Program-made: the position numbers and the translations under genes
Notes under the pieces: model-generated
Databases searched by the model: none
The model's input: the letters and a program-made list of their open reading frames with translations, nothing else
What the model was told of the DNA's origin: nothing
Assembly (NCBI RefSeq): GCF_054482525.1
Contig: NZ_CM137006.1
Length of the DNA: 64,000 bases
Direction: 5' to 3' (one strand)
Shown: piece after piece, positions 1 through 64,000 of the stretch
Layout of the letters: each line of letters opens with the position of its first letter
How positions within the stretch are numbered: position 1 is the stretch's first letter

Positions 1-2179
1 ATGGCCGTTAAAGCCTCCGGGCGTTTTGTCCCTCCGTCAGCATTTGCCGCAGGCACCGGTAAGGCGTTTACCGGTGCTTATGCATGGAACGCGCCACGCG
101 AGGCTGTCGGGCGCGAAAGACCCCTTACACGTGACGAGATGCGTCAGGTGCAAGGTGTTTTATCCACGATTAACCGCCTGCCTTACTTTTTGCGCTCGCT
201 GTTTACGTCACGCTATGACTACATCCGGCGCAATAAAAGCCCGGTGCACGGGTTTTATTTTCTCACATCCACTTTTCAGCGTCGTTTATGGCCGCGCATT
301 GAGCGTGTGAATCAGCGCCATGAAATGAACACCGACGCGTCGTTGCTGTTTCTGGCAGAGCGTGACCATTATGCGCGTCTGCCGGGGATGAATGACAAGG
401 AGCTGAAAAAGTTTGCCGCCCGTATCTCATCGCAGCTTTTCATGATGTATGAGGAACTCTGCGATGCCTGGGTGGATGCGCATGGCGAAAAAGAATCGCT
501 GTTTACGGATGAGGCGCAGGCTCACCTCTATGGTCATGTTGCTGGTGCTGCACGTGCTTTCAATATTTCCCCGCTCTACTGGAAAAAATACCGTAAAGGG
601 CAGATGACCACGAGGCAGGCATATTCTGCCATTGCCCGTCTGTTTAACGATGAGTGGTGGACCCATCAGCTTAAAGGCCAGCGTATGCGCTGGCATGAGG
701 CGTTACTGATTGCTGTCGGGGAGGTCAATAAAGACCGTTCTCCTTATGCTAGTAAACATGCCATTCGTGATGTGCGTGCACGCCGCCAGGCAAATCTGGA
801 ATTTCTTAAATCGTGTGATCTCGAAAACAGGGAAACCGGCGAGCGCATCGACCTTATCAGTAAGGTGATGGGCAGTATTTCTAATCCTGAAATTCGCCGG
901 ATGGAGCTGATGAACACCATTGCCGGTATTGAGCGTTACGCCGCAGCAGAGGGTGATGTGGGGATGTTTATCACGCTGACCGCGCCGTCAAAGTATCACC
1001 CGACACGTCAGGTCAGAAAAGGCGAAAGTAAAACCGTCCAGCTAAATCACGGCTGGAACGATGAGGCATTTAATCCAAAGGATGCGCAGCGTTATCTCTG
1101 CCGTATCTGGAGCCTGATGCGCACGGCATTCAAGGATAATGATTTACAGGTCTACGGTTTGCGTGTCGTCGAGCCACACCACGACGGAACGCCGCACTGG
1201 CATATGATGCTTTTTTGTAATCCGCGCCAGCGTAACCAGATTATCGAAATCATGCGTCGCTATGCGCTCAAAGAGGATGGCGATGAAAGAGGAGCCGCGC
1301 GAAACCGTTTTCAGGCAAAACACCTTAACCGGGGCGGTGCTGCGGGGTATATCGCGAAATACATCTCAAAAAACATCGACGGCTATGCACTGGATGGTCA
1401 GCTCGATAACGATACCGGCAGGCCGCTGAAAGACACTGCTGCGGCTGTTACCGCATGGGCGTCAACGTGGCGCATCCCGCAATTTAAAACGGTTGGTCTG
1501 CCGACAATGGGGGCTTACCGTGAACTACGCAAATTGCCGCGCGGCGTCAGCATTGCTGATGAGTTTGACGAGCGCGTCGAGGCTGCACGCGCCGCCGCAG
1601 ACAGTGGTGATTTTGCGTTGTATATCAGCGCGCAGGGTGGGGCAAATGTCCCGCGCGATTGTCAGACTGTCAGAGTCGCCCGTAGCCCGTCGGATGACGT
1701 TAACGAGTACGAGGAAGAGGTCGAGAGGGTGGTCGGCATTTACGCGCCGCATCTCGGCGCGCGTCATATTCATATCACCAGAACGACGGACTGGCGCATT
1801 GTGCCGAAAGTTCCGGTCGTTGAGCCTTTGACTTTAAAAAGCGGCATCGCCGCGCCTCGGAGTCCTGTCAATAACTGTGGAAAGCTCACCGGTGGTGATA
1901 CTTCGTTACCGGCTCCCACACCTTCTGAGCACGCCGCAGCAGTGCTTAATCTGGTTGATGACGGTGTTATCGAATGGAATGACCCGGAGGTCGTGAGGGC
2001 GCTCAGGGGCGCATTAAAACACGGGCTGAGAACGCCAAATCGTCAGCAAAGAAACAGAAGCCCGTTAAAACCGAATGAAATAGCGCCATCGGCCAGGCTG
2101 ACCCGGTCGGAACGAATGCAAATTACCCGTATCCGCGTTGACCTTGCTCAGAACGGTATCAGGCCGCAGCGATGGGAGC
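1..2179 (+). pseudogene. A: P2-like replication initiation protein gpA (rolling-circle HUH endonuclease), 3' end interrupted by IS3 after codon 726
   Basis: Translation begins MAVKASGRFVPPSAF and contains HUH motif PHWHMMLF and tyrosine motif GYIAKYISK; the provided ORF (1-2217) reads 12 codons into IS3 before stopping. Start at position 1 assumed from recalled P2 gpA N-terminus. Confidence 0.88.
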
Positions 2180-2244
2180 TGATCTTACCCAGCAATAGTG
2201 GACACGCGGCTAAGTGAGTAAACTCTCAGTCAGAGGTGACTCAC

Positions 2245-2544
2245 ATGACAAAAACAGTATCAACCAGTAAAAAACCCCGTAAACAGCATTCGCCTGAATT
2301 TCGCAGTGAAGCCCTGAAGCTTGCTGAACGCATCGGTGTTACTGCCGCAGCCCGTGAACTCAGCCTGTATGAATCACAACTCTACAACTGGCGCAGTAAA
2401 CAGCAAAATCAGCAGACGTCTTCTGAACGTGAACTGGAGATGTCTACCGAGATTGCACGTCTCAAACGCCAGCTGGCAGAACGGGATGAAGAGCTGGCTA
2501 TCCTCCAAAAGGCCGCGACATACTTCGCGAAGCGCCTGAAATGA
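2245..2544 (+). CDS. insE: IS3 transposase OrfA (InsE-like, 99 aa)
   Basis: [31 protein letters not shown]... helix-turn-helix/leucine-zipper OrfA of IS3; the provided ORF starts 3 codons upstream. Confidence 0.92.
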
Positions 2545-3407
2545 AGTATGTCTTTATTGAAAAACATCAGGCTGAGTTCAGCATCAAAGCAATGTGCCGC
2601 GTGCTCCGGGTGGCCCGCAGCGGCTGGTATACGTGGTGTCAGCGGCGGACAAGGATAAGCACGCGTCAGCAGTTCCGCCAACACTGCGACAGCGTTGTCC
2701 TCGCGGCTTTTACCCGGTCAAAACAGCGTTACGGTGCCCCACGCCTGACGGATGAACTGCGTGCTCAGGGTTACCCCTTTAACGTAAAAACCGTGGCGGC
2801 AAGCCTGCGCCGTCAGGGACTGAGGGCAAAGGCCTCCCGGAAGTTCAGCCCGGTCAGCTACCGCGCACACGGCCTGCCTGTGTCAGAAAATCTGTTGGAG
2901 CAGGATTTTTACGCCAGTGGCCCGAACCAGAAGTGGGCAGGAGACATCACGTACTTACGTACAGATGAAGGCTGGCTGTATCTGGCAGTGGTCATTGACC
3001 TGTGGTCACGTGCCGTTATTGGCTGGTCAATGTCGCCACGCATGACGGCGCAACTGGCCTGCGATGCCCTGCAGATGGCGCTGTGGCGGCGTAAGAGGCC
3101 CCGGAACGTTATCGTTCACACGGACCGTGGAGGCCAGTACTGTTCAGCAGATTATCAGGCGCAACTGAAGCGGCATAATCTGCGTGGAAGTATGAGCGCA
3201 AAAGGTTGCTGCTACGATAATGCCTGCGTGGAAAGCTTCTTTCATTCGCTGAAAGTGGAATGTATCCATGGAGAACACTTTATCAGCCGGGAAATAATGC
3301 GGGCAACGGTGTTTAATTATATCGAATGTGATTACAATCGGTGGCGGCGGCACAGTTGGTGTGGCGGCCTCAGTCCGGAACAATTTGAAAACAAGAACCT
3401 CGCTTAG
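2541..3407 (+). CDS. insF: IS3 transposase OrfB (InsF-like, 288 aa, DDE integrase domain)
   Basis: 288-aa ORF overlapping orfA by ATGA; contains HTDRGGQY...[14 protein letters not shown]-type motifs; expected to be expressed as an OrfAB fusion by -1 frameshift. Confidence 0.92.
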
Positions 3408-3440
3408 GCCTGTGTCCATATTACGTGGGTAGGATCAAGC

Positions 3441-3541
3441 TTGAGGTGCTGGCGCGTGGGGCAACGGTAAGCTATTGTGGGGAAAAATTTACGTATCCGG
3501 TCGCTGATGAGGGGGCGGGATTTGTAGTATGTAAATGGTGA
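3441..3541 (+). pseudogene. A: Displaced 3' remnant of gene A (last ~34 codons) downstream of IS3
   Basis: Joining 2179 to 3441 (removing IS3 and one TSD copy) continues the A frame as LEVLARGATVSYCGEKFTYPVADEGAGFVVCKW-stop at 3539-3541, giving ~760 aa, the expected gpA length. Confidence 0.6.
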
Positions 3542-3791
3542 AGGTAAGATGGGTTTTTGTCTGTAACGCATTGTTTTATATGGTTATATTTGATTTTTTG
3601 TAACGTGTGTTCATGTTTTCTTTGCTATGATTCATACTACTGCTATAGATGGCTAAAGATATAGGTTGTTGCTTAAATGTATATAGATAATTAAACGCCT
3701 TAATTTTTGATGAGATGTGTCATAAAGTGGAGTCTGTATGGCATAATTTTATGGGGCATGACATTTATACCATTCTTAAAAAGGAGATTAT

Positions 3792-5459
3792 ATGCTGATA
3801 ACTTTCTCAGGACAAAATTATAAGGCATACGAGAGTTTTAAGTTGTCTTTAAAGCCATTGACAATATTATTAGGGGCAAATAGTTGTGGGAAAAGTGCAT
3901 TAATTAACTCTTTGTTGATGTTTTCTCAGTCTGTTGATTCAATGTCATTGTCTGATTCTGCTTTAAGGTTGAATGGGCCTAAAGTTGGGATGGGAGAAGC
4001 ATTAAATATAATAAAAAATAAAGATGACTCCAAAACACTTAGTTTTAGTTTTGATTTTTCTGATAATACAGTGGTTAAAAATGGCATTGATACACTGAGG
4101 AGAGAAACTTTAGAATCATTTGCTATGATTATGCGATTCACAGTGCAAACGGTGAAAAATAATGACGCTTTGGTTACGAAAGCCAATGATTTAATAAATG
4201 AGGCTTCGAATGCGATCGTTAACTTTGACGAATTTGAGGAAGCTGAGTTAAAGGTTATCGCTGATAAGTTATGTCAATTACTTTTGCTTTTTAGGGAGGC
4301 GGGTGATAATGTCACATTTAGTCGTGCGACCTCAGAAAATTTACGCAAATTTATATATGAATGTCCATTAAAGAGAATAAAGGATTGTCTAACTAAAGTT
4401 ATTTCCATTTCAGGAAATAAATTGTCGGCTTCTAAGATAAGCTATGATTTCAAATATGATAAAAATAAAGGGGTGATAAAAGTTTCGAGGCTTGTTCTTT
4501 TAAATAAGAATGATGAAAAGATAGTTGAGCTATTACCAAAGAAGAATAATGTCGTTGTATTATCAGATGTTATCCCTCAAGAAGTGTTTAGAGGATGTCA
4601 GTCAGATATCTTAGAAATCATCAATCCTTATTCGCTGGGGCTGTTCCCTGTCAATAATGGGCGTGGTTTTTATGTTTTTTTTGGTAACTCTTATAATCCT
4701 GTTGTTAATTTTTTATCACATGTTGTTTCTTTGGGTGTATTAATGCTTTCAAAAATGTTTGATGGTGAAAATGTTAATCACGTCAGCCCATTGAGAGCAT
4801 TTCCTCAGCGATATTATCTATTAGACAAAACAGTCAATCATGCGCAGTTAAATTCTGCCGATGGATCTGAGTTAGCGGAGATCTTGAAGAAAAATACAAA
4901 AATAACAGAAAATATAAATCTTCTTCTGGCTGAATTTAATTTGGCTGTTGATATAGTTAAAGTTAATGACATAATTCATAAAATTGTTATAAACCAAGAT
5001 GCTGTTAATTTAGAGTTGACAGATGTGGGGTTTGGAATATCACAAGTATTGCCTGTCTTGGTTCAAGCTTATTTGTCACCAAAGGGTTCGATTACAATAA
5101 TAGAACAACCAGAAATACATTTGCATCCTAAAATGCAGGCATGGTTAACGGACGCATTAATTAAAATATCTATGCAAGAAAAGAAAGTATTTATTATTGA
5201 AACCCATAGCGATGCTTTAGTTAGACGAATTAGATTAAGAATTGTTGATGAATCGAGTGAACTTACAGAGGATCATGTTGCAATCTACCATCTTGAGCGC
5301 GATGAAGAGGGAACATCAACATTGCTGAATAGGGTGGCTGTAAATTCTGATGGAGATATCACATGGCCAAATGAATTTATGGATGTTGAGATTCAGGATA
5401 CAATTAGAATACAGGAGTTAAAGATACAGAAAATAATGAACTCAAAGGGGGTTCATTGA
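3792..5459 (+). CDS. ABC-type (AAA_15/AAA_21-like) ATPase, 555 aa; first gene of cargo operon in the P2 A-cos accessory slot; candidate defence-system ATPase
   Basis: Walker A GANSCGKS at aa 28-35 (nt 3873-3896); Walker B/D-loop ITIIEQPEIHLHP at aa 434-446 (nt 5091-5129); H-loop IIETHS; ~400-aa insert between Walker A and B; AAGGAG RBS 6 nt upstream; AT-rich codon usage unlike flanking phage genes. Confidence 0.75.
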   Translation: MLITFSGQNYKAYESFKLSLKPLTILLGANSCGKSALINSLLMFSQSVDSMSLSDSALRLNGPKVGMGEALNIIKNKDDSKTLSFSFDFSDNTVVKNGIDTLRRETLESFAMIMRFTVQTVKNNDALVTKANDLINEASNAIVNFDEFEEAELKVIADKLCQLLLLFREAGDNVTFSRATSENLRKFIYECPLKRIKDCLTKVISISGNKLSASKISYDFKYDKNKGVIKVSRLVLLNKNDEKIVELLPKKNNVVVLSDVIPQEVFRGCQSDILEIINPYSLGLFPVNNGRGFYVFFGNSYNPVVNFLSHVVSLGVLMLSKMFDGENVNHVSPLRAFPQRYYLLDKTVNHAQLNSADGSELAEILKKNTKITENINLLLAEFNLAVDIVKVNDIIHKIVINQDAVNLELTDVGFGISQVLPVLVQAYLSPKGSITIIEQPEIHLHPKMQAWLTDALIKISMQEKKVFIIETHSDALVRRIRLRIVDESSELTEDHVAIYHLERDEEGTSTLLNRVAVNSDGDITWPNEFMDVEIQDTIRIQELKIQKIMNSKGVH

Positions 5460-5460
5460 C

Positions 5461-6462
5461 ATGTATTGTGCAGTGTGTTTGTGTCCTGATTTTGTTGCGG
5501 CTAATATTTCTGATATTAATTTATTTAGTGGTTTTTTTATTGGAACCATTGTTAATGGTGAAAATCAGTTGATTTTAGATGCTGATGAAAAAATCCGTTT
5601 GGGCTATTTGAAATCTTGTAAAAATAACAAGGATTCTTTTTATCTGCTTCAGAAATGGGAGGCTGAATTATCTAAAGCTTCTTCAGGTAAAATATTGCTT
5701 GCACCAGTGAGTAATAGTACTGATGATATTAAGGATATAGTTGTTTGTGCAGTTGCTAACGCAGCTACCACCTTTGATAAACATATTGTGGTATTAGACA
5801 ATAATAGTTACTCTGGATATGTTGATGAATTAATTAGGCAAAGAGTTAATTTGTTAAATCTTAATAGTATAAGTTTAATATCAAAGGAGGATAGGGTGCA
5901 GCGTCCTTTGAATTTTATAAAGTTTGATAGCGATTTGTCTTGGGTGCTTCAAAGACTGGGGCGACGCTCTGCTAAAGGATATGGCGAAGATGATTTTAAT
6001 GATTTTATACGAGATATGTTATTAGCTAAAAATTATGAGGTAAAAGATCAAACTCGAGAAGGAGAGTCTCAATCGGGGAAAAAAGCCGGTGAGTTAGATC
6101 TTGTTATTGAAGATAGAGGAGAACTGTTTGCTATAATAGAAGCCTTGATTTTAAACTCTTTAGATCAAGCTAACATATTAAAGCATTATTCAAAGTTAAT
6201 TGATAACTATAATCCTATTCATGTCAAAAGGTTGTTTTTAATTGCTTATTATACAGGTGCAAAATTCGATGCCTGGTGTGAAAGATATATTGAGTATCTA
6301 AAGGGGATTACTTCGGTAGATATTGGTGTGGAATCTCATCAGATAGTTGAGGTTAAAGAAGTGGATACCCCGTACATAGGCTTAAGAAAAATTGAACATC
6401 ATTTTAGATATGCGGGGGAGCACTATTTTTGTATCCATTATGCAGTCAAAATGGCTCGGTGA
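5461..6462 (+). CDS. Hypothetical protein, 333 aa; partner of the ABC ATPase (translationally coupled); candidate effector of unknown fold
   Basis: ATG 1 nt after the ATPase stop (TGA-c-ATG); AT-rich; Cys cluster CAVCLC at N-terminus; acidic stretch GELDLVIEDRGELFAIIEAL; no motif I can assign confidently. Confidence 0.65.
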   Translation: MYCAVCLCPDFVAANISDINLFSGFFIGTIVNGENQLILDADEKIRLGYLKSCKNNKDSFYLLQKWEAELSKASSGKILLAPVSNSTDDIKDIVVCAVANAATTFDKHIVVLDNNSYSGYVDELIRQRVNLLNLNSISLISKEDRVQRPLNFIKFDSDLSWVLQRLGRRSAKGYGEDDFNDFIRDMLLAKNYEVKDQTREGESQSGKKAGELDLVIEDRGELFAIIEALILNSLDQANILKHYSKLIDNYNPIHVKRLFLIAYYTGAKFDAWCERYIEYLKGITSVDIGVESHQIVEVKEVDTPYIGLRKIEHHFRYAGEHYFCIHYAVKMAR

Positions 6463-6473
6463 TGTTTAAGATG

Positions 6474-6499
6474 AATGCACCTATAGGGTGCATCATTTT
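6474..6499 (+). terminator. Putative intrinsic terminator of the cargo operon
   Basis: Short hairpin tgcacc-tata-gggtgca followed by tcatttt immediately after the second cargo gene. Confidence 0.35.
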
Positions 6500-6599
6500 G
6501 CATGTTTAAATATGTTCTCTATGTATGTGCGCTAGGCTTGACTGGCGCGCTTATACTGTGTTTACGCAACTGCATTAAAACTGACCCATGAAGCGGGCG

Positions 6600-6618
6600 G
6601 GCGAGGCGGGGAAAGCAC
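6600..6618. other. cos: P2 cos site (19-nt cohesive-end sequence)
   Basis: GGCGAGGCGGGGAAAGCAC matches the P2 cohesive end as I recall it, located between the accessory slot and the portal gene Q as in P2. Confidence 0.8.
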
Positions 6619-6787
6619 TGCGCGCTGGCGGTGGTGCTGATTTTATTTTTTCAGCGTCTGAGCGCGTCGTGATGGCGTTTGGATTGTTCGCCGGGGCGTT
6701 GGTGTGTATGCGGGCTGTTTTGTGCGGTGGTGAGCGTGTGAGGGCGTGATGACGGGGTGTAAAAAAGCCGCCCGCAGGCGGCGATGT

Positions 6788-7822
6788 TCAGCCGTTGTCA
6801 GTGTCCAGTGAGTAGTTTTTAAAGCGGATGACCTCCTGACCGAGCCAGCCGTTTATCTCGCGGATCCTGTCCTGTAACGGGATAAGCTCATTGCGGACAA
6901 AGACCTTTGCCACTTTCTCAATATCACCCAGCGACCCGACGTTCTCCGGCTTGCCGCCCATCAACTGAAAAGGGATGCGGTGCGCGTCCAGCAGGTCTGC
7001 GGCGCTGGCTTTTTTGATATTAAAAAAATCGTCCTTCGTTGCCACTTCACTGAGCGGGATAATTTTAATACCGTCGGCTTTTCCCTGTGGGGCGTAGAGA
7101 AACAGGTTTTTAAAGTTGTTGCGGCCTTTCGACTTCACCATGTTTTCGCGAAGCATTTCGATATCGTTGCGATCCTGCACGGCATCGGTGACGTACATGA
7201 TGTATCCGGCATGTGCGCCGTTTTCGTAATACTTGCGGCGGAACAGCGTGGCCGACTCATTCAGCCAGGCAGAGTTAAGGGCGCTGAGATATTCCGGCAG
7301 GCCGTACAGCTCCTGATTGATATCCGGCTCCAGCAGGTGAAACACGGAGCCGGGCGCGAAAGGTGTCGGCTCGTTGAAGGATGGCACCCACCAGTAAACA
7401 TCCTCCTCCACGCCACGGCGGGTATATTTTGCCGGTGAGGTTTCCAGTCTGATGACCTTACCGGTAGTGCTGTAGCGCTTTTCCAGAAACGCATTACCGA
7501 ACACCAGAAAATCCAGCACAAAGCGGCTGAAATCCTGCTGGGAAAGCCACGGGTGCGGGATAAACGTTGAGGCCAGAATATTACGTTTGACGTAAATCGG
7601 TGAGCTGTGATGCACGGCAGCACGCAGGCTTTTTGCCAGACCGGTAAAGCTGACCGGTGGCTCATACCATCTGCCGTTACTGATGCACTCGACGTAATCC
7701 AGAATATCACGGCGGTCGAGTACCGGCACCGGCTCACCAAAGGTGAATGCCTCCATTTTCGGGGCGCTGGCAGTCATTGTTTTCACCGCTGGCTGCGGTG
7801 TTTTCCCTTTTTTCTTACTCAT
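6788..7822 (-). CDS. Q: P2-like portal protein gpQ (344 aa)
   Basis: 344-aa ORF MSKKKGKTPQPAVKT..., size and position (leftward, next to cos) match P2 Q. Confidence 0.92.
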   Translation of the reverse strand: MSKKKGKTPQPAVKTMTASAPKMEAFTFGEPVPVLDRRDILDYVECISNGRWYEPPVSFTGLAKSLRAAVHHSSPIYVKRNILASTFIPHPWLSQQDFSRFVLDFLVFGNAFLEKRYSTTGKVIRLETSPAKYTRRGVEEDVYWWVPSFNEPTPFAPGSVFHLLEPDINQELYGLPEYLSALNSAWLNESATLFRRKYYENGAHAGYIMYVTDAVQDRNDIEMLRENMVKSKGRNNFKNLFLYAPQGKADGIKIIPLSEVATKDDFFNIKKASAADLLDAHRIPFQLMGGKPENVGSLGDIEKVAKVFVRNELIPLQDRIREINGWLGQEVIRFKNYSLDTDNG

Positions 7823-9594
7823 CAGTAAAACTCCAGAATGGTGGATGTCAGCGGGGTGCTGATACCGGCGGTGAGTGGCTCATTTAACAGGGCGTGCATG
7901 GTCGCCCAGGCGAGGTCGGCGTGGCTGGCTTCCTCGCTGCGGCTGGCCTCATAGGTGGCGCTGCGTCCGCTGCTGGTCATGGTCTTGCGGATAGCCATAA
8001 ACGAGCTGGTGATGTCGGTGGCGCTGACGTCATATTCCAGACAGCCACGGCGAATAACGTCTTTTGCCTTGAGCACCATTGCGGTTTTCATTTCCGGCGT
8101 GTAGCGGATATCGCGTGCGGCGGGATAGAACGAGCGAACGAGCTGGAACACGCCGACACCGAGGCCGGTGGCATCAATTCCGATGTATTCGACGTTGTAT
8201 TTTTCGGTGAGTTTGCGGATGGATTCAGCCTGGGTGGCAAAGTCCATGCCTTTCCACTGGTGACGCTCAAGTATTCTGAATTTGCCACCGGCCACCACCG
8301 GCGGTGCCAGCACCACGCATCCGGCACTGTCGCCACGGTGTGACGGGTCGTAACCAATCCAGACCGGGCGGGAGCCGAACGGATTCGCGGCAAACGGCGC
8401 ATAGTCTTCCCATTCTTCCAGCGTGTCGACCATGCAGCGTTGCAGCTCCTCGAACGGGAACACCGACGCCTTGTCGTCAACAAATTCACACATGAACAGG
8501 TTTTTAAAATCGTCGGCGCTGTTTTCGCGTTTAAGCTGCTCAATGTCGAACAGCGTGCAGCCACCTTTCAGGGCGTCCTCAATGGTGACAATCTGCCGCC
8601 ACTGACCGTCCGCACAGAGAAGCCCACCGGCAAGAGCGTTATGACTGACGTCGATTTCCACGCGTTCGGCGGCGCTGGCGCGTCCCCGGTTGAACAGTTC
8701 ACCCGACCAGAACGGGTAGGCGTCGTGCGCCAGCGTGGACGGGGTGGAGAAATAGGTCGAGCGCAGGTGACTCTGTGAGGCCATACCTGATGCCACCTTA
8801 CGCAGTACCTGAAAATTCGGTATCCAGAAAATCTCGTCGACGTACAGGTCGCCGTTATGGCTCTGCGCGGTGTTGGAGTTGGTGCCGAGAAAAATCAGTT
8901 TTGCGCCGTTATTGCCCAGGACAATCGGGTCACCGGTCAGGTCAACGTCAACCAGCCGGGCAAAGGCGATGATGTATTCGCGGAACACATACGCCTGCGT
9001 TTTACTGGCCGACAGAAAAATCTGGTTATGACCGGTTTTCAGGGCGCGCAGCAGCGCCTCGCGGGAAAAATAAAACGTCGCGCCAATCTGGCGGGATTTC
9101 AGGATATCGCGGATGCGGTGCTCAAGCCCGGCGCGATACCAGTGCAACTGATATTCGAAAGACTGCTCAAAGAAAATCTGCTCCAGCTTTTCGATAGCCT
9201 CGTCACTGAAAAAATTCTTTTTCGGTTTGCGCCGCCCGCCTTTGTTGCGGTTAGCGATGTTCGGATTAAGGTCTGCCTCGTTGCCGGTCTGGCTGTAGCG
9301 GTTTACCCGTGCCAGTCGTTCAATCTGGCGTCCGAGCAGGTCAATTTCCTTGAAGTCACCGCCGGTTTTCTGCGGTTTGATGATGAGCTGGGTCAGCCGC
9401 GCTTCCAGACTCATTTCGACACGGCTGATGGGGGCAACGCTGTCCCAGCCGTCGCGCTGTTTCCAGCTCTGCACCGTCGGGCGTTTCATCTGCAACATGG
9501 CGGCAATCTGCGGCACGGAAAACCCCTGCCAGTACAGCAGCGCCGCCTGACGACGCGGGTCGTGCAAAAGAGTGGTGTCTGTGGTGATGGTCAT
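7822..9594 (-). CDS. P: P2-like terminase large (ATPase) subunit gpP (590 aa)
   Basis: Start taken at MTITTDTT (ORF track begins 10 codons upstream); 590 aa as P2 gpP; divergent from O. Confidence 0.9.
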   Translation of the reverse strand: MTITTDTTLLHDPRRQAALLYWQGFSVPQIAAMLQMKRPTVQSWKQRDGWDSVAPISRVEMSLEARLTQLIIKPQKTGGDFKEIDLLGRQIERLARVNRYSQTGNEADLNPNIANRNKGGRRKPKKNFFSDEAIEKLEQIFFEQSFEYQLHWYRAGLEHRIRDILKSRQIGATFYFSREALLRALKTGHNQIFLSASKTQAYVFREYIIAFARLVDVDLTGDPIVLGNNGAKLIFLGTNSNTAQSHNGDLYVDEIFWIPNFQVLRKVASGMASQSHLRSTYFSTPSTLAHDAYPFWSGELFNRGRASAAERVEIDVSHNALAGGLLCADGQWRQIVTIEDALKGGCTLFDIEQLKRENSADDFKNLFMCEFVDDKASVFPFEELQRCMVDTLEEWEDYAPFAANPFGSRPVWIGYDPSHRGDSAGCVVLAPPVVAGGKFRILERHQWKGMDFATQAESIRKLTEKYNVEYIGIDATGLGVGVFQLVRSFYPAARDIRYTPEMKTAMVLKAKDVIRRGCLEYDVSATDITSSFMAIRKTMTSSGRSATYEASRSEEASHADLAWATMHALLNEPLTAGISTPLTSTILEFY

Positions 9595-9767
9595 GAATAC
9601 CTCGCCGTGATGAATACACGGCAAGGCTACTGAGTCGCGCCCCGCGATTCGCTAAGGTGCTGTTGTGTCAGTGATAAGCCATCCGGGACTGATGGCGGAG
9701 GATGCGCATCGTCGGGAAACTGATGCCGACATGTGACTCCTCTAATCACTATTCAGGACTCCTGACA

Positions 9768-10622
9768 ATGGCAAAAAAAGTCTCAAAATTCTTTCGTATC
9801 GGCGTTGAGGGTGACACCTGTGACGGGCGTGTCATCAGTGCGCAGGATATTCAGGAAATGGCCGAAACCTTTGACCCGCGAGTCTATGGTTGCCGCATTA
9901 ACCTGGAACATCTGCGCGGCATCCTGCCTGACGGTATTTTTAAGCGTTATGGCGATGTGGTCGAACTGAAGGCCGAAAAGATTGACGATGATTCGGCGCT
10001 GAAAGGCAAATGGGCGCTGTTTGCGAAAATCACCCCGACCGATGACCTTATCGCGATGAACAAGGCCGCGCAGAAGGTCTACACCTCAATGGAAATTCAG
10101 CCGAACTTTGCCAACACCGGCAAATGTTATCTGGTGGGTCTGGCCGTCACCGATGACCCGGCAAGCCTCGGCACGGAATACCTGGAATTCTGCCGCACGG
10201 CAAAACACAACCCCCTGAACCGCTTCAAATTAAGCCCTGAAAACCTGATTTCAGTGGCAACGCCCGTTGAGCTGGAATTTGAAGACCTGCCTGAAACCGT
10301 GTTCACCGCCCTGACCGAAAAGGTGAAGTCCATTTTTGGCCGCAAACAGGCCAGCGATGACGCCCGTCTGAATGACGTGCATGAAGCGGTGACCGCTGTT
10401 GCTGAACATGTGCAGGAAAAACTGAGCGCCACTGAGCAGCGCCTCGCTGAGATGGAAACCGCTTTTTCCGCACTTAAGCAGGATGTGACTGACAGGGCGG
10501 ATGAAACCAGCCAGGCATTCACCCGCCTGAAAAACAGTCTCGACCACACCGAAAGTCTGACCCAGCAGCGCCGCAGCAAGGCCACCGGTGGTGGCGGTGA
10601 CGCCCTGATGACGAACTGCTGA
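9768..10622 (+). CDS. O: P2-like capsid scaffolding protein gpO (284 aa)
   Basis: Start at MAKKVSKFF (ATG 9768); length 284 aa as P2 gpO. Confidence 0.9.
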   Translation: MAKKVSKFFRIGVEGDTCDGRVISAQDIQEMAETFDPRVYGCRINLEHLRGILPDGIFKRYGDVVELKAEKIDDDSALKGKWALFAKITPTDDLIAMNKAAQKVYTSMEIQPNFANTGKCYLVGLAVTDDPASLGTEYLEFCRTAKHNPLNRFKLSPENLISVATPVELEFEDLPETVFTALTEKVKSIFGRKQASDDARLNDVHEAVTAVAEHVQEKLSATEQRLAEMETAFSALKQDVTDRADETSQAFTRLKNSLDHTESLTQQRRSKATGGGGDALMTNC

Positions 10623-10680
10623 CCGGCGTCAGTCAGTCCGGGAAAACCTTCACGATTAACCCTTAATTTCAGGAAAAACT

Positions 10681-11754
10681 ATGCGCCAGGAAACCCGCTT
10701 TAAATTTAATGCCTACCTGTCCCGTGTTGCCGAACTGAACGGCATCGACGCCGGTGATGTGTCGAAAAAATTCACCGTTGAACCGTCGGTCACCCAGACC
10801 CTGATGAACACCATGCAGGAGTCCTCTGACTTTCTGACCCGCATCAACATTGTGCCGGTCAGCGAAATGAAAGGGGAAAAAATTGGCATCGGTGTCACCG
10901 GCTCCATCGCCAGCACCACCGACACCGCCGGTGGCACCGAGCGTCAGCCGAAGGACTTCTCGAAGCTGGCGTCAAACAAGTACGAATGCGACCAGATTAA
11001 CTTCGATTTTTATATCCGCTACAAAACGCTGGACCTGTGGGCGCGTTATCAGGATTTCCAGCTCCGTGTCCGTAACGCCATTATCAAACGCCAGTCCCTT
11101 GATTTAATCATGGCCGGTTTTAACGGCGTGAGGCGTGCCGAAACCTCTGACCGCAGCAGCAATCCGATGCTGCAGGATGTGGCGGTCGGCTGGCTGCAGA
11201 AATACCGCAATGAAGCCCCGGCGCGCGTGATGAGCAAGGTCACTGACGAGGAAGGGCACACCACCTCTGAGGTTATCCGCGTGGGTAAGGGCGGTGATTA
11301 TGCCAGCCTTGACGCACTGGTGATGGATGCGACCAACAACCTGATTGAGCCGTGGTATCAGGAAGACCCTGACCTTGTGGTGATTGTGGGACGTCAGCTA
11401 CTGGCGGACAAGTATTTTCCCATCGTCAACAAGGAGCAGGACAACAGCGAAATGCTGGCCGCTGACGTCATCATCAGCCAGAAACGCATCGGTAACCTGC
11501 CGGCGGTACGCGTCCCGTACTTCCCGGCGGATGCGATGCTCATCACAAAGCTGGAAAACCTGTCCATCTACTACATGGATGACAGCCATCGCCGCGTGAT
11601 TGAGGAAAACCCGAAACTCGACCGCGTGGAGAACTACGAGTCAATGAACATTGATTACGTGGTGGAAGACTACGCCGCCGGTTGTCTGGTGGAAAAAATT
11701 AAGGTCGGTGATTTCTCCACACTGGCTAAAGCGACCGCAGAGCCGGGAGCGTAA
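10681..11754 (+). CDS. N: P2-like major capsid protein gpN (357 aa)
   Basis: 357-aa ORF MRQETRFKFNAYLSRVAELNG...; size and order match P2 N. Confidence 0.93.
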   Translation: MRQETRFKFNAYLSRVAELNGIDAGDVSKKFTVEPSVTQTLMNTMQESSDFLTRINIVPVSEMKGEKIGIGVTGSIASTTDTAGGTERQPKDFSKLASNKYECDQINFDFYIRYKTLDLWARYQDFQLRVRNAIIKRQSLDLIMAGFNGVRRAETSDRSSNPMLQDVAVGWLQKYRNEAPARVMSKVTDEEGHTTSEVIRVGKGGDYASLDALVMDATNNLIEPWYQEDPDLVVIVGRQLLADKYFPIVNKEQDNSEMLAADVIISQKRIGNLPAVRVPYFPADAMLITKLENLSIYYMDDSHRRVIEENPKLDRVENYESMNIDYVVEDYAAGCLVEKIKVGDFSTLAKATAEPGA

Positions 11755-11757
11755 CCG

Positions 11758-12501
11758 ATGACGAGTCCCGCACAGCGCCACATGATGCGGGTCTCGGCAG
11801 CGATGACCGCGCAGCGGGAAGCCGCCCCGCTGCGACATGCAACTGTCTATGAGCAGATGCTGGTTAAGCTCGCCGCAGACCAGCGCACACTGAAAGCGAT
11901 TTATTCAAAAGAGCTGAAGGCCGCGAAAAAACGCGAACTGCTGCCGTTCTGGTTGCCGTGGGTGAACGGCGTGCTGGAGCAGGGCAAAGGTGCACAGGAT
12001 GACATTCTGATGACGGTCATGCTGTGGCGTCTGGATACCGGCGATATTGCCGGTGCGCTGGAGATTGCCCGTTATGCCCTGAAGTACGGTCTGACCATGC
12101 CGGGTAAACACCGCCGTACCCCGCCGTACATGTTCACCGAGGAGGTAGCGCTTGCGGCCATGCGTGCCCACGCTGCCGGTGAGTCTGTGGATACCCGCCT
12201 GCTGACGGAGACCCTTGAACTGACCGCCACGGCTGACATGCCTGATGAAGTGCGCGCAAAGCTGCACAAAATCACCGGTCTGTTTCTGCGTGACGGTGGT
12301 GATGCCGCCGGTGCGCTGGCTCACCTGCAACGTGCGACACAGCTCGACTGTCAGGCAGGTGTCAAAAAAGAGATTGAACGACTGGAGCGGGAGCTGAAAC
12401 CGAAGCCGGAGCCGCAGCCCAAAGCGGCCACCCGCGCCCCGCGTAAGACCCGGAGCGTGACACCGGCAAAACGTGGACGCCCGAAAAAGAAAGCCAGTTA
12501 A
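11758..12501 (+). CDS. M: P2-like terminase small/endonuclease subunit gpM (247 aa)
   Basis: 247-aa ORF following N; basic C-terminus; P2 gene order. Confidence 0.9.
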   Translation: MTSPAQRHMMRVSAAMTAQREAAPLRHATVYEQMLVKLAADQRTLKAIYSKELKAAKKRELLPFWLPWVNGVLEQGKGAQDDILMTVMLWRLDTGDIAGALEIARYALKYGLTMPGKHRRTPPYMFTEEVALAAMRAHAAGESVDTRLLTETLELTATADMPDEVRAKLHKITGLFLRDGGDAAGALAHLQRATQLDCQAGVKKEIERLERELKPKPEPQPKAATRAPRKTRSVTPAKRGRPKKKAS

Positions 12502-12600
12502 CAACCGAATGCGCCCCGCGCCAGGGCGGCACGCCGGTCAGTGTGGGTGAATCACCTGACACTGTACCGGCGTCCACCGCCCGACTTTTCTGAGGTAGTC

Positions 12601-13110
12601 ATGATGACGCTGATTATTCCGCGAAAGGAGGCTCCCGTGTCCGGTGAGGGTACGGTGGTCATCCCGCAACCGGCAGGCGACGAGCCGGTGATTAAAAACA
12701 CGTTCTTTTTTCCCGATATCGACCCGAAGCGCGTCCGGGAACGTATGCGCCTTGAGCAGACCGTCGCCCCCGCCCGTCTGCGTGAGGCCATCAAGTCAGG
12801 CATGGCGGAGACGAATGCGGAGCTGTACGAGTACCGCGAACAGAAAATTGCCGCCGGTTTTACGCGTCTGGCTGACGTCCCGGCAGACGATATCGACGGT
12901 GAAAGCATCAAGGTTTTTTACTACGAGCGCGCCGTGTGTGCGATGGCGACCGCGTCGCTTTATGAGCGTTATCGCGGCGTGGATGCCAGTGCGAAAGGCG
13001 ACAAGAAGGCCGACAGCATTGACAGCACCATTGATGAACTGTGGCGGGATATGCGCTGGGCGGTGGCGCGTATCCAGGACAAGCCGCGCTGCATCGTGAG
13101 TCAAATCTGA
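12601..13110 (+). CDS. L: P2-like head completion/stabilisation protein gpL (169 aa)
   Basis: Start at MMTLIIPRKEAP (ATG 12601); 169 aa. Confidence 0.88.
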   Translation: MMTLIIPRKEAPVSGEGTVVIPQPAGDEPVIKNTFFFPDIDPKRVRERMRLEQTVAPARLREAIKSGMAETNAELYEYREQKIAAGFTRLADVPADDIDGESIKVFYYERAVCAMATASLYERYRGVDASAKGDKKADSIDSTIDELWRDMRWAVARIQDKPRCIVSQI

Positions 13111-13313
13111 TGAAGACCTTTGCGCTACAGGGCGACACGCTCGACGCCATTTGTGTCCGGTATTACGGGCGCACTGAGGGCGTGGTCGAGGCCGTGCTCG
13201 CCGCAAATCCGGGACTGGCTGAACTGGGCGTGGTGCTGCCACACGGCACCGCCGTCGAACTGCCCGACGTTCAGACCGCGCCCGTGGCTGAAACTGTCAA
13301 TCTGTGGGAGTAA
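13110..13313 (+). CDS. X: P2-like tail protein gpX (67 aa)
   Basis: MKTFALQGDTLDAICVRYYGRTEG...; ATG overlaps the L stop (TGATG). Confidence 0.85.
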   Translation: MKTFALQGDTLDAICVRYYGRTEGVVEAVLAANPGLAELGVVLPHGTAVELPDVQTAPVAETVNLWE

Positions 13314-13316
13314 CGC

Positions 13317-13598
13317 ATGACAGCAGAAGAAAAAAGCGTCCTGTCGCTTTTCATGATTGGGGTGCTGATTGTTGTCGGCAAGGTGCTTGCCGGTGGTGAA
13401 CCCATCACCCCGCGTCTGTTTATCGGGCGCATGTTGCTCGGTGGTTTTGTCTCGATGGTTGCCGGTGTTGTTCTGGTGCAGTTTCCTGACCTGTCACTGC
13501 CTGCGGTGTGCGGCATCGGCTCCATGCTGGGTATCGCCGGTTATCAGGTGATTGAGATTGCCATTCAGCGCCGTTTTAAGGGCAGGGGGAAACCGTAA
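13317..13598 (+). CDS. Y: P2-like holin gpY (93 aa)
   Basis: 93-aa ORF with hydrophobic transmembrane segments and basic C-terminus, upstream of endolysin. Confidence 0.88.
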   Translation: MTAEEKSVLSLFMIGVLIVVGKVLAGGEPITPRLFIGRMLLGGFVSMVAGVVLVQFPDLSLPAVCGIGSMLGIAGYQVIEIAIQRRFKGRGKP

Positions 13599-14095
13599 TG
13601 CCGGTAATTAACACGCATCAGAATATCGCCGCCTTTCTCGACATGCTGGCCGTGTCCGAAGGGACGGCGAATCATCCGCTGACGAAAAACCGGGGCTATG
13701 ACGTGATAGTCACCGGACTGGACGGGAAGCCGGAAATTTTCACCGACTACAGTGACCACCCGTTCGCGCATGGCCGACCGGCGAAGGTGTTTAACCGTCG
13801 TGGTGAAAAATCCACGGCCTCCGGTCGCTATCAGCAGCTTTACCTGTTCTGGCCGCACTACCGTAAACAGCTTGCCCTGCCTGATTTCAGTCCGTTGTCA
13901 CAGGACAGACTCGCCATTCAGTTGATCCGCGAACGCGGTGCACTGGATGACATCCGGGCGGGACGCATTGAGCGCGCCATTTCACGCTGTCGCAATATCT
14001 GGGCGTCCCTGCCGGGTGCCGGTTACGGTCAGCGTGAGCATTCACTGGAAAAACTGGTCACCGTCTGGCGTACCGCTGGCGGCGTACCGGCTTAA
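13598..14095 (+). CDS. K: P2-like endolysin/lysozyme gpK (165 aa)
   Basis: 165-aa ORF MPVINTHQNIAAFLDMLAVSEGT...; position after holin. Confidence 0.9.
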   Translation: MPVINTHQNIAAFLDMLAVSEGTANHPLTKNRGYDVIVTGLDGKPEIFTDYSDHPFAHGRPAKVFNRRGEKSTASGRYQQLYLFWPHYRKQLALPDFSPLSQDRLAIQLIRERGALDDIRAGRIERAISRCRNIWASLPGAGYGQREHSLEKLVTVWRTAGGVPA

Positions 14096-14109
14096 ACGGA
14101 GTAAACACC

Positions 14110-14535
14110 ATGAAGAAATTATCCCTTTCACTGATGCTGAACGTGTCGCTGGCACTGATGCCGGCACTGTCCCTGATTTACCCGCAGAGCGTGGCCGTCA
14201 ATTTTGTCGCCGCCTGGGCGATTCTGGCGACGGTTATCTGTGTGGTTGCCGGTGGTGTCGGCGTGTATGCCACTGAGTATGTGCTGGAACGCTACGGGCG
14301 GGAGCTGCCGCCGGAATCGCTGGCCGTGAAGATTGTCGCGTCGCTGTTTTTGCAGCCGGTGCCGTGGCGCAGACGGGCGGCGGCTCTGGTGGTGATGGTG
14401 GCGACGTTTATCTCGCTGGTCGCTGCCGGGTGGATTTTTACCGCGCTGATTTACCTCGTGGCGTCGGTGTTCTTCCGGCTGATACGTACGGCCTGCCGTC
14501 AGTGTTTTGAGGAGCGGCAACCATGTCAAGGCTGA
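14110..14535 (+). CDS. lysA: P2-like lysis accessory protein LysA (141 aa, membrane protein)
   Basis: 141-aa hydrophobic ORF after K. Confidence 0.85.
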   Translation: MKKLSLSLMLNVSLALMPALSLIYPQSVAVNFVAAWAILATVICVVAGGVGVYATEYVLERYGRELPPESLAVKIVASLFLQPVPWRRRAAALVVMVATFISLVAAGWIFTALIYLVASVFFRLIRTACRQCFEERQPCQG

Positions 14536-14948
14536 TGATTGTACTGATTGTGTTGTTATCGCTGGCGGTGGCGGGTCTGTTTCTGGTGAAACACAAAAAT
14601 GCCAGCCTGCGCACCTCACTGGACAGGGCGAACAATGTCGCCAGCGGGCAGCAGACGACCATCACCATGCTGAAAAACCAGCTTCATGTTGCCCTTACCA
14701 GGGCAGACAAAAACGAGCTGGCGCAGGTGGCACTGCGTCAGGAGCTGGAGAACGCCGCGAAGCGTGAAGCACAGCGCGAGAAAACCATCACGAGGTTACT
14801 TAATGAAAACGAAGATTTTCGCCGCTGGTACGGCGCTGACCTGCCTGATGCTGTGCGCCGGTTGCACCAGCGCCCCGCCTGCACCGACGCCAGTGATTGT
14901 CCACAACGCCTGCCCGAAAGTGAGCCTTTGCCCGATGCCGGGCAGTGA
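14523..14948 (+). CDS. lysB: P2-like LysB (Rz-like inner-membrane spanin, 141 aa)
   Basis: 141-aa ORF with N-terminal TM segment and coiled-coil-like body; overlaps lysA end. Confidence 0.85.
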   Translation: MSRLMIVLIVLLSLAVAGLFLVKHKNASLRTSLDRANNVASGQQTTITMLKNQLHVALTRADKNELAQVALRQELENAAKREAQREKTITRLLNENEDFRRWYGADLPDAVRRLHQRPACTDASDCPQRLPESEPLPDAGQ

Positions 14949-15093
14949 CCCGCAGACGAACGGCGATTTAAGTGCCGATATCCGGCAGCTTGAGAACGCG
15001 CTGGCGCGCTGTGCCAGCCAGGTAAAAATGATTAAACACTGTCAGGACGAAAACGATGCTCAAACCCGACAGCCTGCGCAGGGCGCTGACTGA
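14803..15093 (+). CDS. lysC: P2-like LysC (Rz1-like outer-membrane lipoprotein spanin, 96 aa) embedded in +1 frame of lysB
   Basis: MKTKIFAAGTALTCLMLCAGC lipoprotein signal with lipobox LCAGC; Pro-rich; starts inside lysB and extends beyond it. Confidence 0.8.
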   Translation: MKTKIFAAGTALTCLMLCAGCTSAPPAPTPVIVHNACPKVSLCPMPGSDPQTNGDLSADIRQLENALARCASQVKMIKHCQDENDAQTRQPAQGAD

Positions 15094-15523
15094 TGCCGTC
15101 ACGGTACTGAAAACTAACCCCGATATGCTGCGGATATTCGTGGATAACGGGAGTATTGCCTCCACACTGGCGACGTCGCTGTCATTCGAAAAGCGTTACA
15201 CGCTCAATGTCATTGTGACCGACTTTACCGGTGATTTTGACCTGCTCATTGTGCCGGTGCTGGCGTGGCTGCGGGAAAATCAGCCCGACATCATGACCAC
15301 CGACGAAGGCCAGAAAAAGGGCTTCACGTTTTATGCAGACATCAACAATGACAGCAGCTTTGATATCAGTATCAGCCTGATGCTGACCGAGCGCACGCTG
15401 GTCAGTGAGGTTGACGGTGCGCTGCATGTGAAGAATATCCCGGAACCCCCGCTGCCGGAGCCGGTCACCCGCCCGATGGAGCTGTATATCAATGGCGAAC
15501 TGGTGAGCAAGTGGGATGAATGA
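15056..15523 (+). CDS. R: P2-like tail completion protein gpR (155 aa)
   Basis: 155-aa ORF; size and order match P2 R. Confidence 0.88.
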   Translation: MLKPDSLRRALTDAVTVLKTNPDMLRIFVDNGSIASTLATSLSFEKRYTLNVIVTDFTGDFDLLIVPVLAWLRENQPDIMTTDEGQKKGFTFYADINNDSSFDISISLMLTERTLVSEVDGALHVKNIPEPPLPEPVTRPMELYINGELVSKWDE

Positions 15524-15968
15524 GTTTAAGCGTTTTGAAGACCGGCTGACCGGACTTATTGAATCGCTGTCACCGTCAGGGCGTCGGCGACTGAGTGCCG
15601 AACTGGCGAAACGTCTGCGGCAGAGTCAGCAGCGTCGGGTGATGGCTCAGAAAGCCCCGGACGGCACACCCTACGCGCCACGCCAGCAGCAGAGCGCCAG
15701 AAAAAAGACCGGTCGTGTTAAGCGAAAAATGTTTGCGAAACTTATCACCAGTCGTTTTTTGCATATCCGCGCCAGCCCGGAACAGGCATCAATGGAATTT
15801 TACGGCGGGAAGTCACCGAAAATCGCCAGCGTGCATCAGTTCGGCCTGTCGGAAGAAACCCGGAAAGACGGTAAGAAAATTGATTATCCGGCGCGTCCTC
15901 TGCTCGGCTTTACCGGTGAGGATGTGCAGATGATTGAAGAGATTATCCTGGCTCACCTTGAGCGTTAG
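15516..15968 (+). CDS. S: P2-like tail completion protein gpS (150 aa)
   Basis: 150-aa ORF overlapping R end; P2 order. Confidence 0.88.
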   Translation: MNEFKRFEDRLTGLIESLSPSGRRRLSAELAKRLRQSQQRRVMAQKAPDGTPYAPRQQQSARKKTGRVKRKMFAKLITSRFLHIRASPEQASMEFYGGKSPKIASVHQFGLSEETRKDGKKIDYPARPLLGFTGEDVQMIEEIILAHLER

Positions 15969-15998
15969 TTTTATCCAGGCAGAGGCTGATGCGCAATT

Positions 15999-16033
15999 AA
16001 ACATTGAGCGGCCATGCTGGTCGCTCAATGTTT
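15999..16033. terminator. Bidirectional stem-loop between S (+) and the reverse-strand moron
   Basis: 12-bp perfect inverted repeat aaacattgagcg...cgctcaatgttt with 11-nt loop, between convergent genes. Confidence 0.45.
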
Positions 16034-16039
16034 AGAGGT

Positions 16040-16825
16040 TTATGAGTGATTTTTATTTGATGCTTTGTATTCTACAACCTTCTTATTGGCGTAAAGGAAT
16101 TTTGTATATGACAGGAATATAACCAGACCTGAAATGAAATAGATGAGGGATATTATTAATAATGCTTTTTTTTGGCTGTTATTATCTTTAATCTCCTGAC
16201 TTAACCATTCCGAGTCCTCCTCGTTTAGCTGTAAGAGATTATTGCAGGCGATCTCAGGAAGTGTGTCTTTTATAAATACGTTTCGTAGCCTCTTGCAATC
16301 GGCAAGGCTATAAGTTTTATTGAATTCAACTGTTTTATTGTTGAAGGATAAAAGAACTTTGTCACTATAAACATAGTACATCATATTTTTATATGGTATG
16401 CCTATGGCATCTCTTACTATAGCGGATTGTTTGTTGTGTATATAACATGCGAAGAGAATATAAATAATGCTGGACAGAATTACAATTATTGTTTTAATTA
16501 TGTGTGGTGGTTTTGTTATGTCACCCCAGAAGCGAGTAAGAAAAAAATACGATGTTTTTAGTTTTCCATCAATCAGCCCCTGCTGTATCATTCTCACATC
16601 TTCGATGCCTGATACATTGATTCCGTTAATTATTTTAAATAGTTGAATGTCGCGCCATTTTTTGTCGAGCATTTTTAACTTTCTGTCTGAATACTCAAAA
16701 TTGAAATGATGTGCAATAAACCTCATAAGATTACTTTTACCAAAGGTAACAAATGTTAATGCTATTAATAAAAATAGATACAAAGAGATAAACCACCACG
16801 CATTAGTCACATTATCACTGAACAT
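16040..16825 (-). CDS. Moron: predicted membrane protein (261 aa, about three hydrophobic segments) in the S-V intergenic slot
   Basis: Opposite strand to the late operons; strongly AT-rich, Lys/Asn/Ile-rich; hydrophobic segments WWFISLYLFLLIALTFVTF, IIKTIIVILSSIIYILFACYI, ALLIISLIYFISGLVIFLSY. Confidence 0.7.
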   Translation of the reverse strand: MFSDNVTNAWWFISLYLFLLIALTFVTFGKSNLMRFIAHHFNFEYSDRKLKMLDKKWRDIQLFKIINGINVSGIEDVRMIQQGLIDGKLKTSYFFLTRFWGDITKPPHIIKTIIVILSSIIYILFACYIHNKQSAIVRDAIGIPYKNMMYYVYSDKVLLSFNNKTVEFNKTYSLADCKRLRNVFIKDTLPEIACNNLLQLNEEDSEWLSQEIKDNNSQKKALLIISLIYFISGLVIFLSYTKFLYANKKVVEYKASNKNHS

Positions 16826-16908
16826 TACGCTCTCCTCGAATGTTGTATGGTCGTTCTACAAATGAATCCAGATAGCATAACTTTTATATATTGTGCAATC
16901 TCACACGC

Positions 16909-17544
16909 ATGAACACTCTCGCAAATACTCAGGAACTCGCGCGCGCACTGCGCAACATGATCCGCACCGGCCTTGTCGTCGAAACCGACCTTAATGCCGG
17001 TCGCTGCCGTGTGCAGACCGGCGGCATGTGCACCGACTGGCTTCAGTGGCTGACCCATCGCGCCGGGCGTTCGCGCACATGGTGGGCACCTTCCGTGGGG
17101 GAACAGGTGCTGATTCTGGCCGTGGGTGGTGAACTCGACACGGCGTTCGTTCTGCCGGGGATTTATTCCGGCGATAACCCCGCGCCGTCTGCGTCGGCGG
17201 ATGCCCTGCATATCCGTTTCCCTGACGGGGCGGTGATTGAGTATGAACCTGAAACCAGCGCGCTCACGGTAAGCGGAGTTAAAACGGCCAGCGTGACGGC
17301 TTCTGATTCTGTTACTGCCACGGTGCCGGTGGTCATGGTGAAAGCATCAACCCGCATCACCCTGGACACGCCGGAGGTGGTCTGCACCAACAGGCTGATT
17401 ACCGGCACGCTGGAAGTACAGAAGGGCGGGACGATGCGCGGCAACATTGAACACACCGGCGGTGAACTCTCATCAAACGGTAAGGTACTGCATACCCATA
17501 AACACCCCGGCGACAGCGGCGGCACAACAGGGAGTCCTCTATGA
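16909..17544 (+). CDS. V: P2-like baseplate spike protein gpV (211 aa)
   Basis: Start at MNTLANTQELARALRNMIRTG (ATG 16909); 211 aa. Confidence 0.9.
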   Translation: MNTLANTQELARALRNMIRTGLVVETDLNAGRCRVQTGGMCTDWLQWLTHRAGRSRTWWAPSVGEQVLILAVGGELDTAFVLPGIYSGDNPAPSASADALHIRFPDGAVIEYEPETSALTVSGVKTASVTASDSVTATVPVVMVKASTRITLDTPEVVCTNRLITGTLEVQKGGTMRGNIEHTGGELSSNGKVLHTHKHPGDSGGTTGSPL

Positions 17545-17888
17545 CAGCGCGTTATCTCGGAATGAATCGCAGTGATGGCCTGACTGTCACTGACCTTGAG
17601 CATATCAGCCAGAGTATCGGCGATATCCTGCGCACACCGGTCGGCTCACGGGTGATGCGTCGTGATTACGGCTCGTTGCTGGCATCAATGATTGACCAGC
17701 CGCAGACCCCGGCGCTTGAGTTGCAGATTAAGGTCGCCTGTTACATGGCGGTGCTGAAATGGGAACCCCGCGTCACCCTGTCATCCGTCACCACTGAGCG
17801 CAGTTTTGACGGGCGAATGACGGTCACGTTAACCGGCCAGCACAACGACACCGGCCAGCCACTTTCGTTAACCATCCCTGTGAGTTGA
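17541..17888 (+). CDS. W: P2-like baseplate protein gpW (115 aa)
   Basis: 115-aa ORF, overlapping V stop. Confidence 0.9.
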   Translation: MTARYLGMNRSDGLTVTDLEHISQSIGDILRTPVGSRVMRRDYGSLLASMIDQPQTPALELQIKVACYMAVLKWEPRVTLSSVTTERSFDGRMTVTLTGQHNDTGQPLSLTIPVS

Positions 17889-17892
17889 AACC

Positions 17893-18801
17893 ATGCCGAT
17901 TATCGACCTGAACCAGCTACCCGCACCGGATGTGGTCGAGGAGCTGGACTTTGAAACCATTCTTGCCGAACGCAAGGCGACACTGATTTCCCTTTACCCG
18001 GAAGACCAGCAGGAGGCGGTCGCCCGTACCCTGACGCTGGAATCCGAGCCTCTCGTCAAACTGCTGGAGGAAAATGCTTATCGTGAGCTTATCTGGCGTC
18101 AGCGTGTGAATGAGGCCGCACGGGCGGTGATGCTGGCCTGTGCCGCCGGTAATGACCTTGATGTGATTGGTGCCAATTACAACACCACGCGCCTGATTAT
18201 CACTCCGGCAGATGATTCGACTATCCCGCCGACACCGGCAGTGATGGAATCTGACACCGATTATCGTCTGCGTATTCAGCAGGCGTTTGAGGGCTTAAGC
18301 GTCGCCGGGTCGGTGGGGGCCTATCAGTATCATGGTCGCAGTGCTGACGGGCGTGTCGCGGATATCTCTGTCACCAGTCCGTCTCCGGCCTGCGTCACCA
18401 TCTCCGTGCTGTCACGTGAAAATAACGGCGTCGCATCCGAAGACCTGCTGGCCGTGGTGCGTAACGCCCTTAATGGCGAGGACGTCAGGCCGGTGGCCGA
18501 CCGCGTGACCGTGCAGTCTGCCGCCATCGTTGAATACCAGATAAACGCCACGCTGTATCTTTACCCTGGTCCCGAAAGCGAACCCATTCGCGCTGCCGCC
18601 GTGAAAAAACTGGAAGCGTATATCACGGCACAGCACCGGCTGGGGCGCGACATCCGTCTGTCTGCCATTTATGCCGCTTTGCATGTGGAAGGCGTGCAGC
18701 GTGTCGAACTGGCTGCACCGCTGGCCGACATCGTGCTCAACAGTACGCAGGCGTCTTTCTGTACCGAATACAGCGTCGTGACCGGAGGCTCGGATGAGTG
18801 A
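17893..18801 (+). CDS. J: P2-like baseplate assembly protein gpJ (302 aa)
   Basis: 302-aa ORF; P2 order. Confidence 0.9.
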   Translation: MPIIDLNQLPAPDVVEELDFETILAERKATLISLYPEDQQEAVARTLTLESEPLVKLLEENAYRELIWRQRVNEAARAVMLACAAGNDLDVIGANYNTTRLIITPADDSTIPPTPAVMESDTDYRLRIQQAFEGLSVAGSVGAYQYHGRSADGRVADISVTSPSPACVTISVLSRENNGVASEDLLAVVRNALNGEDVRPVADRVTVQSAAIVEYQINATLYLYPGPESEPIRAAAVKKLEAYITAQHRLGRDIRLSAIYAALHVEGVQRVELAAPLADIVLNSTQASFCTEYSVVTGGSDE

Positions 18802-19405
18802 TTCGCGACTGCTGCCGACCGGCTCATCGCCGCTTGAAGTCGCCGCCGCAAAAGCCTGTGCGGAAATTGAAAAAACGCCGGTCAGTATTCGTGAGCTGTG
18901 GAACCCGGATACCTGTCCGGCAAATCTGCTGCCGTGGCTGGCGTGGTCATTTTCGGTTGACCGCTGGGATGATAAGTGGCCGGAAGCGACAAAACGCGCT
19001 GTTATCCGCGATGCGTATTTCATTCACTGCCATAAGGGCACTATAGGCGCAATCCGGCGTGTGGTGGAGCCGCTCGGCTATCTGATTGAGGTGAGGGAGT
19101 GGTGGCAGCTCAACGAGGAGCCGGGGACGTTCCGCATCGTTGTTGGCGTGCTTGAGCAGGGTATTACCGAGGAAATGTATCAGGAGCTGGAGCGCCTCGT
19201 TGCTGATGCAAAACCGGCAAGCCGCCATCTGACGGGACTGGCTATCAGTTTAAGTACAACCGGCAACATTTTTGCCAGTGCGGGATGCTATCACGGTGAC
19301 GCCCTGACGGTTTATCCCTACACCCCGGAGGCCATTATTGTCGGAGGGGATTATTTCCCGGCCTCGGCCATTCATTTAATTGATAACCTGAGAGTAAACG
19401 CATGA
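18794..19405 (+). CDS. I: P2-like baseplate protein gpI
   Basis: ORF overlapping J end and H start; exact start codon uncertain. Confidence 0.8.
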   Translation: MSDSRLLPTGSSPLEVAAAKACAEIEKTPVSIRELWNPDTCPANLLPWLAWSFSVDRWDDKWPEATKRAVIRDAYFIHCHKGTIGAIRRVVEPLGYLIEVREWWQLNEEPGTFRIVVGVLEQGITEEMYQELERLVADAKPASRHLTGLAISLSTTGNIFASAGCYHGDALTVYPYTPEAIIVGGDYFPASAIHLIDNLRVNA

Positions 19406-20700
19406 CAGTGAAATACTACGCCATTCTGACTAATCAGGGCGCAGCACGGCTGGCTAACGCGACGATGCTCGGCAGTAAGCTGAATCTGACGCAAATGGCC
19501 GTTGGTGATGCGAATGGTGTCTTGCCGACACCAGACCCGGCACAGACAAAACTGATTAATCAGAAACGCATCGCGCCGCTGAATCTTCTGAGTGTTGACC
19601 CGAACAACCAGAGCCAGATTATTGCGGAGCAAATCATCCCTGAGAACGAGGGCGGATTCTGGATCCGTGAGATTGGGCTTTATGATGATGAAGGCGTACT
19701 CATTGCGGTGGCGAACTGCCCGGAAACGTACAAACCGCAGTTACAGGAAGGCAGCGGTCGTACCCAGACTATCCGCATGATTCTGGTTGTCACGAATACC
19801 GAAGCCATCACGCTGAAAATCGACCCGTCGGTGGTACTGGCGACCCGTAAATACGTGGATGATAAAGTCCTGGAATTAAAGCTGTATGTGGATGACCAGA
19901 TGAGAAACCACATTGCCGCACAGGATCCTCATACCCAGTATGCACAGAAACATAATCCGACATTTACCGGAGAACCAAAAGCGCCGACGCCTGCCGCAGG
20001 AAATAACACCACGCGGATTGCGACCACTGCGTTTGTACAGGCCGCTATTACCGCTCTGATTAACGGTGCCCCTGACACGCTGGACACACTGAAAGAAATT
20101 GCCGCAGCTATCAACAATGACCCGAAATTCAGCACCACCATTAACAATGCGCTGTCAGGTAAGCAGCCACTGGATGAGACGCTGACTCATTTGAGTGGAA
20201 AGGATGTTGCCGGTCTTCTCGCATACCTTGGTTTGGGAGAAGGCTCTGCATTGCCGGTTGGTGTGCCTGTTCCGTGGCCTTCAGCCACTCCGCCAACGGG
20301 GTGGCTAAAATGTAACGGAGCAGTATTTTCTTCTGAAAAGTACCCAAATCTGGCAAAGGCTTACCCAACATTAAAATTACCAGATTTACGCGGTGAATTT
20401 ATTCGTGGCTGGGATGATGGGCGCGGGATTGACTCTGGTCGTAACTTATTATCTGCACAGAATGATGCAATTCAGAATATTGTTGGTTCTTTTGGGCGTA
20501 CCCAGCTTTTTAGAGACGTACTTAGTTCAGGGCCATTTAGTCAACATGGGCAAGTATTATCTACAGGTCTAAAGGAAGCCGAAATTATTGAGGGTTATGG
20601 CGCTTATAACTGGACATTCGACGCATCTCGCTCAGTTCGCACAGCATCTGAAACCCGCTCCCGTAACATCGCCTTTAATTATATTGTGAGGGCTGCATGA
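19402..20700 (+). CDS. H: Tail fibre protein gpH (432 aa): P2-like constant N-terminus fused to the currently expressed variable C-terminal cassette
   Basis: N-terminus MTVKYYAILTNQGAARLANA...; C-terminal region (WPSATPPTGWLKCNGAVFSSEKYPNLAKAY...LPDLRGEFIRGW) is tail-collar-like; inversion crossover site lies at codons ~276-280. Confidence 0.88.
   Translation: MTVKYYAILTNQGAARLANATMLGSKLNLTQMAVGDANGVLPTPDPAQTKLINQKRIAPLNLLSVDPNNQSQIIAEQIIPENEGGFWIREIGLYDDEGVLIAVANCPETYKPQLQEGSGRTQTIRMILVVTNTEAITLKIDPSVVLATRKYVDDKVLELKLYVDDQMRNHIAAQDPHTQYAQKHNPTFTGEPKAPTPAAGNNTTRIATTAFVQAAITALINGAPDTLDTLKEIAAAINNDPKFSTTINNALSGKQPLDETLTHLSGKDVAGLLAYLGLGEGSALPVGVPVPWPSATPPTGWLKCNGAVFSSEKYPNLAKAYPTLKLPDLRGEFIRGWDDGRGIDSGRNLLSAQNDAIQNIVGSFGRTQLFRDVLSSGPFSQHGQVLSTGLKEAEIIEGYGAYNWTFDASRSVRTASETRSRNIAFNYIVRAA
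20228..20242. repeat. Left inversion crossover site of tail-fibre segment (inside H)
   Basis: TTGGTTTGGGAGAAG; perfect inverted copy at 22160-22174; weak resemblance to gix/hix half-sites. Confidence 0.6.
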
Positions 20701-21302
20701 TAAGTAAAGCTGTATTAAATAATGAACTCATCGCCACAAAGGCCGGAGACATTACCGTTTATAATTATGATGGTGAAACACGGGAATATATTTCCACATC
20801 AACTGAATATCTTGCTGTGGGTGTCGGTATCCCGGCATGTTCCTGTTTAGATGCTCCTGGCTCATATAAAGCTGGTTATGCAATTTGCCGTTCTGCAGAT
20901 TTTAACTCATGGGAATATGTGCCAGACCATCGCGGTGAAATCGTCTATAGCACCGAAACAGGAGAATCAAAAGAAATCACAGTTCCGGGTGATTACCCTG
21001 AAAATACAACCACTATCGCCCCGTTAACGTCATACGATAAATGGGATGGTGAGAAATGGGTGACCGATACTGAGGCACAGCATAACGCCGCAGTAGACGC
21101 GGCAGAAGTACGGCGCCAGTCACTGATTGATGCTGCTATGGCTTCCATTAGTCTGATTCAGCTGAAATTGCAGGCCGGGCGGAAGCTGACGCAGGCAGAA
21201 ACAACCCGGCTTAACGCTGTGCTGGATTACATTGACGCGGTGACTGCAACAGATACCAGCACCGCGCCGGATGTCATCTGGCCTGAACTACCGGAGGCGT
21301 AG
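20697..21302 (+). CDS. G: Tail fibre assembly chaperone gpG (Tfa), currently expressed orientation
   Basis: 201-aa ORF directly after H; C-terminal ...TATDTSTAPDVIWPELPEA typical of Tfa proteins. Confidence 0.85.
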   Translation: MISKAVLNNELIATKAGDITVYNYDGETREYISTSTEYLAVGVGIPACSCLDAPGSYKAGYAICRSADFNSWEYVPDHRGEIVYSTETGESKEITVPGDYPENTTTIAPLTSYDKWDGEKWVTDTEAQHNAAVDAAEVRRQSLIDAAMASISLIQLKLQAGRKLTQAETTRLNAVLDYIDAVTATDTSTAPDVIWPELPEA

Positions 21303-21717
21303 GCCATTCAATATCTGGAGCACTGGCGGTATCAACCAGTTCCAGTGCGTCCAGATAATCCAGCCATAAATTATATTGTTCCAGCTCGTAACCTTTCAGA
21401 CGACCAATAGCAGCTTTGCCAGGCCACTGATGGGTATTGATGTAGGTATTGACTTCTGAAACCAAAGATATCTTTTTCATTTCAGCCGCCAGCATCTCAT
21501 CCTCTTTTGAAGGCGGCGGGGAATTAATCCATATTGGCCGTCCTGAACTGTCAGCGCCAATTTCTTTCCCTTCTGGATGCAGCCCAAGAAATTGCTCATA
21601 TGTTTCTCTGGTAATTTCAATAACATCATCAGGAAGCGTTCCCGCATCCTCATATTCTGGAAACAATTCTTGCAGATAAAAACTTTTACTTGCGGGTGAA
21701 AAGAATACTGAGTTCAT
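21274..21717 (-). CDS. Alternative tail fibre assembly chaperone (Tfa') for the inverted orientation
   Basis: 147-aa reverse-strand ORF; C-terminus ...DTASAPDIEWPTPPVVQAR parallels gpG; convergent with G and overlapping its 3' end. Confidence 0.75.
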   Translation of the reverse strand: MNSVFFSPASKSFYLQELFPEYEDAGTLPDDVIEITRETYEQFLGLHPEGKEIGADSSGRPIWINSPPPSKEDEMLAAEMKKISLVSEVNTYINTHQWPGKAAIGRLKGYELEQYNLWLDYLDALELVDTASAPDIEWPTPPVVQAR

Positions 21718-21719
21718 TC

Positions 21720-22159
21720 TTACCGTCCAATGATTAACGCTGAGACGCTGGTATCTGAAGGAAAGGCTGCATTCAGTGGTTTGTCGACTTTGAACACAAT
21801 CGTATTATTCCCCCTGACAGCGGCAAAAGAACAAACCGCCGTCGCGTATGAACCTGTAATATTACTGGATACACCACCATAAGCTGTTGTTGATACCAGA
21901 GGGATAACGCCCAGCACCTTATTAGGAAATACAAAGGGCAATGTGGCTGTGGCAATATAAGACTTATTAGAACCTGTAATGGCATAAGCATTATCAGTCA
22001 TTCCATTCATCGCCACTGGACCGCTTATACTTACAGTAACCATCTGAATGATTAGCCCGTCAGGTTGACGAATCACAAAATTTCCATTGCCACCAGTAAC
22101 CGTCCAGAAAGACATATCAGGGATTTGGTTTTCCCCGTTGCCCACATTTCGTTTTGCCG
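21720..22159 (-). CDS. Alternative (currently silent) tail-fibre C-terminal cassette, promoterless, expressed only after inversion
   Basis: Reverse-strand reading frame continuous from the right crossover site; shares the GLGE junction frame with H; no independent start expected. Confidence 0.65.
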
Positions 22160-22174
22160 CTTCTCCCAAACCAA
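22160..22174. repeat. Right inversion crossover site of tail-fibre segment
   Basis: CTTCTCCCAAACCAA, exact reverse complement of 20228-20242. Confidence 0.6.
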
Positions 22175-22241
22175 CGTTTAAGAAAATGCAGAGATTACGG
22201 CTAACTGGCATCATCCCCGGTTTTTATTCAGGGGATCCATC

Positions 22242-22835
22242 ATGCTTATTGGCTATGTCCGCGTGTCAACAAATGACCAGAATACGGAATTGCAGCGTAA
22301 CGCGCTGGAGTGTGCAGGATGTGAGCTTATTTTTGAGGATAAAATCAGCGGCACGAAGTCCGACCGACCGGGACTGAAAAAACTGCTCAGGACATTATCG
22401 GAGGGGGATACACTGGTGGTCTGGAAGCTGGACCGGCTGGGGCGTAGTATGCGGCATCTGGTCATTCTGGTTGAGGAACTGCGCGAACGCGGCGTTAATT
22501 TTCGCAGCCTGACGGATGCTATTGATACCAGCACGCCGATGGGGCGTTTTTTCTTTCATGTGATGGGTGCCCTGGCTGAAATGGAGCGAGAACTCATTGT
22601 CGAGAGGACACGCGCCGGACTGGAAGCGGCCAGAGCCAAAGGTCGTATTGGTGGCAGACGACCGAAACTCACCGCGAGTGAGTGGGAGCAGGCCGGGCGT
22701 TTGCTGGCTGCAGGGGAGTCACGTCAACGCGTGGCACTGATTTTTGATATTGGTCTGTCCACGCTCTATAAAAAATTTCCCTCATCAGCGACAAAGAATA
22801 AATTGTGTCATCCCTTAGCCAACCGGGACAAATAG
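22242..22835 (+). CDS. Serine recombinase, DNA invertase of the Pin/Gin/Hin/Cin family (197 aa)
   Basis: N-terminal catalytic domain MLIGYVRVSTNDQNTELQRNAL (active-site Ser in YVRVST), C-terminal HTH; positioned just outside the right crossover site. Confidence 0.9.
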   Translation: MLIGYVRVSTNDQNTELQRNALECAGCELIFEDKISGTKSDRPGLKKLLRTLSEGDTLVVWKLDRLGRSMRHLVILVEELRERGVNFRSLTDAIDTSTPMGRFFFHVMGALAEMERELIVERTRAGLEAARAKGRIGGRRPKLTASEWEQAGRLLAAGESRQRVALIFDIGLSTLYKKFPSSATKNKLCHPLANRDK

Positions 22836-22894
22836 CCTGACATCTCCGGCACAACTGAAAATATCACTCACCCATTAACCACGGAGTTAAACGG

Positions 22895-24085
22895 ATGAGT
22901 GACTATCATCACGGCGTGCAGGTGCTGGAGATTAACGACGGCACCCGCGTCATTTCCACCGTATCCACTGCCATTGTCGGCATGGTCTGCACGGCCAGCG
23001 ATGCGGATGCGGAAACCTTCCCCCTCAATAAACCTGTGCTGATTACCAATGTGCAGAGCGCAATTGCAAAGGCCGGTAAAAAAGGCACGCTGGCGGCATC
23101 GTTGCAGGCCATCGCTGACCAGTCAAAACCGGTCACCGTTGTCGTGCGCGTGGAAGACGGCACTGGTGATGACGAGGAAACGAAACTCGCGCAGACCGTT
23201 TCCAATATCATCGGCACCACCGACGAAAACGGTCAGTACACCGGACTGAAAGCCCTGCTGGCGGCGGAGTCGGTAACCGGTGTTAAACCGCGTATTCTCG
23301 GTGTGCCGGGACTGGATACCAAAGAGGTGGCTGTTGCACTGGCATCCGTCTGTCAGAAGCTGCGCGCTTTCGGATATATCAGCGCGTGGGGCTGTAAGAC
23401 TATTTCCGAGGTGAAAGCCTACCGCCAGAATTTCAGCCAGCGTGAGCTGATGGTCATCTGGCCGGATTTCCTCGTATGGGATACGGTCACCAGTACCACC
23501 GCCACCGCGTATGCCACCGCCCGTGCACTGGGGCTGCGTGCCAAAATCGACCAGGAGCAGGGCTGGCATAAAACGCTGTCCAATGTCGGGGTGAACGGTG
23601 TTACCGGCATCAGCGCATCTGTATTCTGGGATTTGCAGGAGTCCGGCACCGATGCTGACCTGCTTAACGAGTCAGGTGTCACTACGCTGATTCGCCGCGA
23701 CGGTTTCCGCTTCTGGGGTAACCGTACCTGCTCTGATGACCCGCTGTTCCTCTTTGAAAACTACACCCGCACCGCGCAGGTGCTGGCCGACACGATGGCT
23801 GAGGCGCACATGTGGGCGGTGGACAAGCCCATCACCGCAACGCTGATTCGCGACATCGTTGACGGCATCAATGCCAAATTCCGTGAGCTGAAAACAAACG
23901 GCTATATCGTGGATGCGACCTGCTGGTTCAGCGAAGAATCCAACGATGCGGAAACCCTCAAGGCCGGAAAACTGTATATCGACTACGACTATACACCGGT
24001 GCCTCCTCTTGAAAACCTGACCCTGCGCCAGCGTATTACCGATAAATACCTGGCAAATCTGGTCACCTCGGTTAACAGCAATTAA
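22895..24085 (+). CDS. FI: P2-like contractile tail sheath protein gpFI (396 aa)
   Basis: 396-aa ORF MSDYHHGVQVLEINDGTRVIS...; P2 size and order. Confidence 0.93.
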   Translation: MSDYHHGVQVLEINDGTRVISTVSTAIVGMVCTASDADAETFPLNKPVLITNVQSAIAKAGKKGTLAASLQAIADQSKPVTVVVRVEDGTGDDEETKLAQTVSNIIGTTDENGQYTGLKALLAAESVTGVKPRILGVPGLDTKEVAVALASVCQKLRAFGYISAWGCKTISEVKAYRQNFSQRELMVIWPDFLVWDTVTSTTATAYATARALGLRAKIDQEQGWHKTLSNVGVNGVTGISASVFWDLQESGTDADLLNESGVTTLIRRDGFRFWGNRTCSDDPLFLFENYTRTAQVLADTMAEAHMWAVDKPITATLIRDIVDGINAKFRELKTNGYIVDATCWFSEESNDAETLKAGKLYIDYDYTPVPPLENLTLRQRITDKYLANLVTSVNSN

Positions 24086-24097
24086 GGAGCCTGACCG

Positions 24098-24616
24098 ATG
24101 GCAATGCCGCGCAAACTCAAGTTAATGAACGTCTTTCTGAACGGCTACAGCTATCAGGGCGTCGCGAAGTCCGTCACGCTACCAAAACTGACCCGTAAGC
24201 TCGAAAACTATCGCGGTGCGGGGATGAACGGCAGCGCACCGGTAGACCTCGGCCTTGATGACGATGCGCTGTCAATGGAGTGGTCGCTCGGTGGCTTCCC
24301 GGATTCGGTTATCTGGGAGCTTTACGCCGCAACCGGTGTGGATGCCGTACCGATTCGTTTTGCAGGCTCTTACCAGCGCGACGATACCGGCGAAACGGTG
24401 GCCGTCGAGGTGGTCATGCGTGGACGTCAGAAAGAAATCGACACCGGCGAGGGCAAACAGGGAGAAGACACCGAGTCGAAAATCTCCGTGGTCTGCACCT
24501 ATTTCCGGCTGACGATGGACGGTAAGGAGCTGGTCGAAATCGACACCATCAACATGATTGAGAAGGTGAACGGCGTCGACCGGCTGGAGCAACACCGCCG
24601 CAATATCGGCCTGTGA
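24098..24616 (+). CDS. FII: P2-like tail tube protein gpFII (172 aa)
   Basis: 172-aa ORF after FI. Confidence 0.92.
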   Translation: MAMPRKLKLMNVFLNGYSYQGVAKSVTLPKLTRKLENYRGAGMNGSAPVDLGLDDDALSMEWSLGGFPDSVIWELYAATGVDAVPIRFAGSYQRDDTGETVAVEVVMRGRQKEIDTGEGKQGEDTESKISVVCTYFRLTMDGKELVEIDTINMIEKVNGVDRLEQHRRNIGL

Positions 24617-24672
24617 TTTTCATCCGGTCAGCCTGACTGACCGGTTAACCCCGATTCAGAAGTGAGAAAACC

Positions 24673-24948
24673 ATGAACAAAGAAAATGTGATTACCCTGG
24701 ACAATCCGGTCAAGCGTGGTGAGCAGGTTATCGAACAGGTCACGCTGATGAAACCTAATGCCGGGACGCTGCGCGGTGTCAGTCTGGCAGCGGTCGCGAA
24801 CTCCGAAGTCGATGCACTGATTAAGGTGTTGCCGCGCATGACGGCACCGATGCTGACCGCGCAGGAAGTCGCCGCACTGGAACTGCCTGACCTTGTGGCG
24901 CTGGCCGGTAAGGTGGTCGGTTTTTTGTCGCCGAACTCGGTGCAGTGA
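24673..24948 (+). CDS. E: P2-like tail assembly chaperone gpE (91 aa)
   Basis: 91-aa ORF; contains slippery run GGTTTTTTG near its 3' end. Confidence 0.88.
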   Translation: MNKENVITLDNPVKRGEQVIEQVTLMKPNAGTLRGVSLAAVANSEVDALIKVLPRMTAPMLTAQEVAALELPDLVALAGKVVGFLSPNSVQ

Positions 24949-25100
24949 CGTTTCCGAAAAATCTCTCGGTCGATGACCTGATGGCGGATGTGGCAGTGAT
25001 ATTTCACTGGCCGCCATCAGAACTGTATCCCATGAGCCTGACCGAACTCATCACATGGCGCGAAAAGGCGCTCCGGCGAAGCGGAAACACGAATGAGTAA
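24673..25100 (+). CDS. E+E': gpE+E' extended tail chaperone made by programmed -1 frameshift at TTTTTTG (~24917-24925)
   Basis: -1 frame is open from the slippery site to TAA at 25098-25100, overlapping the T start; analogous to P2 E/E' and lambda G/GT. Confidence 0.6.
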
Positions 25101-27540
25101 CAATGTAAAATTACAGGTATTGCTCAGGGCTGTTGACCAGGCATCCCGCCCGTTTAAATCCATCCGTACAGCGAGCAAATCGCTGTCGGGGGATATCCGG
25201 GAAACACAAAAATCACTGCGCGAGCTGAACGGTCACGCATCCCGTATTGAGGGATTTCGCAAGACAAGTGCACAGCTCGCCGTGACTGGTCATGCACTTG
25301 AAAAGGCTCGGCAGGAAGCCGAAGCCCTTGCCACACAGTTTAAAAACACCGAACGTCCGACCCGTGCTCAGGCGAAAGTGCTGGAATCCGCAAAGCGTGC
25401 GGCGGAGGACTTACAGGCGAAATATAACCGCCTGACGGATTCCGTTAAACGCCAGCAGCGGGAACTGGCCGCTGTGGGAATTAATACCCGCAATCTTGCA
25501 CATGATGAGCAGGGACTGAAAAACCGTATCAGTGAAACCACCGCACAGATTAACCGTCAGCGTGACGCGCTGGCGCGTGTCAGTGCGCAACAGGCCAAAC
25601 TTAACGCAGTCAAACAGCGTTATCAGGCCGGAAAAGAACTGGCAGGAAATATGGCCTCAGTGGGCGCTGCCGGTGTGGGGATTGCTGCTGCGGGAACGAT
25701 GGCTGGTGTTAAGTTGCTGATGCCCGGTTATGAGTTTGCGCAGAAAAACTCAGAATTGCAGGCTGTGCTCGGTGTGGCAAAAGACTCCGCCGAAATGGCT
25801 GCACTACGCAAGCAGGCGCGCCAGCTCGGTGACAATACTGCCGCCTCGGCGGATGATGCAGCCGGTGCACAGATTATCATTGCGAAAGCCGGTGGGGATG
25901 TTGATGCCATTCAGGCGGCAACGCCGGTCACGCTGAATATGGCACTGGCGAACCGCCGCACGATGGAGGAAAACGCCGCCCTGCTGATGGGGATGAAATC
26001 CGCCTTTCAGCTTTCAAACGATAAAGTCGCTCATATCGGGGATGTTCTCTCCATGACGATGAACAAAACCGCCGCCGATTTTGACGGCATGAGCGATGCG
26101 CTGACCTATGCCGCACCTGTGGCAAAAAATGCCGGTGTCAGCATTGAAGAAACCGCCGCAATGGTCGGGGCGCTGCATGATGCAAAAATAACAGGCTCAA
26201 TGGCGGGGACGGGAAGCCGTGCCGTGTTAAGCCGCCTGCAGGCACCGACGGGAAAAGCATGGGATGCACTCAAAGAGCTTGGTGTGAAAACCTCAGACAG
26301 TAAGGGAAACACCCGACCAGTATTTACCATTCTGAAAGAAATGCAGGCCAGTTTTGAGAAAAACCGGCTCGGTACTGCCCAGCAGGCTGAATACATGAAA
26401 ACCATTTTCGGGGAGGAGGCCAGCTCAGCCGCCGCCGTGCTGATGACTGCCGCGTCAACCGGAAAGCTGGACAAACTGACCGCTGCGTTTAAAGCCTCAG
26501 ACGGGAAGACCGCAGAGCTGGTAAATATCATGCAGGACAACCTCGGCGGTGACTTTAAGGAGTTTCAGTCCGCTTATGAGGCGGTGGGGACTGACCTGTT
26601 TGACCAGCAGGAAGGCGCACTGCGTAAGCTCACACAGACGGCCACAAAGTATGTGTTAAAACTCGACGGCTGGATACAGAAAAACAAATCACTGGCGTCA
26701 ACCATTGGCCTCATTGCCGGTGGCGCGCTGGCGCTGACTGGCATCATCGGTGCAATTGGTCTTGTAGCCTGGCCGGTTATCACCGGCATCAATGCCATCA
26801 TCGCGGCAGCAGGCGCAATGGGGGCAATCTTCACGACGGTTGGCAGTGCCGTTATGACGGCCATCGGGGCGATTAGCTGGCCGGTTGTGGCCGTGGTGGC
26901 CGCTATTGTCGCCGGGGCGTTACTTATCCGTAAATACTGGGAGCCTGTCAGCGCATTCTTTGGCGGAGTGGTTGAAGGGCTGAAAGCGGTATTTGCGCCG
27001 GTGGGGGAACTGTTCACGCCACTTAAGCCGCTGTTTGACTGGCTGGGTGAAAAGTTACAGGCCGCGTGGCAGTGGTTTAAAAACCTGATTGCCCCGGTTA
27101 AAGCCACCCAGGACACCCTGAACCGTTGCCGTGACACGGGCGTCATGTTCGGGCAGGCACTGGCTGACGCGCTGATGCTGCCGCTTAATGCGTTCAACAA
27201 ACTGCGCAGTGGTATTGACTGGGTACTGGAAAAACTCGGTGTTATCAACAAAGAGTCAGACACACTTGACCAGACCGCCGCCAGAACTCAAGCCGCCACA
27301 TATGGCAGCGGTGATTATATTCCGGCGACCAGCTCTTATGCAGGCTATCAGGCTTATCAGCCGGTCACGGCACCGGCTGGCCGCTCTTATGTAGACCAGA
27401 GTAAAAACGAATATCACATCAGCCTGACGGGTGGTACTGCGCCGGGGACACAGCTTGACCGCCAGTTACAGGATGCGCTCGAAAAATACGAGCGGGATAA
27501 ACGTGCGCGCGCCCGTGCCAGCATGATGCATGACGGTTAA
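25093..27540 (+). CDS. T: P2-like tail tape measure protein gpT (815 aa)
   Basis: 815-aa Ala/Gly-rich coiled-coil protein; P2 size and order. Confidence 0.93.
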   Translation: MSNNVKLQVLLRAVDQASRPFKSIRTASKSLSGDIRETQKSLRELNGHASRIEGFRKTSAQLAVTGHALEKARQEAEALATQFKNTERPTRAQAKVLESAKRAAEDLQAKYNRLTDSVKRQQRELAAVGINTRNLAHDEQGLKNRISETTAQINRQRDALARVSAQQAKLNAVKQRYQAGKELAGNMASVGAAGVGIAAAGTMAGVKLLMPGYEFAQKNSELQAVLGVAKDSAEMAALRKQARQLGDNTAASADDAAGAQIIIAKAGGDVDAIQAATPVTLNMALANRRTMEENAALLMGMKSAFQLSNDKVAHIGDVLSMTMNKTAADFDGMSDALTYAAPVAKNAGVSIEETAAMVGALHDAKITGSMAGTGSRAVLSRLQAPTGKAWDALKELGVKTSDSKGNTRPVFTILKEMQASFEKNRLGTAQQAEYMKTIFGEEASSAAAVLMTAASTGKLDKLTAAFKASDGKTAELVNIMQDNLGGDFKEFQSAYEAVGTDLFDQQEGALRKLTQTATKYVLKLDGWIQKNKSLASTIGLIAGGALALTGIIGAIGLVAWPVITGINAIIAAAGAMGAIFTTVGSAVMTAIGAISWPVVAVVAAIVAGALLIRKYWEPVSAFFGGVVEGLKAVFAPVGELFTPLKPLFDWLGEKLQAAWQWFKNLIAPVKATQDTLNRCRDTGVMFGQALADALMLPLNAFNKLRSGIDWVLEKLGVINKESDTLDQTAARTQAATYGSGDYIPATSSYAGYQAYQPVTAPAGRSYVDQSKNEYHISLTGGTAPGTQLDRQLQDALEKYERDKRARARASMMHDG

Positions 27541-27554
27541 GGAGGTGACGAAAA

Positions 27555-28034
27555 ATGATGCTCGCGTTAGGTATGTTTGTTTTTATGCGCCAGACGCTGC
27601 CACACCAGACCATGCAGCGTGAATCAGATTATCGCTGGCCGTCAAATTCCCGTATCGGTAAACGGGATGCCTTTCAGTTTCTCGGTGTTGGCGAGGAAAA
27701 CATCACGCTTGCCGGTGTGCTTTATCCCGAGCTGACCGGCGGAAAGCTGACGATGACCACGCTCAGGCTGATGGCAGAGGAAGGTCGGGCGTGGCCGTTG
27801 CTGGATGGCACCGGCATGATTTACGGCATGTATGTCATCAGCAGGGTGAGTGAAACAGGGAGTATTTTCTTTGCAGACGGCACACCCCGAAAAATTGATT
27901 TTACGCTGTCGCTCACCCGCGTTGATGAATCACTGGCCGCGCTTTATGGCGATATCGGTAAACAGGCGGAATCGCTCATCGGTAAGGCTGGCAGTATGGC
28001 GACTAAATTCACGGGTATGACGGGGGCGGGATAA
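27555..28034 (+). CDS. U: P2-like tail protein gpU (159 aa)
   Basis: 159-aa ORF after T. Confidence 0.9.
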   Translation: MMLALGMFVFMRQTLPHQTMQRESDYRWPSNSRIGKRDAFQFLGVGEENITLAGVLYPELTGGKLTMTTLRLMAEEGRAWPLLDGTGMIYGMYVISRVSETGSIFFADGTPRKIDFTLSLTRVDESLAALYGDIGKQAESLIGKAGSMATKFTGMTGAG

Positions 28035-29197
28035 TGCTGGATGCGCTGACATTTGATGCAGGCAGTACGCTGACGCCGGATTACATGCTGATGCTCGACA
28101 GCAGGGATATTACCGGCAATATCAGCGACCGTCTGATGAGCATGACTCTGACGGATAACCGGGGCTTTGAGGCTGACCAGCTTGATATTGAACTGAACGA
28201 TGCCGACGGGCAGGTCGAACTGCCGGTTCGTGGCGCTGTCCTGACGGTGTATATCGGCTGGAAAGGTTTTGCCCTGGTATGCAAAGGGAAATTCACCGTT
28301 GATGAGGTAGAGCACCGGGGCGCGCCGGATGTGGTCACCATCCGGGCCCGGAGTGCAGATTTTCGTGGCACGCTCAATTCCCGCCGTGAAGGCTCCTGGC
28401 ATGACACCACGCTCGGTGCGATTGTTGAGGCGATAGCCTCCCGTAACAGGCTGGAAGCCAGTGTCGCTCCATCACTGGCCGGAATTAAAATCCCGCACAT
28501 CGACCAGTCGCAGGAGTCTGATGCTAAATTCCTGACCCGTCTTGCTGAACGCAACGGCGGTGAGGTGTCGGTAAAAATGGGAAAACTGCTGTTTCTCAAA
28601 GCGGGGCAGGGGGTGACGGCCAGCGGTAAAAAAATCCCGCAGATTACCATCACCCGCAGCGACGGCGACCGCCATCATTTTGCGATTGCTGACCGTGGAG
28701 CCTATACCGGCGTAACGGCAAAGTGGTTACACACCAAAGACCCGAAGCCACAAAAGCAGAAGGTAAAACTGAAGCGCAAAAAGAAAGAGAAACACCTGCG
28801 CGCACTGGAGCACCCGAAAGCAAAACCGGTCACGCAGAAGAAAGTGCCAAAAGTACCGGAAGCGCGCGAAGGTGAATACATGGCCGGTGAGGCTGACAAC
28901 GTTTTTGCCCTGACTACGGTATATGCCACGAAAGCGCAGGCCATGCGCGCCGCTCAGGCGAAGTGGGATAAACTGCAACGGGGTGTGGCGGAGTTCTCCA
29001 TCAGCCTGGCTACCGGTCGGGCAGATATTTACACGGAAACGCCGGTCAAGGTATCAGGCTTTAAGCGCGTCATAGACGAGCAGGACTGGACAATCACTAA
29101 GGTGACACATTTTCTGAATAATAGCGGCTTCACGACGTCCTTAGAGCTTGAGGTCAGGCTTTCTGATGTGGAGTACGAAACAGAAGATGATGAGTGA
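28034..29197 (+). CDS. D: P2-like tail protein gpD (387 aa)
   Basis: 387-aa ORF after U. Confidence 0.9.
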   Translation: MLDALTFDAGSTLTPDYMLMLDSRDITGNISDRLMSMTLTDNRGFEADQLDIELNDADGQVELPVRGAVLTVYIGWKGFALVCKGKFTVDEVEHRGAPDVVTIRARSADFRGTLNSRREGSWHDTTLGAIVEAIASRNRLEASVAPSLAGIKIPHIDQSQESDAKFLTRLAERNGGEVSVKMGKLLFLKAGQGVTASGKKIPQITITRSDGDRHHFAIADRGAYTGVTAKWLHTKDPKPQKQKVKLKRKKKEKHLRALEHPKAKPVTQKKVPKVPEAREGEYMAGEADNVFALTTVYATKAQAMRAAQAKWDKLQRGVAEFSISLATGRADIYTETPVKVSGFKRVIDEQDWTITKVTHFLNNSGFTTSLELEVRLSDVEYETEDDE

Positions 29198-29278
29198 TGT
29201 CTATTATTTATCTGTTTGTTTTATAAGGATAAATTAACTAAAATGGCACCATCAACAAAACCGGAAGAGGTGCTCGCG

Positions 29279-29497
29279 ATGTTTCATTGTCCTTTATGCC
29301 AGCATGCCGCACATGCGCGTACAAGCCGCTATATCACTGACACGACAAAAGAGCGTTATCACCAGTGCCAGAACGTGAATTGCAGCGCCACGTTCATCAC
29401 TTATGAGTCGGTACAGCGATACATCGTGAAGCCGGGAGAAGTCCACGCCGTAAGGCCGCACCCGTTGCCGTCAGGGCAGCAAATTATGTGGATGTAA
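29279..29497 (+). CDS. ogr: Ogr zinc-finger late-gene transcriptional activator (72 aa)
   Basis: MFHCPLCQHAAHARTSRYITDTTKERYHQCQNVNCSATF with Cys4 zinc finger; the provided ORF starts 21 codons upstream. Confidence 0.9.
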   Translation: MFHCPLCQHAAHARTSRYITDTTKERYHQCQNVNCSATFITYESVQRYIVKPGEVHAVRPHPLPSGQQIMWM

Positions 29498-29510
29498 TTA
29501 CATACAGGAA

Positions 29511-29534
29511 GCCCCTCAGTCGAGGGGCTTTTTT
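29511..29534 (+). terminator. Rho-independent terminator after ogr
   Basis: gcccctc-agtc-gaggggc hairpin followed by TTTTTT. Confidence 0.7.
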
Positions 29535-29598
29535 GTCGATGTGGTCAATGTGTGGACGTGACCAGAAATAAATCCTTTTATTTCATTGTATTACGCGT

Positions 29599-29625
29599 AA
29601 AAAATAAGCCCGTGTAAGGGAGATT
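29599..29625. other. attR: P2 att core (prophage right junction, attR) next to yegQ
   Basis: AAAAAATAAGCCCGTGTAAGGGAGATT matches the 27-bp P2 attachment core as I recall it; lies between ogr and the first host gene. Confidence 0.75.
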
Positions 29626-29769
29626 ACACAGGCTAAGGAGGTGGTTCCTGGTACAGCTAGCATTTTATGGGTTATGTTTTTCAGCGAAACGGATGATAAC
29701 CTTAATAAATGCAGCTGTATGTGATCGGTTTCTAAGAATTTTCCATCCGGGAAAAATAATCGAAATTAA

Positions 29770-31131
29770 TCACTTACCGTGGGGGTTACGCGTGGTTTCC
29801 CCGGAGAAATTACGCATCAGGAGCGCGTAATTTAGCTCAAGATCCTGCGGCACCGGGATCCACACAGTATAACCATCGCCTGGTGCGACCGGCATAGCTT
29901 CACCTTTGGTGTTTTCCATGTGCTCAAGGGTAAAGTTAATGTTCCCTTGCGGCGTCATCAGCTCAAGGCTGTCGCCAACGGAGAATTTATTTTTCACCGC
30001 TACCGCCGCGAGGTCGCCCTTGCGCTCACCGGTAAACTCACCAACAAACTGCTGGCGGTCAGAAACTGAATAACCGTATTCGTAGTTCTGATAATCGTCG
30101 TGAGTATGACGACGCAGGAAACCTTCGGTATAGCCACGATGCGCCAGACCTTCCAGGGTTTCCAGCAGGCTGGTATCGAACGGTTTGCCCGCAGCGGCGT
30201 CATCGATAGCTTTACGATAAACCTGTGCGGTGCGTGCGCAATAGTAGAAAGATTTGGTACGGCCTTCGATTTTCAGCGAATGCACGCCCATTTTGGTCAG
30301 GCGTTCTACATGGGCGATGGCGCGCAGATCTTTCGAGTTCATGATGTAAGTGCCGTGCTCATCTTCAAACGCGGTCATATACTCGCCCGGACGCTGGGCT
30401 TCTTCGATCATAAACACTTTGTCAGTTGGTGCGCCGATACCCAGCGTCGGCTCAACATTTTGCACCGGAATCGGCTCGTACTTGTGTACGATGTTGCCAA
30501 CGTCATCTTCTTTCCCTTCCTGGACGTTGTACTCCCAGCGGCAGGCGTTGGTGCAGGTGCCCTGGTTCGGGTCGCGCTTGTTGATATAGCCAGAGAGCAG
30601 GCAGCGACCGGAGTAGGCCATGCACAGCGCGCCGTGAACGAAGATCTCGATCTCCATATCCGGCACCTGATTACGAATCTCTTCAATCTCTTCCAGCGAC
30701 AGCTCGCGAGAGAGGATCACGCGGGTCAGTCCCATTTGCTGCCAGAATTTCACCGTCGCCCAGTTCACGGCGTTAGCCTGCACCGAGAGGTGGATCGGCA
30801 CTTCAGGGAAGTGCTCACGCACCAGCATAATCAGCCCTGGATCAGACATAATCAGCGCATCCGGCCCCATTTCCACCACCGGTTTCAGGTCACGGATAAA
30901 GGTTTTCAGCTTGGCGTTGTGCGGTGCAATGTTGACCACGACATAAAACTTTTTCCCCAGCGCATGGGCTTCATTAATGCCGAGCTGAAGATTTTCGTGG
31001 TTGAATTCGTTGTTGCGCACACGCAGGGAGTAACGCGGCTGGCCCGCATAAACAGCATCTGCGCCATAAGCGAAAGCGTAACGCATATTTTTCAGCGTTC
31101 CCGCCGGGGAAAGGAGTTCCGGTTTAAACAT
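29770..31131 (-). CDS. yegQ: U32-family peptidase-like protein YegQ (453 aa)
   Basis: 453-aa ORF with U32 family features; conserved neighbour of yegP/baeR. Confidence 0.95.
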   Translation of the reverse strand: MFKPELLSPAGTLKNMRYAFAYGADAVYAGQPRYSLRVRNNEFNHENLQLGINEAHALGKKFYVVVNIAPHNAKLKTFIRDLKPVVEMGPDALIMSDPGLIMLVREHFPEVPIHLSVQANAVNWATVKFWQQMGLTRVILSRELSLEEIEEIRNQVPDMEIEIFVHGALCMAYSGRCLLSGYINKRDPNQGTCTNACRWEYNVQEGKEDDVGNIVHKYEPIPVQNVEPTLGIGAPTDKVFMIEEAQRPGEYMTAFEDEHGTYIMNSKDLRAIAHVERLTKMGVHSLKIEGRTKSFYYCARTAQVYRKAIDDAAAGKPFDTSLLETLEGLAHRGYTEGFLRRHTHDDYQNYEYGYSVSDRQQFVGEFTGERKGDLAAVAVKNKFSVGDSLELMTPQGNINFTLEHMENTKGEAMPVAPGDGYTVWIPVPQDLELNYALLMRNFSGETTRNPHGK

Positions 31132-31278
31132 AATTCTCTCGTTCTGATGACAGGTCAGATCCGCTTCACCTGATGAAGCGGTTAGGGGAGTGCCCCCACT
31201 TTAAGGGCGGGCATTGTAGCGCTGTAGGGGGGAGCTGGTAAAGCGCCAGACGCCAACAACACGCGCCCGGCATCGTAA

Positions 31279-31611
31279 TTACGTATTGTCTTTCACCGTC
31301 TGGCTTGTGCCATTGGCTTTAACGGAGGCAATTCCGGTTTCACGAGATTGCGCGGTGGCGTACATCTGGCTGGAGCCGATAATTTGATGATTGGCGGCTT
31401 TCAGATTGAAATAGAATTTGCCGTTGCTTGCCGTTTTTTTCTCATAGCGTTCTTCTTGCGGGCTGTTGCTACGCACCGACGCGATACCCTTTTCCGCAGA
31501 GGCTTTTGAGGTATATAGCTCGCTGGTGAGGATAGTCTCACCATTGCCCGCTTTTAGCACAAACCGGAACTGATTATCACTGCTCTTACTGAGTTCAAAC
31601 CAACCAGCCAT
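31279..31611 (-). CDS. yegP: YegP (DUF1508/UPF0339 tandem-repeat protein, 110 aa)
   Basis: Start at MAGWFELSKSSDNQFRFVLKAGNGE; two DUF1508-like repeats. Confidence 0.93.
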   Translation of the reverse strand: MAGWFELSKSSDNQFRFVLKAGNGETILTSELYTSKASAEKGIASVRSNSPQEERYEKKTASNGKFYFNLKAANHQIIGSSQMYATAQSRETGIASVKANGTSQTVKDNT

Positions 31612-31790
31612 AATGACTCCTTGATTGAAATTGCGTATCGAAAACAGCATCTAAAAGGACTGTTTACCGATTAAAGTATGAGCGATTTTCAGGCGGTTGC
31701 CAGGGCGGAGAGATAATGTCAGTTTGCTGACCATGCGTGGGATAATGTTGCCGGATGCGGCGTGAATGCCTTCTCCGGCAGGTAAAAATG

Positions 31791-32513
31791 TTAAACGATG
31801 CGGCAGGCGTCGGCTTCCCAGCGGTAACCGACGCCGTAAACGGCACGGATAAAGGACTGTTCGGCGTCGAGAGATTCCAGCTTGCGACGCAGGTTTTTAA
31901 TGTGGCTGTCGATAGTGCGGTCGGTTACTACGCGGTAGTCGTCATAAAGATGATTGAGCAATTGTTCGCGGGAGAACACTTTTCCTGGTTCATGAGAGAG
32001 CGTTTTCAGCAGACGAAATTCCGCAGGCGTCAGGTCAAGCATTTTTCCGCGCCAGGAAGCCTGAAAACGACCTTCGTCGATAATCAACGGGCTTTCAGCA
32101 TCCTGTTGCTGCAACTCACGCTGGGGTTTGCAACGGCGCAAAATGGTTTTGACGCGCGCTACCACTTCCCGTGGGCTGTACGGTTTGCAGATGTAGTCAT
32201 CAGCGCCAATTTCCAGCCCCAGCAGGCGGTCGATCTCTTCGATTTTTGCTGTCACCATCACGATCGGAATGTCAGAAAAACGACGAATTTCCCGGCACAG
32301 CGTCAAGCCATCGGTGCCAGGGAGCATCAGATCCAACAGGATCAGATCCGGTGGTGTCTGGCGCACATACGGCAGTACCTGATCGCCGTGGCTGATAAGC
32401 GTCGGCGCATAGCTCGCAGCACGCAGATAATCAATGAGTAACTGCCCCAGCTTCGGTTCATCTTCCACGATCAAAATACGCGGTGTGTTTTCGTCGATTG
32501 GTAACTCGGTCAT
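31791..32513 (-). CDS. baeR: Two-component response regulator BaeR (240 aa)
   Basis: Receiver domain ([10 protein letters not shown]...[13 protein letters not shown]) plus OmpR-type winged helix. Confidence 0.96.
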
Positions 32514-33913
32514 ACTTCTCTCTGTAAATCCCGTTCCAGCGGTAACTCTACTGTAATGCTTACCCCGCCAAAAGGCGAATGGGCAGCAATAATGCGGCCA
32601 TTATGTGCTTCAACAATGTTCAGGCAAATCGCCAGCCCCAGCCCGGAACCGCCGCTGGCGCGGTTCCGGGAACCTTCGGTGCGATAAAAACGTTCAAACA
32701 ATTTTTGTAGCTGATCGTCACTGACGCCCGGCGCGCTGTCAGCAAAGGTCAGGCGCACCGTTTTGTCGTGCTGCTCGGCAGAGATTTTCAGGCTGCCGCC
32801 GCTGTCAGTGTAGCGCAGGCTGTTTTCCAGTAAGTTATTGAATAACTGCATTAAACGGTCGCGATCGCCAAATACAGTAATACTGTCTGGCAGGGAAAAT
32901 TGCAGTTTCAGGCCACGGCTGGCGAATCGTTCGCGAAATGCGCCGCCCGCCACTTCCAGCAGTGGGATCAAATCTACCGGTGCTTTTTGATAGGCGAGAG
33001 CGCCTTCATCAGACATCGACAACTGATGCAGATCGTCAACCAGTTTGGTCAGTGTACCGACCTCCGCCTGTAAAGACGCCACCGTCTCCGGCGTGAATTT
33101 ACGCACGCCATCCTGAATGGCTTCCAGTTCACCGCGCAGCACCGCTAATGGCGTACGCAGTTCGTGAGAAATATCGGCCATAAAATCGCGGCGCATTTGC
33201 TGGTTTTTCTCCAGCGTGCTGGCGAGCTGGTTGAAGTCTTGCGCCAGTTTGCCCAGTTCATCTTCACTGGTGGGCGTCACGCGGGTAGTGAAATCGCCCG
33301 CCGCCAGTTTGTGCGTGCCGTCCACCAGCCGTTTTACCGGTGCCAGCAAACCACGCGCCAGCAGAAAGGTAGCGAGTGCCGCGAGTAACGTTGCCAGAGC
33401 GACAATCAGCCAGCTGGTTTGCCGCTGTTGTTTATCGAAATTGATATCAGTATTGCGGGTCAGTCGCTCAACAGGGGAGGCAATCACCGCACCCACTTCC
33501 GCACCGTTGACCAGAATGGGTCGCCGTGTACCGTCAGGTGGAATCGGCGCTCGCGGACCAACCAGCACTTTGTTGTTTTGATCAACCACCCAGAACTGGG
33601 TACGCCAGCCGTGCGGTGGCATACCCGGGCCGGGTTTATCTTCCGAATTATCGTGTTCAAATGAACGCAGGATCTGAAAGACAAAGCGATCATTGTTGCG
33701 CAGGAAGCGCCAGTTACCATGCTGCGCATACTGCTCGCCAAGCGCATCACTTAACAGTTGTAATCGCTGTTCATTACCATGCTTGATGTAATCAATAAAG
33801 CCACGCTCAAAACTGATACGCACCGCCCAGTGCATACTGATCAGCAAGACAATGCAGGTGGCGAAAATCGCCAGAAACAGTTTGCCGGTAATACCGGGTC
33901 GCCAGAACTTCAT
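32510..33913 (-). CDS. baeS: Sensor histidine kinase BaeS (467 aa)
   Basis: TM sensor, HAMP, His kinase (HELRTPL) and ATPase domains; overlaps baeR start. Confidence 0.96.
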
Positions 33914-35325
33914 TGCGCGCTCCTTTTTCGCCGCGAAATAGCTACATTTTGATGCGTATCGTTCGGCACTCTGGCAAAGATGAACGCCGGAAGGGCGATG
34001 ATAAACGCCATGCTAAGCCAGGTGTACATAAAGACGGTTTGTGTGGTGCCGCTGTCGACGCTGACATGCTGTGAACCAAAAAGTCCCAGCAACAGCCCGG
34101 CGATAGTGACGCCGATACTCATCGACAATTGCATAATCATCGACAGCAGGCTGTTTCCGCTGCTCGCCAGATTGTCCGGGAGATCTTTCAGCGTCAGGGT
34201 GTTCATGGAGGAGAAACGCGTCGAGTTGACCATCCCTTGTAAAAACAGGACGAACGGCAAAACGTAGTACCAGCCCAGCAGAGCAGTGGTCATAAACAAC
34301 AGGGTGACCAGCGACAGACCCAGCGTGGTCGCCACCAGTACCCGACGATAACCAAAGCGATTCACTACCTGTACCACAATTCGCTTCATCCCCATGCTGC
34401 CGAGCACCATCGGGATCATCATCAGTCCGGCATGAAACGGTGAGAAGCCAAGGCCAATTTGCAGGAAAACCGGCGTCATAAAGGGCAACATGCCGCTACC
34501 GATACGTCCGGCAAAGCTCCCCGCCAGGCCCAGCGAAAAGGTACGAGTGCGGAACAGTTTCAGACTGAACAGGGCGCGGTTGTTATTTCTGGCGTGCAGC
34601 AGATAAAGCACCAGTGCCACCACGCCAACTGCGACCAGGCCAGCAATCGCCAGCGGCGATAAACCTGTACCTTTACTGCCGTCCAGCGCCAGGGTTAATA
34701 CCGCCATGCCAACCGCCAGCAATAAAAAGCCGGAGAGATCAAAGCGCCGCGTCTGCATGGTGTAGTTCGGCATTAACATCAGTGTGGCGATCGCACCGAT
34801 AATCCCCACCGGAATGTTGATCAAAAAGATCCAGTGCCAGGAGGCGTACTCCACCAGCAGGCCGCCGAGCGCCGGACCGAGCAGCGGCCCGACCTGACCG
34901 GGTAACGTGACAAAGGTCATCGCCGCCATATATTGCTCGCGCGGTACGATTTTCATCACCGTAAGCCTTCCGACCGGCACCATCATCGCACCGCCAACGC
35001 CCTGTAACGCGCGTGCCAGCAACAGTTCGTTCAGCGTGCCGGAAAGCGCGCAAAACAGTGAACCGAGAGTAAACAGCACGATGGCGGTAAAGAAAATATT
35101 GCGCACGCCGACTTTGTCCGCCAGCCAGCCGCTGGCGGGCAGCATCACCGCCACGGTCAGTACATAAGAGACAATGACCATGTGCATATGCAACGGACTT
35201 TCCCCGAGACTTTGCGCCATTGAGGGAAGCGCGGTGTTAACGATGGTGGTGTCCAGCGACTGCATAAAGAAGCCGAAAGCCACAATCCACAATTGCCAGC
35301 GGGTGCTGTCGGGAAGATCTGTCAT
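33910..35325 (-). CDS. mdtD: MFS transporter MdtD (471 aa)
   Basis: Polytopic MFS membrane protein, last gene of mdtABCD. Confidence 0.95.
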
Positions 35326-38300
35326 TTACTCGGTTACCGTTTGTTTAGGTTTACGCGAAAAACGCAGCCGCAGACGGTCGAAAAAGAGATACACCACCGG
35401 CGTGGTATACAGCGTCAGAAGCTGGCTCATTACCAGACCGCCGACAATGGTGATCCCCAATGGTTGCCGCAGCTCCGAGCCGTCACCGCCCGACAATACC
35501 AGCGGCAGCGCACCAAACAGCGCCGCCAGGGTAGTCATCATAATCGGGCGAAAACGCAGCAGACAGGCCTGGAAAATAGCTTCCTGCGGCGTCAGGTTAC
35601 CGTGCCGTTGGGCTTCAAGCGCAAAATCGACCATCATGATGGCGTTTTTCTTTACGATGCCGATTAATAGCATGATCCCTATCAGGGCGATTAGGCTGAA
35701 CGGGGCATTGAACAGTTCCAGCGCCAGCAGCGCTCCAACGCCCGCCGAGGGCAGGGTGGAGAGAATCGTCAGCGGATGTACGTAACTCTCGTAAAGGATA
35801 CCCAGCACGATATACACCGTGGCGATGGCGGCGATAATCAGGATCACCTGCGAGTTCATCGTCTCCTGGAACACCTGCGCCGTGCCGGCAAAACTACCGC
35901 GCACCGTCGAAGGCACACCAAGCTGGGTCATTGCGCGATCGATCGCTGCACTGGCGTCCGAGAGCGATTTCCCGGTCGGCAGGTTGAACGAGATGGTCGA
36001 GGCTGCCGATAATCCCTGATGATTCACCGACAGCGGAGCATTCGCCGGTTGCCATTTAGCGAAATACGACAGCGGGATCGCTTTTCCTTCGTTATTGATA
36101 ACGAACATTTTTTCCAGCGCGCTGATGTCCTGGGTATAGCGCGGATCCACTTCCATCACCACTTTATACTGGTTCATCGGCTGGTAAATGGTCGAGATTT
36201 GCCGCTGACCGAAGGCGTTATTTAACAGACTGTTGGCGGCTTGCACGTCGATTCCCAGCCGTGCCATGGTGTCGCGGTCGTAAACCAGATTCATCTCCGC
36301 GCCGTTATCCTGCTGGTCGGAGTTCACGTCCGCCAGTTCCGGCAATGTCGCCAGTTTTTTGCGGATTTTCGGCTCCCATTCGCGCAGTGCCGCCAGGTCG
36401 TCGGATAACAACGTGTACTGGTAGCTGGCGTTCGACTGACGTCCGCCAACGCGAATATCCTGTACCGCCATCAGGAACAGATTCGCCCCCGGTTCTTTCG
36501 CCAGCTTCACGCGCAGACGGTCGATAATTTGCTGCGCCGTTTCGCTGCGTTCGCCGCGTGGCTTCAGCGTGATAAACATCATCCCGCTGTTCACCCGCGA
36601 ACCGCCGGTAAAGCCGGTAACATTATCCACCGCCGGATCGTCACGGATAATTTTCATAAAATCCTGCAACTTACCGCGCATTGCCTGAAACGAAATACTC
36701 TGATCCGCCTGTATCCCACCCATCAGGACGCCGGTATCCTGCTCCGGGAAGAAGGTTTTCGGGATCGAGATATATAGCCAGATATTCAGCGCAATGGTGC
36801 CAAGCAACACCACGCCCACCAGACGGGTATGATTAAGCACCCATTTCAGCGACTTACCATAGCCTTGTTGCAGGGCTACCAACATGCGACCAAAACCACG
36901 TAGTCGCTTTTGCTCGCGCGGCTTGCTGGCTTTTAGCATCCAGCCGCACATCATTGGCGTTAGCGTCAGAGAAACCAGCAACGAAATACCAATGGCGACA
37001 GAAAGCGTCACGGCAAACTCGCGTAACAGTCTGCCCGGCAATCCGCCCATCAACAGCAGCGGCAGAAACACCGCCACCAGTGACAGACTCATCGACAGCA
37101 CCGTAAAACCGACTTCGCGAGTACCTTGCAGTGCGGCCTGTAGTGGTTTTATCCCCGCTTCCAGGTGACGGGCAATGTTTTCCAGCACCACGATGGCGTC
37201 ATCCACCACGAAACCAGTAGCAATAGTGAGCGCCATTAACGACAGGTTATTGAGACTGAATCCGCACAGGTACATCGCCGCAAACGTACCAATCAGCGAA
37301 ACCGGCACCGCAACGGCGGGAATAATAGTGGCGCGACCCGAGCGCAGGAATAAAAACACCACCAGAATCACCAGCGCCACCGAGATAATCAGCGTTTGCT
37401 CGACTTCTTCCAGCGAGGCGCGAATGGTGGGGGAGCGATCCTGGGCAATTTGCAGATCAATCGCCGCCGGAATGGTTTCCTGCAACTCCGGTAATTTTGC
37501 CCGGATGCTGTCAACCGTCTGGATAATATTGGCTTCCGGCAGCTTGCGGATCATCAGCAAAATAGCCGGTTTGGCATTGGTCATCCCGGCGTTACGTACA
37601 TCCTGTACAGAGTCGGTCACCGTCGCCACATCGCCCAGACGAACCGCGCCGCCGTTGTTGTAATGAATAATCAGCGGCTGATATTCAGCGGCGGTTTTTA
37701 GCTCATCGTTGGTCTGGATCTGCCAGCGGTGAGTGCTATCTTCCAGCGCCCCCTGCGGTTTACGCACGTTGGCATTGCTGATGGCGCTGCGCACATCGTC
37801 CAGCGACACGCCCTGATTAAACAGCGCCTGCGGATTCAGCCCGACGCGTACGGCGGGCAGCGAGCTGCCGCCAACATCGACATCACCGACACCGTCGATT
37901 TGCGAAATCGTCGGAGCCAACTGCGTCGAGGCGAAATCGTACAGTTCACCCTGCGAATAAGTATCGGACGTCAGCGTCAGGATCATTATTGGCGCATCCG
38001 ACGGGTTCGCTTTGCGATAGGTCGGACGGCTTGGCATCCCGCTGGGCAGCAAACTTTGCGCGGCGTTGATCGCCGCTTGCACATCGCGCGCTGCGCCGTT
38101 GATATCGCGGTCAAAATCAAACTGCAAAATAATGCGCGTGCTGCCGAGCGAACTGCTGGAGGTCATTTCACTGACCCCGGCAATGCGCCCAAGCGAACGT
38201 TCCAGCGGCGTGGCAACGGAAGACGCCATTGTTTCTGGTGACGCACCGGGCAGCGAGGCGCTGACCATAATCACCGGAAAATCGACCTGCGGCAGCGGGG

Positions 38301-38403
38301 CGACCGGCAGCATACGGAAGCCCAGTATGCCGCACAGGGTAATGGCGACCGACAGTAAAATCGTCGCCACCGGGCGGTAAATGAAGAGGGCAAAAAACTT
38401 CAC
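35326..38403 (-). CDS. mdtC: RND multidrug efflux pump subunit MdtC (1025 aa)
   Basis: 1025-aa RND transporter paralogue directly downstream of mdtB. Confidence 0.96.
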
Positions 38404-41400
38404 TTACGCCTCCTCTTCATGACGGGCAAAGCGGCTTTTGGTCCACAATGCCAGGCGGTCGAATAGCAGATAAATCACCGGCGTGGTGAACAGCGTCAGC
38501 ACCTGGCTGACAATCAGACCGCCGACCATGCCGATACCTAACGGACGACGCAGTTCCGCGCCGACCCCGGTACTCAACATCAGCGGCAGCGCGCCAAGCA
38601 GAGCCGCCAGGGTGGTCATCAGGATCGGACGAAAACGCAACAGACAAGCCTGGTAGATTGCATCGCGCGGCGACATGCCTTGCTCGCGCTCAGCAGCCAG
38701 CGCGAAGTCGATCATCATGATGGCGTTCTTCTTCACGATACCGATCAGCAAAATAATGCCGATAATTGCAATCACATCCAGTTCGCTACCGGCAATCATT
38801 AACGCCAGCAGTGCGCCAACACCTGCCGTGGGTAGCGTCGAGAGAATGGTGATCGGGTGAATAAAGCTCTCGTACAGAATGCCGAGCACGATATACATCG
38901 CCACCACCGCCGCGACAATCAGCCAGACAGTGCTGCCCAGCGCCGACTGGAAAGCGAGGGTGCTGCCCTGGAACTGCGTGGTGATATCCACCGGCAGATT
39001 CAGCGTCTTTTCGGTGTCCATAATCGCCTGCACCGCATCGCCCAGCGAATAGTTATCCGGCACGTTAAAGGAGATAGTCGTTACCGGAAACTGATCCAGA
39101 TGGTTGATGGAGAGCGGCGCAAAACGCTGCTCAATTTTGGCAATTGAGCTTAGCGGCACCACGCCGCCGTCGCTGCTGGTCAGGCGAATGGTATCCAGCG
39201 CCGCGAGGCCTGGGGTATTTTCGGTGTTGTGTTCCAGCACCACGCGATACTGGTTAGCCTGAGTATAAATAGTGGAAATCAGCCGCTGACCAAACGCGTT
39301 GTACAGGGCGTTATCGACATCCGCCATGCTGATCCCCAGACGGCTGGCGCTGTCGCGATCAACATTGACATACGCCACCAGCCCTTGGTCCTGCCAGTCG
39401 CTGGAGACATCAGAAAGCTGTGGCAACTGCTGGAGTTTTTCCATCAACTGTGGCACCCAGGTACTGAGCGCATCCAGTGACGTGGCCTGCAAGGTAAACT
39501 GGTACTGGGTGCGGCTGACCTGAGTATCGATGGTCAGGTCCTGCGTTGGTTGCAGGAAGAGATCGACGCCCGGCACTTTATCCACCGCCGTTTGCAGACG
39601 GGCGATGACTTTTTGCACCCGGTCATCTCGTTCATCCAGTGGTTTGAGATTGATCTGTAAACGCGCACTGTTCAGCGACGGGTTAGTGCCATCAACGCCA
39701 ACAAATGAGGTCAAACTTTGCACTGCCGGATCCTGCAAAATCACGTCCGCGACCTGGCGTTGCCGCTGGGCCATATTGGCAAAGGAGCTGGATTGCGGTG
39801 CCTGCAAAGTGCCCTGAATAATGCCGTTGTCCTGCACCGGGAAGAAACCTTTCGGAATGAACACCCACAGCAGCACGCTAAGCAGCAGCGTGCTGAGTGC
39901 CACGCTTAAGGTCAGCCACGGATGATTCAGCACTTTCGCCAGTCCACGACCATAGGCGGCGATTATCCTGTCGAACATTTTCTCCGAGGCTCGGGAGAAG
40001 CGATTCTGTTTACGCAGCGACTCCTGGCTGAGCATCCGCGCGCACATCATCGGCGTCAGAGTCAGCGACACCACGGCTGAGATCAAAATCGCGACTGCCA
40101 GAGTAATAGCAAATTCGCGGAACAGTCGCCCGACGATATCGCCCATAAATAGCAGTGGGATCAACACTGCAATCAGTGAGAAGGTCAGCGAGATAATGGT
40201 AAAGCCGATTTCACCCGCGCCTTTGAGCGCCGCCGCCAACGGTTTTTCGCCTTTTTCGATATAGCGGGAAATGTTTTCGATCACCACGATGGCGTCATCG
40301 ACCACAAATCCGGTGGCGATAGTTAACGCCATCAGCGTCAGGTTATTGATTGAAAAATCGAGAAACACCATGACCGCGAAGGTGCCGATTAACGACAGCG
40401 GCACTGCGACGCCGGGAATGATGGTCGCCGGAATATTACGCAAAAACAGGTAGATAATCATGACTACCAGCGCGATAGCCATCATCAATTCAAACTGAGT
40501 ATCATCGACCGATGCGCGGATGTTGGTGGTGCGGTCAGAAAGCACCGTCACTTTTACCGATTTCGGCAAACTCTCGGTGAGTTGTGGCAGCATCTGCCGG
40601 ATGCTGTCGGCGGTGGAGATAATGTTAGCACCGGGCTGGCGCTGAACATTCATCACAATGGCCTGTTCTTTGTTCGCCCACGCGCCGAGCCAGCTGTTTT
40701 CTGCTCCTTGCTCTACGGTTGCGACATCGCCCAGACGAATCGGCGCGCCGTTCTGGTAGGCGATGATCAGCTGGCGATACTCTTCGGCGGATTGCATCTG
40801 GTCGTTCGCGGAAAGTGTGACCGCACGGGAAGGGCCGTCGAGGCTACCTTTTGCCGAGTTAACGTTAGCGCCGGTAATAGCGGTGCGCGCGGTTTCGCTG
40901 GTCAGGCCGAGGGCGGCAATCGCCTGGGCGTTAAGTTTGACGCGAACAGCCGGACGCTGGCCGCCGGAAAGCGTCACCAGGCCGACGCCGGAAATCTGCG
41001 AGATTTTTTGCGCGACGCGGGTTTCCACCATATCTTCCACCTGGGTCATCGGCATGGCGGTTGAGGTGACGGCGAGCGTCATGATCGGCGGATCTGCCGG
41101 GTTCACTTTGCTATAAACCGGCGGGTTAGGTAGATCGCTCGGCAACAAGTTGGTCGCAGCGTTAATCGCGGCCTGCACTTCCTGCTCGGCGACATCGAGC
41201 GGTAATGTTAGCTGGAACTGCAAAGTGATAACTGACGCACCGCCGGAACTTTGCGACGACATCTGTTTCAGGCCAGACATCTGCCCGAACTGGCGTTCGA
41301 GCGGCGCGGTAACGGCAGAGGTCATGACATCCGGGCTGGCACCTGGGTAGAGGGTGACCACCTGAATGGTTGGATAGTCCACTTCCGGCAGCGCCGAAAC

Positions 41401-41526
41401 GGGCAGGGCGCGATAACCGATAATCCCGGCGAGTAAGATCGCCACCATCAGCAGCGTGGTGGCGACAGGACGCATAATAAACAGGCGCGACGGGCCGCCT
41501 GTGCTGCTCGGGGGTAACACCTGCAT
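38404..41526 (-). CDS. mdtB: RND multidrug efflux pump subunit MdtB (1040 aa)
   Basis: 1040-aa RND transporter. Confidence 0.96.
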
Positions 41527-42773
41527 CAGGAGCGTGCTCCTTTTTTCGCGTATTCGCGGCTGGTGGCTTTCTCTTCCGAAGTGGTGGCGCTCTGGGCTTC
41601 CACCACTTCCACTTTCGCCCCTTCGGTCAGGCGATCAATGCCATCCGTCACTACGCGGTCGCCCGCAGAAATACCTGCGCGGATCACCACTTTCTGACTG
41701 TCCTGAATGCCCGGCGTCACCAGATGTTTGCTGACCTTGTTTTCGCTATTCAGCACCCAGACAAAATGGCCTTCGTTGCCCATTTGCAGAGCGGCGGTGG
41801 GGATCACCACGGCGTTTTGTTCGGTGTCGACTAACATACGCGCGTTAACAAACTGATTGGGAAACAGCGCATCATCCTGATTATTAAAGCGTGCTTTCAC
41901 TTTAATCGTACCGGTAGTGGCATCGATTTGGTTATCGAGACTTAACAGCGTGCCTTCACTTAATTTCTTCGAGTTGGTGCGATCCCAGGCTTCAACAACC
42001 AGCGGTTTTCCGGCTTTTTGCGCCTGTACTACGGTAGCGATATCGCTTTCCGGCAGGGTAAAGAGCAAATCGATAGGATGCGTCTGGGTGATCACCACAA
42101 TCCCGGTGGTATCACCACTGGAGATTTGGTTACCAACATCAACCTGCTTGAGGCCAACGCGACCATCGACTGGTGCGGTAATACGGCTCCAGTCGAGCTG
42201 CAGCTGCGCGCTGGCGACGCTTGCTTCATCAGCCTTAATGGTGCCTTCGGTTTCACTGACCAGCGCTTGTTGGGCATCCAGCTCCTGGCGGGAGACAAGA
42301 TTGGTTTTTGCCAGTTGTTGATAACGCGCCAGGTCACGGCGGGCGTTGGCAAGCGTGGCTTTATCTTTTGCCAGTTGGCCCTGGGCTTGTGCTAATGCAA
42401 CTTTGAACTGGCTTGGGTCAATTTCTGCCAGTAAATCGCCTGCTTTGACCTGCTGGCCTTCCTGGAAATGTAACGCCATCAGTTGACCGTCCACGCGGCT
42501 GCGCACCGTAACGGTATTAGCGGCGGTAATGGTGCCAAGCCCGGTGAGATAACGTGGCACAGCTTGTTCTACGGCAGTCGCCGCCTGAACCGGGGCTAAT
42601 GGGCCGGCACGCATACCACGGCGACCACCCGCTGGCGATTGCTGCGCTTGTTTCGTCGCCCCTGGGGCTGCACTCCGGGAGTCATTGCGGCCTTGCCAGA
42701 ACCAGAATGCGGCGATGGCGGCGATAACCACCACGATTACGATTACCCAACGGGATTTATAACTGCCTTTCAT
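41526..42773 (-). CDS. mdtA: Efflux membrane fusion protein MdtA (415 aa)
   Basis: Start at [16 protein letters not shown] (ATG 42773, revcomp); HlyD-type periplasmic adaptor. Confidence 0.94.
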
Positions 42774-42826
42774 CGTTAAGAGTTTCTCTTCCTGAAACGT
42801 TTCGCGGAATGATACTAGTGTAGCCA

Positions 42827-42844
42827 GCCAATAAGGGAGAAAAA
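42827..42844 (-). promoter_or_regulatory. Putative BaeR-binding box upstream of mdtA
   Basis: Reverse complement reads TTTTTCTCCCTTATTGGC, close to the BaeR box consensus as I recall it (TTTTTCTCCATDATTGGC); ~55 bp upstream of the mdtA start. Confidence 0.5.
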
Positions 42845-42999
42845 TGGAGGAATTATGAAACACTATCGGGAATCGTCTGAATGGCGGGCACATTTGCGAG
42901 CACGCATCCAGTAATAACACATGAAACTATTTTATCTACGCGTTAGCGATAGACTACGTGCATGGCGAAAGGAGGTAAGCCGATGATTTCAGCGGGACG

Positions 43000-43150
43000 C
43001 TGAAACGGGAAAGCCCCTCCCGAGGAAGGGGCCATAAATAAGGAAAGGGTCATGATGAAGCTACTCATCATCGTGGTGCTCTTAGTCATTAGCTACCCAG
43101 CATACTAAGACTACCAGGGCGGGGGAAACCCCGCTCTACCCTCACTCCTG
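43000..43150 (-). ncRNA. sibB: SibB antisense sRNA (type I antitoxin), approximate boundaries
   Basis: By established ibs/sib organisation the antisense RNA fully overlaps ibs; reverse-strand hairpin plus U-rich tract near 43009-43031 is consistent with its terminator. Confidence 0.5.
43052..43108 (+). CDS. ibsB: Type I toxin IbsB (18-aa hydrophobic peptide)
   Basis: ATGATGAAG... encodes MMKLLIIVVLLVISYPAY; preceded by AAGGAGG-containing leader. Confidence 0.85.
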   Translation: MMKLLIIVVLLVISYPAY

Positions 43151-43329
43151 AAAGTATGCCTTCACGATAAGATTGTCAATCTGCAGGCTTTGCAGTCTGC
43201 GATCCTGCCAGCAAATATTCTTTGCGAGACGTTACGCAATAATCACACTGGAAACTATTTTATCCGCAAGTCAGCGATAGACTGCATACAGGGCGAAAGG
43301 AGGTAAGCCGACGATTTCAGCGGGACGCT

Positions 43330-43480
43330 GAAACGGGAAACCCTCTCCCGGAGAAGAGGGCTTTTAATAAGGAAAGGGTTATGATGAAGCACGTCATCAT
43401 ACTGGTGATACTCTTAGTGATTAGCTTCCAGGCTTACTAAGAACACCAGGGGGAGGGGGAAACCTCTCCCTAACCCTCAC
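43330..43480 (-). ncRNA. sibA: SibA antisense sRNA (type I antitoxin), approximate boundaries
   Basis: Antisense to ibsA by analogy; hairpin at ~43338-43360. Confidence 0.5.
43381..43440 (+). CDS. ibsA: Type I toxin IbsA (19-aa hydrophobic peptide)
   Basis: Encodes MMKHVIILVILLVISFQAY. Confidence 0.85.
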   Translation: MMKHVIILVILLVISFQAY

Positions 43481-43660
43481 TCCTGAAATTATGTCACTCC
43501 GCCCTTAGTGTCAATCGACGGCTCTCCGTTCTTGCGAGGCGAATAGCAAAATTTTCTGCGCCGCCGGGCCTAATTCTGAAAGTTTCTTCGTTTGCTCTTA
43601 TTTCATTGTTGCAGTCGGTATGATACCGGACCTCGATAATTCTCTAAGAAAGGATTTCTT

Positions 43661-44320
43661 ATGAGCGAACAAATCACGTTTGCCACCAGCGATTTTGCCA
43701 GTAACCCGGAACCACGTTGCCCCTGCATTTTGCTGCTGGATGTTTCTGGCTCGATGAGCGGCAGACCTATTAATGAACTTAATGCCGGATTGGTTACCTT
43801 TCGCGATGAGCTGCTTGCCGACCCGCTGGCCTTAAAAAGAGTGGAACTCGGTATTGTGACGTTCGGCCCGGTGCATGTGGAACAACCATTTACCAGCGCC
43901 GCTAATTTTTTCCCGCCCATCCTGTTTGCCCAGGGCGATACACCAATGGGCGCCGCCATTACCAAAGCCCTGGATATGGTTGAGGAGCGCAAACGTGAGT
44001 ATCGCGCCAATGGTATTTCCTATTATCGTCCGTGGATTTTCCTGATCACTGATGGCGCACCAACCGATGAGTGGCAGGCTGCCGCCAACAAAGTGTTTCA
44101 GGGGGAAGAAGATAAGAAGTTTGCCTTCTTTTCCATCGGTGTTCAGGGGGCGGATATGAAGACTTTGGCACAAATCAGCGTTCGTCAGCCTTTGCCACTG
44201 CAGGGATTACAATTCCGTGAACTGTTTAGCTGGTTATCCAGTTCGCTGCGTTCGGTTTCCCGCTCCACGCCGGGAACTGAAGTTGTGCTGGAAGCGCCAA
44301 AAGGCTGGACGTCAGTGTGA
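43661..44320 (+). CDS. yegL: von Willebrand factor A domain protein YegL (219 aa)
   Basis: vWA MIDAS-like motif [11 protein letters not shown]; 219 aa. Confidence 0.93.
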
Positions 44321-45078
44321 GCTGGCGTCTGGTCTATGCATCAACCGTTGGAACGTCGCACATCAGCGCGGACTTGCCTTGCCAGGATGCCTGCCAGATG
44401 CAGGTTGCCTGGTTAAATGACCAGCAGCCATTATTGTCGGTATTTGTCGCTGATGGCGCAGGCAGTGTCTCGCAGGGTGGCGAAGGCGCGATGCTCGCCG
44501 TCAATGAAGCGATGGCTTATATGTCGCAAAAAGTGCAGGGCGGGGAATTGGGGCTTAATGATGTCCTCGCCACGGATATTGTGCTGACCATTCGTCAGCG
44601 ACTTTTTGCCGAGGCAGAGGCCAAAGAATTAGCGGTTCGCGATTTTGCCTGCACATTTCTGGGACTGATTTCATCGCCTGACGGCACCTTGATTATGCAG
44701 ATTGGCGATGGCGGCGTGGTGGTAGATTTGGGTCACGGTCTGCAATTGCCTCTCACGCCGATGGTGGGTGAATATGCCAATATGACGCACTTCATTACCG
44801 ACGAAGATGCCGTTTCCAGACTGGAAACTTACACCAGTACTGAGCGTGCGCATAAAGTTGCAGCATTTACGGATGGTATTCAGAGGCTGGCGTTAAATAT
44901 GTTGAATAATTCTCCGCATGTGCCTTTTTTTACCCCGTTTTTCAATGGACTGGCGTCAGCAACGCAGGAACAACTCGATTTATTACCTGAATTGTTAAAG
45001 CAGTTTTTGTCCGGCCCGGCGGTAAACGAGCGTACCGATGATGATAAAACGTTGGCACTGGCGCTGTGGTTACCATGA
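44317..45078 (+). CDS. pphC: PP2C-like protein phosphatase YegK/PphC (253 aa)
   Basis: 253-aa ORF overlapping the yegL stop; conserved partner of the yegI kinase. Confidence 0.9.
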
Positions 45079-47015
45079 AACCCACTTTATATACTGCTAC
45101 TGGTGAGTGCGTTACGCCAGGCTGTGAACTGGGCAAAGGTGGCGAAGGCGCGGTTTATGATATCGAGGAGTTTGTCGATAGCGTCGCCAAGATTTATCAC
45201 ACGCCGCCACCCGCCTTAAAACAGGACAAACTTGCCTTTATGGCTGCGACAGCTGATGCGCAGTTGCTGAATTATGTCGCCTGGCCGCAGGCAACGCTTC
45301 ACGGTGGACGAGGCGGAAAAGTTATCGGTTTTATGATGCCAAAAGTTTCTGGTAAAGAACCGATTCATATGATCTATAGCCCGGCACATCGTCGCCAGAG
45401 TTACCCTCATTGTGCGTGGGATTTTCTACTCTATGTTGCGCGCAATATTGCGTCATCTTTTGCTACGGTTCACGAGCACGGGCATGTCGTGGGTGACGTA
45501 AACCAGAACAGCTTTATGGTAGGCCGTGACAGCAAAGTGGTATTGATTGATAGCGACTCCTTTCAGATTAACGCCAATGGAACGCTGCATTTATGCGAAG
45601 TCGGCGTGTCGCATTTTACGCCGCCAGAGCTGCAAACATTGCCATCATTTGTCGGCTTTGAACGCACCGCGAATCACGATAATTTTGGCCTTGCGTTGCT
45701 GATTTTTCACGTCTTGTTTGGTGGTCGGCATCCTTATTCCGGTGTACCGCTTATCTCTGATGCGGGTAATGCGCTGGAGACGGATATTGCCCATTTCCGT
45801 TATGCCTACGCGTCAGATAATCAGCGACGTGGTTTAAAACCGCCGCCACGATCGATACCGCTGTCGATGTTACCGGGCGATGTTGAAGCCATGTTTCAGC
45901 AGGCATTCACGGAAAGTGGCGTGGCAACCGGGCGTCCGACGGCAAAAGCGTGGGTATCAGCACTGGATTCTCTACGCCAACAGTTAAAGAAATGTACCGT
46001 TTCGGCAATGCATGTTTATCCTGCTCATTTGACCGACTGCCCGTGGTGTACGCTGGATAATCAAGGCGTTATCTATTTTATTGATCTCGGCGAAGAGGTC
46101 ATTACCACCAGTGGTGATTTTGTGCTGGCGAAAGTCTGGGCGATGGTGATGGCGTCAGTAGCACCGCCAGCATTGCAATTGCCATTACCCGATCATTTCC
46201 AACCGACTGGCCGGCCGCTTCCTTTAGGCCTGTTACGGCGCGAATACATCATTCTGATTGAGATCGCACTGTCAGCTTTATCGCTGTTGCTTTGCGGTCT
46301 TCAGGCAGAACCGCGTTATATTATTTTGGTTCCTGTGCTGGCGGCTATCTGGATTATTGGCAGTCTGACAAGCAAAGCTTATAAAGCAGAAATCCAGCAA
46401 CGCCGTGAGGCATTTAATCGCGCGAAAATGGACTATGACCATTTAGTCAGCCAGATCCAGCAGGTGGGCGGGCTGGAAGGTTTTATCGCCAAACGGACGA
46501 TGCTCGAAAAAATGAAGGACGAAATGCTCGGGTTACCGGAAGAAGAAAAACGTGCTCTGGCAGCACTTCACGACACCGCAAGGGAACGGCAGAAGCAGAA
46601 GTTTCTGGAGGGATTTTTTATTGATGTTGCCTCTATTCCCGGCGTTGGCCCTGCGCGTAAAGCGGCGTTACGGTCCTTTGGTATTGAAACAGCAGCGGAT
46701 GTTACCCGTCGTGGGGTTAAGCAAGTGAAAGGGTTTGGTGATCATCTGACCCAGGCGGTTATCGACTGGAAAGCGAGTTGCGAACGCCGTTTTGTGTTCA
46801 GGCCGAACGAAGCGGTAACGCCTGCAGACAGACAAGCGGTAATGGCAAAAATGACCGCCAAACGACATCGGCTGGAATCGGCGTTGACTGTCGGCGCGAC
46901 AGAGTTGCAGCGATTCCGCCTTCATGCTCCAGCACGGACCATGCCGTTGATGGAACCGTTACGTCAGGCGGCAGAAAAACTGGCTCAGGCGCAGGCTGAT
47001 TTAAGCCGTTGCTGA
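45066..47015 (+). CDS. yegI: Ser/Thr protein kinase-like protein YegI (649 aa) with C-terminal membrane/coiled-coil region
   Basis: Kinase-like N-terminal domain (HGHVVGDVNQNSFMV catalytic-loop-like, DSDSF), TM segments, C-terminal region. Confidence 0.92.
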   Translation: MVTMKPTLYTATGECVTPGCELGKGGEGAVYDIEEFVDSVAKIYHTPPPALKQDKLAFMAATADAQLLNYVAWPQATLHGGRGGKVIGFMMPKVSGKEPIHMIYSPAHRRQSYPHCAWDFLLYVARNIASSFATVHEHGHVVGDVNQNSFMVGRDSKVVLIDSDSFQINANGTLHLCEVGVSHFTPPELQTLPSFVGFERTANHDNFGLALLIFHVLFGGRHPYSGVPLISDAGNALETDIAHFRYAYASDNQRRGLKPPPRSIPLSMLPGDVEAMFQQAFTESGVATGRPTAKAWVSALDSLRQQLKKCTVSAMHVYPAHLTDCPWCTLDNQGVIYFIDLGEEVITTSGDFVLAKVWAMVMASVAPPALQLPLPDHFQPTGRPLPLGLLRREYIILIEIALSALSLLLCGLQAEPRYIILVPVLAAIWIIGSLTSKAYKAEIQQRREAFNRAKMDYDHLVSQIQQVGGLEGFIAKRTMLEKMKDEMLGLPEEEKRALAALHDTARERQKQKFLEGFFIDVASIPGVGPARKAALRSFGIETAADVTRRGVKQVKGFGDHLTQAVIDWKASCERRFVFRPNEAVTPADRQAVMAKMTAKRHRLESALTVGATELQRFRLHAPARTMPLMEPLRQAAEKLAQAQADLSRC

Positions 47016-47027
47016 GCCAGTTTTCAA

Positions 47028-48380
47028 TTAACGAAACACCACTTCCGCCCAGCGTGCCAGCCCGGCGGTGACGGAGCCAAAGTCATCGCCACCTGCAATC
47101 GGAATGCCCGGCAACTGTTCTGTCAGCGCTTTTTTAATCAGCGGTGAACGGGCGCTACCGCCAGTTAGGTAGATAACGTCCGGTTTTTCCTGGGCGTTAT
47201 CCAGCGCCAGTTGCACCTGTTCCAGAATCCGCGCCAGTGGCTGGTTGAGGGCGCTTTCCAGCCCTTGCTGGCTAATCAGCGTAGCCAGTTCATCGCTGAT
47301 AAACGGTAGTGAGGCGCGGGTTTCCGCTACGCTTGAAAGGGCGATTTTGCTCTCTTCTGCACTGCGCACCAGGCGATAGCTTAAACGCTGACGCCAGACT
47401 TTCTGTAACAGGGCCACTTTTTCCGGTTCGCGGGCATCGCGTACCAGATCGTTAAGCAGACGACCGTTGGCACTACTGTAGAAATCACTTTGCGCAGGTA
47501 CGTCGTTGATGGCAACCGCATTCCACCACGGCAGAATCGGCAGGGCGATGCCTTTTTCGGTTTCGCCACCCATGCCAAGTAACGGCATCAGGTTTTTAAA
47601 CGCCAGCGCGATATCCAGATCGTTACCACCAATACGGCAACCACTGTGACCCAGCAGGCTGGCTTCACGATCGAGACGCGAACGCCACTGCGGCCCCATC
47701 AGCAGCAATGAACAGTCAGTCGTACCACCGCCGATATCCACCACCAGCACCCGTTTTTCTTCCTGCAAGGTGGCTTCGTAATCCAGCCCAGCCGCGACCG
47801 GCTCGTACTGGAATACCACATCCTTAAACCCGGCACGCTTTGCCGCGCGTTCCAGAATCCCTTGCGCCTGGGTGTTTGCTTCATCGCCGCCCAGCCCCTG
47901 GAAGTTGATCGGGCGACCAATCACCGCCTGAGTAATCGCATCCGGCAGCTGCGCCTGCGCCTGCTGGCGAATGTGCAACATCATTGCGCAGACCAGATCC
48001 TCAAACAGCGCTACCTGCTGCGGTTTTAAGCCGCTGGCACCGAGGAATGATTTTGGTGATTTCACAAACCACACCTCTTCTGGATCATCAATGTACTGTG
48101 CCAGTGAGGAAAGACCGAACTGCACGCTTTTCGCCGTAACATCGATATCTTCTTCGCGGTTATAACGAATCGCCCGACGCAACAGCGCCTGCGTTTCATC
48201 GTCGTCTGCCGGAACATCATGATGGCGGTACAGCCATTCGCTTACCGCTTCACGCGTTGGCGCGCAAAGCATTGAAGGCAGCAGCGTGCTGTCGTTTTCC
48301 ATTTTCAGTAATTGCGGCTTACCGTCGCGCATGACCGCCACTGAACAGTTTGCTGTACCGTAATCAAAACCAATAAACAC
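47028..48380 (-). CDS. yegD: Hsp70-family (actin-like ATPase) protein YegD (450 aa)
   Basis: Start taken at GTG giving MFIGFDYGTANCSVAV; DnaK-like phosphate-binding motifs (VVDIGGGTTD). Confidence 0.9.
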   Translation of the reverse strand: MFIGFDYGTANCSVAVMRDGKPQLLKMENDSTLLPSMLCAPTREAVSEWLYRHHDVPADDDETQALLRRAIRYNREEDIDVTAKSVQFGLSSLAQYIDDPEEVWFVKSPKSFLGASGLKPQQVALFEDLVCAMMLHIRQQAQAQLPDAITQAVIGRPINFQGLGGDEANTQAQGILERAAKRAGFKDVVFQYEPVAAGLDYEATLQEEKRVLVVDIGGGTTDCSLLLMGPQWRSRLDREASLLGHSGCRIGGNDLDIALAFKNLMPLLGMGGETEKGIALPILPWWNAVAINDVPAQSDFYSSANGRLLNDLVRDAREPEKVALLQKVWRQRLSYRLVRSAEESKIALSSVAETRASLPFISDELATLISQQGLESALNQPLARILEQVQLALDNAQEKPDVIYLTGGSARSPLIKKALTEQLPGIPIAGGDDFGSVTAGLARWAEVVFR

Positions 48381-48513
48381 GAAATAATCCCCATGCCGGT
48401 GAAGAAGGGGCGTGACTTTAGCGAAATGTTGCCGTCGCGACAACCGGAATATGAAAGCAAAGCGTAGCGTCTGAATAACGTTTATGCTGAAAGCGGATTA
48501 ACAAGGAGATGCG

Positions 48514-49371
48514 ATGTATACCCTGAACTGGCAGCCGCCATATGACTGGTCGTGGATGTTGGGATTTCTCGCCGCCCGTGCGGTGAACGGTGTGGAAACG
48601 GTCGCTGACGATTATTATGCCCGTAGTCTGGCGGTGGGCGAATATCGCGGCGTGGTGACTGCTATTCCGGATATAGCCCGCCATACTCTGCACATAAATT
48701 TAAGTGCAGGTTTAGAACCTGTTGCCGCAGAGTGTCTGGCGAAAATGAGCCGCCTGTTTGATCTGCAATGTAACCCGCAGATTGTTAACGGTGCGTTGGG
48801 CAAGTTAGGCGCGGCGCGGCCCGGATTGCGTTTACCCGGCAGTGTTGATGCTTTTGAGCAGGGCGTGCGGGCGATTTTAGGCCAACTGGTGAGCGTGGCG
48901 ATGGCGGCAAAATTGACCGCCAGAGTGGCACAGCTTTATGGCGAACGGCTGGATGATTTTCCGGATTATGTCTGCTTCCCCACGCCTCAGCGGCTGGCTG
49001 CAGCCGACCCGCAGGCATTAAAAGCGTTAGGTATGCCGTTGAAACGGGCAGAGGCACTGATTCATCTGGCAAATGCGGCGCTGGAGGGCACCTTACCAAT
49101 GACAATTCCGGGCGACGTAGAGCAAGCGATGAAAACGCTGCAAACTTTTCCGGGTATCGGGCGCTGGACGGCGAATTATTTCGCCTTACGTGGCTGGCAG
49201 GCGAAAGATGTTTTCCTGCCGGATGATTATCTGATTAAACAGCGATTTCCGGGAATGACACCGGCACAAATCCGCCGTTATGCCGAACGCTGGAAGCCCT
49301 GGCGTTCTTATGCGCTGTTGCATATCTGGTATACGGAAGGCTGGCAACCAGACGGAACGGACGAATTGTAG
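48514..49371 (+). CDS. alkA: 3-methyladenine DNA glycosylase II AlkA
   Basis: 285-aa ORF with HhH-GPD glycosylase motif (FPGIGRWTANYFALRG). Confidence 0.95.
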   Translation: MYTLNWQPPYDWSWMLGFLAARAVNGVETVADDYYARSLAVGEYRGVVTAIPDIARHTLHINLSAGLEPVAAECLAKMSRLFDLQCNPQIVNGALGKLGAARPGLRLPGSVDAFEQGVRAILGQLVSVAMAAKLTARVAQLYGERLDDFPDYVCFPTPQRLAAADPQALKALGMPLKRAEALIHLANAALEGTLPMTIPGDVEQAMKTLQTFPGIGRWTANYFALRGWQAKDVFLPDDYLIKQRFPGMTPAQIRRYAERWKPWRSYALLHIWYTEGWQPDGTDEL

Positions 49372-49392
49372 GCCTGATACGCCGCATCAGGC
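49372..49392. terminator. REP-like hairpin between convergent alkA and dgcE
   Basis: gcctgat-acgccgc-atcaggc inverted repeat. Confidence 0.35.
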
Positions 49393-49408
49393 GATGGGGA
49401 AGCACGCC

Positions 49409-52400
49409 TTAGTTAATCGCGAAATAACTGCTATTCACCAGCAAATCCAGCGGTTGGGCATCGGCAATCACATCGCCATAAATCAGATCGACGCCGATGC
49501 CAGAAAGCGTATCCATCACCAGGGGTAAAACTACTGGCCCGGCGATGGTCTTCATCCCGAGCCGCTGAGCGTGCCCCTGAATGATCGTAATCAGCATCTC
49601 ATCCATCAAATTTCCCTGCACGTTGGCGCATAACTCACCATCAAGTAGCAGGTAATCTGCCATATTCGCTTTCAGCGAGTTGAAGATTTGCAGATCGCGG
49701 CCCACCTGACTGAATACGATCCGACATCCCGCCAGCCGCAGTTTTTGCACGTTTTCTGCGTGATCTAAAATCGCGTCTGCCGGAATAATCAGATGTAATA
49801 ACCGTGGTGGTAGAGGGCTATTTTCCAGCTGCTCAAGTAGTTCATTCACCAGCGTGGCGCTACTCAAACCGGCAACGGAAAGGGGGAGGGCGATGCTTAA
49901 GCCTTTACTGGCAACCGCTTTTGCGGCCTGCTGGAAAAAATCGTGGAATACCCGTCGGTCAAGAGCATGGCTAAGTGCCGGATCGCTGAAGCTACGACGA
50001 AATGTTTGTTCATCAATAATCTCGCCTTCGCAACTCCAGAGCTTAAGTGAAATCAGCCACAAATTACGTGCTTCCGGGATCCGCGGCGAAGCGACACCGT
50101 GGGCGATCATCATCAACTGATTTTCTTTAATCATCCGCCACTGTTCATCAAGCGATATCGCCGCCCGTTCGCTATGTGTGGCAGCTTGCTGCGGTTCGTA
50201 AATCGTCACCCGGCCCCGTCCACCATTTTTGGAGGCATAACAGGCGATATCAGCCTGCGACATCACTTCAGCTGCCTGATGATTGTTGTCATCAATCAAG
50301 GTAATCCCGGCACTGGCACCTACCCGATGTACTCGTCCTTCCCAGATAAAGTGATAGTCATTCACGGCGCTGATAATGCGTGTAGCGATAAAACGCGCAC
50401 TTTCTACATTACAATCTGGCAGCAGCAGACCAAATTCATCGCCACCGAGTCGCGCCAGCACGTCGCTGGAGCGCAGCATACTCAGCATCAACGACGCCAG
50501 TTCGCGCAGCAAAGCGTCGCCAGCGGCGTGCCCGGCGCTGTCATTCACCGCTTTAAAGCGATCAAGATCGATAAACACCAGTGCATGTCGCTGATGTGTA
50601 CTGTTTACCGTTTGCAGCAGGATGCGTAGTTGCTTCTCAAAACTGGCGCGATTGGCGAGATGCGTCAGTGCATCATGGGAGGCGCTGTAGCTCAGCTGGC
50701 GCAGCATTTTGCGTGATTCGGTGACGTCCTGAATCACCAGAACCGAGCCTATATTGCTGCCGTCCAGAGTACTTAACGGCGTAATACTGTAATGCACGTC
50801 GTAGCTGCCGCCGCTCCGACAGTGCAACACCACATCTTGTTCAATCGCGGAACGTGAGGTGTCGGCACTGTAAATGTTCTCCATTAATGGTCCGTTGTCG
50901 CCAAAAGTAATATGCAACACCGTCAGGAGCGGAACACCTAATGCTTCTTCCTGCGTCCAGCCGCTCATCTTCTCCGCCACCGGATTCATAAAGGTAATTT
51001 TCATCGCCATATCAATACAGACCACGGCTTCACCGATGGAGTCCAGCGTAATGTGCAGGCGCTCTTTTTCCTGAAACAATGCCTCGTTAAGCTGTTTCAC
51101 TTCGGTCATATCCATATTAATGCCGAGCAGGCGTTCGACTTCGCCTTCTTTATTCAGTACCCGGTTAGCGAGGGCGCGGATATGGCGGATGCCATCTTTC
51201 ACGGCAATGCGAAATTCCAGCTTAAAGGGCGAGCGTGATTGCAACGAATCACGAATCACTTTTTCGGCATGCTGGCGATCTTCCGGCAGCACGCACTCGT
51301 ACCACACCTGCCAGTTCGGTTTGATATGTGGAGGAATTTCATACAGCTCGAACATCCGCTTATCCCAGCTAAAAATATTCGGCTTCAACTCCCACTCCCA
51401 GATGCCAATCCCGCCCGCTTCGTTAGCCAGCGTGATGCGCTCCATCAGTTGCTGGTTCACCTGTTCGGTGCGTTTTAGCTCGTTAATGTCTTCAATCTGA
51501 GCGATAAAATAGAGCGGCGTACCATCGGTGTGGCGCACCAGTGAGACGGCAAGCAACGCCCAGACAACATCGCCATTGCGGTTGTAGTAGCGTTTTTCCA
51601 TTGAATAGGTGTTTATTTCACCGCTGATCAGCTTTTCAACCTGTTGCAGATCTTTATTGAGATCCTCCGGCCAGGTCAGTTGCTGAAAGGTGAGTCCGCG
51701 CAGTTCTTCCTGACTGTAACCGAGAAACTGGCAGAGCGCTTTGTTGGATTGCAGCCATTGCCCCTCGGTGCCCACTAATGCCATGCCGATGGCGGAATAT
51801 TCCATCGCGTTACGAAAGCGGGTTTCGCTTTCAGAGATGTGTTTGCGTTCCGCACGAAAGGCATACATCACCATCGTCATGATGTTGGCGGGCAGCAGGA
51901 TCAGCAAAAACGGTAGCCACGGCATATGGCTCATCAGGTATGTACGCGGCGTAGCAAGCAGGGAGGGATCCGCGGCCATCATCAGTGACACCATCATCAC
52001 CGTGGTAAGGAAGATCAAAAAGGCTTCCATTCGTGGCAGGCGCACGGCGCTCCACATCAACAGCACAATAATGAAAGTAAAAGGCCACGGCAGATACAGC
52101 ATCGAAAGCCAGCTTAACGTCAGTGTGATGGCCAACGTGAGCAGCGACTCAAAAAGCAACCGTGGGTTGCGATGGCGCAGCAGATAGTGTGGTTTAAATA
52201 ACAATCCCAGTGGCACCAGTGCCAGTGCGCCGATGGATTCTGACAGTACCCATATCAAAAATGCCCTGAGAGGATCGTCTCCGGGCGTCAGCAGGATAAC
52301 CAGAACACCCCCTAACAGAGGTGGAACAATGGCGCTGCCGAGTGCCAGACGCAGCCAGTCAGCCAGATTTTGCAATGGGTTATACCACGGCAGCAATATA

Positions 52401-52726
52401 CGCAGTAGCACTGCTCCGACCACGGCTTCAACAATATTGATGGTCGTCCAGGTCATGTTCAGCGAGCTGGTGGAAAAAAGCAGGATGGATGCGGCGATAT
52501 TTCCCAGCGAGCAGCTCAGCGCAATCCCCGGCCACATGCGCCCGGCATGGCGATAAAACGCCACCATCATGATGGACGTCGGGAACCACAGTGGGGCGAG
52601 TTGGGTGCCAAATTGCGAAAGCTCAAGCGAGAAAAGGGTAAAGATAAACGAGACTAAACCTAAACTGACCAGGTGAAGCAGCGGGTGGGGCAGGGCAATT
52701 AATACATGCTGTGATTGTTTGCTCAT
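49409..52726 (-). CDS. dgcE: Diguanylate cyclase DgcE/YegE (1105 aa; MASE1 membrane domain, PAS domains, GGDEF, degenerate EAL)
   Basis: 1105-aa ORF; N-terminal polytopic membrane domain, GGDEF motif (RLGGDEFGLLL), C-terminal EAL-like region. Confidence 0.95.
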   Translation of the reverse strand: MSKQSQHVLIALPHPLLHLVSLGLVSFIFTLFSLELSQFGTQLAPLWFPTSIMMVAFYRHAGRMWPGIALSCSLGNIAASILLFSTSSLNMTWTTINIVEAVVGAVLLRILLPWYNPLQNLADWLRLALGSAIVPPLLGGVLVILLTPGDDPLRAFLIWVLSESIGALALVPLGLLFKPHYLLRHRNPRLLFESLLTLAITLTLSWLSMLYLPWPFTFIIVLLMWSAVRLPRMEAFLIFLTTVMMVSLMMAADPSLLATPRTYLMSHMPWLPFLLILLPANIMTMVMYAFRAERKHISESETRFRNAMEYSAIGMALVGTEGQWLQSNKALCQFLGYSQEELRGLTFQQLTWPEDLNKDLQQVEKLISGEINTYSMEKRYYNRNGDVVWALLAVSLVRHTDGTPLYFIAQIEDINELKRTEQVNQQLMERITLANEAGGIGIWEWELKPNIFSWDKRMFELYEIPPHIKPNWQVWYECVLPEDRQHAEKVIRDSLQSRSPFKLEFRIAVKDGIRHIRALANRVLNKEGEVERLLGINMDMTEVKQLNEALFQEKERLHITLDSIGEAVVCIDMAMKITFMNPVAEKMSGWTQEEALGVPLLTVLHITFGDNGPLMENIYSADTSRSAIEQDVVLHCRSGGSYDVHYSITPLSTLDGSNIGSVLVIQDVTESRKMLRQLSYSASHDALTHLANRASFEKQLRILLQTVNSTHQRHALVFIDLDRFKAVNDSAGHAAGDALLRELASLMLSMLRSSDVLARLGGDEFGLLLPDCNVESARFIATRIISAVNDYHFIWEGRVHRVGASAGITLIDDNNHQAAEVMSQADIACYASKNGGRGRVTIYEPQQAATHSERAAISLDEQWRMIKENQLMMIAHGVASPRIPEARNLWLISLKLWSCEGEIIDEQTFRRSFSDPALSHALDRRVFHDFFQQAAKAVASKGLSIALPLSVAGLSSATLVNELLEQLENSPLPPRLLHLIIPADAILDHAENVQKLRLAGCRIVFSQVGRDLQIFNSLKANMADYLLLDGELCANVQGNLMDEMLITIIQGHAQRLGMKTIAGPVVLPLVMDTLSGIGVDLIYGDVIADAQPLDLLVNSSYFAIN

Positions 52727-53043
52727 TACCGCTTTATCCGCAAGACCAGGTCGCCAGTATTCGTTTCTGTGTTTATGCTAGTACAAAAGTTTTACATTTT
52801 ATATGCGAATTGCTCATAAAGTGACGTAAAGGCGGATAATTTGCGCAACTGCGTATAACATTTTTTACCTTGCATTAAAACTGAACAACGTAATTTGCCA
52901 CCGGGAATTATTCGTCAACAATTACTCTGAGCGCGCGGCAACGCTATTCGACTGGTATCAGGCGGATGAAATCCCTATAATTGCCGCGTTTGGCGCTTCG
53001 TCGCCCCCTTCCTAACATCCAGGTTAATCAGGTCGCTAAATAT

Positions 53044-53685
53044 ATGACTGATCAGTCTCATCAGTGCGTCATTATCGGTATCGCTGGCGCATCGGCTTCC
53101 GGCAAGAGTCTTATTGCCAGTACCCTTTATCGTGAATTACGTGAGCAAGTCGGTGATGAACACATCGGCGTAATTCCCGAAGACTGCTATTACAAAGATC
53201 AAAGCCATCTGTCGATGGAAGAACGCGTTAAGACCAACTACGACCATCCCAGCGCGATGGATCACAGCCTGCTGCTTGAGCATTTACAAGCATTGAAACG
53301 CGGCTCGGCCATTGACCTGCCGGTTTACAGCTATGTTGAACATACGCGTATGAAAGAAACGGTGACGGTTGAGCCGAAGAAAGTCATCATTCTCGAAGGC
53401 ATTTTGCTGCTGACGGATGCGCGTTTGCGTGATGAACTTAACTTCTCAATTTTCGTTGATACCCCGCTGGATATCTGCCTGATGCGCCGCATCAAGCGTG
53501 ACGTTAACGAGCGTGGGCGTTCAATGGATTCAGTGATGGCGCAATATCAAAAAACCGTGCGTCCGATGTTCCTGCAATTCATTGAGCCTTCTAAACAATA
53601 TGCGGACATTATCGTGCCGCGCGGCGGGAAAAACCGCATCGCCATCGATATATTGAAAGCGAAAATAAGTCAGTTCTTTGAATAA
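53044..53685 (+). CDS. udk: Uridine/cytidine kinase Udk (213 aa)
   Basis: Start at [22 protein letters not shown] (P-loop); 213 aa. Confidence 0.96.
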
Positions 53686-53776
53686 GCTTGATAAATTGTG
53701 TACCGTTCAGTGATAACCTGGTATGCCCTTGACGTAATTGGCGTTAAGGGAGTGATGCGCGAAAGGAGAAAATGCC

Positions 53777-54358
53777 ATGCGTCTGTGTGACCGAGATATT
53801 GAAGCCTGGCTTGATGAAGGCCGTTTGTCGATCAACCCACGTCCGCCAGTGGAGCGTATTAACGGCGCGACGGTGGATGTGCGCCTGGGCAATAAATTTC
53901 GTACCTTCCGTGGTCACACGGCAGCGTTTATCGATCTGAGCGGTCCCAAAGATGAAGTGAGCGCCGCGCTTGACCGCGTGATGAGCGATGAGATCGTTCT
54001 CGATGAAAGCGAGGCGTTCTATCTTCACCCAGGAGAGCTGGCGCTGGCGGTGACGCTGGAGTCGGTGACGCTGCCAGCCGATCTGGTGGGCTGGCTGGAC
54101 GGGCGTTCCTCATTGGCGCGTCTGGGGCTGATGGTGCACGTCACCGCGCACCGCATCGATCCGGGCTGGTCTGGCTGCATTGTGCTGGAGTTCTACAACT
54201 CCGGTAAGCTGCCGCTGGCGCTGCGTCCGGGCATGTTAATTGGTGCGCTGAGCTTTGAGCCGCTTTCCGGCCCGGCGGCGCGACCATACAACCGCCGCGA
54301 AGATGCGAAATATCGCAACCAGCAGGGCGCGGTAGCCAGCCGAATCGATAAAGACTAA
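53777..54358 (+). CDS. dcd: dCTP deaminase Dcd (193 aa)
   Basis: 193-aa [26 protein letters not shown]... Confidence 0.96.
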
Positions 54359-54379
54359 TTCAGGCCCATTGAGGATACC

Positions 54380-56233
54380 ATGAGACGATTTCTGACGACG
54401 CTGATGATACTCCTGGTCGTGCTGGTGGCCGGGTTATCTGCGTTAGTGTTGCTGGTGAATCCGAATGATTTCCGCGACTATATGGTCAAGCAAGTTGCTG
54501 CACGTAGCGGTTATCAATTGCAGCTCGACGGGCCACTGCGTTGGCACGTCTGGCCGCAGCTTAGTATCCTCTCCGGGCGAATGTCTCTCACCGCCCAGGG
54601 CGCGAGCCAGCCACTGGTTCGCGCCGACAACATGCGTCTGGACGTGGCGCTTTTACCACTGCTGAGTCATCAACTGAGCGTTAAGCAGGTAATGCTAAAA
54701 GGGGCAGTGATCCAACTGACGCCGCAGACGGAAGCGGTACGCAGTGAAGATGCCCCGGTTGCACCACGCGACAATACCTTGCCGGATCTGTCAGACGATC
54801 GCGGATGGTCGTTTGATATATCCAGTCTTAAGGTGGCGGACAGCGTGCTGGTGTTCCAGCATGAAGATGACGAGCAGGTGACAATCCGCAATATTCGCCT
54901 GCAAATGGAACAAGATCCCCAACATCGTGGTTCATTTGAGTTCTCCGGGCGGGTTAATCGCGATCAGCGCGACCTCACATTATCCCTTAACGGTACGGTA
55001 GATGCTTCTGATTATCCGCATGATTTAACGGCGGCTATTGAACAAATTAACTGGCAGTTGCAGGGTGCAGATTTACCAAAACAAGGTATTCAGGGGCAGG
55101 GGAGTTTCCAGGCCCAGTGGCAGGAGTCACATAAACGCCTTTCATTTAACCAAATCAGTTTGACTGCCAATGACAGTACGCTGAGCGGGCAAGCACAGGT
55201 CACGCTGACAGAGAAACCGGAATGGCAGCTGAGGCTGCAATTCCCGCAACTGAATCTTGACAACCTCATCCCGCTTAAAGAAACAGCGAACGGTGAAAAC
55301 GGTGCCGCGCAGCAGGGGCAGAGCCAATCAACGTTGCCGCGCCCGGTCATTTCTTCGCGTATTGATGAACCGGCCTATCAGGGACTGCAAGGCTTTACGG
55401 CTGATATTTTGTTGCAGGCCAGTAACGTGCGCTGGCGCGGAATGAATTTTACAGATGTTGCCACGCAAATGACCAACAAGTCGGGTCTGCTGGAAATTAC
55501 TCAACTGCAGGGCAAACTTAACGGTGGACAGGTTTCGCTGCCGGGCACGCTGGACGCGACATCAATAAATCCGCGGATAAGCTTCCAGCCACGGCTGGAA
55601 AACGTTGAGATTGGCACCATTCTGAAGGCGTTTAACTATCCGATTTCGTTGACCGGAAAGATGTCACTGGCTGGTGATTTCTCCGGTGCTGACATAGATG
55701 CCGATGCATTCCGCCACAACTGGCAAGGACAGGCACATGTCGAAATGACTGACACGCGCATGGAAGGGATGAACTTCCAGCAGATGATTCAGCAAGCGGT
55801 AGAGCGTAATGGTGGTGATGTGAAGGCCGCTGAAAACTTCGATAACGTGACGCGTCTTGACCGCTTTACCACCGATTTGACGTTGAAGGATGGCGTCGTG
55901 ACGTTAAACGACATGCAAGGTCAATCGTCAGTGCTGGCGCTGACAGGGGAAGGCATGTTGAATTTGGCAGATCAAACCTGCGACACCCAGTTTGACATTC
56001 GTGTGATTGGCGGTTGGAACGGGGAAAGCAAACTGATTGATTTCCTCAAAGAAACGCCAGTACCGCTGCGGGTTTATGGCAACTGGCAGCAACTTAATTA
56101 CAGCCTGCAAGTTGACCAGCTGCTACGCAAACATCTACAGGACGAAGCGAAACGTCGCCTGAATGACTGGGCCGAGCGGAATAAAGATTCCCGCAATGGC
56201 AAAGATGTGAAGAAGTTGCTGGAGAAGATGTAG
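54380..56233 (+). CDS. asmA: Outer-membrane protein assembly factor AsmA (617 aa)
   Basis: 617-aa ORF with N-terminal signal anchor; conserved neighbour of dcd. Confidence 0.95.
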   Translation: MRRFLTTLMILLVVLVAGLSALVLLVNPNDFRDYMVKQVAARSGYQLQLDGPLRWHVWPQLSILSGRMSLTAQGASQPLVRADNMRLDVALLPLLSHQLSVKQVMLKGAVIQLTPQTEAVRSEDAPVAPRDNTLPDLSDDRGWSFDISSLKVADSVLVFQHEDDEQVTIRNIRLQMEQDPQHRGSFEFSGRVNRDQRDLTLSLNGTVDASDYPHDLTAAIEQINWQLQGADLPKQGIQGQGSFQAQWQESHKRLSFNQISLTANDSTLSGQAQVTLTEKPEWQLRLQFPQLNLDNLIPLKETANGENGAAQQGQSQSTLPRPVISSRIDEPAYQGLQGFTADILLQASNVRWRGMNFTDVATQMTNKSGLLEITQLQGKLNGGQVSLPGTLDATSINPRISFQPRLENVEIGTILKAFNYPISLTGKMSLAGDFSGADIDADAFRHNWQGQAHVEMTDTRMEGMNFQQMIQQAVERNGGDVKAAENFDNVTRLDRFTTDLTLKDGVVTLNDMQGQSSVLALTGEGMLNLADQTCDTQFDIRVIGGWNGESKLIDFLKETPVPLRVYGNWQQLNYSLQVDQLLRKHLQDEAKRRLNDWAERNKDSRNGKDVKKLLEKM

Positions 56234-56254
56234 GTTACCAGGTGACCTGTCCTG

Positions 56255-56291
56255 TAGGCCTGATAAGACGCGTGAAGCGTCGCATCAGGCG
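56255..56291. repeat. REP (repetitive extragenic palindromic) element downstream of asmA
   Basis: gtaggcctgataagacgcgtgaagcgtcgcatcaggcg, classic REP palindrome. Confidence 0.7.
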
Positions 56292-56525
56292 TTCGTGGCG
56301 GCACCATTATATTCTGAATATGTAAGTTCGAAGGCTGTTCCGTTCACTTGATGTTCCTCGTTACTATGGAACGCTCAAGCCGGTGAACGTGCCAGGGTGG
56401 CTCAATCTCCACCACCCTGGCAACCCGGACCCACACCCCCGCTGTGATGTCCATGTACCACAGACAACGCTTCATTGCTGAAGTTATAAGGCGTTACGCA
56501 GCATTGGGTAAAATGGCCGATACCA

Positions 56526-58109
56526 TCACACCTCGTATTCCATCTCGCCATCCTTATGCAGCGGAATAATCTGCACCTTCTGCACGCGATGGCTTTCCAC
56601 CTGCAACGTTTTAAGCAAATAATCCCCCACCTGAACTTCTTCGCCAGGTTTTGGAATACGCTGCAAATATTCCATCAGCAGCCCGGCAATGGTGTGATAT
56701 TCACGTTTCTCGTCCAGCGGCAGCGGCACATATTGCACCAGATCTTCCAGTGGCATATGACCATTCGCCGTCCAGGAACCGTCCGCATTCTTCTGAATAT
56801 CATGGCGGGCGTCGATCTCTTCCACTTCGTTCGGTAAGTTACCGGCAATGGTTTCTGTGACGTCACTTAATGTCACAATCCCTTCCACTGAACCAAACTC
56901 ATCCACCACAAAAGCAAAGTGCGTGCGGGCATTACGGAACTGCTCCAGGGCTGGTAACAACGGCAAGGTTTCCGGGAACACCAGCGGCTGGCGAATCAAC
57001 ACCCGCAGGTTGAGCGGTTCGCCGCGCAGTGACTGTTGTAGCAGGTCGATAACGTGAACAACACCGAGCAAATCTTCCGCGTCGTCACCGTCGGTAACCA
57101 CCAGCCGCGTATGCTGATTTCGCTCCAGCAACTGGCGGATTTCCTCTTCCGGCGCGTTGAGATCGATATGCTCAATATCGTGGCGCGACGTCATAATGCT
57201 GCTGACGGTACGCTGGTTAAGATTAAGGACCCGCTCAATCATCCGCCGCTCCTGCGGATTAAAGATCTGCTGGTTACCATGATCCACCAGCATGGACGCG
57301 GTTTCGGCATCCAGTTCCGCATCTTCTTTTTGCCCGCTAAGCAGGCGCATTACCGCTTCGGTAGTCCGCTGGCGCAGTGTCTGGTTAGCGGAAAGAAAAC
57401 GTCGTCGGTTAAAGATAGCCAACTGATTGAGCGCCTCGATCATCACCGAGAAGCCAATGGCGGCGTACAGGTAGCCTTTCGGAATGACGAAGCCGAAACC
57501 TTCTGCCACCAGGCTAAAGCCAATCATCAACAGGAAGCTTAAGCAGAGAATAACGATGGTCGGGTGACTGTTAACAAATTGCGTTAACGGCTTGCTGGCC
57601 ATCAGCATCAGGCTGATAGCGATAACCACGGCGGCCATCATGACCAGTAAATGGTCGACCATCCCGACGGCGGTAATCACTGAGTCGAGTGAGAAGATGG
57701 CGTCCAGTACCACAATTTGTGTCACCACCCCCCAGAACTTCGCACCTTTGCGTTGTGTGGGGTTATTGCTGTCTTTCCCCTCCAGCCGTTCGTTCAGCTC
57801 CATCGTGGCTTTGAACAGCAGGAAGAAACCACCAAACAGCATGATTAAGTCGCGGGCGCTAAAGGTAAACGAGCGGAAGCTGAACAGCGGTTGAGTCAGG
57901 GTGACCAGCCAGGAGATTGACGCCAGCAGTAACAGGCGCATTAACATCGCCAGCAGCAGCCCGGTAACCCGTGCGCGGTCGCGCTGCTTCGGTGGTAGTT
58001 TTTCGGCGAGGATGGCAATAAAGACCAGGTTATCAATGCCGAGGACCAGTTCGATCACAATCAGCGTGATTAACCCGGCCCAGATAGACGGATCGGCAAT
58101 CCATTCCAT
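56526..58109 (-). CDS. yegH: TerC-family membrane protein with CBS/CorC domains, YegH (527 aa)
   Basis: Start at [13 protein letters not shown] (ATG 58109 revcomp); TerC N-terminal TM domain, C-terminal CBS pair and CorC/transporter-associated domain. Confidence 0.93.
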
Positions 58110-58270
58110 AGTAAGTACAAAACCTATTCGTTGTATGACAAATGTCACAATTCGATCATGGATAAATCGGGGCAAAAATGCAATGTTGCAGCACTATTTA
58201 TCTCATATTATTTGAGGTTTATAACCTCACATTATCCCTGAATTAAAAGTGGTAATAATAAAACATTATT

Positions 58271-58284
58271 TAAGAAATATCGCA
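58271..58284 (+). promoter_or_regulatory. Possible RcsAB box in the cps (wza) promoter region
   Basis: TAAGAAATATCGCA resembles the RcsAB box consensus (TaAGaatatTCctA) as I recall it; weak, by eye. Confidence 0.3.
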
Positions 58285-58577
58285 TGTGGAGACACTATAT
58301 TAAATATTGTCAACCTAAAGAAACTCCTAAAAACCATATTGAATGACACTTAATATAATTCTTAAAAATAGCCAATTGCCGAATTGTTACCTTGCCTGCT
58401 ATTCCGTTAGCTGTAACACTTCCTCCTGCATTATTGGAGAGCCAATATTCAATTACCATAATGTCACCTTATATTCGGAAGTTAATTTCCGCAATAACCC
58501 TTTCTCATCAACGACTGTATGTTGAGAGGGTTTTAAAAATTAAGCTAAATCAGTGTATTGGTAGCTAAAAAGCCAGG

Positions 58578-58589
58578 GGCGGTAGCGTG
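58578..58589 (+). promoter_or_regulatory. ops: ops element (GGCGGTAGCGTG) within JUMPstart in the wza 5' leader; RfaH recruitment site
   Basis: Exact match to ops consensus GGCGGTAGnnTG ~180 bp upstream of wza, same strand. Confidence 0.8.
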
Positions 58590-58767
58590 TCTGGATGCCT
58601 GAAAGACCAGTCTGAATTATTCTGTCAATAGCCTGCGGATGAAATCAATTTTTTTAGGACTGATGCCAGTTAAATTTTTATTCAATTAACTGCAAGGTAA
58701 ATGTGCATGGCGACATTGCTATTAACAGTGCACAGGATAATTACTCTGCCAAAGTGATAAATAAACA

Positions 58768-59907
58768 ATGATGAAATCCAAAATGAAATTGATGCCATTA
58801 TTGGTGTCAGTAACCTTGATAAGCGGTTGCACAGTACTTCCGGGCAGCAATATGTCGACGATGGGGAAAGACGTCATCAAACAGCAGGACGCTGATTTCG
58901 ATCTCGACAAAATGGTGAATGTTTATCCGTTGACCCCGCGCCTGATTGATCAATTACGACCACGCCCGAATGTAGCGCGCCCCAATATGACGCTGGAAAG
59001 TGAGATCGCGAATTATCAGTATCGCGTCGGGCCGGGGGACGTTCTTAATGTCACCGTCTGGGATCACCCGGAACTCACCACGCCAGCCGGTCAGTACCGC
59101 AGCTCCAGCGACACCGGCAACTGGGTACAGCCTGACGGCACTATGTTTTACCCGTATATCGGCAAGGTTCACGTGGTGGGGAAAACGCTCGCTGAAATCC
59201 GCAGTGATATTACCGGGCGCTTAGCGACGTACATCGCTGACCCGCAGGTGGACGTTAATATCGCCGCCTTCCGCTCGCAAAAAGCCTATATCTCCGGTCA
59301 GGTGAATAAATCCGGTCAACAGGCCATCACCAACGTGCCACTGACCATTCTTGATGCCATCAACGCCGCAGGTGGCCTGACCGACACCGCTGACTGGCGC
59401 AACGTAGTGCTAACACACAATGGTCGTGAAGAGCGCATTTCTTTGCAGGCGCTGATGCAAAACGGCGACCTCAATCAGAACCGACTGCTTTACCCCGGCG
59501 ATATTCTCTACGTGCCGCGTAATGATGATCTGAAAGTGTTTGTGATGGGTGAAGTGAAGAAACAGAGCACCCTGAAAATGGACTTTAGCGGCATGACCCT
59601 GACTGAAGCCCTTGGTAATGCTGAAGGCATCGACATGACCACCTCCAACGCCAGCGGCATCTTTGTCATTCGTCCGCTGAAAGGCGAGGGTGGGCGTAAC
59701 GGCAAGATTGCCAATATCTACCAGCTGGATATGTCCGATGCCACGTCGCTGGTGATGGCGACAGAATTCCGCCTGCAACCTTATGACGTGGTGTATGTCA
59801 CCACCGCACCGGTTTCCCGCTGGAACCGTCTGATCAATCAGTTGCTGCCAACTATTAGCGGTGTCCGTTACATGACGGATACAGCCAGCGACATTCATAA
59901 CTGGTAA
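58768..59907 (+). CDS. wza: Outer-membrane polysaccharide export lipoprotein Wza (379 aa)
   Basis: Lipoprotein signal [21 protein letters not shown]; 379 aa. Confidence 0.96.
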
Positions 59908-59912
59908 TCGTC

Positions 59913-60356
59913 ATGTTTAACAACATTTTAGTTGTCTGTGTCGGCAATATTTGCCGTTCCCCGACGGCGGAACGCTTACTGCAACGTTATCACCCGGAGC
60001 TGAAAGTGGAGTCCGCTGGACTCGGCGCGCTGGTCGGTAAGGGCGCTGATCCTACCGCTATCAGCGTCGCCGCAGAACATCAACTGTCTCTGGAAGGTCA
60101 CTGTGCCCGTCAAATCAGCCGCAGCCTGTGTCGCAACTACGACCTGATTTTGACCATGGAAAAGCGCCATATCGAACGCTTATGCGAGATGGCACCTGAG
60201 ATGCGCGGCAAAGTGATGCTGTTTGGTCACTGGGATAACGAATGTGAAATCCCCGATCCGTATCGCAAAAGCCGGGAAACGTTTGCAGCGGTGTACACAT
60301 TACTTGAACGGTCTGCCCGCCAGTGGGCGCAGGCATTGAACGCAGAGCAGGTATAA
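59913..60356 (+). CDS. wzb: Low-molecular-weight protein-tyrosine phosphatase Wzb (147 aa)
   Basis: CX5R P-loop VCVGNICRS at N-terminus. Confidence 0.96.
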   Translation: MFNNILVVCVGNICRSPTAERLLQRYHPELKVESAGLGALVGKGADPTAISVAAEHQLSLEGHCARQISRSLCRNYDLILTMEKRHIERLCEMAPEMRGKVMLFGHWDNECEIPDPYRKSRETFAAVYTLLERSARQWAQALNAEQV

Positions 60357-60358
60357 GA

Positions 60359-62521
60359 ATGACAGAAAAAGTAAAACAACATGCCGCTCCGGTAACGGGC
60401 AGTGATGAAATCGATATTGGTCGCCTGGTCGGCACCGTCATTGAAGCGCGCTGGTGGGTGATTGGCATCACCGCCGTATTTGCCCTCTGTGCCGTGGTTT
60501 ACACCTTCTTCGCCACGCCGATATATAGCGCCGACGCACTGGTACAAATCGAACAAAGCAGCGGCAATTCGCTGGTGCAGGATATCGGATCGGCATTAGC
60601 CAACAAACCGCCAGCATCGGACGCTGAGATCCAGTTGATTCGTTCGCGTCTGGTGCTTGGTAAAACGGTGGACGATCTCGACCTCGATATTGCGGTGAGC
60701 AAAAACACGTTCCCGATTTTCGGTGCGGGCTGGGATCGTTTGATGGGACGCCAGAACGAGACGGTGAAAGTGACCACCTTTAACCGCCCGAAAGAGATGG
60801 CGGATCAAGTGTTTACGCTTAATGTGCTTGATGACAAAAACTACACCTTGAGCAGTGATGGCGGCTTTAGCGCCCGTGGGCAAGCGGGCCAGATGCTGAA
60901 AAAAGAAGGCGTCACGCTGATGGTTGAAGCCATTCACGCCAGCCCGGGCACTGAGTTTACCGTCACCAAATACTCCACGCTGGGGATGATCAACCAACTG
61001 CAAAACAGCCTGACGGTAACGGAGAACGGCAAAGACGCAGGCGTACTGAGCCTGACTTATACCGGTGAAGATCGCGAACAGATCCGCGACATTCTTAACA
61101 GTATCGCCCGTAACTATCAGGAGCAAAATATTGAGCGCAAATCGGCGGAAGCGTCGAAAAGCCTCGCCTTCCTCGCGCAACAGTTACCGGAAGTACGTAG
61201 CCGCCTTGATGTTGCCGAAAACAAACTGAATGCCTTCCGTCAGGATAAAGATTCTGTTGATCTGCCGCTGGAAGCAAAAGCGGTGCTCGATTCGATGGTG
61301 AACATCGACGCACAGTTGAACGAACTGACCTTTAAAGAGGCAGAAATCTCCAAGCTGTACACCAAAGTTCACCCGGCGTACCGCACGCTGCTGGAGAAAC
61401 GGCAGGCGCTGGAAGACGAAAAAGCCAAACTTAACGGTCGCGTAACGGCGATGCCGAAAACCCAGCAGGAGATTGTGCGCCTGACCCGCGATGTCGAGTC
61501 TGGTCAGCAGGTCTATATGCAACTGCTGAATAAAGAGCAGGAGCTGAAAATCACCGAAGCCAGCACCGTCGGCGATGTGCGCATTGTTGACCCGGCAATC
61601 ACTCAGCCTGGTGTGCTGAAACCGAAGAAAGGGCTGATTATCCTCGGCGCGATTATCCTCGGCCTGATGCTCTCTATCGTGGGTGTGCTGCTGCGCTCGT
61701 TGTTCAATCGCGGCATCGAAAGCCCACAGGTGCTGGAAGAACACGGTATTAGCGTCTATGCCAGCATCCCGCTGTCGGAATGGCAGAAAGCGCGCGATAG
61801 CGTCAAAACCATCAAAGGGGTTAAACGCTATAAACAGAGCCAGCTACTGGCGGTGGGGAATCCAACCGATCTGGCGATTGAAGCCATCCGCAGTCTGCGT
61901 ACCAGTCTGCACTTCGCGATGATGCAGGCGCAGAACAATGTGTTGATGATGACCGGGGTTAGCCCGTCAATCGGTAAAACCTTTGTCTGCGCTAACCTGG
62001 CGGCGGTGATCAGTCAGACCAATAAACGGGTGTTGTTGATCGACTGCGATATGCGCAAAGGCTACACCCACGAGCTGTTGGGCACCAATAACGTCAATGG
62101 CCTGTCGGAAATTTTGATTGGTCAGGGCGATATTACTACCGCTGCTAAACCGACCTCTATTGCCAAATTTGACCTGATCCCGCGCGGTCAGGTACCGCCA
62201 AATCCTTCTGAACTGTTGATGAGCGAACGCTTTGCCGAACTGGTGAACTGGGCGAGTAAAAACTATGACCTGGTGTTGATTGATACGCCGCCGATTCTGG
62301 CAGTGACCGATGCGGCAATTGTTGGTCGTCATGTCGGAACCACGTTAATGGTGGCGCGTTATGCGGTCAACACATTGAAAGAAGTGGAAACCAGTCTGAG
62401 CCGCTTTGAGCAAAATGGTATTCCGGTGAAAGGGGTGATTCTCAACTCCATCTTCCGCCGCGCCAGCGCGTATCAGGATTATGGCTATTACGAATACGAA
62501 TATAAGTCGGATGCGAAATAA
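60359..62521 (+). CDS. wzc: Tyrosine autokinase / polysaccharide co-polymerase Wzc (720 aa)
   Basis: Start at MTEKVKQHAAP; Walker A GVSPSIGKT; C-terminal Tyr-rich tail YQDYGYYEYEYKSD. Confidence 0.96.
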   Translation: MTEKVKQHAAPVTGSDEIDIGRLVGTVIEARWWVIGITAVFALCAVVYTFFATPIYSADALVQIEQSSGNSLVQDIGSALANKPPASDAEIQLIRSRLVLGKTVDDLDLDIAVSKNTFPIFGAGWDRLMGRQNETVKVTTFNRPKEMADQVFTLNVLDDKNYTLSSDGGFSARGQAGQMLKKEGVTLMVEAIHASPGTEFTVTKYSTLGMINQLQNSLTVTENGKDAGVLSLTYTGEDREQIRDILNSIARNYQEQNIERKSAEASKSLAFLAQQLPEVRSRLDVAENKLNAFRQDKDSVDLPLEAKAVLDSMVNIDAQLNELTFKEAEISKLYTKVHPAYRTLLEKRQALEDEKAKLNGRVTAMPKTQQEIVRLTRDVESGQQVYMQLLNKEQELKITEASTVGDVRIVDPAITQPGVLKPKKGLIILGAIILGLMLSIVGVLLRSLFNRGIESPQVLEEHGISVYASIPLSEWQKARDSVKTIKGVKRYKQSQLLAVGNPTDLAIEAIRSLRTSLHFAMMQAQNNVLMMTGVSPSIGKTFVCANLAAVISQTNKRVLLIDCDMRKGYTHELLGTNNVNGLSEILIGQGDITTAAKPTSIAKFDLIPRGQVPPNPSELLMSERFAELVNWASKNYDLVLIDTPPILAVTDAAIVGRHVGTTLMVARYAVNTLKEVETSLSRFEQNGIPVKGVILNSIFRRASAYQDYGYYEYEYKSDAK

Positions 62522-62545
62522 CGACGCCTGCATTCGCACCGCCCC

Positions 62546-62583
62546 GTAGGCCGGATAAGGCGCTCACGCCGCATCCGGCAAGC
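62546..62583. repeat. REP element between wzc and wcaA
   Basis: gtaggccggataaggcgctcacgccgcatccggcaagc palindrome. Confidence 0.7.
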
Positions 62584-62613
62584 AAACCAGCTCATAAGTC
62601 GGGAGAACAACCT

Positions 62614-63453
62614 ATGAAAGACAATCCGCTGATCTCAATCTATATGCCGACCTGGAACCGCCAACAACTGGCGATTCGGGCGATAAAATCGGTCCTGCGC
62701 CAGGACTACAGTAACTGGGAGATGATCATCGTGGATGATTGCTCCACCTCCTGGGAACAGCTGCAACAGTATGTCAGCGCCCTCAACGATCCGCGTATCA
62801 CCTACATTCACAACGACATTAACAGCGGGGCGTGCGCGGTACGTAACCAGGCGATTATGCTGGCGCAAGGGGAATACATCACCGGGATCGATGATGATGA
62901 TGAATGGACACCCAACCGCCTGAGCGTCTTCCTCGCCCATAAACAGCAACTGGTCACTCATGCCTTTTTGTACGCTAACGACTACGTTTGCCAGGGCGAA
63001 GTCTATTCCCAACCGGCAAGTTTGCCGCTGTATCCAAAATCGCCATATTCACGCCGACTGTTCTACAAACGCAATATCATTGGCAATCAGGTCTTTACCT
63101 GGGCGTGGCGTTTCAAAGAGTGTTTGTTCGATACCGAACTGAAAGCGGCACAGGATTACGACATCTTTCTGCGAATGGTGGTGGAGTATGGCGAACCGTG
63201 GAAAGTGGAAGAGGCGACGCAGATCCTGCATATCAATCACGGCGAAATGCAGATCACCTCGTCACCGAAAAAATTCTCCGGATACTTCCACTTTTACCGC
63301 AAGCACAAAGACAAATTCGACCGTGCCAGTAAAAAATATCAGCTGTTTACCCTCTACCAGATCCGCAATAAACGTATGACCTGGCGCACTTTGCTGACGC
63401 TGCTGTCGGTGCGTAACGGCAAACGTCTGGCTGATGGTATTCGGGGGCGCTAA
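62614..63453 (+). CDS. wcaA: Colanic acid glycosyltransferase WcaA (GT2 family, 279 aa)
   Basis: GT2 motifs (ISIYMPTWNR, DDDDEW). Confidence 0.95.
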   Translation: MKDNPLISIYMPTWNRQQLAIRAIKSVLRQDYSNWEMIIVDDCSTSWEQLQQYVSALNDPRITYIHNDINSGACAVRNQAIMLAQGEYITGIDDDDEWTPNRLSVFLAHKQQLVTHAFLYANDYVCQGEVYSQPASLPLYPKSPYSRRLFYKRNIIGNQVFTWAWRFKECLFDTELKAAQDYDIFLRMVVEYGEPWKVEEATQILHINHGEMQITSSPKKFSGYFHFYRKHKDKFDRASKKYQLFTLYQIRNKRMTWRTLLTLLSVRNGKRLADGIRGR

Positions 63454-63455
63454 AG

Positions 63456-63944
63456 ATGCTGGAAGATCTGCGCGCCAACAGCTGGAGTTTACGCCCGTGC
63501 TGCATGGTTCTTGCCTATCGCGTCGCTCATTTTTGTTCGGTGTGGCGCAAAAAGAACGTCCTCAACAATCTGTGGGCGGCCCCGCTGCTGGTGCTGTATC
63601 GCATTATCACCGAATGCTTTTTCGGTTATGAAATCCAGGCCGCCGCGACCATTGGCCGACGCTTTACTATCCATCACGGTTACGCCGTGGTGATCAATAA
63701 AAACGTGGTCGTGGGGGATGATTTCACCATTCGCCACGGCGTCACTATCGGCAATCGTGGTGCCGATAACATGGCATGCCCACACATTGGCAACGGCGTC
63801 GAACTCGGTGCCAACGTCATTATTCTTGGTGATATCACGCTTGGTAACAACGTCACCGTGGGCGCGGGCAGCGTGGTGCTCGACTCTGTCCCGGACAACG
63901 CGCTGGTGGTGGGAGAAAAAGCGCGAGTGAAGGTAATTAAATGA
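63456..63944 (+). CDS. wcaB: Colanic acid acetyltransferase WcaB (hexapeptide-repeat, 162 aa)
   Basis: Left-handed beta-helix hexapeptide repeats (IGNGVELGANVIILGDITLGNNVTVGAGSVV). Confidence 0.95.
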   Translation: MLEDLRANSWSLRPCCMVLAYRVAHFCSVWRKKNVLNNLWAAPLLVLYRIITECFFGYEIQAAATIGRRFTIHHGYAVVINKNVVVGDDFTIRHGVTIGNRGADNMACPHIGNGVELGANVIILGDITLGNNVTVGAGSVVLDSVPDNALVVGEKARVKVIK

Positions 63945-64000
63945 ATATTCTGCAATTTAATGTGCGACTGGCGGAAGGCGGGGCAGCAGGTGTGGCGTTA
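63941..64000 (+). CDS. wcaC: Colanic acid glycosyltransferase WcaC, 5' end only (window edge)
   Basis: ATG overlapping the wcaB stop; MNILQFNVRLAEGGAAGVAL; truncated by the window. Confidence 0.8.
   Translation, partial: MNILQFNVRLAEGGAAGVAL

Follow-up and report, generated by a model that had tools for sequence, protein, structure and literature searches.

The DNA analysed here, a stretch of 64,000 nucleotides of contig NZ_CM137006.1 (assembly GCF_054482525.1) that is called the window below, carries a P2-like (Peduovirus) prophage at the yegQ/yegR (cyaR) attachment site, and the replication-initiator gene A of this prophage is interrupted by a complete IS3 element. Because the window begins at the ATG of gene A, the left arm of the prophage was seen in sister contigs only. 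The features of the locus are as follows (window positions, strand, description).

1..2217, + strand, interrupted replication-initiator gene A; ORF of 738 aa made of native residues 1-727 and 11 IS3-coded residues, with its stop in the left end of IS3.
1851..1870, + strand, P2-type ori nick region (GCGCCTCG/GAGTCCTGTCAA), the 'nick site at ori' of the P2 record; nick at 1859/1860; intact.
2177..2179, no strand, left copy of the target-site duplication, AGC.
2180..3437, + strand, complete IS3, with its transposase genes in the same direction as gene A and the cargo.
2180..2218, + strand, left terminal inverted repeat (IRL) of IS3, matching the right one at 28 of 39 outer positions; it holds the stop codon that terminates truncated gpA.
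2245..2544, + strand, IS3 orfA, 99 aa, ATG at 2245.
2507..2511, + strand, A-AAA-G slippery motif, proposed site of the programmed -1 frameshift that joins OrfA and OrfB.
2541..3407, + strand, IS3 orfB, 288 aa, in the -1 frame relative to orfA, with a DDE/rve integrase-like domain.
3399..3437, + strand, right terminal inverted repeat (IRR) of IS3, placed by comparison of the terminal repeats.
3438..3440, no strand, right copy of the target-site duplication, AGC.
3441..3541, + strand, 3' end of gene A cut off by the IS (codons 728-759 and the stop at 3539-3541); untranslated now, encoding the predicted second half of helix 2 and a beta-hairpin.
3542..3791, + strand, AT-rich intergenic region of 250 bp upstream of the cargo, common to an IS-free relative.
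3792..6462, + strand, two-gene cargo in the variable locus after gene A (an ATPase and a 333-aa protein); context, outside the IS event.
3792-5459, + strand, cargo gene 1, ATPase of 555 aa (AAA_15/AAA_21).
5461-6462, + strand, cargo gene 2, protein of 333 aa with no family match.
29599..29625, + strand, attR core, 27 of the 28 bp of the P2 attP core; right end of the IS-bearing element.

The inserted element measures exactly 1258 bp, its ends read TGATCTTACCC... and ...GGGTAGGATCA, and its inverted repeats have the form TGATC...GATCA, starting with TG and ending with CA. It matched IS3 copies from other E. coli chromosomes at 1258/1258 positions; PGAP names these copies 'IS3-like element IS3 family transposase, programmed frameshift', and 4075 records had a best match of at least 99%. 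The A-AAA-G motif is what we take, from general knowledge of IS3, to be the exact frameshift position, and the 387-aa fused OrfA-OrfB product, as called in sister contig L003, gave Pfam matches to HTH_Tnp_1, HTH_21 and rve. By its length, TG/CA repeats, overlapping orfA and orfB with rve, 3-bp duplication and sequence identity, the element is an IS3. Compared with the E. coli type element of the IS3 family, it shares the sequence, the repeats, the -1 frameshift arrangement of orfA/orfB and the 3-bp duplication, and only the insertion site is peculiar to this lineage.

An IS-free counterpart was found in the prophage of E. coli ARS-C301 (NZ_CP132983.1), which occupies the same chromosomal site and has the same ATPase and 333-aa cargo and the same target sequence. 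It reads ...GATGGGAGCTTGAGG..., with one AGC at the insertion position, and it was collinear with the window after in-silico excision of the IS, at 98.66% identity over 5539 bp. A 3-bp match has a chance probability of 1/64; chance is excluded here because only one AGC stands at the unoccupied site of ARS-C301 and because other identical IS3 copies are flanked by 3-bp repeats of their own (GAC/GAC, GTA/GTA), so that AGC/AGC is a true target duplication of IS3. When positions 1-2179 were joined in silico to 3441-3541, the result was one open frame of 759 codons, and the IS-excised gpA aligned end to end with P2 gpA (761 aa), across the junction, at 97% identity. Unlike the window, ARS-C301 lacks IS3. 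Its annotation marks gene A as frameshifted, and the A reading frame meets a stop near codon 664; this is an independent lesion of the same gene.

Neither IS/gene-A junction was present in 5426 complete E. coli genomes, a set that does not include the source genome, although roughly 1600 complete genomes of the species have a P2-type A gene. The exact 738-aa product was found on 6 contigs of public draft assemblies (GCA_029445955.1, GCA_036915595.1 and four others), and the IS3 allele is rare. The full IS is spanned by an independent 45-kb contig, with a single difference from the window in 8217 positions, and contig L004 ends within IS3. With its perfect target duplication and an IS copy that has identical counterparts in other genomes, the insertion is simple and evolutionarily recent. 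It is restricted to a small lineage, and an IS3 landing in a prophage gene is an ordinary and well-understood type of event. The original prediction had described a complete 1258-bp IS3, genuine AGC repeats, restoration of full-length gpA with its stop at 3539-3541 upon removal, and a recent and simple insertion, and these claims agreed with the comparisons above. It had also named two outcomes that would speak against it, a restored gpA C-terminus that fails to align with P2-family gpA and AGC triplets that are no true duplication, and neither was obtained.

We then considered what the insertion leaves of gpA. Codon 727 of gene A spans the junction and is still read as Leu, after which translation continues into the IS-coded tail ILPSNSGHAAK, and 32 native residues (728-759) are lost. 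The truncation had thus been correctly foreseen, as 727 native residues followed by 11 IS-coded ones show, while the number of missing codons, put at about 34, had to be corrected to 32. Because the ORF stops at 727+11 and the C-terminal module is split by the IS, gene A of the window is a disrupted gpA allele and not an intact member. Pfam Phage_GPA (PF05840) matched aa 133-462 of gpA (E 7e-123), and alignment with P2 showed that the HUH motif EPHHDGTPHWH and Y450/Y454 (GYIAKYI) are conserved. The paired tyrosines of gpA have an active-site role, and the catalytic HUH/tyrosine region is left intact by IS3. P2 gpA is likewise a PF05840 HUH rolling-circle initiator with ori within its coding sequence; the IS-excised protein covers 759 of its 761 residues and has the same nick region, whereas in the allele of the window residues 728-759 are missing and 11 foreign residues form the C-terminus.

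The segment RWELExLARGATVxYxxxKFxYP was conserved among 119 gpA homologues at 74-97% identity, with the last ~10 gpA residues variable in the alignment. The C-terminal segment was kept in 83/85 phage records, among them those of the plaque-forming phages P2, Wphi and L-413C, and was also found in representatives down to about 31-35% identity. The full-length AlphaFold2 model of gpA had a mean pLDDT of 47 and was unusable beyond the C-terminal segment, and hence residues 658-759 were modelled; with a more diverse alignment, pLDDT reached 88-97 for residues 698-747, with a helix at 724-731 and strands at 735-738 and 741-744. Residues ~698-747 are thus confidently predicted to form a conserved helix/helix/beta-hairpin module, half of which consists of the lost residues. 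In this model, on which the structural argument for a gpA defect rests, the insertion of IS3 cuts helix 2 midway and removes the beta-hairpin.

A Foldseek search of the module against PDB gave no fold assignment (best E 5.6), and no counterpart of the part from WELE to the hairpin was detected by BLASTP in phage 186 gpA (E = 2.6). When 186 gpA was inspected by eye, the first helix (LSRRERRELT) alone looked related to the P2 module. Large proteins among the remote matches, such as P0150 (1675 aa, with 8 short stretches that match the hairpin), were set aside as probable repeat-motif noise. The gpA of 186, a viable relative, lacks the hairpin part, so that members of the wider family can initiate rolling-circle replication without it. 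No experiment or paper showing a requirement for the last 32 residues of P2 gpA was found in the literature sought.

In the P2 record, on whose GenBank annotation the position of ori rests, the nick is at nt 29892, which corresponds to nt 1859 of gene A. The 142 bp around the nick (window 1829-1970) were identical to P2. Since the nick site is intact, identical to P2 and 320 bp upstream of IS3, the origin appears undisrupted by the insertion. The expectation that the P2 origin maps within the 3' part of A therefore held, and the suggestion that IS3 strikes the origin did not.

The remainder of the prophage was compared with P2 by tblastn of 38 P2 proteins. The genes were collinear and had no stops or frameshifts, except at the mosaic tail-fibre and cargo loci. 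Within the window, every P2 gene from Q to ogr was full length and free of stops, and the late genes were mostly 92-100% identical; weaker matches were obtained for orf30 (84%), I (82%), C (65%), cox (84%) and orf81 (89%), only the N-terminal part of H was matched (42%), and G and Fun(Z) gave no tblastn match. In sister contig L003, which has 1 mismatch in 8217 bp against the window, int, C, cox, B and orf78 to orf83 were full length. This contig also has the other att core (2316-2343), so that both att cores are present. By these comparisons the element has the gene order and content of P2 (int C cox B A, cos, Q P O N M L X Y K R S V W J I H G FI FII E T U D ogr, bounded by att cores), and the original view that the rest of the prophage is intact was supported for the P2 genes, which are full length by comparison with the P2 proteins. 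The prophage with the IS is ~33,283 bp long compared with 33,593 bp for P2, and because it is still smaller than P2 (about 33.3 vs 33.6 kb), the IS-bearing genome should remain of packageable size.

E. coli K-12 carries a decayed P2 remnant at the same chromosomal site. Together with the pool of defective prophages in O157 Sakai (PMC2669165), it offers a likeness to the present case, namely a single mobile-element insertion in a lifecycle gene with other functions kept. Unlike those defective prophages, the one studied here has one clean lesion and an intact remainder, which places it at the earliest stage of decay and not among the remnants.

Taken together, the comparisons show that a single ordinary E. 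coli IS3 copy transposed into codon 727 of gene A and duplicated AGC, and that the last 32 residues of gpA were swapped for 11 IS-coded ones with the nick site and the HUH/tyrosine region untouched. We consider it probable, though well short of certain, that this recent event of a small lineage left an impaired or inactive initiator. P2 gpA acts in cis and P2 late transcription depends on replication; therefore, if the truncated initiator is impaired, the derepressed prophage would fail to amplify and would give few or no progeny. It would still supply immunity, the cargo genes and all late genes; the latter could serve, for instance, a P4-type satellite, which according to classical genetics does not need P2 gene A. 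P2-type prophages are, as far as we know, not SOS-inducible. A replication defect of the prophage is plausible on the basis of sequence comparison and structure prediction. Favouring such a defect, the 32 lost residues lie within the conserved and confidently folded C-terminal module; on the other side stand the intact catalytic motifs and ori, a Pfam domain that ends at aa 462 and the 186 gpA that has no hairpin.

The same observations bear on the possibility that the truncation is tolerated, in which gpA(1-727)+11 would nick ori, rolling-circle replication would work, the prophage would be fully or nearly viable and IS3 would be a passenger. This is a serious possibility, yet an unlikely one. 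It draws on the integrity of the aa 133-462 domain, the Y450/Y454 region and the ori nick, on a genome that stays packageable with the IS, on the example of 186, and on the lack of decay in other genes, as expected of a phage still under selection. However, conservation of the lost segment reaches down to homologues at about 31-35% identity and nearly all phage records retain it (83/85), the break interrupts a helix in a module whose pLDDT exceeds 88, and none of the sequenced genomes from phage particles in the collection has an IS at this position of gpA.

It is also conceivable, although doubtful, that the insertion was an adaptive 'locking-in' and not neutral damage, where loss of the gpA module would block replication and host killing while immunity, the ATPase cargo and P4 helper capacity are kept. 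On this view the module would be specific to the P2 lineage and might, for example, recruit gpB/DnaB or another partner in the replisome on which phages of the 186 type do not rely. The only other genome with this cargo, that of ARS-C301, has its independent gene A frameshift, which fits recurrent selection against A, with n = 2.

At the cargo locus, P2 has orf91, tin and old after A, whereas the window has the two-gene cargo instead. For the 333-aa protein, PADLOC and PHROGs returned nothing and Pfam gave only a faint match to PDDEXK_4 (E 0.11). IS3 had been proposed to influence transcription of this operon, and a mainly regulatory role, with read-through or outward transcription raising the ATPase cargo operon and explaining the persistence of the allele, would be compatible with the shared orientation of IS3 and cargo and with the presence of just a weak hairpin with a 5-bp stem (3501-3518) in the stretch from orfB to the start of the cargo, which lies 354 bp downstream. 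PMC12095673 and PMC8860574 also cite an early report of IS3 as a 'mobile promoter' (Charlier et al. 1982). However, neither a consensus scan nor a weighted scan found a promoter-like site at or across the right IS junction, and a hybrid or outward promoter at this end was rejected on these empty scans. A reporter assay detected no promoter activity in the wild-type 150-bp right end of IS3, whose putative outward promoter was suggested to be masked by a pausing site (PMC12095673). Furthermore, the native 250-bp region upstream of the cargo is kept and matches the IS-free relative, with moderate sigma-70-like matches only (e.g. TTGTCT-16-TATGGT at 3557-3584). The proposed influence on the cargo therefore found no support in the sequence, and we regard the regulatory account as improbable.

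Least credible of all is the explanation that IS3 is one of many lesions in an old, decaying cryptic prophage or an artefact of assembly. In its favour, K-12 has a P2 remnant at this chromosomal site, short-read assemblies are often broken by IS elements, and L004 is a contig that stops inside the IS. It is already contradicted by the collinear 38 P2 genes, free of stops and frameshifts outside the mosaic tail-fibre and cargo loci, by the two att cores and by the independent contig that spans the IS.

Returning to the preferred reading, a recent IS3 insertion that probably impairs the initiator, the prophage should be scored in annotation as structurally complete with a disrupted replication initiator, and neither as 'intact' nor as 'ori-disrupted'. 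As a by-product, the C-terminal 50 residues of P2-type gpA emerge as a conserved predicted module, for which a natural or engineered allele could be used as a probe. If the truncation is inactivating, the host would keep superinfection immunity, a candidate defence cargo and late genes that satellites can use, without the risk of productive lytic growth, and the insertion would represent a textbook first step of prophage domestication.

The insertion in gene A of the P2-like prophage was a block of 1258 bp, which starts at 2180 as TGATCTTACCCAGC and finishes at 3437 as GGGTAGGATCA. Its ends are imperfect inverted repeats (28 of the 39 outermost positions match), and it contains the following parts:

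2245-2544, IS3 orfA, 99 codons
2541-3407, IS3 orfB, 288 codons, in the -1 frame relative to orfA
2507-2511, A-AAA-G motif of IS3

All 1258 positions were identical to copies in other E. coli chromosomes, which RefSeq labels 'IS3-like element IS3 family transposase, programmed frameshift', and no second IS3 left end was found in the window. The triplet AGC abuts the element on both sides (2177-2179 before, 3438-3440 after); a 3-bp repeat has a 1/64 probability by chance alone. Window 1-6800, after deletion of IS3 and one AGC, was compared with the IS-free related prophage of E. coli ARS-C301 (NZ_CP132983.1), and the two were collinear (98.66% identity, 5539 bp, one gap). The empty ARS-C301 site reads GATGGGAGCTTGAGG, with AGC once only, and sequence-identical IS3 copies in other genomes bear their own 3-bp flanking repeats (GAC/GAC, GTA/GTA), so AGC/AGC is a real target duplication, as the original prediction had held. 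These results showed that IS3 inserted in a simple event that duplicated 3 bp of its target. The element is type IS3, unchanged, its host gene is closely related to gene A of P2, and the overall account of the structure (IS3, duplication, truncation) is nearly certain.

Window position 1 is the ATG of this P2-type replication gene. The interrupted frame runs from 1 to 2217 (738 aa); rejoining without the IS yields a frame of 759 codons that stops at 3539-3541. The rejoined gpA, the rolling-circle replication initiator, aligned end to end with P2 gpA (761 aa) at 97% identity, unbroken at the junction (RPQRWELE|VLARGATV), so that the expected match of the C-terminus to P2 was borne out. Interrupted gpA keeps residues 1-727, codon 727 spanning the junction with its Leu unchanged, followed by the appended ILPSNSGHAAK. 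The truncation was thus correctly foreseen, but 32 native residues are gone rather than about 34 codons. Several E. coli chromosomes in RefSeq matched at the same offset (NZ_CP178438.1, NZ_CP104516.1, NZ_CP180694.1, NZ_CP151026.1 and NZ_CP047600.1 among them), so that their records too begin at gpA, suggesting that assembly-rotation software chooses a prophage 'replication' gene as chromosome start.

The exact 738-aa truncated product was present on six contigs in public draft assemblies. The sister contig L003 (GCA_029445955.1) covers the entire IS, with a single difference from the window in 8217 positions; L004 (GCA_036915595.1) stops within the IS and has 0 mismatches in its 2646-bp overlap with the window. 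Neither IS/gene-A junction was found among 5426 complete E. coli genomes. This absence, the perfect duplication and the identity of the IS3 to other copies agree with the proposed recent, simple event: the insertion is one clean, evolutionarily recent lesion, inherited by a small lineage.

In the P2 GenBank record, gene A spans 28034-30319 and the 'nick site at ori' is set at 29892, or nucleotide 1859 counted from the start of A. Window and P2 run collinearly from the A start codon onwards, which puts the nick at window 1859/1860. Both GCGCCTCGGAGTCCTGTCAA and the whole 1829-1970 stretch were identical between the window and P2, and IS3 sits 320 bp downstream of the nick. The origin was correctly placed within the 3' portion of A; the suggestion that IS3 hits it did not hold, since the nick region is uninterrupted. 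Cis elements of the minimal origin could in principle reach as far as IS3; HUH rolling-circle initiators generally have short origins.

The Pfam domain Phage_GPA is limited to aa 133-462, and the HUH motif and GYIAKYI tyrosines are undamaged in interrupted gpA. Across 119 homologues (74-97% identity), RWELExLARGATVxYxxxKFxYP was well conserved and the final ~10 residues were variable. With the last 80 gpA residues as tblastn query, the segment was present in 83 of 85 phage records, including P2, Wphi, L-413C and, at about 50% identity, Yersinia phages. Among representatives of 50%-identity clusters it could be traced down to about 31-35% identity, with S697, R699, I711, L715, I720, W725, L727 and L730 invariant or nearly so. 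AlphaFold2 performed poorly on full-length gpA (mean pLDDT 47), while a model of 658-759 reached pLDDT 88-97 over residues 698-747, with predicted helices at 702-717 and 724-731 and a beta-hairpin at 735-738/741-744. Conservation and model together indicate that the C-terminus is other than a disordered tail, and in the model the break after residue 727 splits the second helix midway and the hairpin is lost. Foldseek found no solved structure resembling this module (best E 5.6). Eight separate stretches of P0150, a protein of 1675 aa, match the hairpin segment (query residues 65-88), probably a repeat-motif coincidence of beta-hairpin repeats.

The remaining prophage was surveyed by tblastn with 38 P2 proteins as queries. 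Q, P, O, N, M, L, X, Y, K, lysA/B/C, R, S, orf30, V, W, J, I, FI, FII, E, T, U, D and ogr were full length in the window, and tblastn found no stops or gaps in them. Departures from P2 were confined to tail-fibre genes, H matching in its N-terminal part only and G giving no tblastn match. Apart from these two, the structural and lysis genes were intact as predicted, as was the cargo. The left arm, outside the window, was read from L003, where yegS, yegR, attL, int, C, cox, orf78, B and orf80 to orf83 were all full length. The att cores are:

L003 2316-2343, att core
window 29599-29625, att core

With IS3 the prophage measures ~33,283 bp vs 33,593 bp for P2; being slightly smaller, it respects the packaging capacity. 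These results showed that ori, catalytic region, other phage genes and cargo are all intact. The immunity repressor C (L003 3551-3850) shares just 65% identity with its P2 counterpart, and Cox 84%; judged by sequence, heteroimmunity of the prophage to P2 is probable. Neither the left arm nor the stretch downstream of gene A showed a 186-type tum/LexA module. Further features of the window were:

16825-17211, minus strand, 128-aa ORF between S and V, adjoining the orf30 homologue, no PHROG match
20216-20242 and 22160-22186, 27-nt inverted repeats TTCTCGCATACCTTGGTTTGGGAGAAG / CTTCTCCCAAACCAACGTTTAAGAAAA, resembling gix/cix/hix crossover sites
21274-22214, minus strand, alternative tail-fibre C-terminus and chaperone genes, enclosed by the 27-nt repeats
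22242-22835, Hin/Gin-type DNA invertase gene (PHROG 125, E 6e-101)

The orf30 homologue (16040-16825) has 84% identity to P2 Orf30, and P2 has orf30 alone there. The 20216-22835 region reads as an invertible tail-fibre segment, whereas P2 carries Fun(Z) at this locus.

Downstream of gene A lies the cargo:

3792-6462, two-gene cargo in the variable locus following gene A

IS3 and cargo have the same orientation, with 354 bp from the IS3 end to the cargo start codon, comprising the 101-bp orphaned A end and then a 250-bp AT-rich region with moderate sigma-70-like matches only. The single hairpin in the spacer (3501-3518) is weak. It had been proposed that IS3 could influence cargo transcription. 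This found no support, as no promoter-like site was found across the right IS junction and a massively parallel reporter study picked the 150-bp IS3 right end as a parent sequence for its lack of detectable promoter activity (PMC12095673). The authors put forward a pausing site as what masks a putative outward promoter of IS3, and cite work of 1982 that described IS3 as a mobile promoter (PMC12095673). Transcription starting at the weak transposase promoter could in principle read through into the cargo, though nothing here favours it. Cargo gene 1 encodes an ATPase of 555 aa (AAA_15/AAA_21), which in PADLOC matched components of candidate systems best (NsnB 1.9e-52, HEC-03B, PDC-M55A, AriA 1e-27). 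Its 333-aa partner had no PADLOC or PHROG match and a faint PD-(D/E)XK match only (E 0.11), and the cargo looks like an uncharacterised defence pair of ATPase and putative nuclease. A close copy (97%) was found in ARS-C301 alone among complete E. coli genomes. Gene A of ARS-C301 is annotated as frameshifted (4122-6400 of its locus L002), with a stop in the A frame at ~codon 664. The sister prophage carries a gene A lesion of its own, independent of the IS3 one, and it is mildly interesting that the only other genome with the cargo has its own gene A frameshift.

These results showed that gpA is truncated inside a conserved, folded module, and with the module lost, initiation, or a coupled step, would probably be impaired. 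The rival reading is that truncated gpA remains functional. Phage 186 counts as a caution here: this viable relative has a 694-aa gpA, with ori likewise within A, in which no counterpart of the WELE...hairpin part was detectable. We nevertheless lean moderately towards a functional defect. P2 gpA is preferentially cis-acting and P2 late transcription requires replication, so a derepressed A-defective prophage would not be expected to amplify or lyse efficiently. In classical P2/P4 genetics, P4 requires the late genes of its helper and not A or B, and the prophage would therefore be expected to stay a competent P4 helper. Derepression by P4 epsilon and Delta/Ogr activation of late genes are described in a source whose coverage does not include A (PMC7552001). 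The case is a standard IS strike on a prophage lifecycle gene and adds little new; its mildly interesting by-product is a conserved C-terminal module in P2-type gpA.

Follow-up and report, generated by a model that had tools for sequence, protein, structure and literature searches.

Location and boundaries of the cassette

The window, which is the whole stretch of 64,000 nucleotides that was analysed (contig NZ_CM137006.1 of assembly GCF_054482525.1), contains a P2-like prophage in which two genes, ORF555 and ORF333, form an operon between P2 gene A and cos. Gene A ends at position 3541. The P2-type 19-mer GGCGAGGCGGGGAAAGCAC at 6600-6618 (sequence read, no strand assigned), which we take to be the P2 cohesive (cos) end, bounds the cargo slot on the right, and the limits of 3542-6599 given for the cassette in a preliminary description of this DNA therefore hold. 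In P2-family phage genomes, the segment that flanks cos (6566-6787) has matches of 94-96%. The earlier impression of a foreign, AT-rich operon is borne out by its composition: the interval 3542-6598 has a GC content of 33.7% (0.337) and ORF555 and ORF333 together of 0.335, against 54-56% in the phage genes at both sides (0.542 in gene A and 0.559 in the portal/terminase genes). The location in the P2 A-Q/cos hotspot, also proposed earlier, is likewise borne out. This gpA-gpQ hotspot is the home of old/tin and of many validated defence systems (PMC9122126; PMC9519451).

The operon is read on the + strand and starts with an AT-rich leader (3542-3791, sequence read), which holds a Shine-Dalgarno-like motif, AGGAG, at 3782-3786. 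At about 3739-3747 on the + strand, TGGCATAAT may be an extended -10 promoter element, and a consensus scan of the leader found no strong + strand promoter; that the cassette has its own promoter is implied by other P2-like prophages, which carry it in one orientation or the other. ORF555 (3792-5459, +) encodes the ATPase and its TGA (5457-5459) is separated by a single base from the ATG of ORF333 at 5461, with a second Shine-Dalgarno-like motif, AAGGGGG, at 5445-5451, which agrees with the translational coupling of an ABC-type ATPase and a 333-residue partner described before. ORF333 occupies 5461-6462 (+) and is followed, 13 nt past its stop codon, by a terminator-like hairpin at 6475-6493 (+), which was found by pattern match in the consensus scan and has an 8-pair stem and a T-rich tail.

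Upstream of the cassette and outside it there is an intact IS3 element of 1258 bp (2180-3437, +; NCBIfam IS3 transposase, 3.3e-101), which the preliminary description had overlooked. It comprises orfA (2236-2544) and orfB (2541-3407). Inserted with a target duplication of 3 bp (AGC), it interrupts gene A in its 3' end and leaves a remainder of this gene at 3438-3541. The junctions were defined against the uninterrupted gene A allele of E. coli ARS-C301. The upstream neighbours of the operon in the window are thus P2 gene A and IS3, while in the IS3-free ARS-C301 allele gene A is directly upstream.

Sequence and structure of the ORF555 ATPase

ORF555 was analysed with PADLOC, Pfam, BLASTP and an AlphaFold2 (AF2) model. 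In PADLOC it is matched best by Menshen NsnB (1.9e-52) and by HEC-03B, the HEC-03 ATPase (7.7e-42), and less well by PDC-M55A (4.1e-41) and AriA (1.2e-27). It matches Pfam AAA_15 at 1.8e-23, and the GajA HMM matches cover only ATPase segments (1e-9 to 1e-10). By BLASTP, ORF555 aligns with the validated HEC-03 ATPase WP_025259138 at 32% identity over 270 aa (4e-27) and in addition over an N-terminal P-loop segment. In PHROGs, it matches only phrog_21420, a family of unknown function, and all NCBIfam matches of the cassette are below threshold (MAD3, 40 bits for a cut-off of 420; retron Eco8 effector, 32 for 250). The DUF3696 model PF12476 has no match on ORF555 at i-E<=10; of the 43 family members, it matches 3 at E<=1e-3 and 20 at E<=0.1.

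The Walker A motif is formed by residues 28-35 (nt 3873-3896; G28, K34 and S35), so K34 had been correctly named as the Walker A lysine. Arg335 takes the place where the glutamine of the Q-loop is expected, the signature motif D411-V-G-F-G-I-S-Q (nt 5022-5045) is of the GFG type, and Walker B reads I-I-E438-Q439-P-E441 (nt 5091-5114); His472 is also among the motif residues. E438-Q439, R335 and G413-F-G415 are invariant among 43 homologues. Because the position of the catalytic base after Walker B is always glutamine, ATP binding rather than fast hydrolysis is expected to be the switch. A variable insertion, Insert-1, occupies approximately residues 90-325.

The AF2 model of ORF555 (pLDDT 83.5, pTM 0.82) ends in a short β-hairpin followed by a C-terminal helix (residues 534-551) and has no C-terminal TOPRIM domain, which supports the earlier view that the ATPase is not Old. 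The nearest solved folds are GajA, the retron Eco8 effector, OLD and PtuA, and Rad50 and SMC heads are also among the structural matches. GajA is the best of them (Foldseek E 1e-9), although identity to GajA and OLD is only 11-13%, with TM values of 0.3-0.34. Its sequence places ORF555 among the OLD-ABC/AAA_15 ATPases, in the DUF3696/NsnB/HEC-03 type. The cassette had been called not assignable to a named family; this stands in that PADLOC calls no complete system, but not for the ATPase, which has a definite type.

Domains and putative active site of ORF333

The same searches that placed the ATPase (NsnB, HEC-03, AAA_15), as the preliminary description had proposed, left its partner with no significant match. 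ORF333 matches none of 5027 PADLOC models, only marginal, sub-threshold models of Pfam and NCBIfam and no PHROGs family, and its profile finds no PDB sequence at E<=1. When a broader domain alignment (A2) was compared with the PDB, LRR/Roc/COR parts dominated the matches and the nuclease domain was not informed.

Structure prediction, also suggested earlier, gave a confident AlphaFold model with two domains. The N-terminal domain (residues 1-135; 5461-5865, +) has a PIN-like α/β fold and the C-terminal domain (residues 150-333; 5908-6462, +) is restriction-endonuclease-like. The PIN-like domain lacks the canonical site of four catalytic acids, its sole invariant acid being Asp40, and is predicted to be a docking module for the ATPase. 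Asp196, Glu200, Glu211, Asp213, Glu217, Glu227, His242 and Lys245 are invariant in the C-terminal domain, so the statement that the partner has no recognisable catalytic signature has to be abandoned. The predicted active site is non-canonical, with E227-x-L/M in place of (D/E)xK, and the lysine is presumably provided by Lys245. From the model, the C-terminal domain is predicted to be a nuclease of the PD-(D/E)xK fold with putative catalytic activity.

The absence of HNH and TOPRIM from the partner was recognised correctly, as Pfam, PADLOC and the fold agree on it; Toprim/OLD, HNH and TA-antitoxin readings of ORF333 were discarded on the evidence of fold and family. By eye, the N-terminal domain could be aligned with the HEC-03 PIN protein WP_025259137 (IVAIDD/LILDAD), but hhalign of this protein and a profile of 43 ORF333 sequences gave a probability of 0.7% (E 0.079), and sequence homology is therefore not claimed.

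Nuclease domains of the ORF333 type recur as C-terminal effectors of bacterial LRR-Roc-COR proteins (ROCO GTPases). When clustered at 50% identity, the family of these domains yields at least 1100 clusters, and it has no model in Pfam.

Distribution and conservation of the pair

Both ORF555 and ORF333 have many full-length homologues. A scan of species-representative genomes gave only 4 loci, too few for statistics, and exact-protein contig look-ups were therefore used instead. In all of the 12 loci compared, which span Escherichia, Serratia, Pantoea, Aeromonas, Shewanella, Pseudomonas and Stutzerimonas, a full-length ORF333 homologue comes after the ATPase gene, at a distance of -17 to +11 nt. 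The pairwise identities of the ATPases and of their partners are correlated (r = 0.96, Mantel p ~2e-4), and the two genes are thus inherited together. ORF555 has a dN/dS of 0.056 and ORF333 one of 0.145 relative to the P2-EC5 allele; both genes are under purifying selection. The numerous full-length homologues and the low dN/dS values indicate that this is not a chance pair of ORFs.

The cassette is rare among P2-like prophages; of 5426 complete E. coli genomes, 5 carry it. A comparison of the same slot in other P2-like prophages, as had been recommended, revealed divergent alleles (49% identity) in the opposite orientation, so that both orientations occur. One Pseudomonas copy lies in a P4-type integrase island, copies truncated by IS1 are found in Enterobacter, and several chromosomal loci, which include non-mobile sites, are outside obvious defence islands. 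No DUF262/NsnA gene was seen near the cassette among the 12 loci, where upstream ORFs of loci L012-L016 match no PADLOC model and the called neighbours in 10 loci show no DUF262 Pfam match.

A deposit of 2006 already contains the pair, as ORF555/ORF333 of P2-EC5, and presumably stems from the work of Odegrip et al. 2006. Its novelty had thus been overstated, all the more as a two-gene relative with an ATPase and a PIN protein, HEC-03, is already validated. No experimental test or phenotype of ORF555/ORF333 or of a close homologue was found in the literature. The catalogue of the P2 hotspot (Rousset Table S5A) lists pairs of "AAA_15/AAA_21 + hypothetical", which may or may not belong to this family.

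Relationship to known defence systems

In HEC-03, an ATPase and a PIN protein, both of which are required, protect E. coli, and the system is toxic on induction (Payne et al., bioRxiv 10.1101/2024.01.29.577857). Its reference pair is WP_025259138 and WP_025259137 of Pseudomonas cichorii. Like HEC-03, the cassette is a two-gene operon in which a DUF3696-type ABC ATPase precedes a protein of PIN fold, the genes abut or overlap, and NsnA is in neither. An E-Q Walker B and a GFG signature are common to the homologous ATPases, as are the motifs FMEQPEIHLHP, TDVGFGxSQ and xHSxxLLRRLxxRI. Even so, it is unlikely that the cassette is an ordinary HEC-03 member, in which the PIN domain would be the effector and RNA the target. 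ORF333 has 333 residues against 157 in the PIN partner and carries an additional restriction-endonuclease-like domain, where the conserved acidic cluster sits, while Asp40 is the only invariant acid of the PIN-like domain. This domain and the 157-residue protein share only the fold class, with no detectable similarity of ORF333 to the HEC-03 PIN protein or to any PADLOC model, and ORF555 (555 aa against 461 aa) has a different Insert-1, approximately 100 residues longer.

The toxicity of induced HEC-03 would also fit a toxin-antitoxin-like addiction or stabilisation module that retains the prophage, as would the tight coupling, on mobile elements, of a toxin that resembles a nuclease with a partner that controls it, and the description of Pfam AAA_21 as a "putative AbiEii toxin" family. 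Such a role is more doubtful still, given that the cassette also occurs at non-mobile chromosomal sites, that relatives have direct defence phenotypes and that, by deletion analysis of PARIS, similar pairs of ATPase and nuclease are not TA systems. PARIS (AriA/AriB), which is found in the P4 hotspot adjoining cos, and Septu (PtuA/PtuB) are the systems to which the operon had been likened. Their logic of ATPase plus effector is retained, since by analogy an ABC ATPase oligomer would restrain a nuclease until infection, but the matches of ORF555 to NsnB and HEC-03 are much stronger than those to AriA or PtuA. ORF333 is neither a DUF4435/TOPRIM protein as AriB nor an HNH protein as PtuB, the HNH models of Pfam and PADLOC being unmatched, and the E-Q Walker B of ORF555 is a further difference from PARIS and Septu.

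Menshen consists of NsnA, NsnB and NsnC (Millman et al. 2022; domain analysis in Li et al. 2025, PMC12065111). NsnB deviates from canonical motifs in Walker B (DE to E-N/Q), in a change of Q to R and in a change of SGG to GxG (PMC12065111), and ORF555, whose top PADLOC match is NsnB, bears the same deviations. As modelled, ORF333 resembles NsnC in plan, with an apparently inactive PIN N-terminal domain and a predicted C-terminal nuclease. However, its predicted effector of the PD-(D/E)xK fold is outside the 15 NsnC-C families described, which are 9 BECR, 2 Toprim, PLD, DUF4160, PB-UF1 and DUF2103-like (PMC12065111), PADLOC NsnC models are unmatched, and the gene of the sensor NsnA (ParB-DUF262) was seen in none of the 12 loci. 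The resemblance of both proteins to NsnB and NsnC, the IS3 immediately upstream and the IS1-truncated Enterobacter copies might point to a degenerate Menshen that lost NsnA and became non-functional. This is very improbable: upstream DUF262/NsnA was seen at none of the 12 loci, by PADLOC or among the Pfam domains of called neighbours, the IS3-free ARS-C301 allele adjoins gene A directly, both genes are under purifying selection and validated HEC-03 works with the same ATPase type and no NsnA.

P2 Old occupies in P2 the same slot as the cassette, and its ATPase belongs to the same OLD-ABC clade as ORF555. Different from Old and GajA, the predicted nuclease is here a separate protein and is restriction-endonuclease-like rather than TOPRIM. 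A non-defence role, in DNA repair or recombination or as a helper of P2 replication or packaging near cos, is brought to mind by the Rad50-Mre11, SbcCD and RecF-type pairs of repair ABC ATPase and nuclease and by the Rad50 and SMC heads among the structural matches, but is highly improbable for a cassette of foreign composition that is missing from nearly every P2-like prophage, is inserted in either orientation and has an ATPase with no coiled-coil insertion, whose closest families are all defence ATPases.

Proposed mechanism and significance

ORF555 and ORF333 are probably an anti-phage system. We estimate at about 65% the probability that they are a self-contained two-gene cassette, carried as cargo between P2 A and cos, in which the ATPase ORF555 is sensor and switch and the nuclease ORF333 is the effector. 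In the published AF3 model of Menshen, an NsnB tetramer clamps the inPIN domain via its DUF3696 tails (Li et al. 2025, PMC12065111), and by analogy this mechanism may be directly transferable to ORF555/ORF333. The inactive PIN-like domain would dock on the paired C-terminal tails of an ORF555 dimer or tetramer, which would keep the C-terminal nuclease of ORF333 silent. A phage cue would be sensed by ORF555 itself, most likely via Insert-1, since no DNA sensor of the NsnA kind was seen. A shift in the ATP-bound state of ORF555 would then release or activate the nuclease, which may cut phage DNA, host DNA or both and thereby stop phage replication.

A more specific and only tentative reading is that the cassette is the first representative of an NsnA-independent "mini-Menshen" subtype, in which a hydrolysis-impaired E-Q ATPase senses the phage directly and the effector comes from a restriction-endonuclease-like family that is also carried by ROCO GTPases and other sensors. 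If protective, the cassette would add to the NsnB/HEC-03 ATPase family a third architecture, formed by ATPase, inactive PIN and restriction-endonuclease-like domain, and would indicate that the transducer-effector core of Menshen is functional without a ParB-like sensor and that its RNase can be swapped for a DNA nuclease. Being approximately 3 kb long, native to E. coli and borne by a P2-like prophage, it is a convenient model for phage sensing by DUF3696-type ATPases and for ATP binding versus ATP hydrolysis as the switch. Should the "mini-Menshen" reading be true, ABC-ATPase and ROCO-type immune sensors would be linked by a common DNA-cutting effector. A Pfam/DefenseFinder model for this abundant and unannotated effector domain shared with ROCO proteins would improve the annotation of many candidate immune genes.

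Organization and composition of the cassette

The region between P2 replication gene A, which ends at 3541, and the 19-mer at 6600-6618, which we take to be the P2 cohesive end, holds two plus-strand genes: ORF555 (3792-5459), which encodes an ABC-type ATPase, and ORF333 (5461-6462), which encodes its partner. One base separates the TGA stop of ORF555 (5457-5459) from the ATG of ORF333, purine-rich ribosome-binding motifs lie upstream of both starts, and a terminator-like hairpin (6475-6493) follows ORF333. At 0.337, the GC content of 3542-6598 is below that of gene A (0.542) and of the portal/terminase genes (0.559). The gene pair at 3542-6599, its borders and its contrast with GC-rich flanks are as the preliminary description had them. 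ORF555 has a dN/dS of 0.056 and ORF333 one of 0.145 against the earlier-deposited P2-EC5 allele, which is 88% identical, so they are not chance reading frames. With a probability of about two in three, the cassette is a two-gene anti-phage system that joins an ATPase of the NsnB/HEC-03 lineage to a nuclease effector.

An intact IS3 of 1258 bp (2180-3437), with terminal inverted repeats and a flanking 3-bp AGC target duplication, was overlooked in the preliminary description; it sits near the 3' end of gene A and leaves fragments at 1-2179 and 3438-3541. It cuts off the last ~35 codons, and the prophage may therefore be replication-defective. E. coli ARS-C301 carries the same cargo without the IS, its gene A being annotated as frameshifted.

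The ORF555 ATPase

ORF555 matches Pfam AAA_15 and AAA_21. Its top PADLOC match is NsnB, the ATPase of Menshen (1.9e-52), followed by the ATPase model of HEC-03, a validated system of an ATPase and a PIN protein (7.7e-42), PDC-M55A (4.1e-41), PARIS AriA (1.2e-27) and, weaker than AriA, GajA, PD-T4-4 and others. Walker A G28...K34-S35, R335 within SPLRAFPQRYY, the signature D411-V-G-F-G-I-S-Q, Walker B I-I-E438-Q439-P-E441 and H472 are invariant over 43 homologues. The HEC-03 ATPase, which has the motifs FMEQPEIHLHP and TDVGFGVSQ, aligns with ORF555 by BLASTP at 4e-27 (32% identity over 270 aa). The catalytic-base position of Walker B (residues 438-439, 5103-5108) is Gln in 43/43 homologues and in the HEC-03 ATPase. 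The E-to-Q change is the classic hydrolysis-dead ABC mutant, and the Gln of ORF555 is its natural equivalent. ORF555 also shares with NsnB its departures from the ABC consensus, which are DE to E-N, Q to R and SGG to GxG (Li et al., PMC12065111).

The AlphaFold model of ORF555 (pLDDT 83.5, pTM 0.82) ends in a hairpin and a helix (534-551). No Pfam DUF3696 tail was detected in ORF555 of the window; among its relatives the tail is found in 3/43 at E<=1e-3 and in 20/43 at E<=0.1. The structures that come nearest to it in fold, at 10-13% identity, are those of GajA, the retron Eco8 effector, OLD and PtuA, and no solved structure of a close relative was found. Insert-1 (residues ~90-325) varies more across the family than any other segment, and both its dN (0.052) and its dS against the P2-EC5 allele are the highest in the protein.

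The ORF333 partner and its predicted nuclease domain

ORF333 has no match in PADLOC or PHROGs. Its sole Pfam match, PDDEXK_4 (i-E 0.11), is marginal and far below threshold, as is its sole NCBIfam match, purC (E 0.056, 12.9 bits vs a cut-off of 189.9). The AlphaFold model, built from 43 sequences (pLDDT 86.7), has two domains: a predicted inactive PIN-like domain and a predicted C-terminal nuclease domain. The restriction endonuclease (REase)-like fold predicted for the latter speaks against the earlier view that the partner has no recognisable catalytic signature. Full-length members make up a small family of 49 clusters at 90% identity, hosted by Enterobacterales, Aeromonas, Shewanella and Pseudomonas and annotated as hypothetical throughout.

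To judge by its sequence relatives, the predicted nuclease domain is an effector in wide use that has escaped annotation. When 1.84 billion representatives were searched with a profile, 1113 proteins matched at E<=1e-3 and 765 at 1e-10. Among the best 150 of these 1113 matches about 35 align over the full length of ORF333, while the remainder, of 150-1691 aa, have only residues ~140-331 in common. E176, D196, Q197, S203, G210, D213, E227, H242 and Y250 are invariant across the broad set, and distant relatives in AFDB bear the annotation restriction endonuclease or Mrr. In 10-11 of 42 sampled distant relatives (P0267, P0326, P0329, P0333, P0334, P0337, P0338, P0355 and others) the domain is C-terminal on LRR-Roc-COR-A-COR-B (ROCO) GTPases, and in a Pfam scan of these 42 proteins no tabulated family spans it. 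Among the effectors by which NTPase-based conflict systems attack nucleic acids, domains of the REase fold are the most frequent (PMC7159879).

The same core (SDQPRKG...AGELDLVIE...EAL...H..K) occurs in a 344-aa protein of Carboxylicivirga linearis, a member of Bacteroidota (L016, 7461-8495), whose N-domain is helical and unrelated. Its gene lies in an apparent operon between those of a 949-aa protein (4615-7464), without PADLOC match, and a 961-aa protein (8569-11454) with a weak N-terminal match to a type IIG REase-MTase. This locus may be a different candidate system employing the same effector.

Pairing, distribution and mobility

A full-length ORF333 homologue directly follows the ATPase gene in 12/12 loci examined (gap or overlap -17 to +11 nt), and the divergences of the two proteins correlate (r = 0.96, Mantel p about 2e-4). 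Alleles with ATPases about 50% identical to ORF555 occupy the same P2 A-Q slot in Serratia marcescens (L005/L006) and in a second E. coli lineage (L010); relative to the phage backbone they point the other way from the copy in the window, which indicates that the hotspot captured the cassette repeatedly and independently. A Pseudomonas copy lies inside a P4-type integrase/AlpA island. Chromosomal copies adjoin msrA/tamA in Enterobacter roggenkampii (L007-L009), where an IS1 InsA fragment adjoins an ATPase shortened to 410 or 371 aa and the 331-aa partner is intact; there the module may be in decay, or the partner may survive by itself. The cargo is present in 5/5426 complete E. coli genomes, and the exact proteins in >200 draft contigs. 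The two genes form a mobile module that is complete in itself.

Among the matches listed, many P2-like prophages of E. coli that share only the flanks (genomes H6-H25) carry instead a DUF7380 domain-containing protein in the slot, annotated as DUF4209 in phage vB_EcoM-569R9; it occurs in about 19 of all 25 matches listed.

Relation to known systems

The cassette is not a sequence-level member of HEC-03, because ORF333 does not match the HEC-03 PIN protein (hhalign probability 0.7%) and has an extra domain. The predicted domains of ORF333 follow the order of Menshen NsnC, an inactive PIN and then a nuclease, but a PD-(D/E)xK fold is found in 0/15 described NsnC effector families. Menshen also includes the sensor NsnA, whereas no DUF262/NsnA gene was seen at any of the 12 loci, so the cassette does not belong to Menshen. 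PDC-M55 is a three-gene candidate that overlaps only in its ATPase family. The cassette is not PARIS, Septu or OLD either, because its effector has the wrong fold for them; the preliminary description, too, had seen neither an HNH nor a convincing TOPRIM motif in the partner and had set the ATPase apart from P2 Old.

The supposition of an undescribed or divergent system holds as to divergence; it was not a first sighting, as 'P2-EC5 ORF555 and ORF333' were deposited in 2006. The P2 hotspot catalogue contains 'AAA_15/AAA_21 + hypothetical' pairs, which possibly belong to this family, and a literature search found no paper testing the pair. The architecture is plausible, partly new and easily tested, and its theme is already well established.

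Proposed mechanism

In HEC-03, protection of E. coli requires both genes. Published AF3 models of Menshen place the inPIN domain of NsnC in a clamp formed by the paired DUF3696 tails of an NsnB tetramer, and in PARIS and Septu the nuclease is held by ABC ATPase oligomers until infection. In the best-supported model we infer every step for the cassette, from hold to DNA cutting, by transfer from these systems; with a common ATPase lineage, it is predicted to work like them and OLD. ORF555 oligomers would grip the inactive PIN-like domain of ORF333. The ATPase itself would receive a phage cue, probably at Insert-1 in view of the variability, dN and dS of that segment, and the cue would alter the nucleotide state of ORF555. 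The REase-like domain would then be freed or activated and cut DNA. The invariant Gln suggests ATP binding, not rapid hydrolysis, as the switch.

Other AT-rich regions of the window

P2 tail genes S and V flank a second island of foreign composition (about 15900-16900, GC 0.34). A minus-strand gene there (16040-16825) specifies a protein of 261 aa for which three hydrophobic helices are predicted and which has no Pfam, NCBIfam or PADLOC match; it may be a moron that serves in superinfection exclusion or defence. [quoted passage not shown] Inside the P2 late region, the moderately AT-rich stretch 20400-22200 (GC 0.43-0.50) probably comprises variable tail-fibre/assembly genes.

Follow-up and report, generated by a model that had tools for sequence, protein, structure and literature searches.

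Two adjacent genes on the + strand of the 64,000-nucleotide stretch of DNA analyzed here (the window), ORF555 (3792..5459) and ORF333 (5461..6462), probably form a two-gene anti-phage cassette in which, by analogy with related systems, ORF555 would act as an ABC-ATPase sensor or regulator and ORF333 as a nuclease effector. Because a nuclease-less ATPase is located in a defense hotspot and is always paired with a gene for a putative nuclease, the cassette most likely represents a variant anti-phage system of the HEC-03/Menshen kind. HEC-03 (Hma-embedded candidate 03), which consists of an ABC ATPase and a PIN protein, protects E. coli, and both of its genes are required (Payne et al., bioRxiv 10.1101/2024.01.29.577857); the Menshen NsnB-NsnC pair has been described previously (Millman et al., 2022; Li et al., 2025, PMC12065111).

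The cassette occupies the interval between gene A and cos/Q of a P2-like prophage, a known defense hotspot (PMC9122126). Upstream of it, and outside the system itself, an IS3 copy (2181..3437, +) interrupts the gene A 3′ end and is followed by a remnant of this P2 gene A end and then by an AT-rich cassette leader with a ribosome-binding site (3438..3791, +). A simple scan of the + strand in 3438..3791 found no strong sigma-70 consensus. Downstream, a terminator-like hairpin (6475..6493, +) lies 13 nt past the ORF333 stop, and the P2 cos cohesive-end 19-mer is matched exactly at 6600..6618 (+). In intact loci without the IS, gene A is followed by a gap of ~240 bp and then by ORF555. The GC content of the cassette is 33%, compared with ~55% in the flanks, marking it as AT-rich cargo, and 5 complete E. 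coli genomes out of 5,426 contain the cassette. The exact cassette corresponds to P2-hotspot system #69 of Rousset et al. (2022), with 62 occurrences, and is not among the systems listed as cloned and tested in the table of that study; a literature search by ORF names and accession numbers returned nothing specific to it.

ORF555 encodes 555 aa from an ATG start preceded by an AGGAG ribosome-binding site, and the same ORF is present, under the name ORF555, in the deposit of phage P2-EC5. Its stop codon is separated from the ATG of ORF333 by 1 nt, and the two genes are translationally coupled. An ORF333 homolog is located directly downstream of the ATPase gene in all 14 viral loci, and the same order is found on Pseudomonas, Shewanella, and Serratia chromosomes among unrelated neighbors; indeed, the pair co-occurs in every locus examined. 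The divergence of ORF555 is correlated with that of ORF333 (r=0.92-0.98), and both genes are under purifying selection, with dN/dS of 0.01-0.19 between close E. coli alleles.

Such tight coupling to a gene whose predicted product is nuclease-like could also be read as a toxin-antitoxin (TA) or addiction module that stabilizes the prophage, with ORF333 as the toxin, ORF555 as a protein antitoxin, and no dedicated phage sensing. Pfam annotates AAA_21/AAA_15 ATPases as putative components of AbiEii-type TA systems, and a strain carrying HEC-03 was toxic on induction (bioRxiv 10.1101/2024.01.29.577857). We consider this explanation unlikely, given that the same cassette also occurs in ordinary chromosomal sites outside prophages, that its relatives are embedded in defense loci, that phage protection by HEC-03 depends on both genes, and that PARIS is non-toxic on deletion of either gene. 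Besides, TA and abortive-infection defense are not mutually exclusive.

As a reading of the sequence alone had proposed for this gene, the product of ORF555 is a true ABC ATPase, and it belongs to the defense-associated AAA_15 (OLD-type ABC) group. It matches Pfam AAA_15 (1.8e-23) and possesses the elements of the ABC fold, namely the core sheet, the H-loop, and an N-terminal hairpin that Insert 1 lengthens. The motifs are located where the sequence-only reading had placed them: Walker A (GANSCGKS, aa 28-35, with G28, G33, K34, and S35 invariant), the Walker B segment (ITIIEQPEIHLHP, aa 434-446), the H-loop (IIETHS, aa 468-473, including H472), and SDGDITW (aa 519-525). Beyond the H-loop we counted 82 residues, close to the ~85 estimated earlier. 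The Q-loop equivalent is SPLRAFPQRYY (aa 332-342).

Walker B itself reads IIEQPE (aa 436-441), with Gln439 at the position of the glutamate; the canonical hhhhD-E form with a catalytic glutamate is absent from ORF555, and E438-Q439 is present in 47 of 47 sequences. LSGGQ was not found in the protein, which instead carries a degenerate G413-F414-G415-I-S-Q, in agreement with the GxG reported for NsnB. Across the 47 homologs, down to 39% identity, neither E438-Q439 nor the G413-F414-G415 signature varies. Given the Gln at the catalytic position, ORF555 could be unable to handle ATP canonically at all. Because the catalytic Glu is naturally Gln, ATP in ORF555 probably serves mainly as a binding latch that is turned over slowly or not at all, instead of as fuel. 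The sequence-only reading was silent on this substitution and on the coupled ORF333.

Comparison with PADLOC models places ORF555 in the NsnB/HEC-03 clade. The best match was to NsnB (1.9e-52), followed by the HEC-03 ATPase (7.7e-42), AriA (1e-27), and GajA/Old (~1e-10). The NsnB match extends to position 338 of the 345 in the model, and the HEC-03 ATPase model PDLC04148 matched two stretches of ORF555, the better one at aa 395-543. Pfam DUF3696, the C-terminal tail domain of NsnB-type ATPases, was not reported on ORF555 and was weak or faint on those relatives whose records were inspected closely. Judged by the model matches, the closest relatives are Menshen NsnB and the HEC-03 ATPase rather than the OLD, Gabija, Septu, and PARIS ATPases to which the protein had been likened earlier.

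HEC-03 resembles the cassette in being a two-gene operon with the ATPase gene first, followed tightly by a partner that begins with a PIN-fold domain, and in having no NsnA-like gene. A genuine HEC-03 locus shares with ORF555 the motifs EQPEIHLH and GFGISQVLP and the WP..F motif of the tail. By contrast, ORF555 is ~95-100 residues longer than the HEC-03 ATPase, with the excess in Insert 1, and where HEC-03 has a VapC-like PIN protein of 159-179 aa as the partner, ORF333 adds a PD-(D/E)XK-like C-domain. The partner in the genuine HEC-03 locus matches the HEC-03 PIN model at 1.2e-26, whereas ORF333 does not match it.

In Menshen, NsnB, like ORF555, has the Walker B Asp replaced by Glu and the catalytic Glu lost, and it shares the GxG signature, an arginine-type Q-loop, and a conserved C-terminal tail; NsnC, like ORF333 in its predicted folds, combines an inactive PIN-like N-domain with a shuffled nuclease C-domain. 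However, the Walker B dyad is EN in NsnB and EQ in ORF555, ORF555 is ~180 residues longer, and the PD-(D/E)XK effector of ORF333 falls outside the 15 NsnC-C families (PMC12065111). Menshen also carries an NsnA (ParB-DUF262 + ParBDB) gene beside the ATPase gene, whereas the cassette does not: no ORF separates gene A from ORF555 in the intact loci, and no NsnA gene was found by the ATPase gene in three unrelated genomic contexts. An NsnA-like (DGxQR) gene is present upstream in none of 50 EQ-type loci but in 4 of 4 EN-type loci, a contrast that rests on few EN cases, since a scan for further EN-type phage loci yielded three.

These data bear on whether the cassette might be the non-functional remnant of a three-gene Menshen system, degraded through the loss of NsnA. 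NsnB is the best PADLOC match of ORF555, ORF333 has the predicted NsnC architecture of inactive PIN domain plus effector domain, and the IS3 element lies just upstream in the window. Nevertheless, we regard decay as very improbable: the IS-free loci leave only the short gap between gene A and ORF555, the upstream DGxQR gene segregates with EN-type loci and not with EQ-type ones, both genes are under purifying selection, and the two-gene form is kept from Escherichia to Pseudomonas and Shewanella.

The 82-residue tail of ORF555 also speaks to its relationship with OLD-type nucleases. OLD proteins (P2 Old; class 1 Ts OLD, PDB 6p74) carry a fused TOPRIM domain and keep the second Glu of Walker B (IIEEPE; E276-E277 in Ts OLD), whereas ORF555 has neither. 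The tail is predicted to form two beta strands and one helix (531-551), and it aligns with the NsnB tail. The DGD triplet noted by the sequence-only reading is indeed present in the tail but does not indicate TOPRIM: its first D is not conserved among homologs, and only G521, D522, W525, P526, F529, and D531 are, forming the clade motif G..WP..F.D. A TOPRIM domain in the tail was ruled out by the secondary structure, the non-conserved DxD, and the lack of HMM matches. Since ORF555 has no nuclease domain and the predicted nuclease is on ORF333, the earlier description of ORF555 as an ATPase-only sensor or scaffold subunit is a fair reading.

Membership of the OLD, Gabija, or PARIS families, with the ATPase working with a TOPRIM nuclease, would account for the weak HMM matches to the AriA, GajA, and Old ATPase domains, the recovery of Ts OLD in a PDB sequence search (1.9e-6), and the DGD triplet. 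It is extremely unlikely in view of the tail, and ORF333, with its predicted PIN-like and PD-(D/E)XK-like folds, does not match DUF4435. PARIS (AriA/AriB) and Septu (PtuA/PtuB) are nonetheless informative about organization: in both, the nuclease is a separate protein that is retained by an ABC ATPase oligomer and freed or activated on a trigger, and PARIS is located in the P4 hotspot as well as in the same P2 hotspot as the cassette. Their partner nucleases are DUF4435/TOPRIM (AriB) and HNH (PtuB) proteins, as opposed to the predicted PIN-like and PD-(D/E)XK-like domains of ORF333.

The additional sequence of ORF555 is located in an expanded Insert 1 (aa ~50-327), which precedes the Q-loop equivalent, while Insert 2 (332-413) is short, at ~80 residues. 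The sequence-only reading had described an insertion of ~400 aa between Walker A and Walker B. A spacing of ~240 residues between these motifs is normal for the clade, judged by NsnB of Vibrio phages, and the lineage-specific excess is therefore ~170-200 residues. Nor is the insert Lys/Asn/Asp-rich, as had been stated; L, V, N, K, and S are the most abundant residues in aa 95-320. Its supposed helical nature holds in part: helices are predicted at 93-211, where they would form a compact module, and again further on, but four beta strands (215-257) intervene. A profile of the helical module (aa 88-214) found no PDB sequence or Pfam match below E=0.01. Insert 1 is ~35 residues long where NsnA is present, versus ~130-330 where it is absent.

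Much of Insert 1 evolves fast. In aa 91-330 (encoded at 4062..4781, +), mean pairwise identity is 0.27, compared with 0.67 in the ATPase core, and Nei-Gojobori dN/dS of the variable part ranges from 0.05 to 0.27 by allele pair. Positive selection on the insert was not supported by these values; averaged over regions, dN/dS in the variable segments stays well below 1 and so does not demonstrate an arms race acting on them.

The position of the insert also separates ORF555 from SMC/Rad50 proteins, whose layout the sequence-only reading had invoked. The SMC/Rad50 coiled coil and the OLD dimerization domain are both Insert 2, after the Q-loop (Ts OLD, PMC7049728); in OLD the helical dimerization domain follows the Q-loop, whereas the extra sequence of ORF555 comes before it. 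Because of this placement, the ORF555 insert is not a coiled coil of the SMC/Rad50 type. In the predicted secondary structure of ORF555 there is no long antiparallel coiled coil after the Q-loop, no hinge, and no zinc hook; the longest helices, of 19-27 residues, all precede the Q-loop. A search for a coiled-coil or dimerization insert, as had been suggested, thus led to short helices within Insert 1, and an SMC-like insert was ruled out.

The same features weigh on the view that the pair belongs to phage DNA metabolism, as a Rad50/SbcC-like ATPase and a nuclease for prophage recombination, repair, or replication. The best structural matches of ORF555 are Rad50 and SMC heads, and Pseudomonas phage 62-2 carries a sister gene with the annotation “DNA double-strand break repair rad50 ATPase”. 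This role is highly unlikely, however: besides the missing coiled coil, hinge, and zinc hook and the short Insert 2, ORF333 is not a phosphoesterase of the Mre11/SbcD type, the cassette is rare among complete E. coli genomes, most P2-like prophages hold other cargo at this position, and the GC content points to a moron, not to a core gene.

The putative effector of the pair, ORF333, is predicted to consist of two domains. The N-domain (aa 1-145) has a degenerate PIN-like fold whose sole invariant acidic residue is D40, and the C-domain (aa ~146-333) a PD-(D/E)XK-like fold in which E176, D196-Q197, D213, E227, H242, and K245 are conserved. The Lys two residues past E227 is absent from this domain, and K245, on the next helix, is presumed to substitute for it. 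Proteins of the LRR-Roc-COR, NACHT/EruA-like, and LmuA-like kinds also end in this C-domain, and across 87 proteins whose architectures differ from that of ORF333, its candidate active-site residues show 93-100% conservation; no Pfam model covers this widespread domain, which ROCO-like, NACHT, and Lamassu-like proteins reuse. No PADLOC model, including those for NsnC and the HEC-03 PIN protein, matches ORF333, and the N-domain alone has no PADLOC match even at E<=10. Comparisons by hhalign and PADLOC revealed no sequence link between ORF333 and NsnC or the partners in the Klebsiella phage and Pseudomonas phage 62-2, and DUF4435 matched neither ORF333 nor any of 44 homologs. One C-domain homolog (L060) was examined for a hidden ATPase in the gene upstream of it, and that gene does not encode one.

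HEC-03, Menshen NsnB-NsnC, PARIS, and Septu suggest, by analogy, a likely mechanism. ATP-bound ORF555 heads would engage into dimers or tetramers, and their conserved C-terminal tails would hold the PIN-like N-domain of ORF333, keeping the PD-(D/E)XK domain silent; in AlphaFold 3 models of NsnB4-NsnC2, the inactive PIN domain lies between the ATPase tails (PMC12065111). A phage-derived trigger might then be sensed, probably via the variable helical module of Insert 1 and/or the variable PIN-like domain, and would alter the ATPase state of ORF555 so that the ORF333 nuclease is released or activated. Cleavage of phage and/or host nucleic acid by ORF333 would halt the infection. We further propose, tentatively, that the cassette represents an NsnA-independent branch of Menshen/HEC-03 in which the Insert-1 module might replace sensing by NsnA, ATP binding by the Glu-to-Gln head might serve as a latch, and the effector might carry an as yet unmodeled PD-(D/E)XK-like “death domain” common to bacterial LRR-Roc-COR, NACHT, and Lamassu-type immune proteins.

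If active, the cassette would be a new subtype of the phage defenses that combine an ABC ATPase with an effector, with an effector side outside the PADLOC models; if inactive, it would be ordinary P2-hotspot cargo. The natural Gln at the catalytic position bears on the question of ATP binding or hydrolysis in HEC systems, and the natural variation in Insert-1 length provides a handle on the sensing determinant.

The two genes under study, ORF555 (window 3792-5459) and ORF333 (5461-6462), both on the + strand, lie within a 33%-GC segment (flanks 55% GC) of a P2-like prophage at the window start, which, apart from the region of interest, shares 96-97% identity with known Peduoviruses. Upstream, the replication endonuclease gene A runs to about 2180, where its 3' end is interrupted by an IS3 copy (orfA/orfB, 2181-3437); the IS3 flanks are contiguous in E. 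coli ARS-C301, and the junction has a duplication of about 4 bp. The putative defence cassette is intact, although the prophage carrying it is probably replication-defective. Downstream, a terminator-like hairpin 3' of ORF333 precedes an exact match to the P2 cos cohesive-end 19-mer, GGCGAGGCGGGGAAAGCAC (6600-6618), 138 bp beyond the ORF333 stop codon; therefore, the cassette directly adjoins cos, beyond which the portal gene Q lies on the opposite strand. The interval between genes A and Q is a hotspot reported to be a reservoir of anti-phage systems (Rousset et al., 2022, PMC9122126). In the closest complete genome, ARS-C301 (L003; 99.6% identity over the cassette), a frameshift is annotated in gene A (L003 1826-4104) and a DUF5405 gene (L003 1038-1340) has an internal stop, so that this prophage also looks decayed around an intact cassette.

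The cassette has already been catalogued, and its effector is invisible to PADLOC's models. Both genes appear in the record of phage P2-EC5 (strain ECOR5) as hypothetical ORF555 and ORF333, and the cassette is system #69 ("AAA_15/AAA_21", 62 occurrences) in Table S5B of Rousset et al. (2022), although absent from the table of cloned systems in the same paper (PMC9122126).

ORF555 is a genuine ABC ATPase (Pfam AAA_15, 1.8e-23; AF2 model pLDDT 82, pTM 0.81), and its motifs all fall where the sequence-only reading had placed them, with Walker A and the Walker B and H-loop region at opposite ends of the protein. The proposal of an ATPase-only subunit agrees with the AF2 model, in which there is no nuclease domain and only two strands and one helix follow the H-loop. 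The C-terminal DGD triplet, raised earlier in connection with a TOPRIM domain, is present and belongs instead to a clade-wide tail motif, G..WP..F.D; in AlphaFold 3 models of NsnB, the Menshen ATPase, the tail bearing this motif grips the partner (PMC12065111). Membership of OLD or PARIS was rejected because both TOPRIM and DUF4435 are absent. The best defence-family matches are NsnB (1.9e-52), the HEC-03 ATPase (7.7e-42), and PDC-M55A (4.1e-41), followed by weaker matches to AriA (1e-27) and GajA/Old (about 1e-10).

NsnB departs from canonical ABC motifs in having Glu for Asp in Walker B, loss of the catalytic Glu, a GxG signature, and an arginine-type Q-loop (Li et al., 2025, PMC12065111). 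All four departures recur in ORF555. The Walker B dyad is EN in NsnB and EQ in ORF555. Neither E438-Q439 nor G413-F414-G415 varies among 47 ORF555 homologues, and Q439 corresponds in position to E277 of Ts OLD, the catalytic base position in canonical ABC ATPases. Engineered Glu-to-Gln ABC mutants bind ATP and hydrolyze it poorly. Given this behavior, the natural Gln at the same position suggests that ORF555 probably serves as an ATP binder or a switch, not as a motor.

The SMC/Rad50-like layout proposed from sequence is not seen. The SMC/Rad50 coiled coil leaves the head after the Q-loop, whereas the helical module of ORF555 precedes its Q-loop equivalent (SPLRAFPQRYY, 332-342); in Ts OLD, the helical dimerization domain is likewise placed after the Q-loop (PMC7049728). 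The module, in which the AF2 model places three helices 19-27 residues long (93-173) and two short helices (182-203), lies in Insert 1, together with the usual beta strands extending the N-terminal hairpin (83-89, 215-257). By the naming scheme that the HEC preprint quotes (bioRxiv 10.1101/2024.01.29.577857), Insert 1 separates helix H1 (aa 34-49) from strand S2 (328-331), and Insert 2, short in ORF555 at ~80 residues, separates S2 from the signature helix (414-428). Alignment with relatives shows Insert 1 to be the length-variable element of the clade, with about 35 residues in NsnB, 130 in the HEC-03 ATPase, 235 in ORF555 (278 from H1 to S2), and 330 in a Klebsiella P2-like phage ATPase. Within the ORF555 family, aa 91-330 match no known family and evolve at a much higher rate than the core (pairwise identity averages 0.27 vs. 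0.67), but are nonetheless under purifying selection (dN/dS 0.05-0.27). A Rad50/SbcCD-like repair pair is unlikely, as ORF555 has no coiled coil, its partner is not of Mre11 type, and the cassette, present in only 5 of 5,426 complete E. coli genomes, is a rare item of accessory cargo.

ORF333, which has no Pfam or PADLOC match, is modeled by AF2 as two domains (pLDDT 86). Its N-domain (1-145), in which D40 is the sole invariant acidic residue, resembles PIN domains in fold searches (Nmd4, SMG5/6, VapC), including catalytically inactive ones. The C-domain (aa ~146-333; window 5896-6459) matches the folds of BamHI (8.2), BstYI (7.9), BglII (7.7), SwaI, McrC, and HamA. It is a mobile, widespread PD-(D/E)XK-like module: an exhaustive profile search recovered 1,110 cluster representatives at E<=1e-3, and the module (proteins P0191-P0314) occupies the C-termini of proteins of ~190 to ~1,700 residues, among them LRR-Roc-COR proteins, a NACHT/EruA-like protein, and an LmuA-like protein. 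No Pfam match covers the module, either in ORF333 or in two fusion proteins that were scanned. In 87 of the proteins ending in this module, conservation of E176, D196, Q197, D213, E227, H242, and K245 is 93-100%, as would be expected for active-site residues. Stand-alone copies occur in a type I RM locus (L060), on a conjugative element (L061, L062), and beside an nSTAND3 gene (L063). ORF333 shares the design of Menshen NsnC, a family-specific degenerate PIN domain joined to a shuffled nuclease, but its effector falls outside the 15 types reported (Li et al., 2025, PMC12065111).

The two genes are tightly coupled. A single nucleotide separates the ORF555 stop codon from the ORF333 start, an ORF333 homolog is the next gene after the ATPase in all 14 viral contigs with an ATPase >=38% identical, and the order recurs among unrelated neighbors in Pseudomonas, Shewanella, and Serratia chromosomes. 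The two proteins also diverge in step (r=0.92-0.98). Partner swapping occurs: the ATPases of L026 and L027, slightly more distant but built on the same architecture, have a different partner of 165-170 aa. Nothing lies between gene A and ORF555 in intact E. coli loci. Among 54 loci, a sample biased by search patterns and small for EN, a DGxQR (NsnA-like) gene lies upstream of 0/50 EQ-type ATPases (429-648 aa) and 4/4 EN-type ATPases (373-383 aa; L010, L065, L066, L067). The EQ-type loci include L011-L059. A decayed Menshen was rejected in view of purifying selection and the conserved two-gene form.

The EQ-type locus L036 qualifies as a genuine HEC-03, with a partner that matches the HEC-03 PIN model (1.2e-26). 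HEC-03 protects E. coli from phage, and both genes are needed (bioRxiv 10.1101/2024.01.29.577857). The cassette is of a known kind, in which an ABC ATPase is paired with a PIN-type protein, as in HEC-03, and which is related to Menshen NsnBC. Its family differs by the greatly expanded Insert 1, the composite effector of degenerate PIN and PD-(D/E)XK domains, and residence in the P2 hotspot. It is possible that the cassette is a pure addiction module, but neither chromosomal copies outside prophages nor the HEC-03 precedent fits this reading. In the most likely mechanism, one of phage defence, an ATP-latched ORF555 oligomer would grip the PIN-like domain of ORF333 via its tails and silence the putative nuclease, until a phage cue, sensed through Insert 1 and/or the PIN-like domain, released or activated it, along the lines suggested for NsnB-NsnC, PARIS, and Septu (PMC12065111). 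Of this picture, the analysis shows the folds, motifs, operon coupling, co-occurrence, hotspot location, and purifying selection, while the complex, the trigger, the part played by ATP, the nuclease activity, and the defence phenotype are inferred.

PADLOC-DB uses HEC-03A for the PIN protein and HEC-03B for the ATPase (PDLC04147, PDLC04148), whereas in the HEC preprint HEC-03A is the ATPase (bioRxiv 10.1101/2024.01.29.577857). Sister two-gene cassettes with EQ-type ATPases occur in Klebsiella phage Kp4845-1 (L009 2564-5510; ATPase 648 aa, partner 338 aa) and Pseudomonas filamentous phage 62-2 (L064 2595-5231; 532 and 344 aa). Their partners have no detectable similarity to ORF333, and PADLOC recognizes neither; the phage 62-2 genes are annotated as "rad50 ATPase" and "putative OLD family nuclease".

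Follow-up and report, generated by a model that had tools for sequence, protein, structure and literature searches.

A probable nuclease effector encoded with an NsnB-like ABC ATPase in the gpA-Q interval of a P2-like prophage

ORF333, carried by a P2-like prophage of Escherichia coli, is probably the nuclease effector in an anti-phage cassette of two genes that is complete in itself and lies, as foreign DNA, at the gpA-Q hotspot of the P2-like phages. The other gene of the cassette encodes an ABC ATPase, ORF555; the two genes are strictly co-inherited, and ORF333 is the obligate partner of the ATPase. Here "the window" means the whole stretch of 64,000 nucleotides that was analyzed, from contig NZ_CM137006.1 of assembly GCF_054482525.1; the features of interest are collected in Table 1. 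A first-pass annotation, made from the letters of the sequence, had read ORF333 as a putative effector, and by analogy with related systems that is still the most likely role for the protein. The earlier interpretation as a whole is supported in part, as described below.

Table 1. Features of the ORF555-ORF333 cassette (window coordinates)
Feature	Position	Strand	Remarks
AT-rich native upstream region	3530..3791	+	Includes a ribosome-binding site, AAGGAG, ~8 nt 5' of the ATPase start codon (ATG)
ORF555, NsnB-like ABC ATPase, 555 aa	3792..5459	+	
Walker A GANSCGKS, residues 28-35	3873..3896	+	G28, N30, S31, G33, K34 and S35 invariant in 35 orthologues
Hypervariable insert, residues ~95-325	4074..4766	+	Helices and beta sheet; candidate sensor surface
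Signature DVGFGISQ and Walker B ITIIEQPEIHLHP	5022..5129	+	Signature GxG replaces SGG; Walker B E-Q-P-E replaces D-E-P-E
Conserved C-terminal tail GDITWPNEFMDVEI...	5352..5456	+	Long helix 531-551 (AF2); possible divergent DUF3696-type tail
Coupling junction	5444..5463	+	AAAGGGGG, TGA stop (5457-5459), one C, ORF333 ATG
ORF333	5461..6462	+	Two-domain protein, predicted nuclease effector
N-terminal PIN-like domain, residues 1-145	5461..5895	+	PIN acidic tetrad absent; predicted docking/recognition domain
C-terminal PD-(D/E)xK (restriction-endonuclease fold) domain, residues ~150-333	5908..6459	+	
Candidate catalytic core	5986..6216	+	Residues (nearly) invariant across the family and 50 relatives of other architectures
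Terminator-like hairpin ATGCACCTATAGGGTGCAT and T-rich tail	6475..6493	+	13 nt past the ORF333 stop codon

Results

A conserved gene pair that is exchanged as a unit

The open reading frame noticed at the first pass is confirmed as an ATG-initiated gene for a protein of 333 aa. The single nucleotide claimed to follow the ATPase stop is indeed found, TGA-C-ATG being read at 5457-5463, and a purine-rich AAAGGGGG lies at 5444-5451, 9 nt 5' of the ORF333 ATG. Co-translation of the two genes had been proposed from this spacing. The junction does indicate translational coupling, and the tight gap is preserved in evolution: the distance from the ATPase stop to the start of the ORF333 family member is between -8 and +2 nt in 19 of 19 loci measured. 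ORF333 is a genuine gene under purifying selection, more than a chance open reading frame. Its dN/dS is 0.14 against an allele of 89% identity and 0.07 against one of 74% identity, the dN/dS values overall being 0.05-0.14; its N-terminus aligns in register with the N-termini of its homologues, and nearly all of the homologue clusters (n=49) have a length of about 333 aa, four being shorter fragments.

How faithfully do the two genes travel together? The window was compared with 25 other loci, drawn from species-representative genomes, viral contigs and contigs reached through exact protein matches; the scan of species-representative genomes gave 5 loci and the viral scan 13 more. An ATPase orthologue lies directly 5' of the ORF333 homologue in every one of the 25, as it does in the window. 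The linked pair is found in Escherichia, Serratia, Pantoea, Pseudomonas, Pseudoalteromonas and Shewanella, and in viral contigs, and the linkage persists where ORF333 identity has fallen to 28%, in Pseudoalteromonas.

In P2-like phages the cassette is found between gpA and Q in either orientation, and integrase/AlpA islands of Pseudomonas contain the pair as well. Against a relative, synonymous divergence amounts to 0.45-0.56 in the cassette versus 0.14 in the adjoining portal gene, and therefore the cassette has been exchanged independently of the phage backbone. At L019, an E. coli P2 backbone of 97-99% identity is combined with a cassette allele that is just 42% identical. These comparisons, of window positions 3501-6500 with the loci L002, L010, L015, L019 and L022, indicate that cassettes are swapped at the gpA-Q hotspot. 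Outside prophages, some relatives have the neighbors of a defence island. The Pseudoalteromonas locus (L006) has a second AAA_15-like ORF of 619 aa beside the pair, at 2199-4055 on the minus strand, and the genes beside relatives of the pair or of its nuclease domain at L026 (7772-13069) and L027 (2006-3894) include those for Schlafen-AlbA_2 and TIR_2 proteins, together with a PIN/DUF4325 pair.

[quoted passage not shown] (PMC9122126), and the present pair is entered in Table S5A of that study, as 'AAA_15/AAA_21 + hypothetical', untested. The same pair was deposited in GenBank (AM157364) as 'ORF555 and ORF333' of P2-EC5, from ECOR5. In the window, the order of genes is gpA (1-2217), ORF555, ORF333, portal Q, terminase P, scaffold O and capsid N, and the two-gene cassette occupies the whole gpA-Q gap; no methyltransferase or modification gene is present in it. 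One might ask whether a pair so placed serves the DNA metabolism of the phage itself, as an SbcCD/Rad50-Mre11-like ATPase and nuclease for replication, recombination or packaging, since pairing an ABC ATPase with a nuclease follows the logic of SbcCD and the cassette adjoins gpA and the cos/packaging genes. However, close copies of the cassette occur in 5 of 5426 complete E. coli genomes versus the thousands that have the flanking P2 sequence, P2 itself has old/tin at this position (PMC9122126), the GC content is foreign (32-37% in the cassette versus 51-58% in the flanks), and the pair also exists outside the P2-like phages. Nor does the insert of ORF555 show a long coiled coil or a zinc hook in the AF2 model. 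A role in phage DNA metabolism is thus highly improbable.

ORF333 has an inactive PIN-like domain and a restriction-endonuclease fold

ORF333 had been described as a protein with no assignable domain. At the level of sequence that description stands. No PADLOC model matched at E<=1, hence neither an NsnC nor an HEC-03 model did; the best matches elsewhere were purC in NCBIfam (0.056), one in PHROGs at 0.067 and PDDEXK_4 in Pfam (E=0.11); and a profile search against the sequences of the PDB gave no matches at E<=10. The check that had been suggested, by remote homology and structure prediction, has had a divided outcome: sequence searches named nothing, and structure gave two domains, one with an inactive PIN-like fold and the other with the fold of a restriction endonuclease, so that at the level of structure the description fails.

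In the secondary structure of the model, residues 1-145 make up a PIN-like domain of five strands. The D-E-D-D acidic site of PIN nucleases is absent from the family alignment of this domain. Across a family extending down to 19% identity, D40 is the sole invariant residue, with P9 and Y49 nearly so, and strand 1 ends in C-P rather than Asp. When residues 1-145 were used alone for a profile search, a single 92-aa fragment was returned and even known family members were missed. The CAVCLC sequence, which had been singled out as an N-terminal Cys cluster, is present at residues 3-8; what it forms in the model is strand 1 of the PIN-like fold, and it is not part of a conserved four-ligand set. 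We considered CAVCLC as a metal site and rejected it, in that C-x-C-P alone is common in the family, fading in the distant members, and partner ligands are missing. Because there is no conserved four-ligand set, ORF333 offers no evidence of a metal site.

The C-terminal domain contains, in the secondary structure of the model, the alpha-beta-beta-beta-alpha-beta core of the PD-(D/E)xK fold. Its fold matches are BamHI (8.6), BstYI, OkrAI, BglII and the CdiA-CT toxin of EC869 (8.2), with McrC (7.6), HamA and NucC as further matches. Pfam models of the PD-(D/E)xK clan gave no significant match in ORF333, and none at E<=0.1 in 50 relatives. In the first helix of the domain, the candidate catalytic residues are E176 and N180. 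D196-Q197 and a KDQTREGxSxSG loop come next, then D213, with which strand 2 begins, E227-A-L of strand 3, and H242, K245 and Y250 of the helix that follows; the loop at 198-210 is modeled with a pLDDT below 50.

The other two motifs described at the first pass are also present as written, GELDLVIEDRGELFAIIEAL at residues 210-229 and IEHHFRYAGEHYFCIHY at 311-327. In the first of these, the acidic motif, four residues (G210, E211, D213 and E227) are fully or almost invariant, and judging from the model the motif forms the PD...E part of a candidate PD-(D/E)xK site, with D213 and E227 as its acidic residues. The suspicion of a nuclease-like acidic core was therefore well placed, these two residues falling in the active-site region of the fold, and the exclusion of HNH and TOPRIM, made by eye, also holds. 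Where is the lysine? Position 229, the Lys site of (D/E)-x-K, is L or M across the family and the 50 domain relatives; from their conservation, the invariant K245 and H242 may substitute for the absent Lys of strand 3. The His/Tyr-rich C-terminus is real as a composition, and is modeled as a terminal beta hairpin in which H326 alone is nearly invariant. Nothing in ORF333 points toward the NADase chemistry that had been offered as one activity to assay.

The predicted nuclease domain ends many other immune proteins

A profile of the ORF333 family retrieved 1111 clusters at 50% identity, most of which match residues ~140-331 alone. Pfam has no model for the nuclease domain itself in the 50 relatives examined; the other domains of these 50 include LRR-Roc-COR in 12-14 and nSTAND3 in 2, plus others. 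Relatives in the AlphaFold database are annotated as 'restriction endonuclease' or Mrr. Several relatives of ~560 aa match the PADLOC model for LmuA (up to 1.9e-42), and the operon partners of these LmuA proteins match LmuC (4.7e-67) and LmuB (1.5e-154). Over 106 residues, the C-terminal domain of ORF333 shares 41% identity with that of one such LmuA, and over 121 residues it shares 40% with a 927-aa protein. Many NTPase sensors of different kinds end in this domain, which varies so little among them that it is most simply read as a putative output, or killing, module.

A side issue concerns Lamassu itself. The LmuC-LmuB-LmuA operons at L025 (397-4837) and L026 (3282-7677) encode an LmuA that ends in an ORF333-type nuclease domain. 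The effectors of published LmuA proteins are N-terminal, and a survey describes a clade that has 'seemingly lost the effector domain' (bioRxiv 10.1101/2025.04.02.646746). Judged by sequence, the LmuA proteins of L025 and L026 could be that clade, with a C-terminal effector that had gone unrecognised.

These relatives also bear on which half of ORF333 is catalytic. In principle the PIN-like domain might be an RNase that works through D40 and Cys/Asn residues, the C-terminal domain merely binding nucleic acid. Of the PIN acidic tetrad, however, D40 alone is conserved, the N-terminal domain is the faster-evolving half of the protein, and it is the C-terminal domain that holds nearly all of the invariant polar residues and is 40-41% identical in unrelated architectures. 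[quoted passage not shown]

ORF555 is an NsnB-like ABC ATPase with a hypervariable insert

ORF555 matches AAA_15 (1.8e-23) and also AAA_21 in Pfam. The best of its PADLOC matches is NsnB (1.9e-52), followed by a model named HEC-03B (7.7e-42), PDC-M55A (4.1e-41) and AriA (1.2e-27); solved structures found by sequence are just distant relatives, an OLD nuclease and the retron protein PtuA. The AF2 model (pLDDT 82.6, pTM 0.81) has an ABC core, a large insert that spans residues 93-323, and a terminal helix. In the signature and Walker B region, G413, F414, G415, E438, Q439, P440 and E441 are invariant in 35 orthologues. The insert is a different matter: among 19 orthologues, mean pairwise identity is 18-34% in the insert versus 64-90% in the core. 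A DUF3696 match is obtained for 3 of the 35 orthologues at E<=0.001 and for 15 of the 35 at E<=0.1, and a precomputed PF12476 entry is recorded for orthologues of 41-45% identity, while in ORF555 itself Pfam finds no DUF3696.

The Walker B region (5091-5129, residues 434-446) reads IIEQPE, unchanged in the 35 orthologues, with Gln where ABC ATPases have the catalytic Glu. A Glu-to-Gln change at that Walker B position traps the ATP-bound state in classical ABC ATPases. On this sequence feature, ORF555 may not be a motor but a slowly acting switch.

The nature of the ATPase bears on a further alternative, that ORF333 is a constitutive type IV or Mrr-like restriction endonuclease which cleaves foreign or modified DNA directly, with ORF555 bound to the DNA as its motor or its clamp, in the manner of McrBC and OLD-type systems. 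The top fold matches of the C-terminal domain are type II restriction enzymes and McrC, the labels of the AlphaFold-database relatives agree, and many nuclease-NTPase systems cleave DNA with degenerate specificity. Against this, the ATPase is of the ABC type, neither a McrB-type GTPase nor a helicase; the cassette lacks a methyltransferase or modification gene; the PIN-like adaptor and the NsnB-like tail suggest an effector that is sequestered; and PD-(D/E)xK folds also cover tRNases, such as the CdiA-CT toxin among the matches. Constitutive restriction is for these reasons unlikely, and we continue with ORF333 as a probable effector controlled by its ATPase.

Discussion

Relationship to Menshen

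Which described system is closest? Menshen consists of NsnA, a sensor (ParB-DUF262 plus ParBDB) whose gene precedes that of the ATPase, with NsnB and NsnC (Li et al., PMC12065111). NsnB is an AAA_15 ABC ATPase in which DE of Walker B is changed to EN, with a GxG signature and a DUF3696 helix, and NsnC has an inactive N-terminal PIN domain followed by one of 15 effector domains, including the BECR, Toprim, PLD, DUF4160, PB-UF1 and DUF2103-like families; in AF3 models the inactive PIN is held between the DUF3696 helices of the NsnB dimer (PMC12065111). ORF555 resembles NsnB in its best PADLOC match, its ABC fold, its altered Walker B and its GxG signature, and its terminal helix 531-551 in the AF2 model may correspond to the DUF3696 helix. 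ORF333 has the layout of NsnC, an inactive PIN-like domain and a predicted C-terminal effector, and is likewise encoded directly 3' of the ATPase.

There are also differences. Walker B is E-Q in ORF555 whereas it is E-N in NsnB; ORF555 bears a large variable insert of ~230 aa; and the predicted effector of ORF333 is PD-(D/E)xK, outside the 15 NsnC-C families when compared by the published list. The one role given to PD-(D/E)xK in the Menshen paper is that of an inactive sensor domain in NsnA; it is absent from the NsnC effectors listed there (PMC12065111). A PD-(D/E)xK effector on an NsnC-like layout is accordingly new relative to the described NsnC types; the pair itself is already catalogued, and its function is putative.

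A further difference is the sensor. No ORF adjacent to the pair in the 25 other loci has the DGxQR motif of NsnA, and the window likewise has no NsnA beside the cassette; its single DGxQR-bearing ORF, at 44281-45075, lies at a distance of ~38 kb, beyond the apparent prophage end. The ORFs 5' of the ATPase are under ~410 aa where checked. The Menshen survey was seeded on NsnA (PMC12065111), and NsnA-less pairs were therefore beyond its reach.

Relationship to HEC-03, Lamassu, PARIS, Septu and PD-T4-4

HEC-03 (Hma-embedded candidate 03), the nearest precedent with two genes, is a validated anti-phage system of an ABC ATPase and a VapC-like PIN protein, both genes of which are needed (bioRxiv 10.1101/2024.01.29.577857). 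At the level of architecture the likeness is plain, with two genes, an ABC ATPase and a PIN-domain protein, and no separate sensor gene; the HEC-03 ATPase model matches ~150 residues of ORF555 (395-543). In contrast, ORF333 matches none of the HEC-03 models and adds a PD-(D/E)xK domain. A point of nomenclature is that the PADLOC model matching the ATPase is HEC-03B, whereas the preprint names the ATPase HEC-03A and the PIN protein HEC-03B (bioRxiv 10.1101/2024.01.29.577857); the letters appear to be swapped between PADLOC-DB and the text.

With Lamassu, the cassette shares the ORF333-type nuclease domain, found in LmuA, and an ATPase partner of the SMC/ABC type. The cassette, however, has neither LmuB nor LmuC, the remainder of LmuA is unrelated to the PIN-like domain, and LmuB is not among the best 25 of the 95 PADLOC families that ORF555 matches. 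PARIS, Septu and PD-T4-4 also combine an AAA_15-type ABC ATPase with a nuclease encoded by a gene of its own. The ATPase reportedly controls the nuclease bound to it in PARIS and in Septu (PMC12065111), and PARIS is found in P4/P2 hotspots. Their ATPases are more distant from ORF555, AriA being the case in point, and none of their effectors, which are TOPRIM (AriB), HNH (PtuB) and another PD-(D/E)xK, matches ORF333; nor is ORF333 a DUF4435/TOPRIM partner of the AriB type. In the literature we found no named system with this exact gene pair. We therefore place the pair in neither Menshen nor HEC-03; by analogy it is probably an ABC-ATPase/nuclease variant that acts like them.

How the cassette might work

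A working model can be drawn from the published models of Menshen NsnB4-NsnC2 and the solved PARIS and Septu complexes. By analogy with these, the PIN-like domain of ORF333 would dock onto the C-terminal helices of the ATPase dimer, and the nuclease would be held inactive. The hypervariable insert of ORF555 would sense a phage cue; we propose the insert as the sensor because no NsnA was found. Sensing would alter the ATP-bound state, by which the nuclease would be activated or released, and the nuclease would then cut nucleic acid and prevent the phage from growing, perhaps at the expense of the host cell. Is the substrate DNA, or RNA or tRNA? The predicted fold would fit either, as it includes both DNases and tRNases.

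An alternative is that the pair is an addiction module, in which a nuclease toxin, ORF333, is restrained by the ATPase and serves mainly to stabilise the prophage or the cassette. Its genes are tightly coupled with the ATPase first, it rides on mobile elements, HEC-03 is toxic upon induction, and Pfam annotates AAA_21 as 'putative AbiEii toxin, Type IV TA system'. In the related PARIS, however, deletion of either gene singly is non-toxic, and a toxin-antitoxin mechanism was excluded there; the hypervariable insert suggests that the ATPase has been in an arms race with a ligand that varies; and elsewhere the nuclease domain is wired to the dedicated sensors LmuB, LRR-Roc-COR and STAND. We think addiction quite unlikely as the main role, and note that addiction and defence are not mutually exclusive.

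Returning to an anti-phage role, a bolder proposal can be made, which we offer tentatively and hold to be somewhat doubtful. The cassette might be an NsnA-independent, minimal module of the Menshen type that senses by means of its insert, and the Lys-less PD-(D/E)xK domain, with its invariant D, E, H, K and Y, might be the founding member of a widespread, unnamed nuclease family that has no Pfam model and numbers at least 1100 clusters at 50% identity, recruited time and again as a killing module by Lamassu, LRR-Roc-COR, STAND and NsnB-type sensors and maybe acting on RNA or tRNA.

If these predictions are confirmed, there would be several consequences. A two-gene, sensor-less version of Menshen would provide a simpler setting in which to study NsnB-type detection and the control of the effector, which are open questions in Menshen. 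A function would be assigned to a conserved and unnamed nuclease domain that ends many Lamassu, LRR-Roc-COR and STAND immune proteins, and the P2 gpA-Q hotspot would gain another validated entry. The cassette is small, at 2.9 kb, comes from E. coli, and is directly clonable.

The prophage around the cassette

The region 3530-3791, upstream of the ATPase, aligns with the gpA-ATPase intergenic region of L002, a relative free of the insertion sequence described next; a strong sigma-70 consensus was not found in it. A complete IS3 of 1258 bp is inserted at 2180-3437 in the 3' end of gpA, with orfA at 2236-2544 and orfB at 2541-3407. It is flanked by a 3-bp target duplication, AGC, and the upstream region of the cassette is intact. 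The insertion separates the last ~29 codons from the rest of gpA, leaving them at 3438 to ~3527, and because gpA is truncated the prophage may be replication-defective. Judged by ORF positions alone, the prophage appears to end near 29-30 kb, which would place ~29800-64000 of the window beyond it. A run of large minus-strand ORFs occupies 32510-42920, past this apparent end.

Follow-up and report, generated by a model that had tools for sequence, protein, structure and literature searches.

The window considered here (the whole stretch of DNA that was analysed, 64,000 nucleotides) begins at base 1 with replication gene A of a P2-like prophage. When every P2 protein was compared to the window by tblastn, the genes past cos were found in the order Q, P, O, N, M, L, X, Y, K, lysA/B, R, S, followed by V, W, J, I, FI, FII, E, T, U, D and ogr (29279-29494). 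Most of the late genes are 97-100% identical to those of P2 at the amino acid level, and they are collinear with P2 from cos. About 29.5 kb of the prophage lies in the window, from the start of A to ogr and attR, with the part from int to A outside it. In the nearest complete genome, that of E. coli ARS-C301, this prophage is flanked by yegR and the yegQ side, and upstream of A it has int, C, cox and B. Judged by its genes, the window holds the right-hand four-fifths of a P2-like prophage with cos in its interior, which is where an integrated P2 should have it. If the int-to-A part resembles that of ARS-C301 (about 3.6 kb), the distance from cos to cos would be about 33 kb, IS3 included; the P2 capsid holds about 33.6 kb. 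The features that matter to the argument are these:

2180-3437, plus strand: IS3, 1258 bp, complete, in the 3' end of replication gene A (99.3-99.8% identity)
3792-5459, plus strand: cargo ATPase, AAA_15/AAA_21 ABC-type (Pfam and PADLOC hits)
5461-6462, plus strand: cargo partner of 333 amino acids (no family hit)
6475-6504, plus strand: upstream TGCAT-box block, ATGCA-N-GGTGCAT-N4-TTGCATG (conserved boxes, terminator-like hit, inverted repeat)
6543-6550 (about), plus strand: weakly conserved GGCGCG block, right of the boxes and left of the core (partly conserved in both sets of loci defined below)
6567-6625, plus strand: conserved cos core, about 59 bp (conserved in P2-like and P4-like loci)
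6600-6618, plus strand: cosN-like segment, 19-nt cohesive end (equal to cosL/cosR of NC_001895)
6767-6782, minus strand: tQ, intrinsic terminator of the P-Q operon (terminator scan; aligns with P2 tQ, 160-181)
6788-7822, minus strand: portal gene Q (99.1% amino acid identity to P2 gpQ, 343/344 residues)
7822-9594, minus strand: large terminase gene P (99.7% to P2 gpP, 590/590 amino acids)
11758-12501, plus strand: small terminase gene M (99.6% to P2 gpM, 247/247 amino acids)

The cognate terminase subunits, gpP and gpM, are thus full length and encoded on the same element as cos. Since the genes for head, tail, lysis and packaging are all present, the element is, by its coding content, a helper-type phage and not a satellite. 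An earlier reading of this DNA, made from the sequence only, had suggested inducing the phage with a helper, which reverses the roles: portal, terminase, capsid and tail are all encoded by the element itself. The epsilon protein of P4 is able to derepress a P2 prophage (PMC9942202).

The 19-mer GGCGAGGCGGGGAAAGCAC occupies positions 6600-6618 on the plus strand. In the record of phage P2 (NC_001895) the same sequence makes up bases 1-19, annotated "cosL; left cohesive end", and bases 33575-33593, annotated "cosR; right cohesive end". The identity is 19/19 to both ends of NC_001895 and to P4, and PMC3931495, citing Padmanabhan, Wu and Calendar (1974), gives GGCGAGGCGGGGAAAGCAC for P2-related phages as their 19-nt 5'-extruding end. 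The sequence-only reading had called this site the P2 cos and proposed that it be compared with the documented P2 cohesive end. The comparison gave no mismatch, and the identification is therefore correct. Three phage records, fiAA91-ss, vB_YpM_476A and MET_P1_103_31, start or end exactly at the base equivalent to 6600, and that of fiAA91-ss bears a cosL annotation there. The exact 19-mer is found in at least 120 IMG/VR contigs, and 2154 of 5426 complete E. coli genomes (about 40%) match window positions 6480-6700.

It had also been claimed that the sequence is present once, and indeed GGCGAGGCGGGGAAAGCAC is the sole match in the window on either strand, even with up to 3 mismatches tolerated. 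The GC content is 31-36% through the cargo (3601-6300), 41% in 6301-6600 and 58% in 6601-6900. The step from 41% to 58% puts the 19-mer where the GC-rich DNA of the backbone begins. To its left are the two cargo genes (3792-6462, plus strand) and a hairpin with a run of T's (6475-6493), and to its right are tQ and portal gene Q (6788-7822, minus strand). This placement between cargo and Q, noted from the start, is that of P2, where the slot is held by old and tin. From 6566 to Q, the window and the circularised P2 junction can be aligned base by base, tQ included. Two-fold symmetry about the 19-mer is incomplete, with pairing at 12 of 34 mirrored positions; the pairs cluster where the sequence flanks the nicks.

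Could so GC-rich a 19-mer have arisen by chance? The idea can be dismissed, for dinucleotide-preserving shuffles lead one to expect 0.02 matches to GGCGAGGCGGGGAAAGCAC at 3 or fewer mismatches, and the surrounding 300 bp align as homologous to the P2 cos junction. The opposite concern, that the site is the cos of a P4-like satellite rather than of a P2-like phage, draws on the identical 19-mer and core in P4. The context of genes rules it out, leaving it a vanishingly small probability: gpA lies to the left and gpQ and gpP to the right, the 169 bp from the 19-mer to the stop codon of Q align with P2 and not P4, and none of the genes psu, sid and delta is adjacent. The 19-mer is, on sequence grounds, the canonical P2 cos in the customary place of a P2-like phage, and as such is already known. 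The layout of gpA, variable cargo, cos and gpQ has likewise been published as a P2 defence hotspot (Rousset 2022, PMC9122126).

In order to define the site beyond the 19-mer, the window was aligned to the circularised ends of P2, P4 and 186 and several prophage-derived records, and also to 109 distinct IMG/VR cos regions (among the matches listed). The loci, including the window and the P2 and P4 references, were divided by their neighbouring genes into a P2-like set of 93 (Q present) and a P4-like set of 15 (psu present). The core, 6567-6625, consists of 33 bp to the left of the nick (GCAACTGCATTAAAAC..CCC..AAGCGGGCG), the 19-mer, and TGCGCGC to the right. It is conserved at 75-90% or better in the 93 P2-like and 15 P4-like loci (among the matches listed), and its identity is 53/59 to each of P2, P4 and 186. 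The shortest matches in the search of E. coli genomes have nearly the same limits (query 87-146, or window 6566-6625). The only homology between P2 and P4 is cos (Rousset et al., PMC9122126), and a cos of about 55 bp is the figure given for their common stretch in PMC9594776 and PMC3931495. To judge from the alignments, the core is the counterpart of that reported 55-bp cos.

Farther to the left, GTGCAT (6488-6493) and TTGCATG (6498-6504) are conserved across P2-like and P4-like loci with unrelated flanks, and there is a further ATGCA box at 6475-6479. Between these boxes and the core, P2 itself diverges in the GGCGCG block (6543-6550), where the window is closer to the family consensus. To the right of 6625, nothing is common to the P2-like and P4-like sets (108 loci, among the matches listed). 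Conserved positions extend about 113-125 bp toward the cargo and 7 bp toward Q, which makes the site strongly asymmetric. The 19-mer is therefore not the whole of the site; the core and the boxes on the cargo side are conserved as well. Because the boxes are kept in satellites packaged by the same enzyme, I infer that those at 6475-6504 are a putative accessory element of terminase recognition, contacted by the small terminase. Cosmids with a cos derived from P4 are described, in PMC9594776, as giving a transduction efficiency of 0.035 with longer flanks, compared with 1.7e-5 for the least efficient; the authors there later describe the packaging signal of the least efficient cosmid as shorter. 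The difference in efficiency fits a contribution by the flanks.

The extent of the conserved sequence bears on where the accessory slot ends. The second cargo gene stops at 6462, and the first of the conserved boxes begins at 6475-6488. A hairpin, ATGCACC-TATAG-GGTGCAT, follows at 6475-6493, then CATTTTGCAT, and it is both a terminator-like hit and an inverted repeat. It is made of the first two conserved TGCAT boxes, GGTGCAT among them. In a P2-like prophage of Serratia marcescens, a homologous pair of cargo genes is inverted and transcribed away from cos, and a closely similar GTGCAT/TTGCAT array nonetheless stands at about the same distance from cos. That the array is kept beside cargo of the opposite orientation indicates that the boxes are part of the phage backbone rather than of the cargo. 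Since the sequence common to P2-like and P4-like loci runs from about 6475 or 6488 to 6625, the right edge of the slot falls at about 6475-6487 rather than at 6600, about 115-125 bp to the left of the nick and overlapping the hairpin. The left edge follows the remnant of A, where alignment to P2 A reaches 3538.

The 19-mer had been said to fix the boundary of the slot. It marks the nicking segment only, and the shared sequence extends left of it to about 6475 or 6488. The claim of a cargo terminator fares better in part: a terminator-like hairpin with a run of T's is present, but it is built from conserved boxes of the backbone. It looks as though the upstream boxes double as an apparent terminator of the cargo transcribed rightward. 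The cos and its upstream boxes thus mark the right edge of a hotspot of defence genes and are useful for delimiting the cargo cassette; cos also fixes the ends of the mature genome of the prophage, a matter of small importance beyond annotation. One observation on the overhang may be added here: Serratia marcescens AP028490 (L138, 2880-3340) has a variant overhang, GGCGTGGCGGGGATAGCAT, with a closely similar core and GTGCAT/TTGCAT layout, so that the architecture is conserved despite drift of the overhang.

How does the site compare with known cos systems? The cos of P2 (NC_001895) has the same overhang and core, the same arrangement of tQ, Q and P to the right, and a variable slot on the gpA side to the left. 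It differs by six base substitutions within the 33 bp that precede the nick on the left and by the cargo of the slot, which is orf91-tin-old in P2 and an ATPase with a nuclease-like partner in the window. The cos of P4 (ends of NC_001609) shares the 19-mer exactly, 53 of the 59 positions of the core, and the TGCAT boxes about 100-115 bp left of the nick. It differs in having no similarity to the right of +26, and its variable hotspot is to the right of cos, with psu to the left. The cos of 186 (NC_001317) has the same architecture and boxes as the window but an overhang, GGCGTGGCGGGGAAAGCAT, with two substitutions (17/19).

The more distant comparison is with lambda, whose terminase makes staggered nicks that leave 5' cohesive ends and whose recognition sequences flank the nicks asymmetrically. 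The cos of lambda (cosQ-cosN-cosB) is alike in just these respects, the 5' cohesive ends from staggered nicks and the asymmetric accessory sequences. The lambda overhang, however, is 12 nt and unrelated in sequence, as against 19 nt in the window, and the 12-nt cosN, GGGCGGCGACCT, is absent from both strands of the window. The accessory site of lambda lies on the side of the terminase genes, whereas the conserved accessory blocks of the window lie on the opposite side. The missing 12-mer and the position of those blocks away from the terminase genes exclude a cos of the lambda type.

The site is therefore best read as the cos of a P2-like (Peduovirus) prophage, located beside cyaR/yegQ in an E. 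coli-type chromosome, that would be cut by terminase as in P2; I put the probability of this at about 0.94. The direct basis for it is sequence identity, position, the pattern of conservation, and the intact genes for terminase and portal. In its favor are also the late region collinear with P2 from cos through ogr and the pattern of conserved blocks across 108 loci (among the matches listed). Against it may be counted the divergence of P2 in the block at 6543-6550 and the splitting of gene A by IS3, owing to which the packaging stage is perhaps never reached. The chemistry of cleavage and the roles of gpM, gpP and the upstream boxes are what P2 biology would lead one to expect.

During the lytic cycle, the excised and replicated circle would be recognised by terminase, composed of gpM (small subunit) and gpP (large subunit). 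The P2 enzyme acts on monomeric circles, not concatemers. Recognition probably requires more than the 19-mer and likely draws on the roughly 59-bp core (6567-6625), perhaps together with the TGCAT boxes (6475-6504). Two nicks 19 bp apart would then be made, on the top strand 5' of G6600 and on the bottom strand after 6618, a geometry taken from the annotation of the 186 record. The result would be a linear genome with complementary 19-nt 5'-protruding ends able to re-anneal after injection, its left end running from 6600 on the Q side and its right end reaching to 6618 on the cargo side.

Whether the prophage can make use of its cos depends on gene A, a gene marked in the P2 annotation as essential (for replication). 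IS3 lies within A and is not cargo of the slot. It contains orfA (2236-2544) and orfB (2541-3407), with rve and HTH_Tnp_1 domains, and it separates A into segments at 1-2179 and 3438-3541, the breakpoints having been set relative to ARS-C301. Residues 1-727 of P2 A correspond to window positions 1-2181 and residues 724-760 to 3431-3538. The reading frame of A is interrupted after about codon 727 of 761 and ends at 2217 after 12 codons derived from IS3. The near-identical prophage of ARS-C301 lacks IS3, but its A is frameshifted, and the combination of IS3 with this cargo occurs in no complete E. coli genome of the collection searched.

It follows that cos may be of no use to the prophage that carries it. 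The site might be intact in sequence yet stranded in a prophage that is replication-defective from the loss of the last 34 or so codons of A, while a P4-like satellite could still draw late proteins from that prophage. I offer this only tentatively and think it possible rather than probable. The position of IS3 and the early end of the frame speak for it, as does the damage to A in the closest relative, but the site of the origin nick (P2 29892, about 1859 in the window) is intact, as are 727 of 761 codons of A, and the late genes and cos are all undamaged. The C-terminal tail is moreover the least conserved part of A (68% identity vs 98%) and maybe dispensable, so loss of A function is possible but not certain.

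The direction in which the genome enters the capsid is a separate matter. On the P2 map, the cargo would come to lie at the right end of the mature genome after cutting, and the sequence-only reading had it that the cargo is the last DNA packaged. In lambda, the end bearing the site that binds terminase (cosB) is packaged first. If the same held here, terminase would anchor the cargo side, the cargo would enter first, and the Q end would be last in and first out. This reversed polarity accords with the location of all the conserved cos sequence of P2-like and P4-like loci, save 7 bp, to the left of the nick, and with the analogy to lambda. It is an argument from analogy only, however, and P2 packages monomeric circles. 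Furthermore, Chattoraj and Inman reportedly found in 1974 that the right end of P2 is at the tail, a result that would agree with cargo-last. I judge the reversed order to be a little short of an even bet, and the choice between cargo-first and cargo-last to be close to even odds. The search covered a collection of papers citing Chattoraj and Inman (1974) or Ziermann and Calendar (1990) and met with no statement as to which P2 end enters first.

A further suggestion, which I consider unlikely, is that in P2 the terminase stays on the cargo side after the cut and handles the cargo end, and that the gene-exchange hotspots of both P2 and P4 abut cos for that reason. If a terminase-bound cargo end were true, the packaging polarity of P2 would be opposite to the rule of gene order in lambda. 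In P4, the cargo starts directly on the other side of the nick.

In the cargo itself (3792-6462), the best PADLOC hits of the ATPase are to NsnB, HEC-03B and PDC-M55A, and the AriA and GajA models also hit. Its partner (5461-6462) matches nothing in Pfam, NCBIfam, PHROGs or PADLOC; it belongs to a small family of proteins of about 333 amino acids in Enterobacterales and Pseudomonas, and it is beside the same kind of ATPase in the three other contexts examined (ARS-C301, Serratia marcescens and Pseudomonas veronii). As modelled by AlphaFold (pLDDT 86.7), the partner resembles a PIN-like domain with a restriction-endonuclease-like domain after it. The pair looks like a candidate ATPase-nuclease anti-phage system. 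The P2 anti-phage hotspot between gpA and gpQ likewise has variable, AT-rich cargo adjoining cos (PMC9122126), and the architecture "AAA_15/AAA_21 + hypothetical" is found in the hotspot tables (the P2 or the P4 file) of the supplement to Rousset 2022 (PMC9122126). The match of the window's cargo to those tables is one of architecture class and not of a specific entry.

An open reading frame of 53 codons (6588-6749) spans the nick and is entered as a "hypothetical protein" in phage records KC618326 and ON470606. It was rejected as a gene: an ATG start is present in only 47 of 110 relatives, the length of the frame is variable, there are single-base indels with respect to P2, and no family hit is significant. 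It is most likely an artefact of annotation.

A scan against Rfam gave no hit in cos or its vicinity. It did find the CyaR sRNA at 29602-29687 (minus strand), about 100 bp past ogr on the attR side and outside the prophage, and, also outside, two Sib antitoxin RNAs (43037-43514, minus strand) and a JUMPstart element (58551-58589, plus strand). Within the prophage, the tail-fibre region (19402-22835) is unlike that of P2: H is similar in its N-terminal part only (42% identity), and P2 G and fun(Z) are missing. A serine recombinase/invertase (22242-22835) adjoins small, oppositely oriented open reading frames (21274-22214), an arrangement suggestive of an invertible tail-fibre (host-range) switch where P2 has its Z/fun slot.
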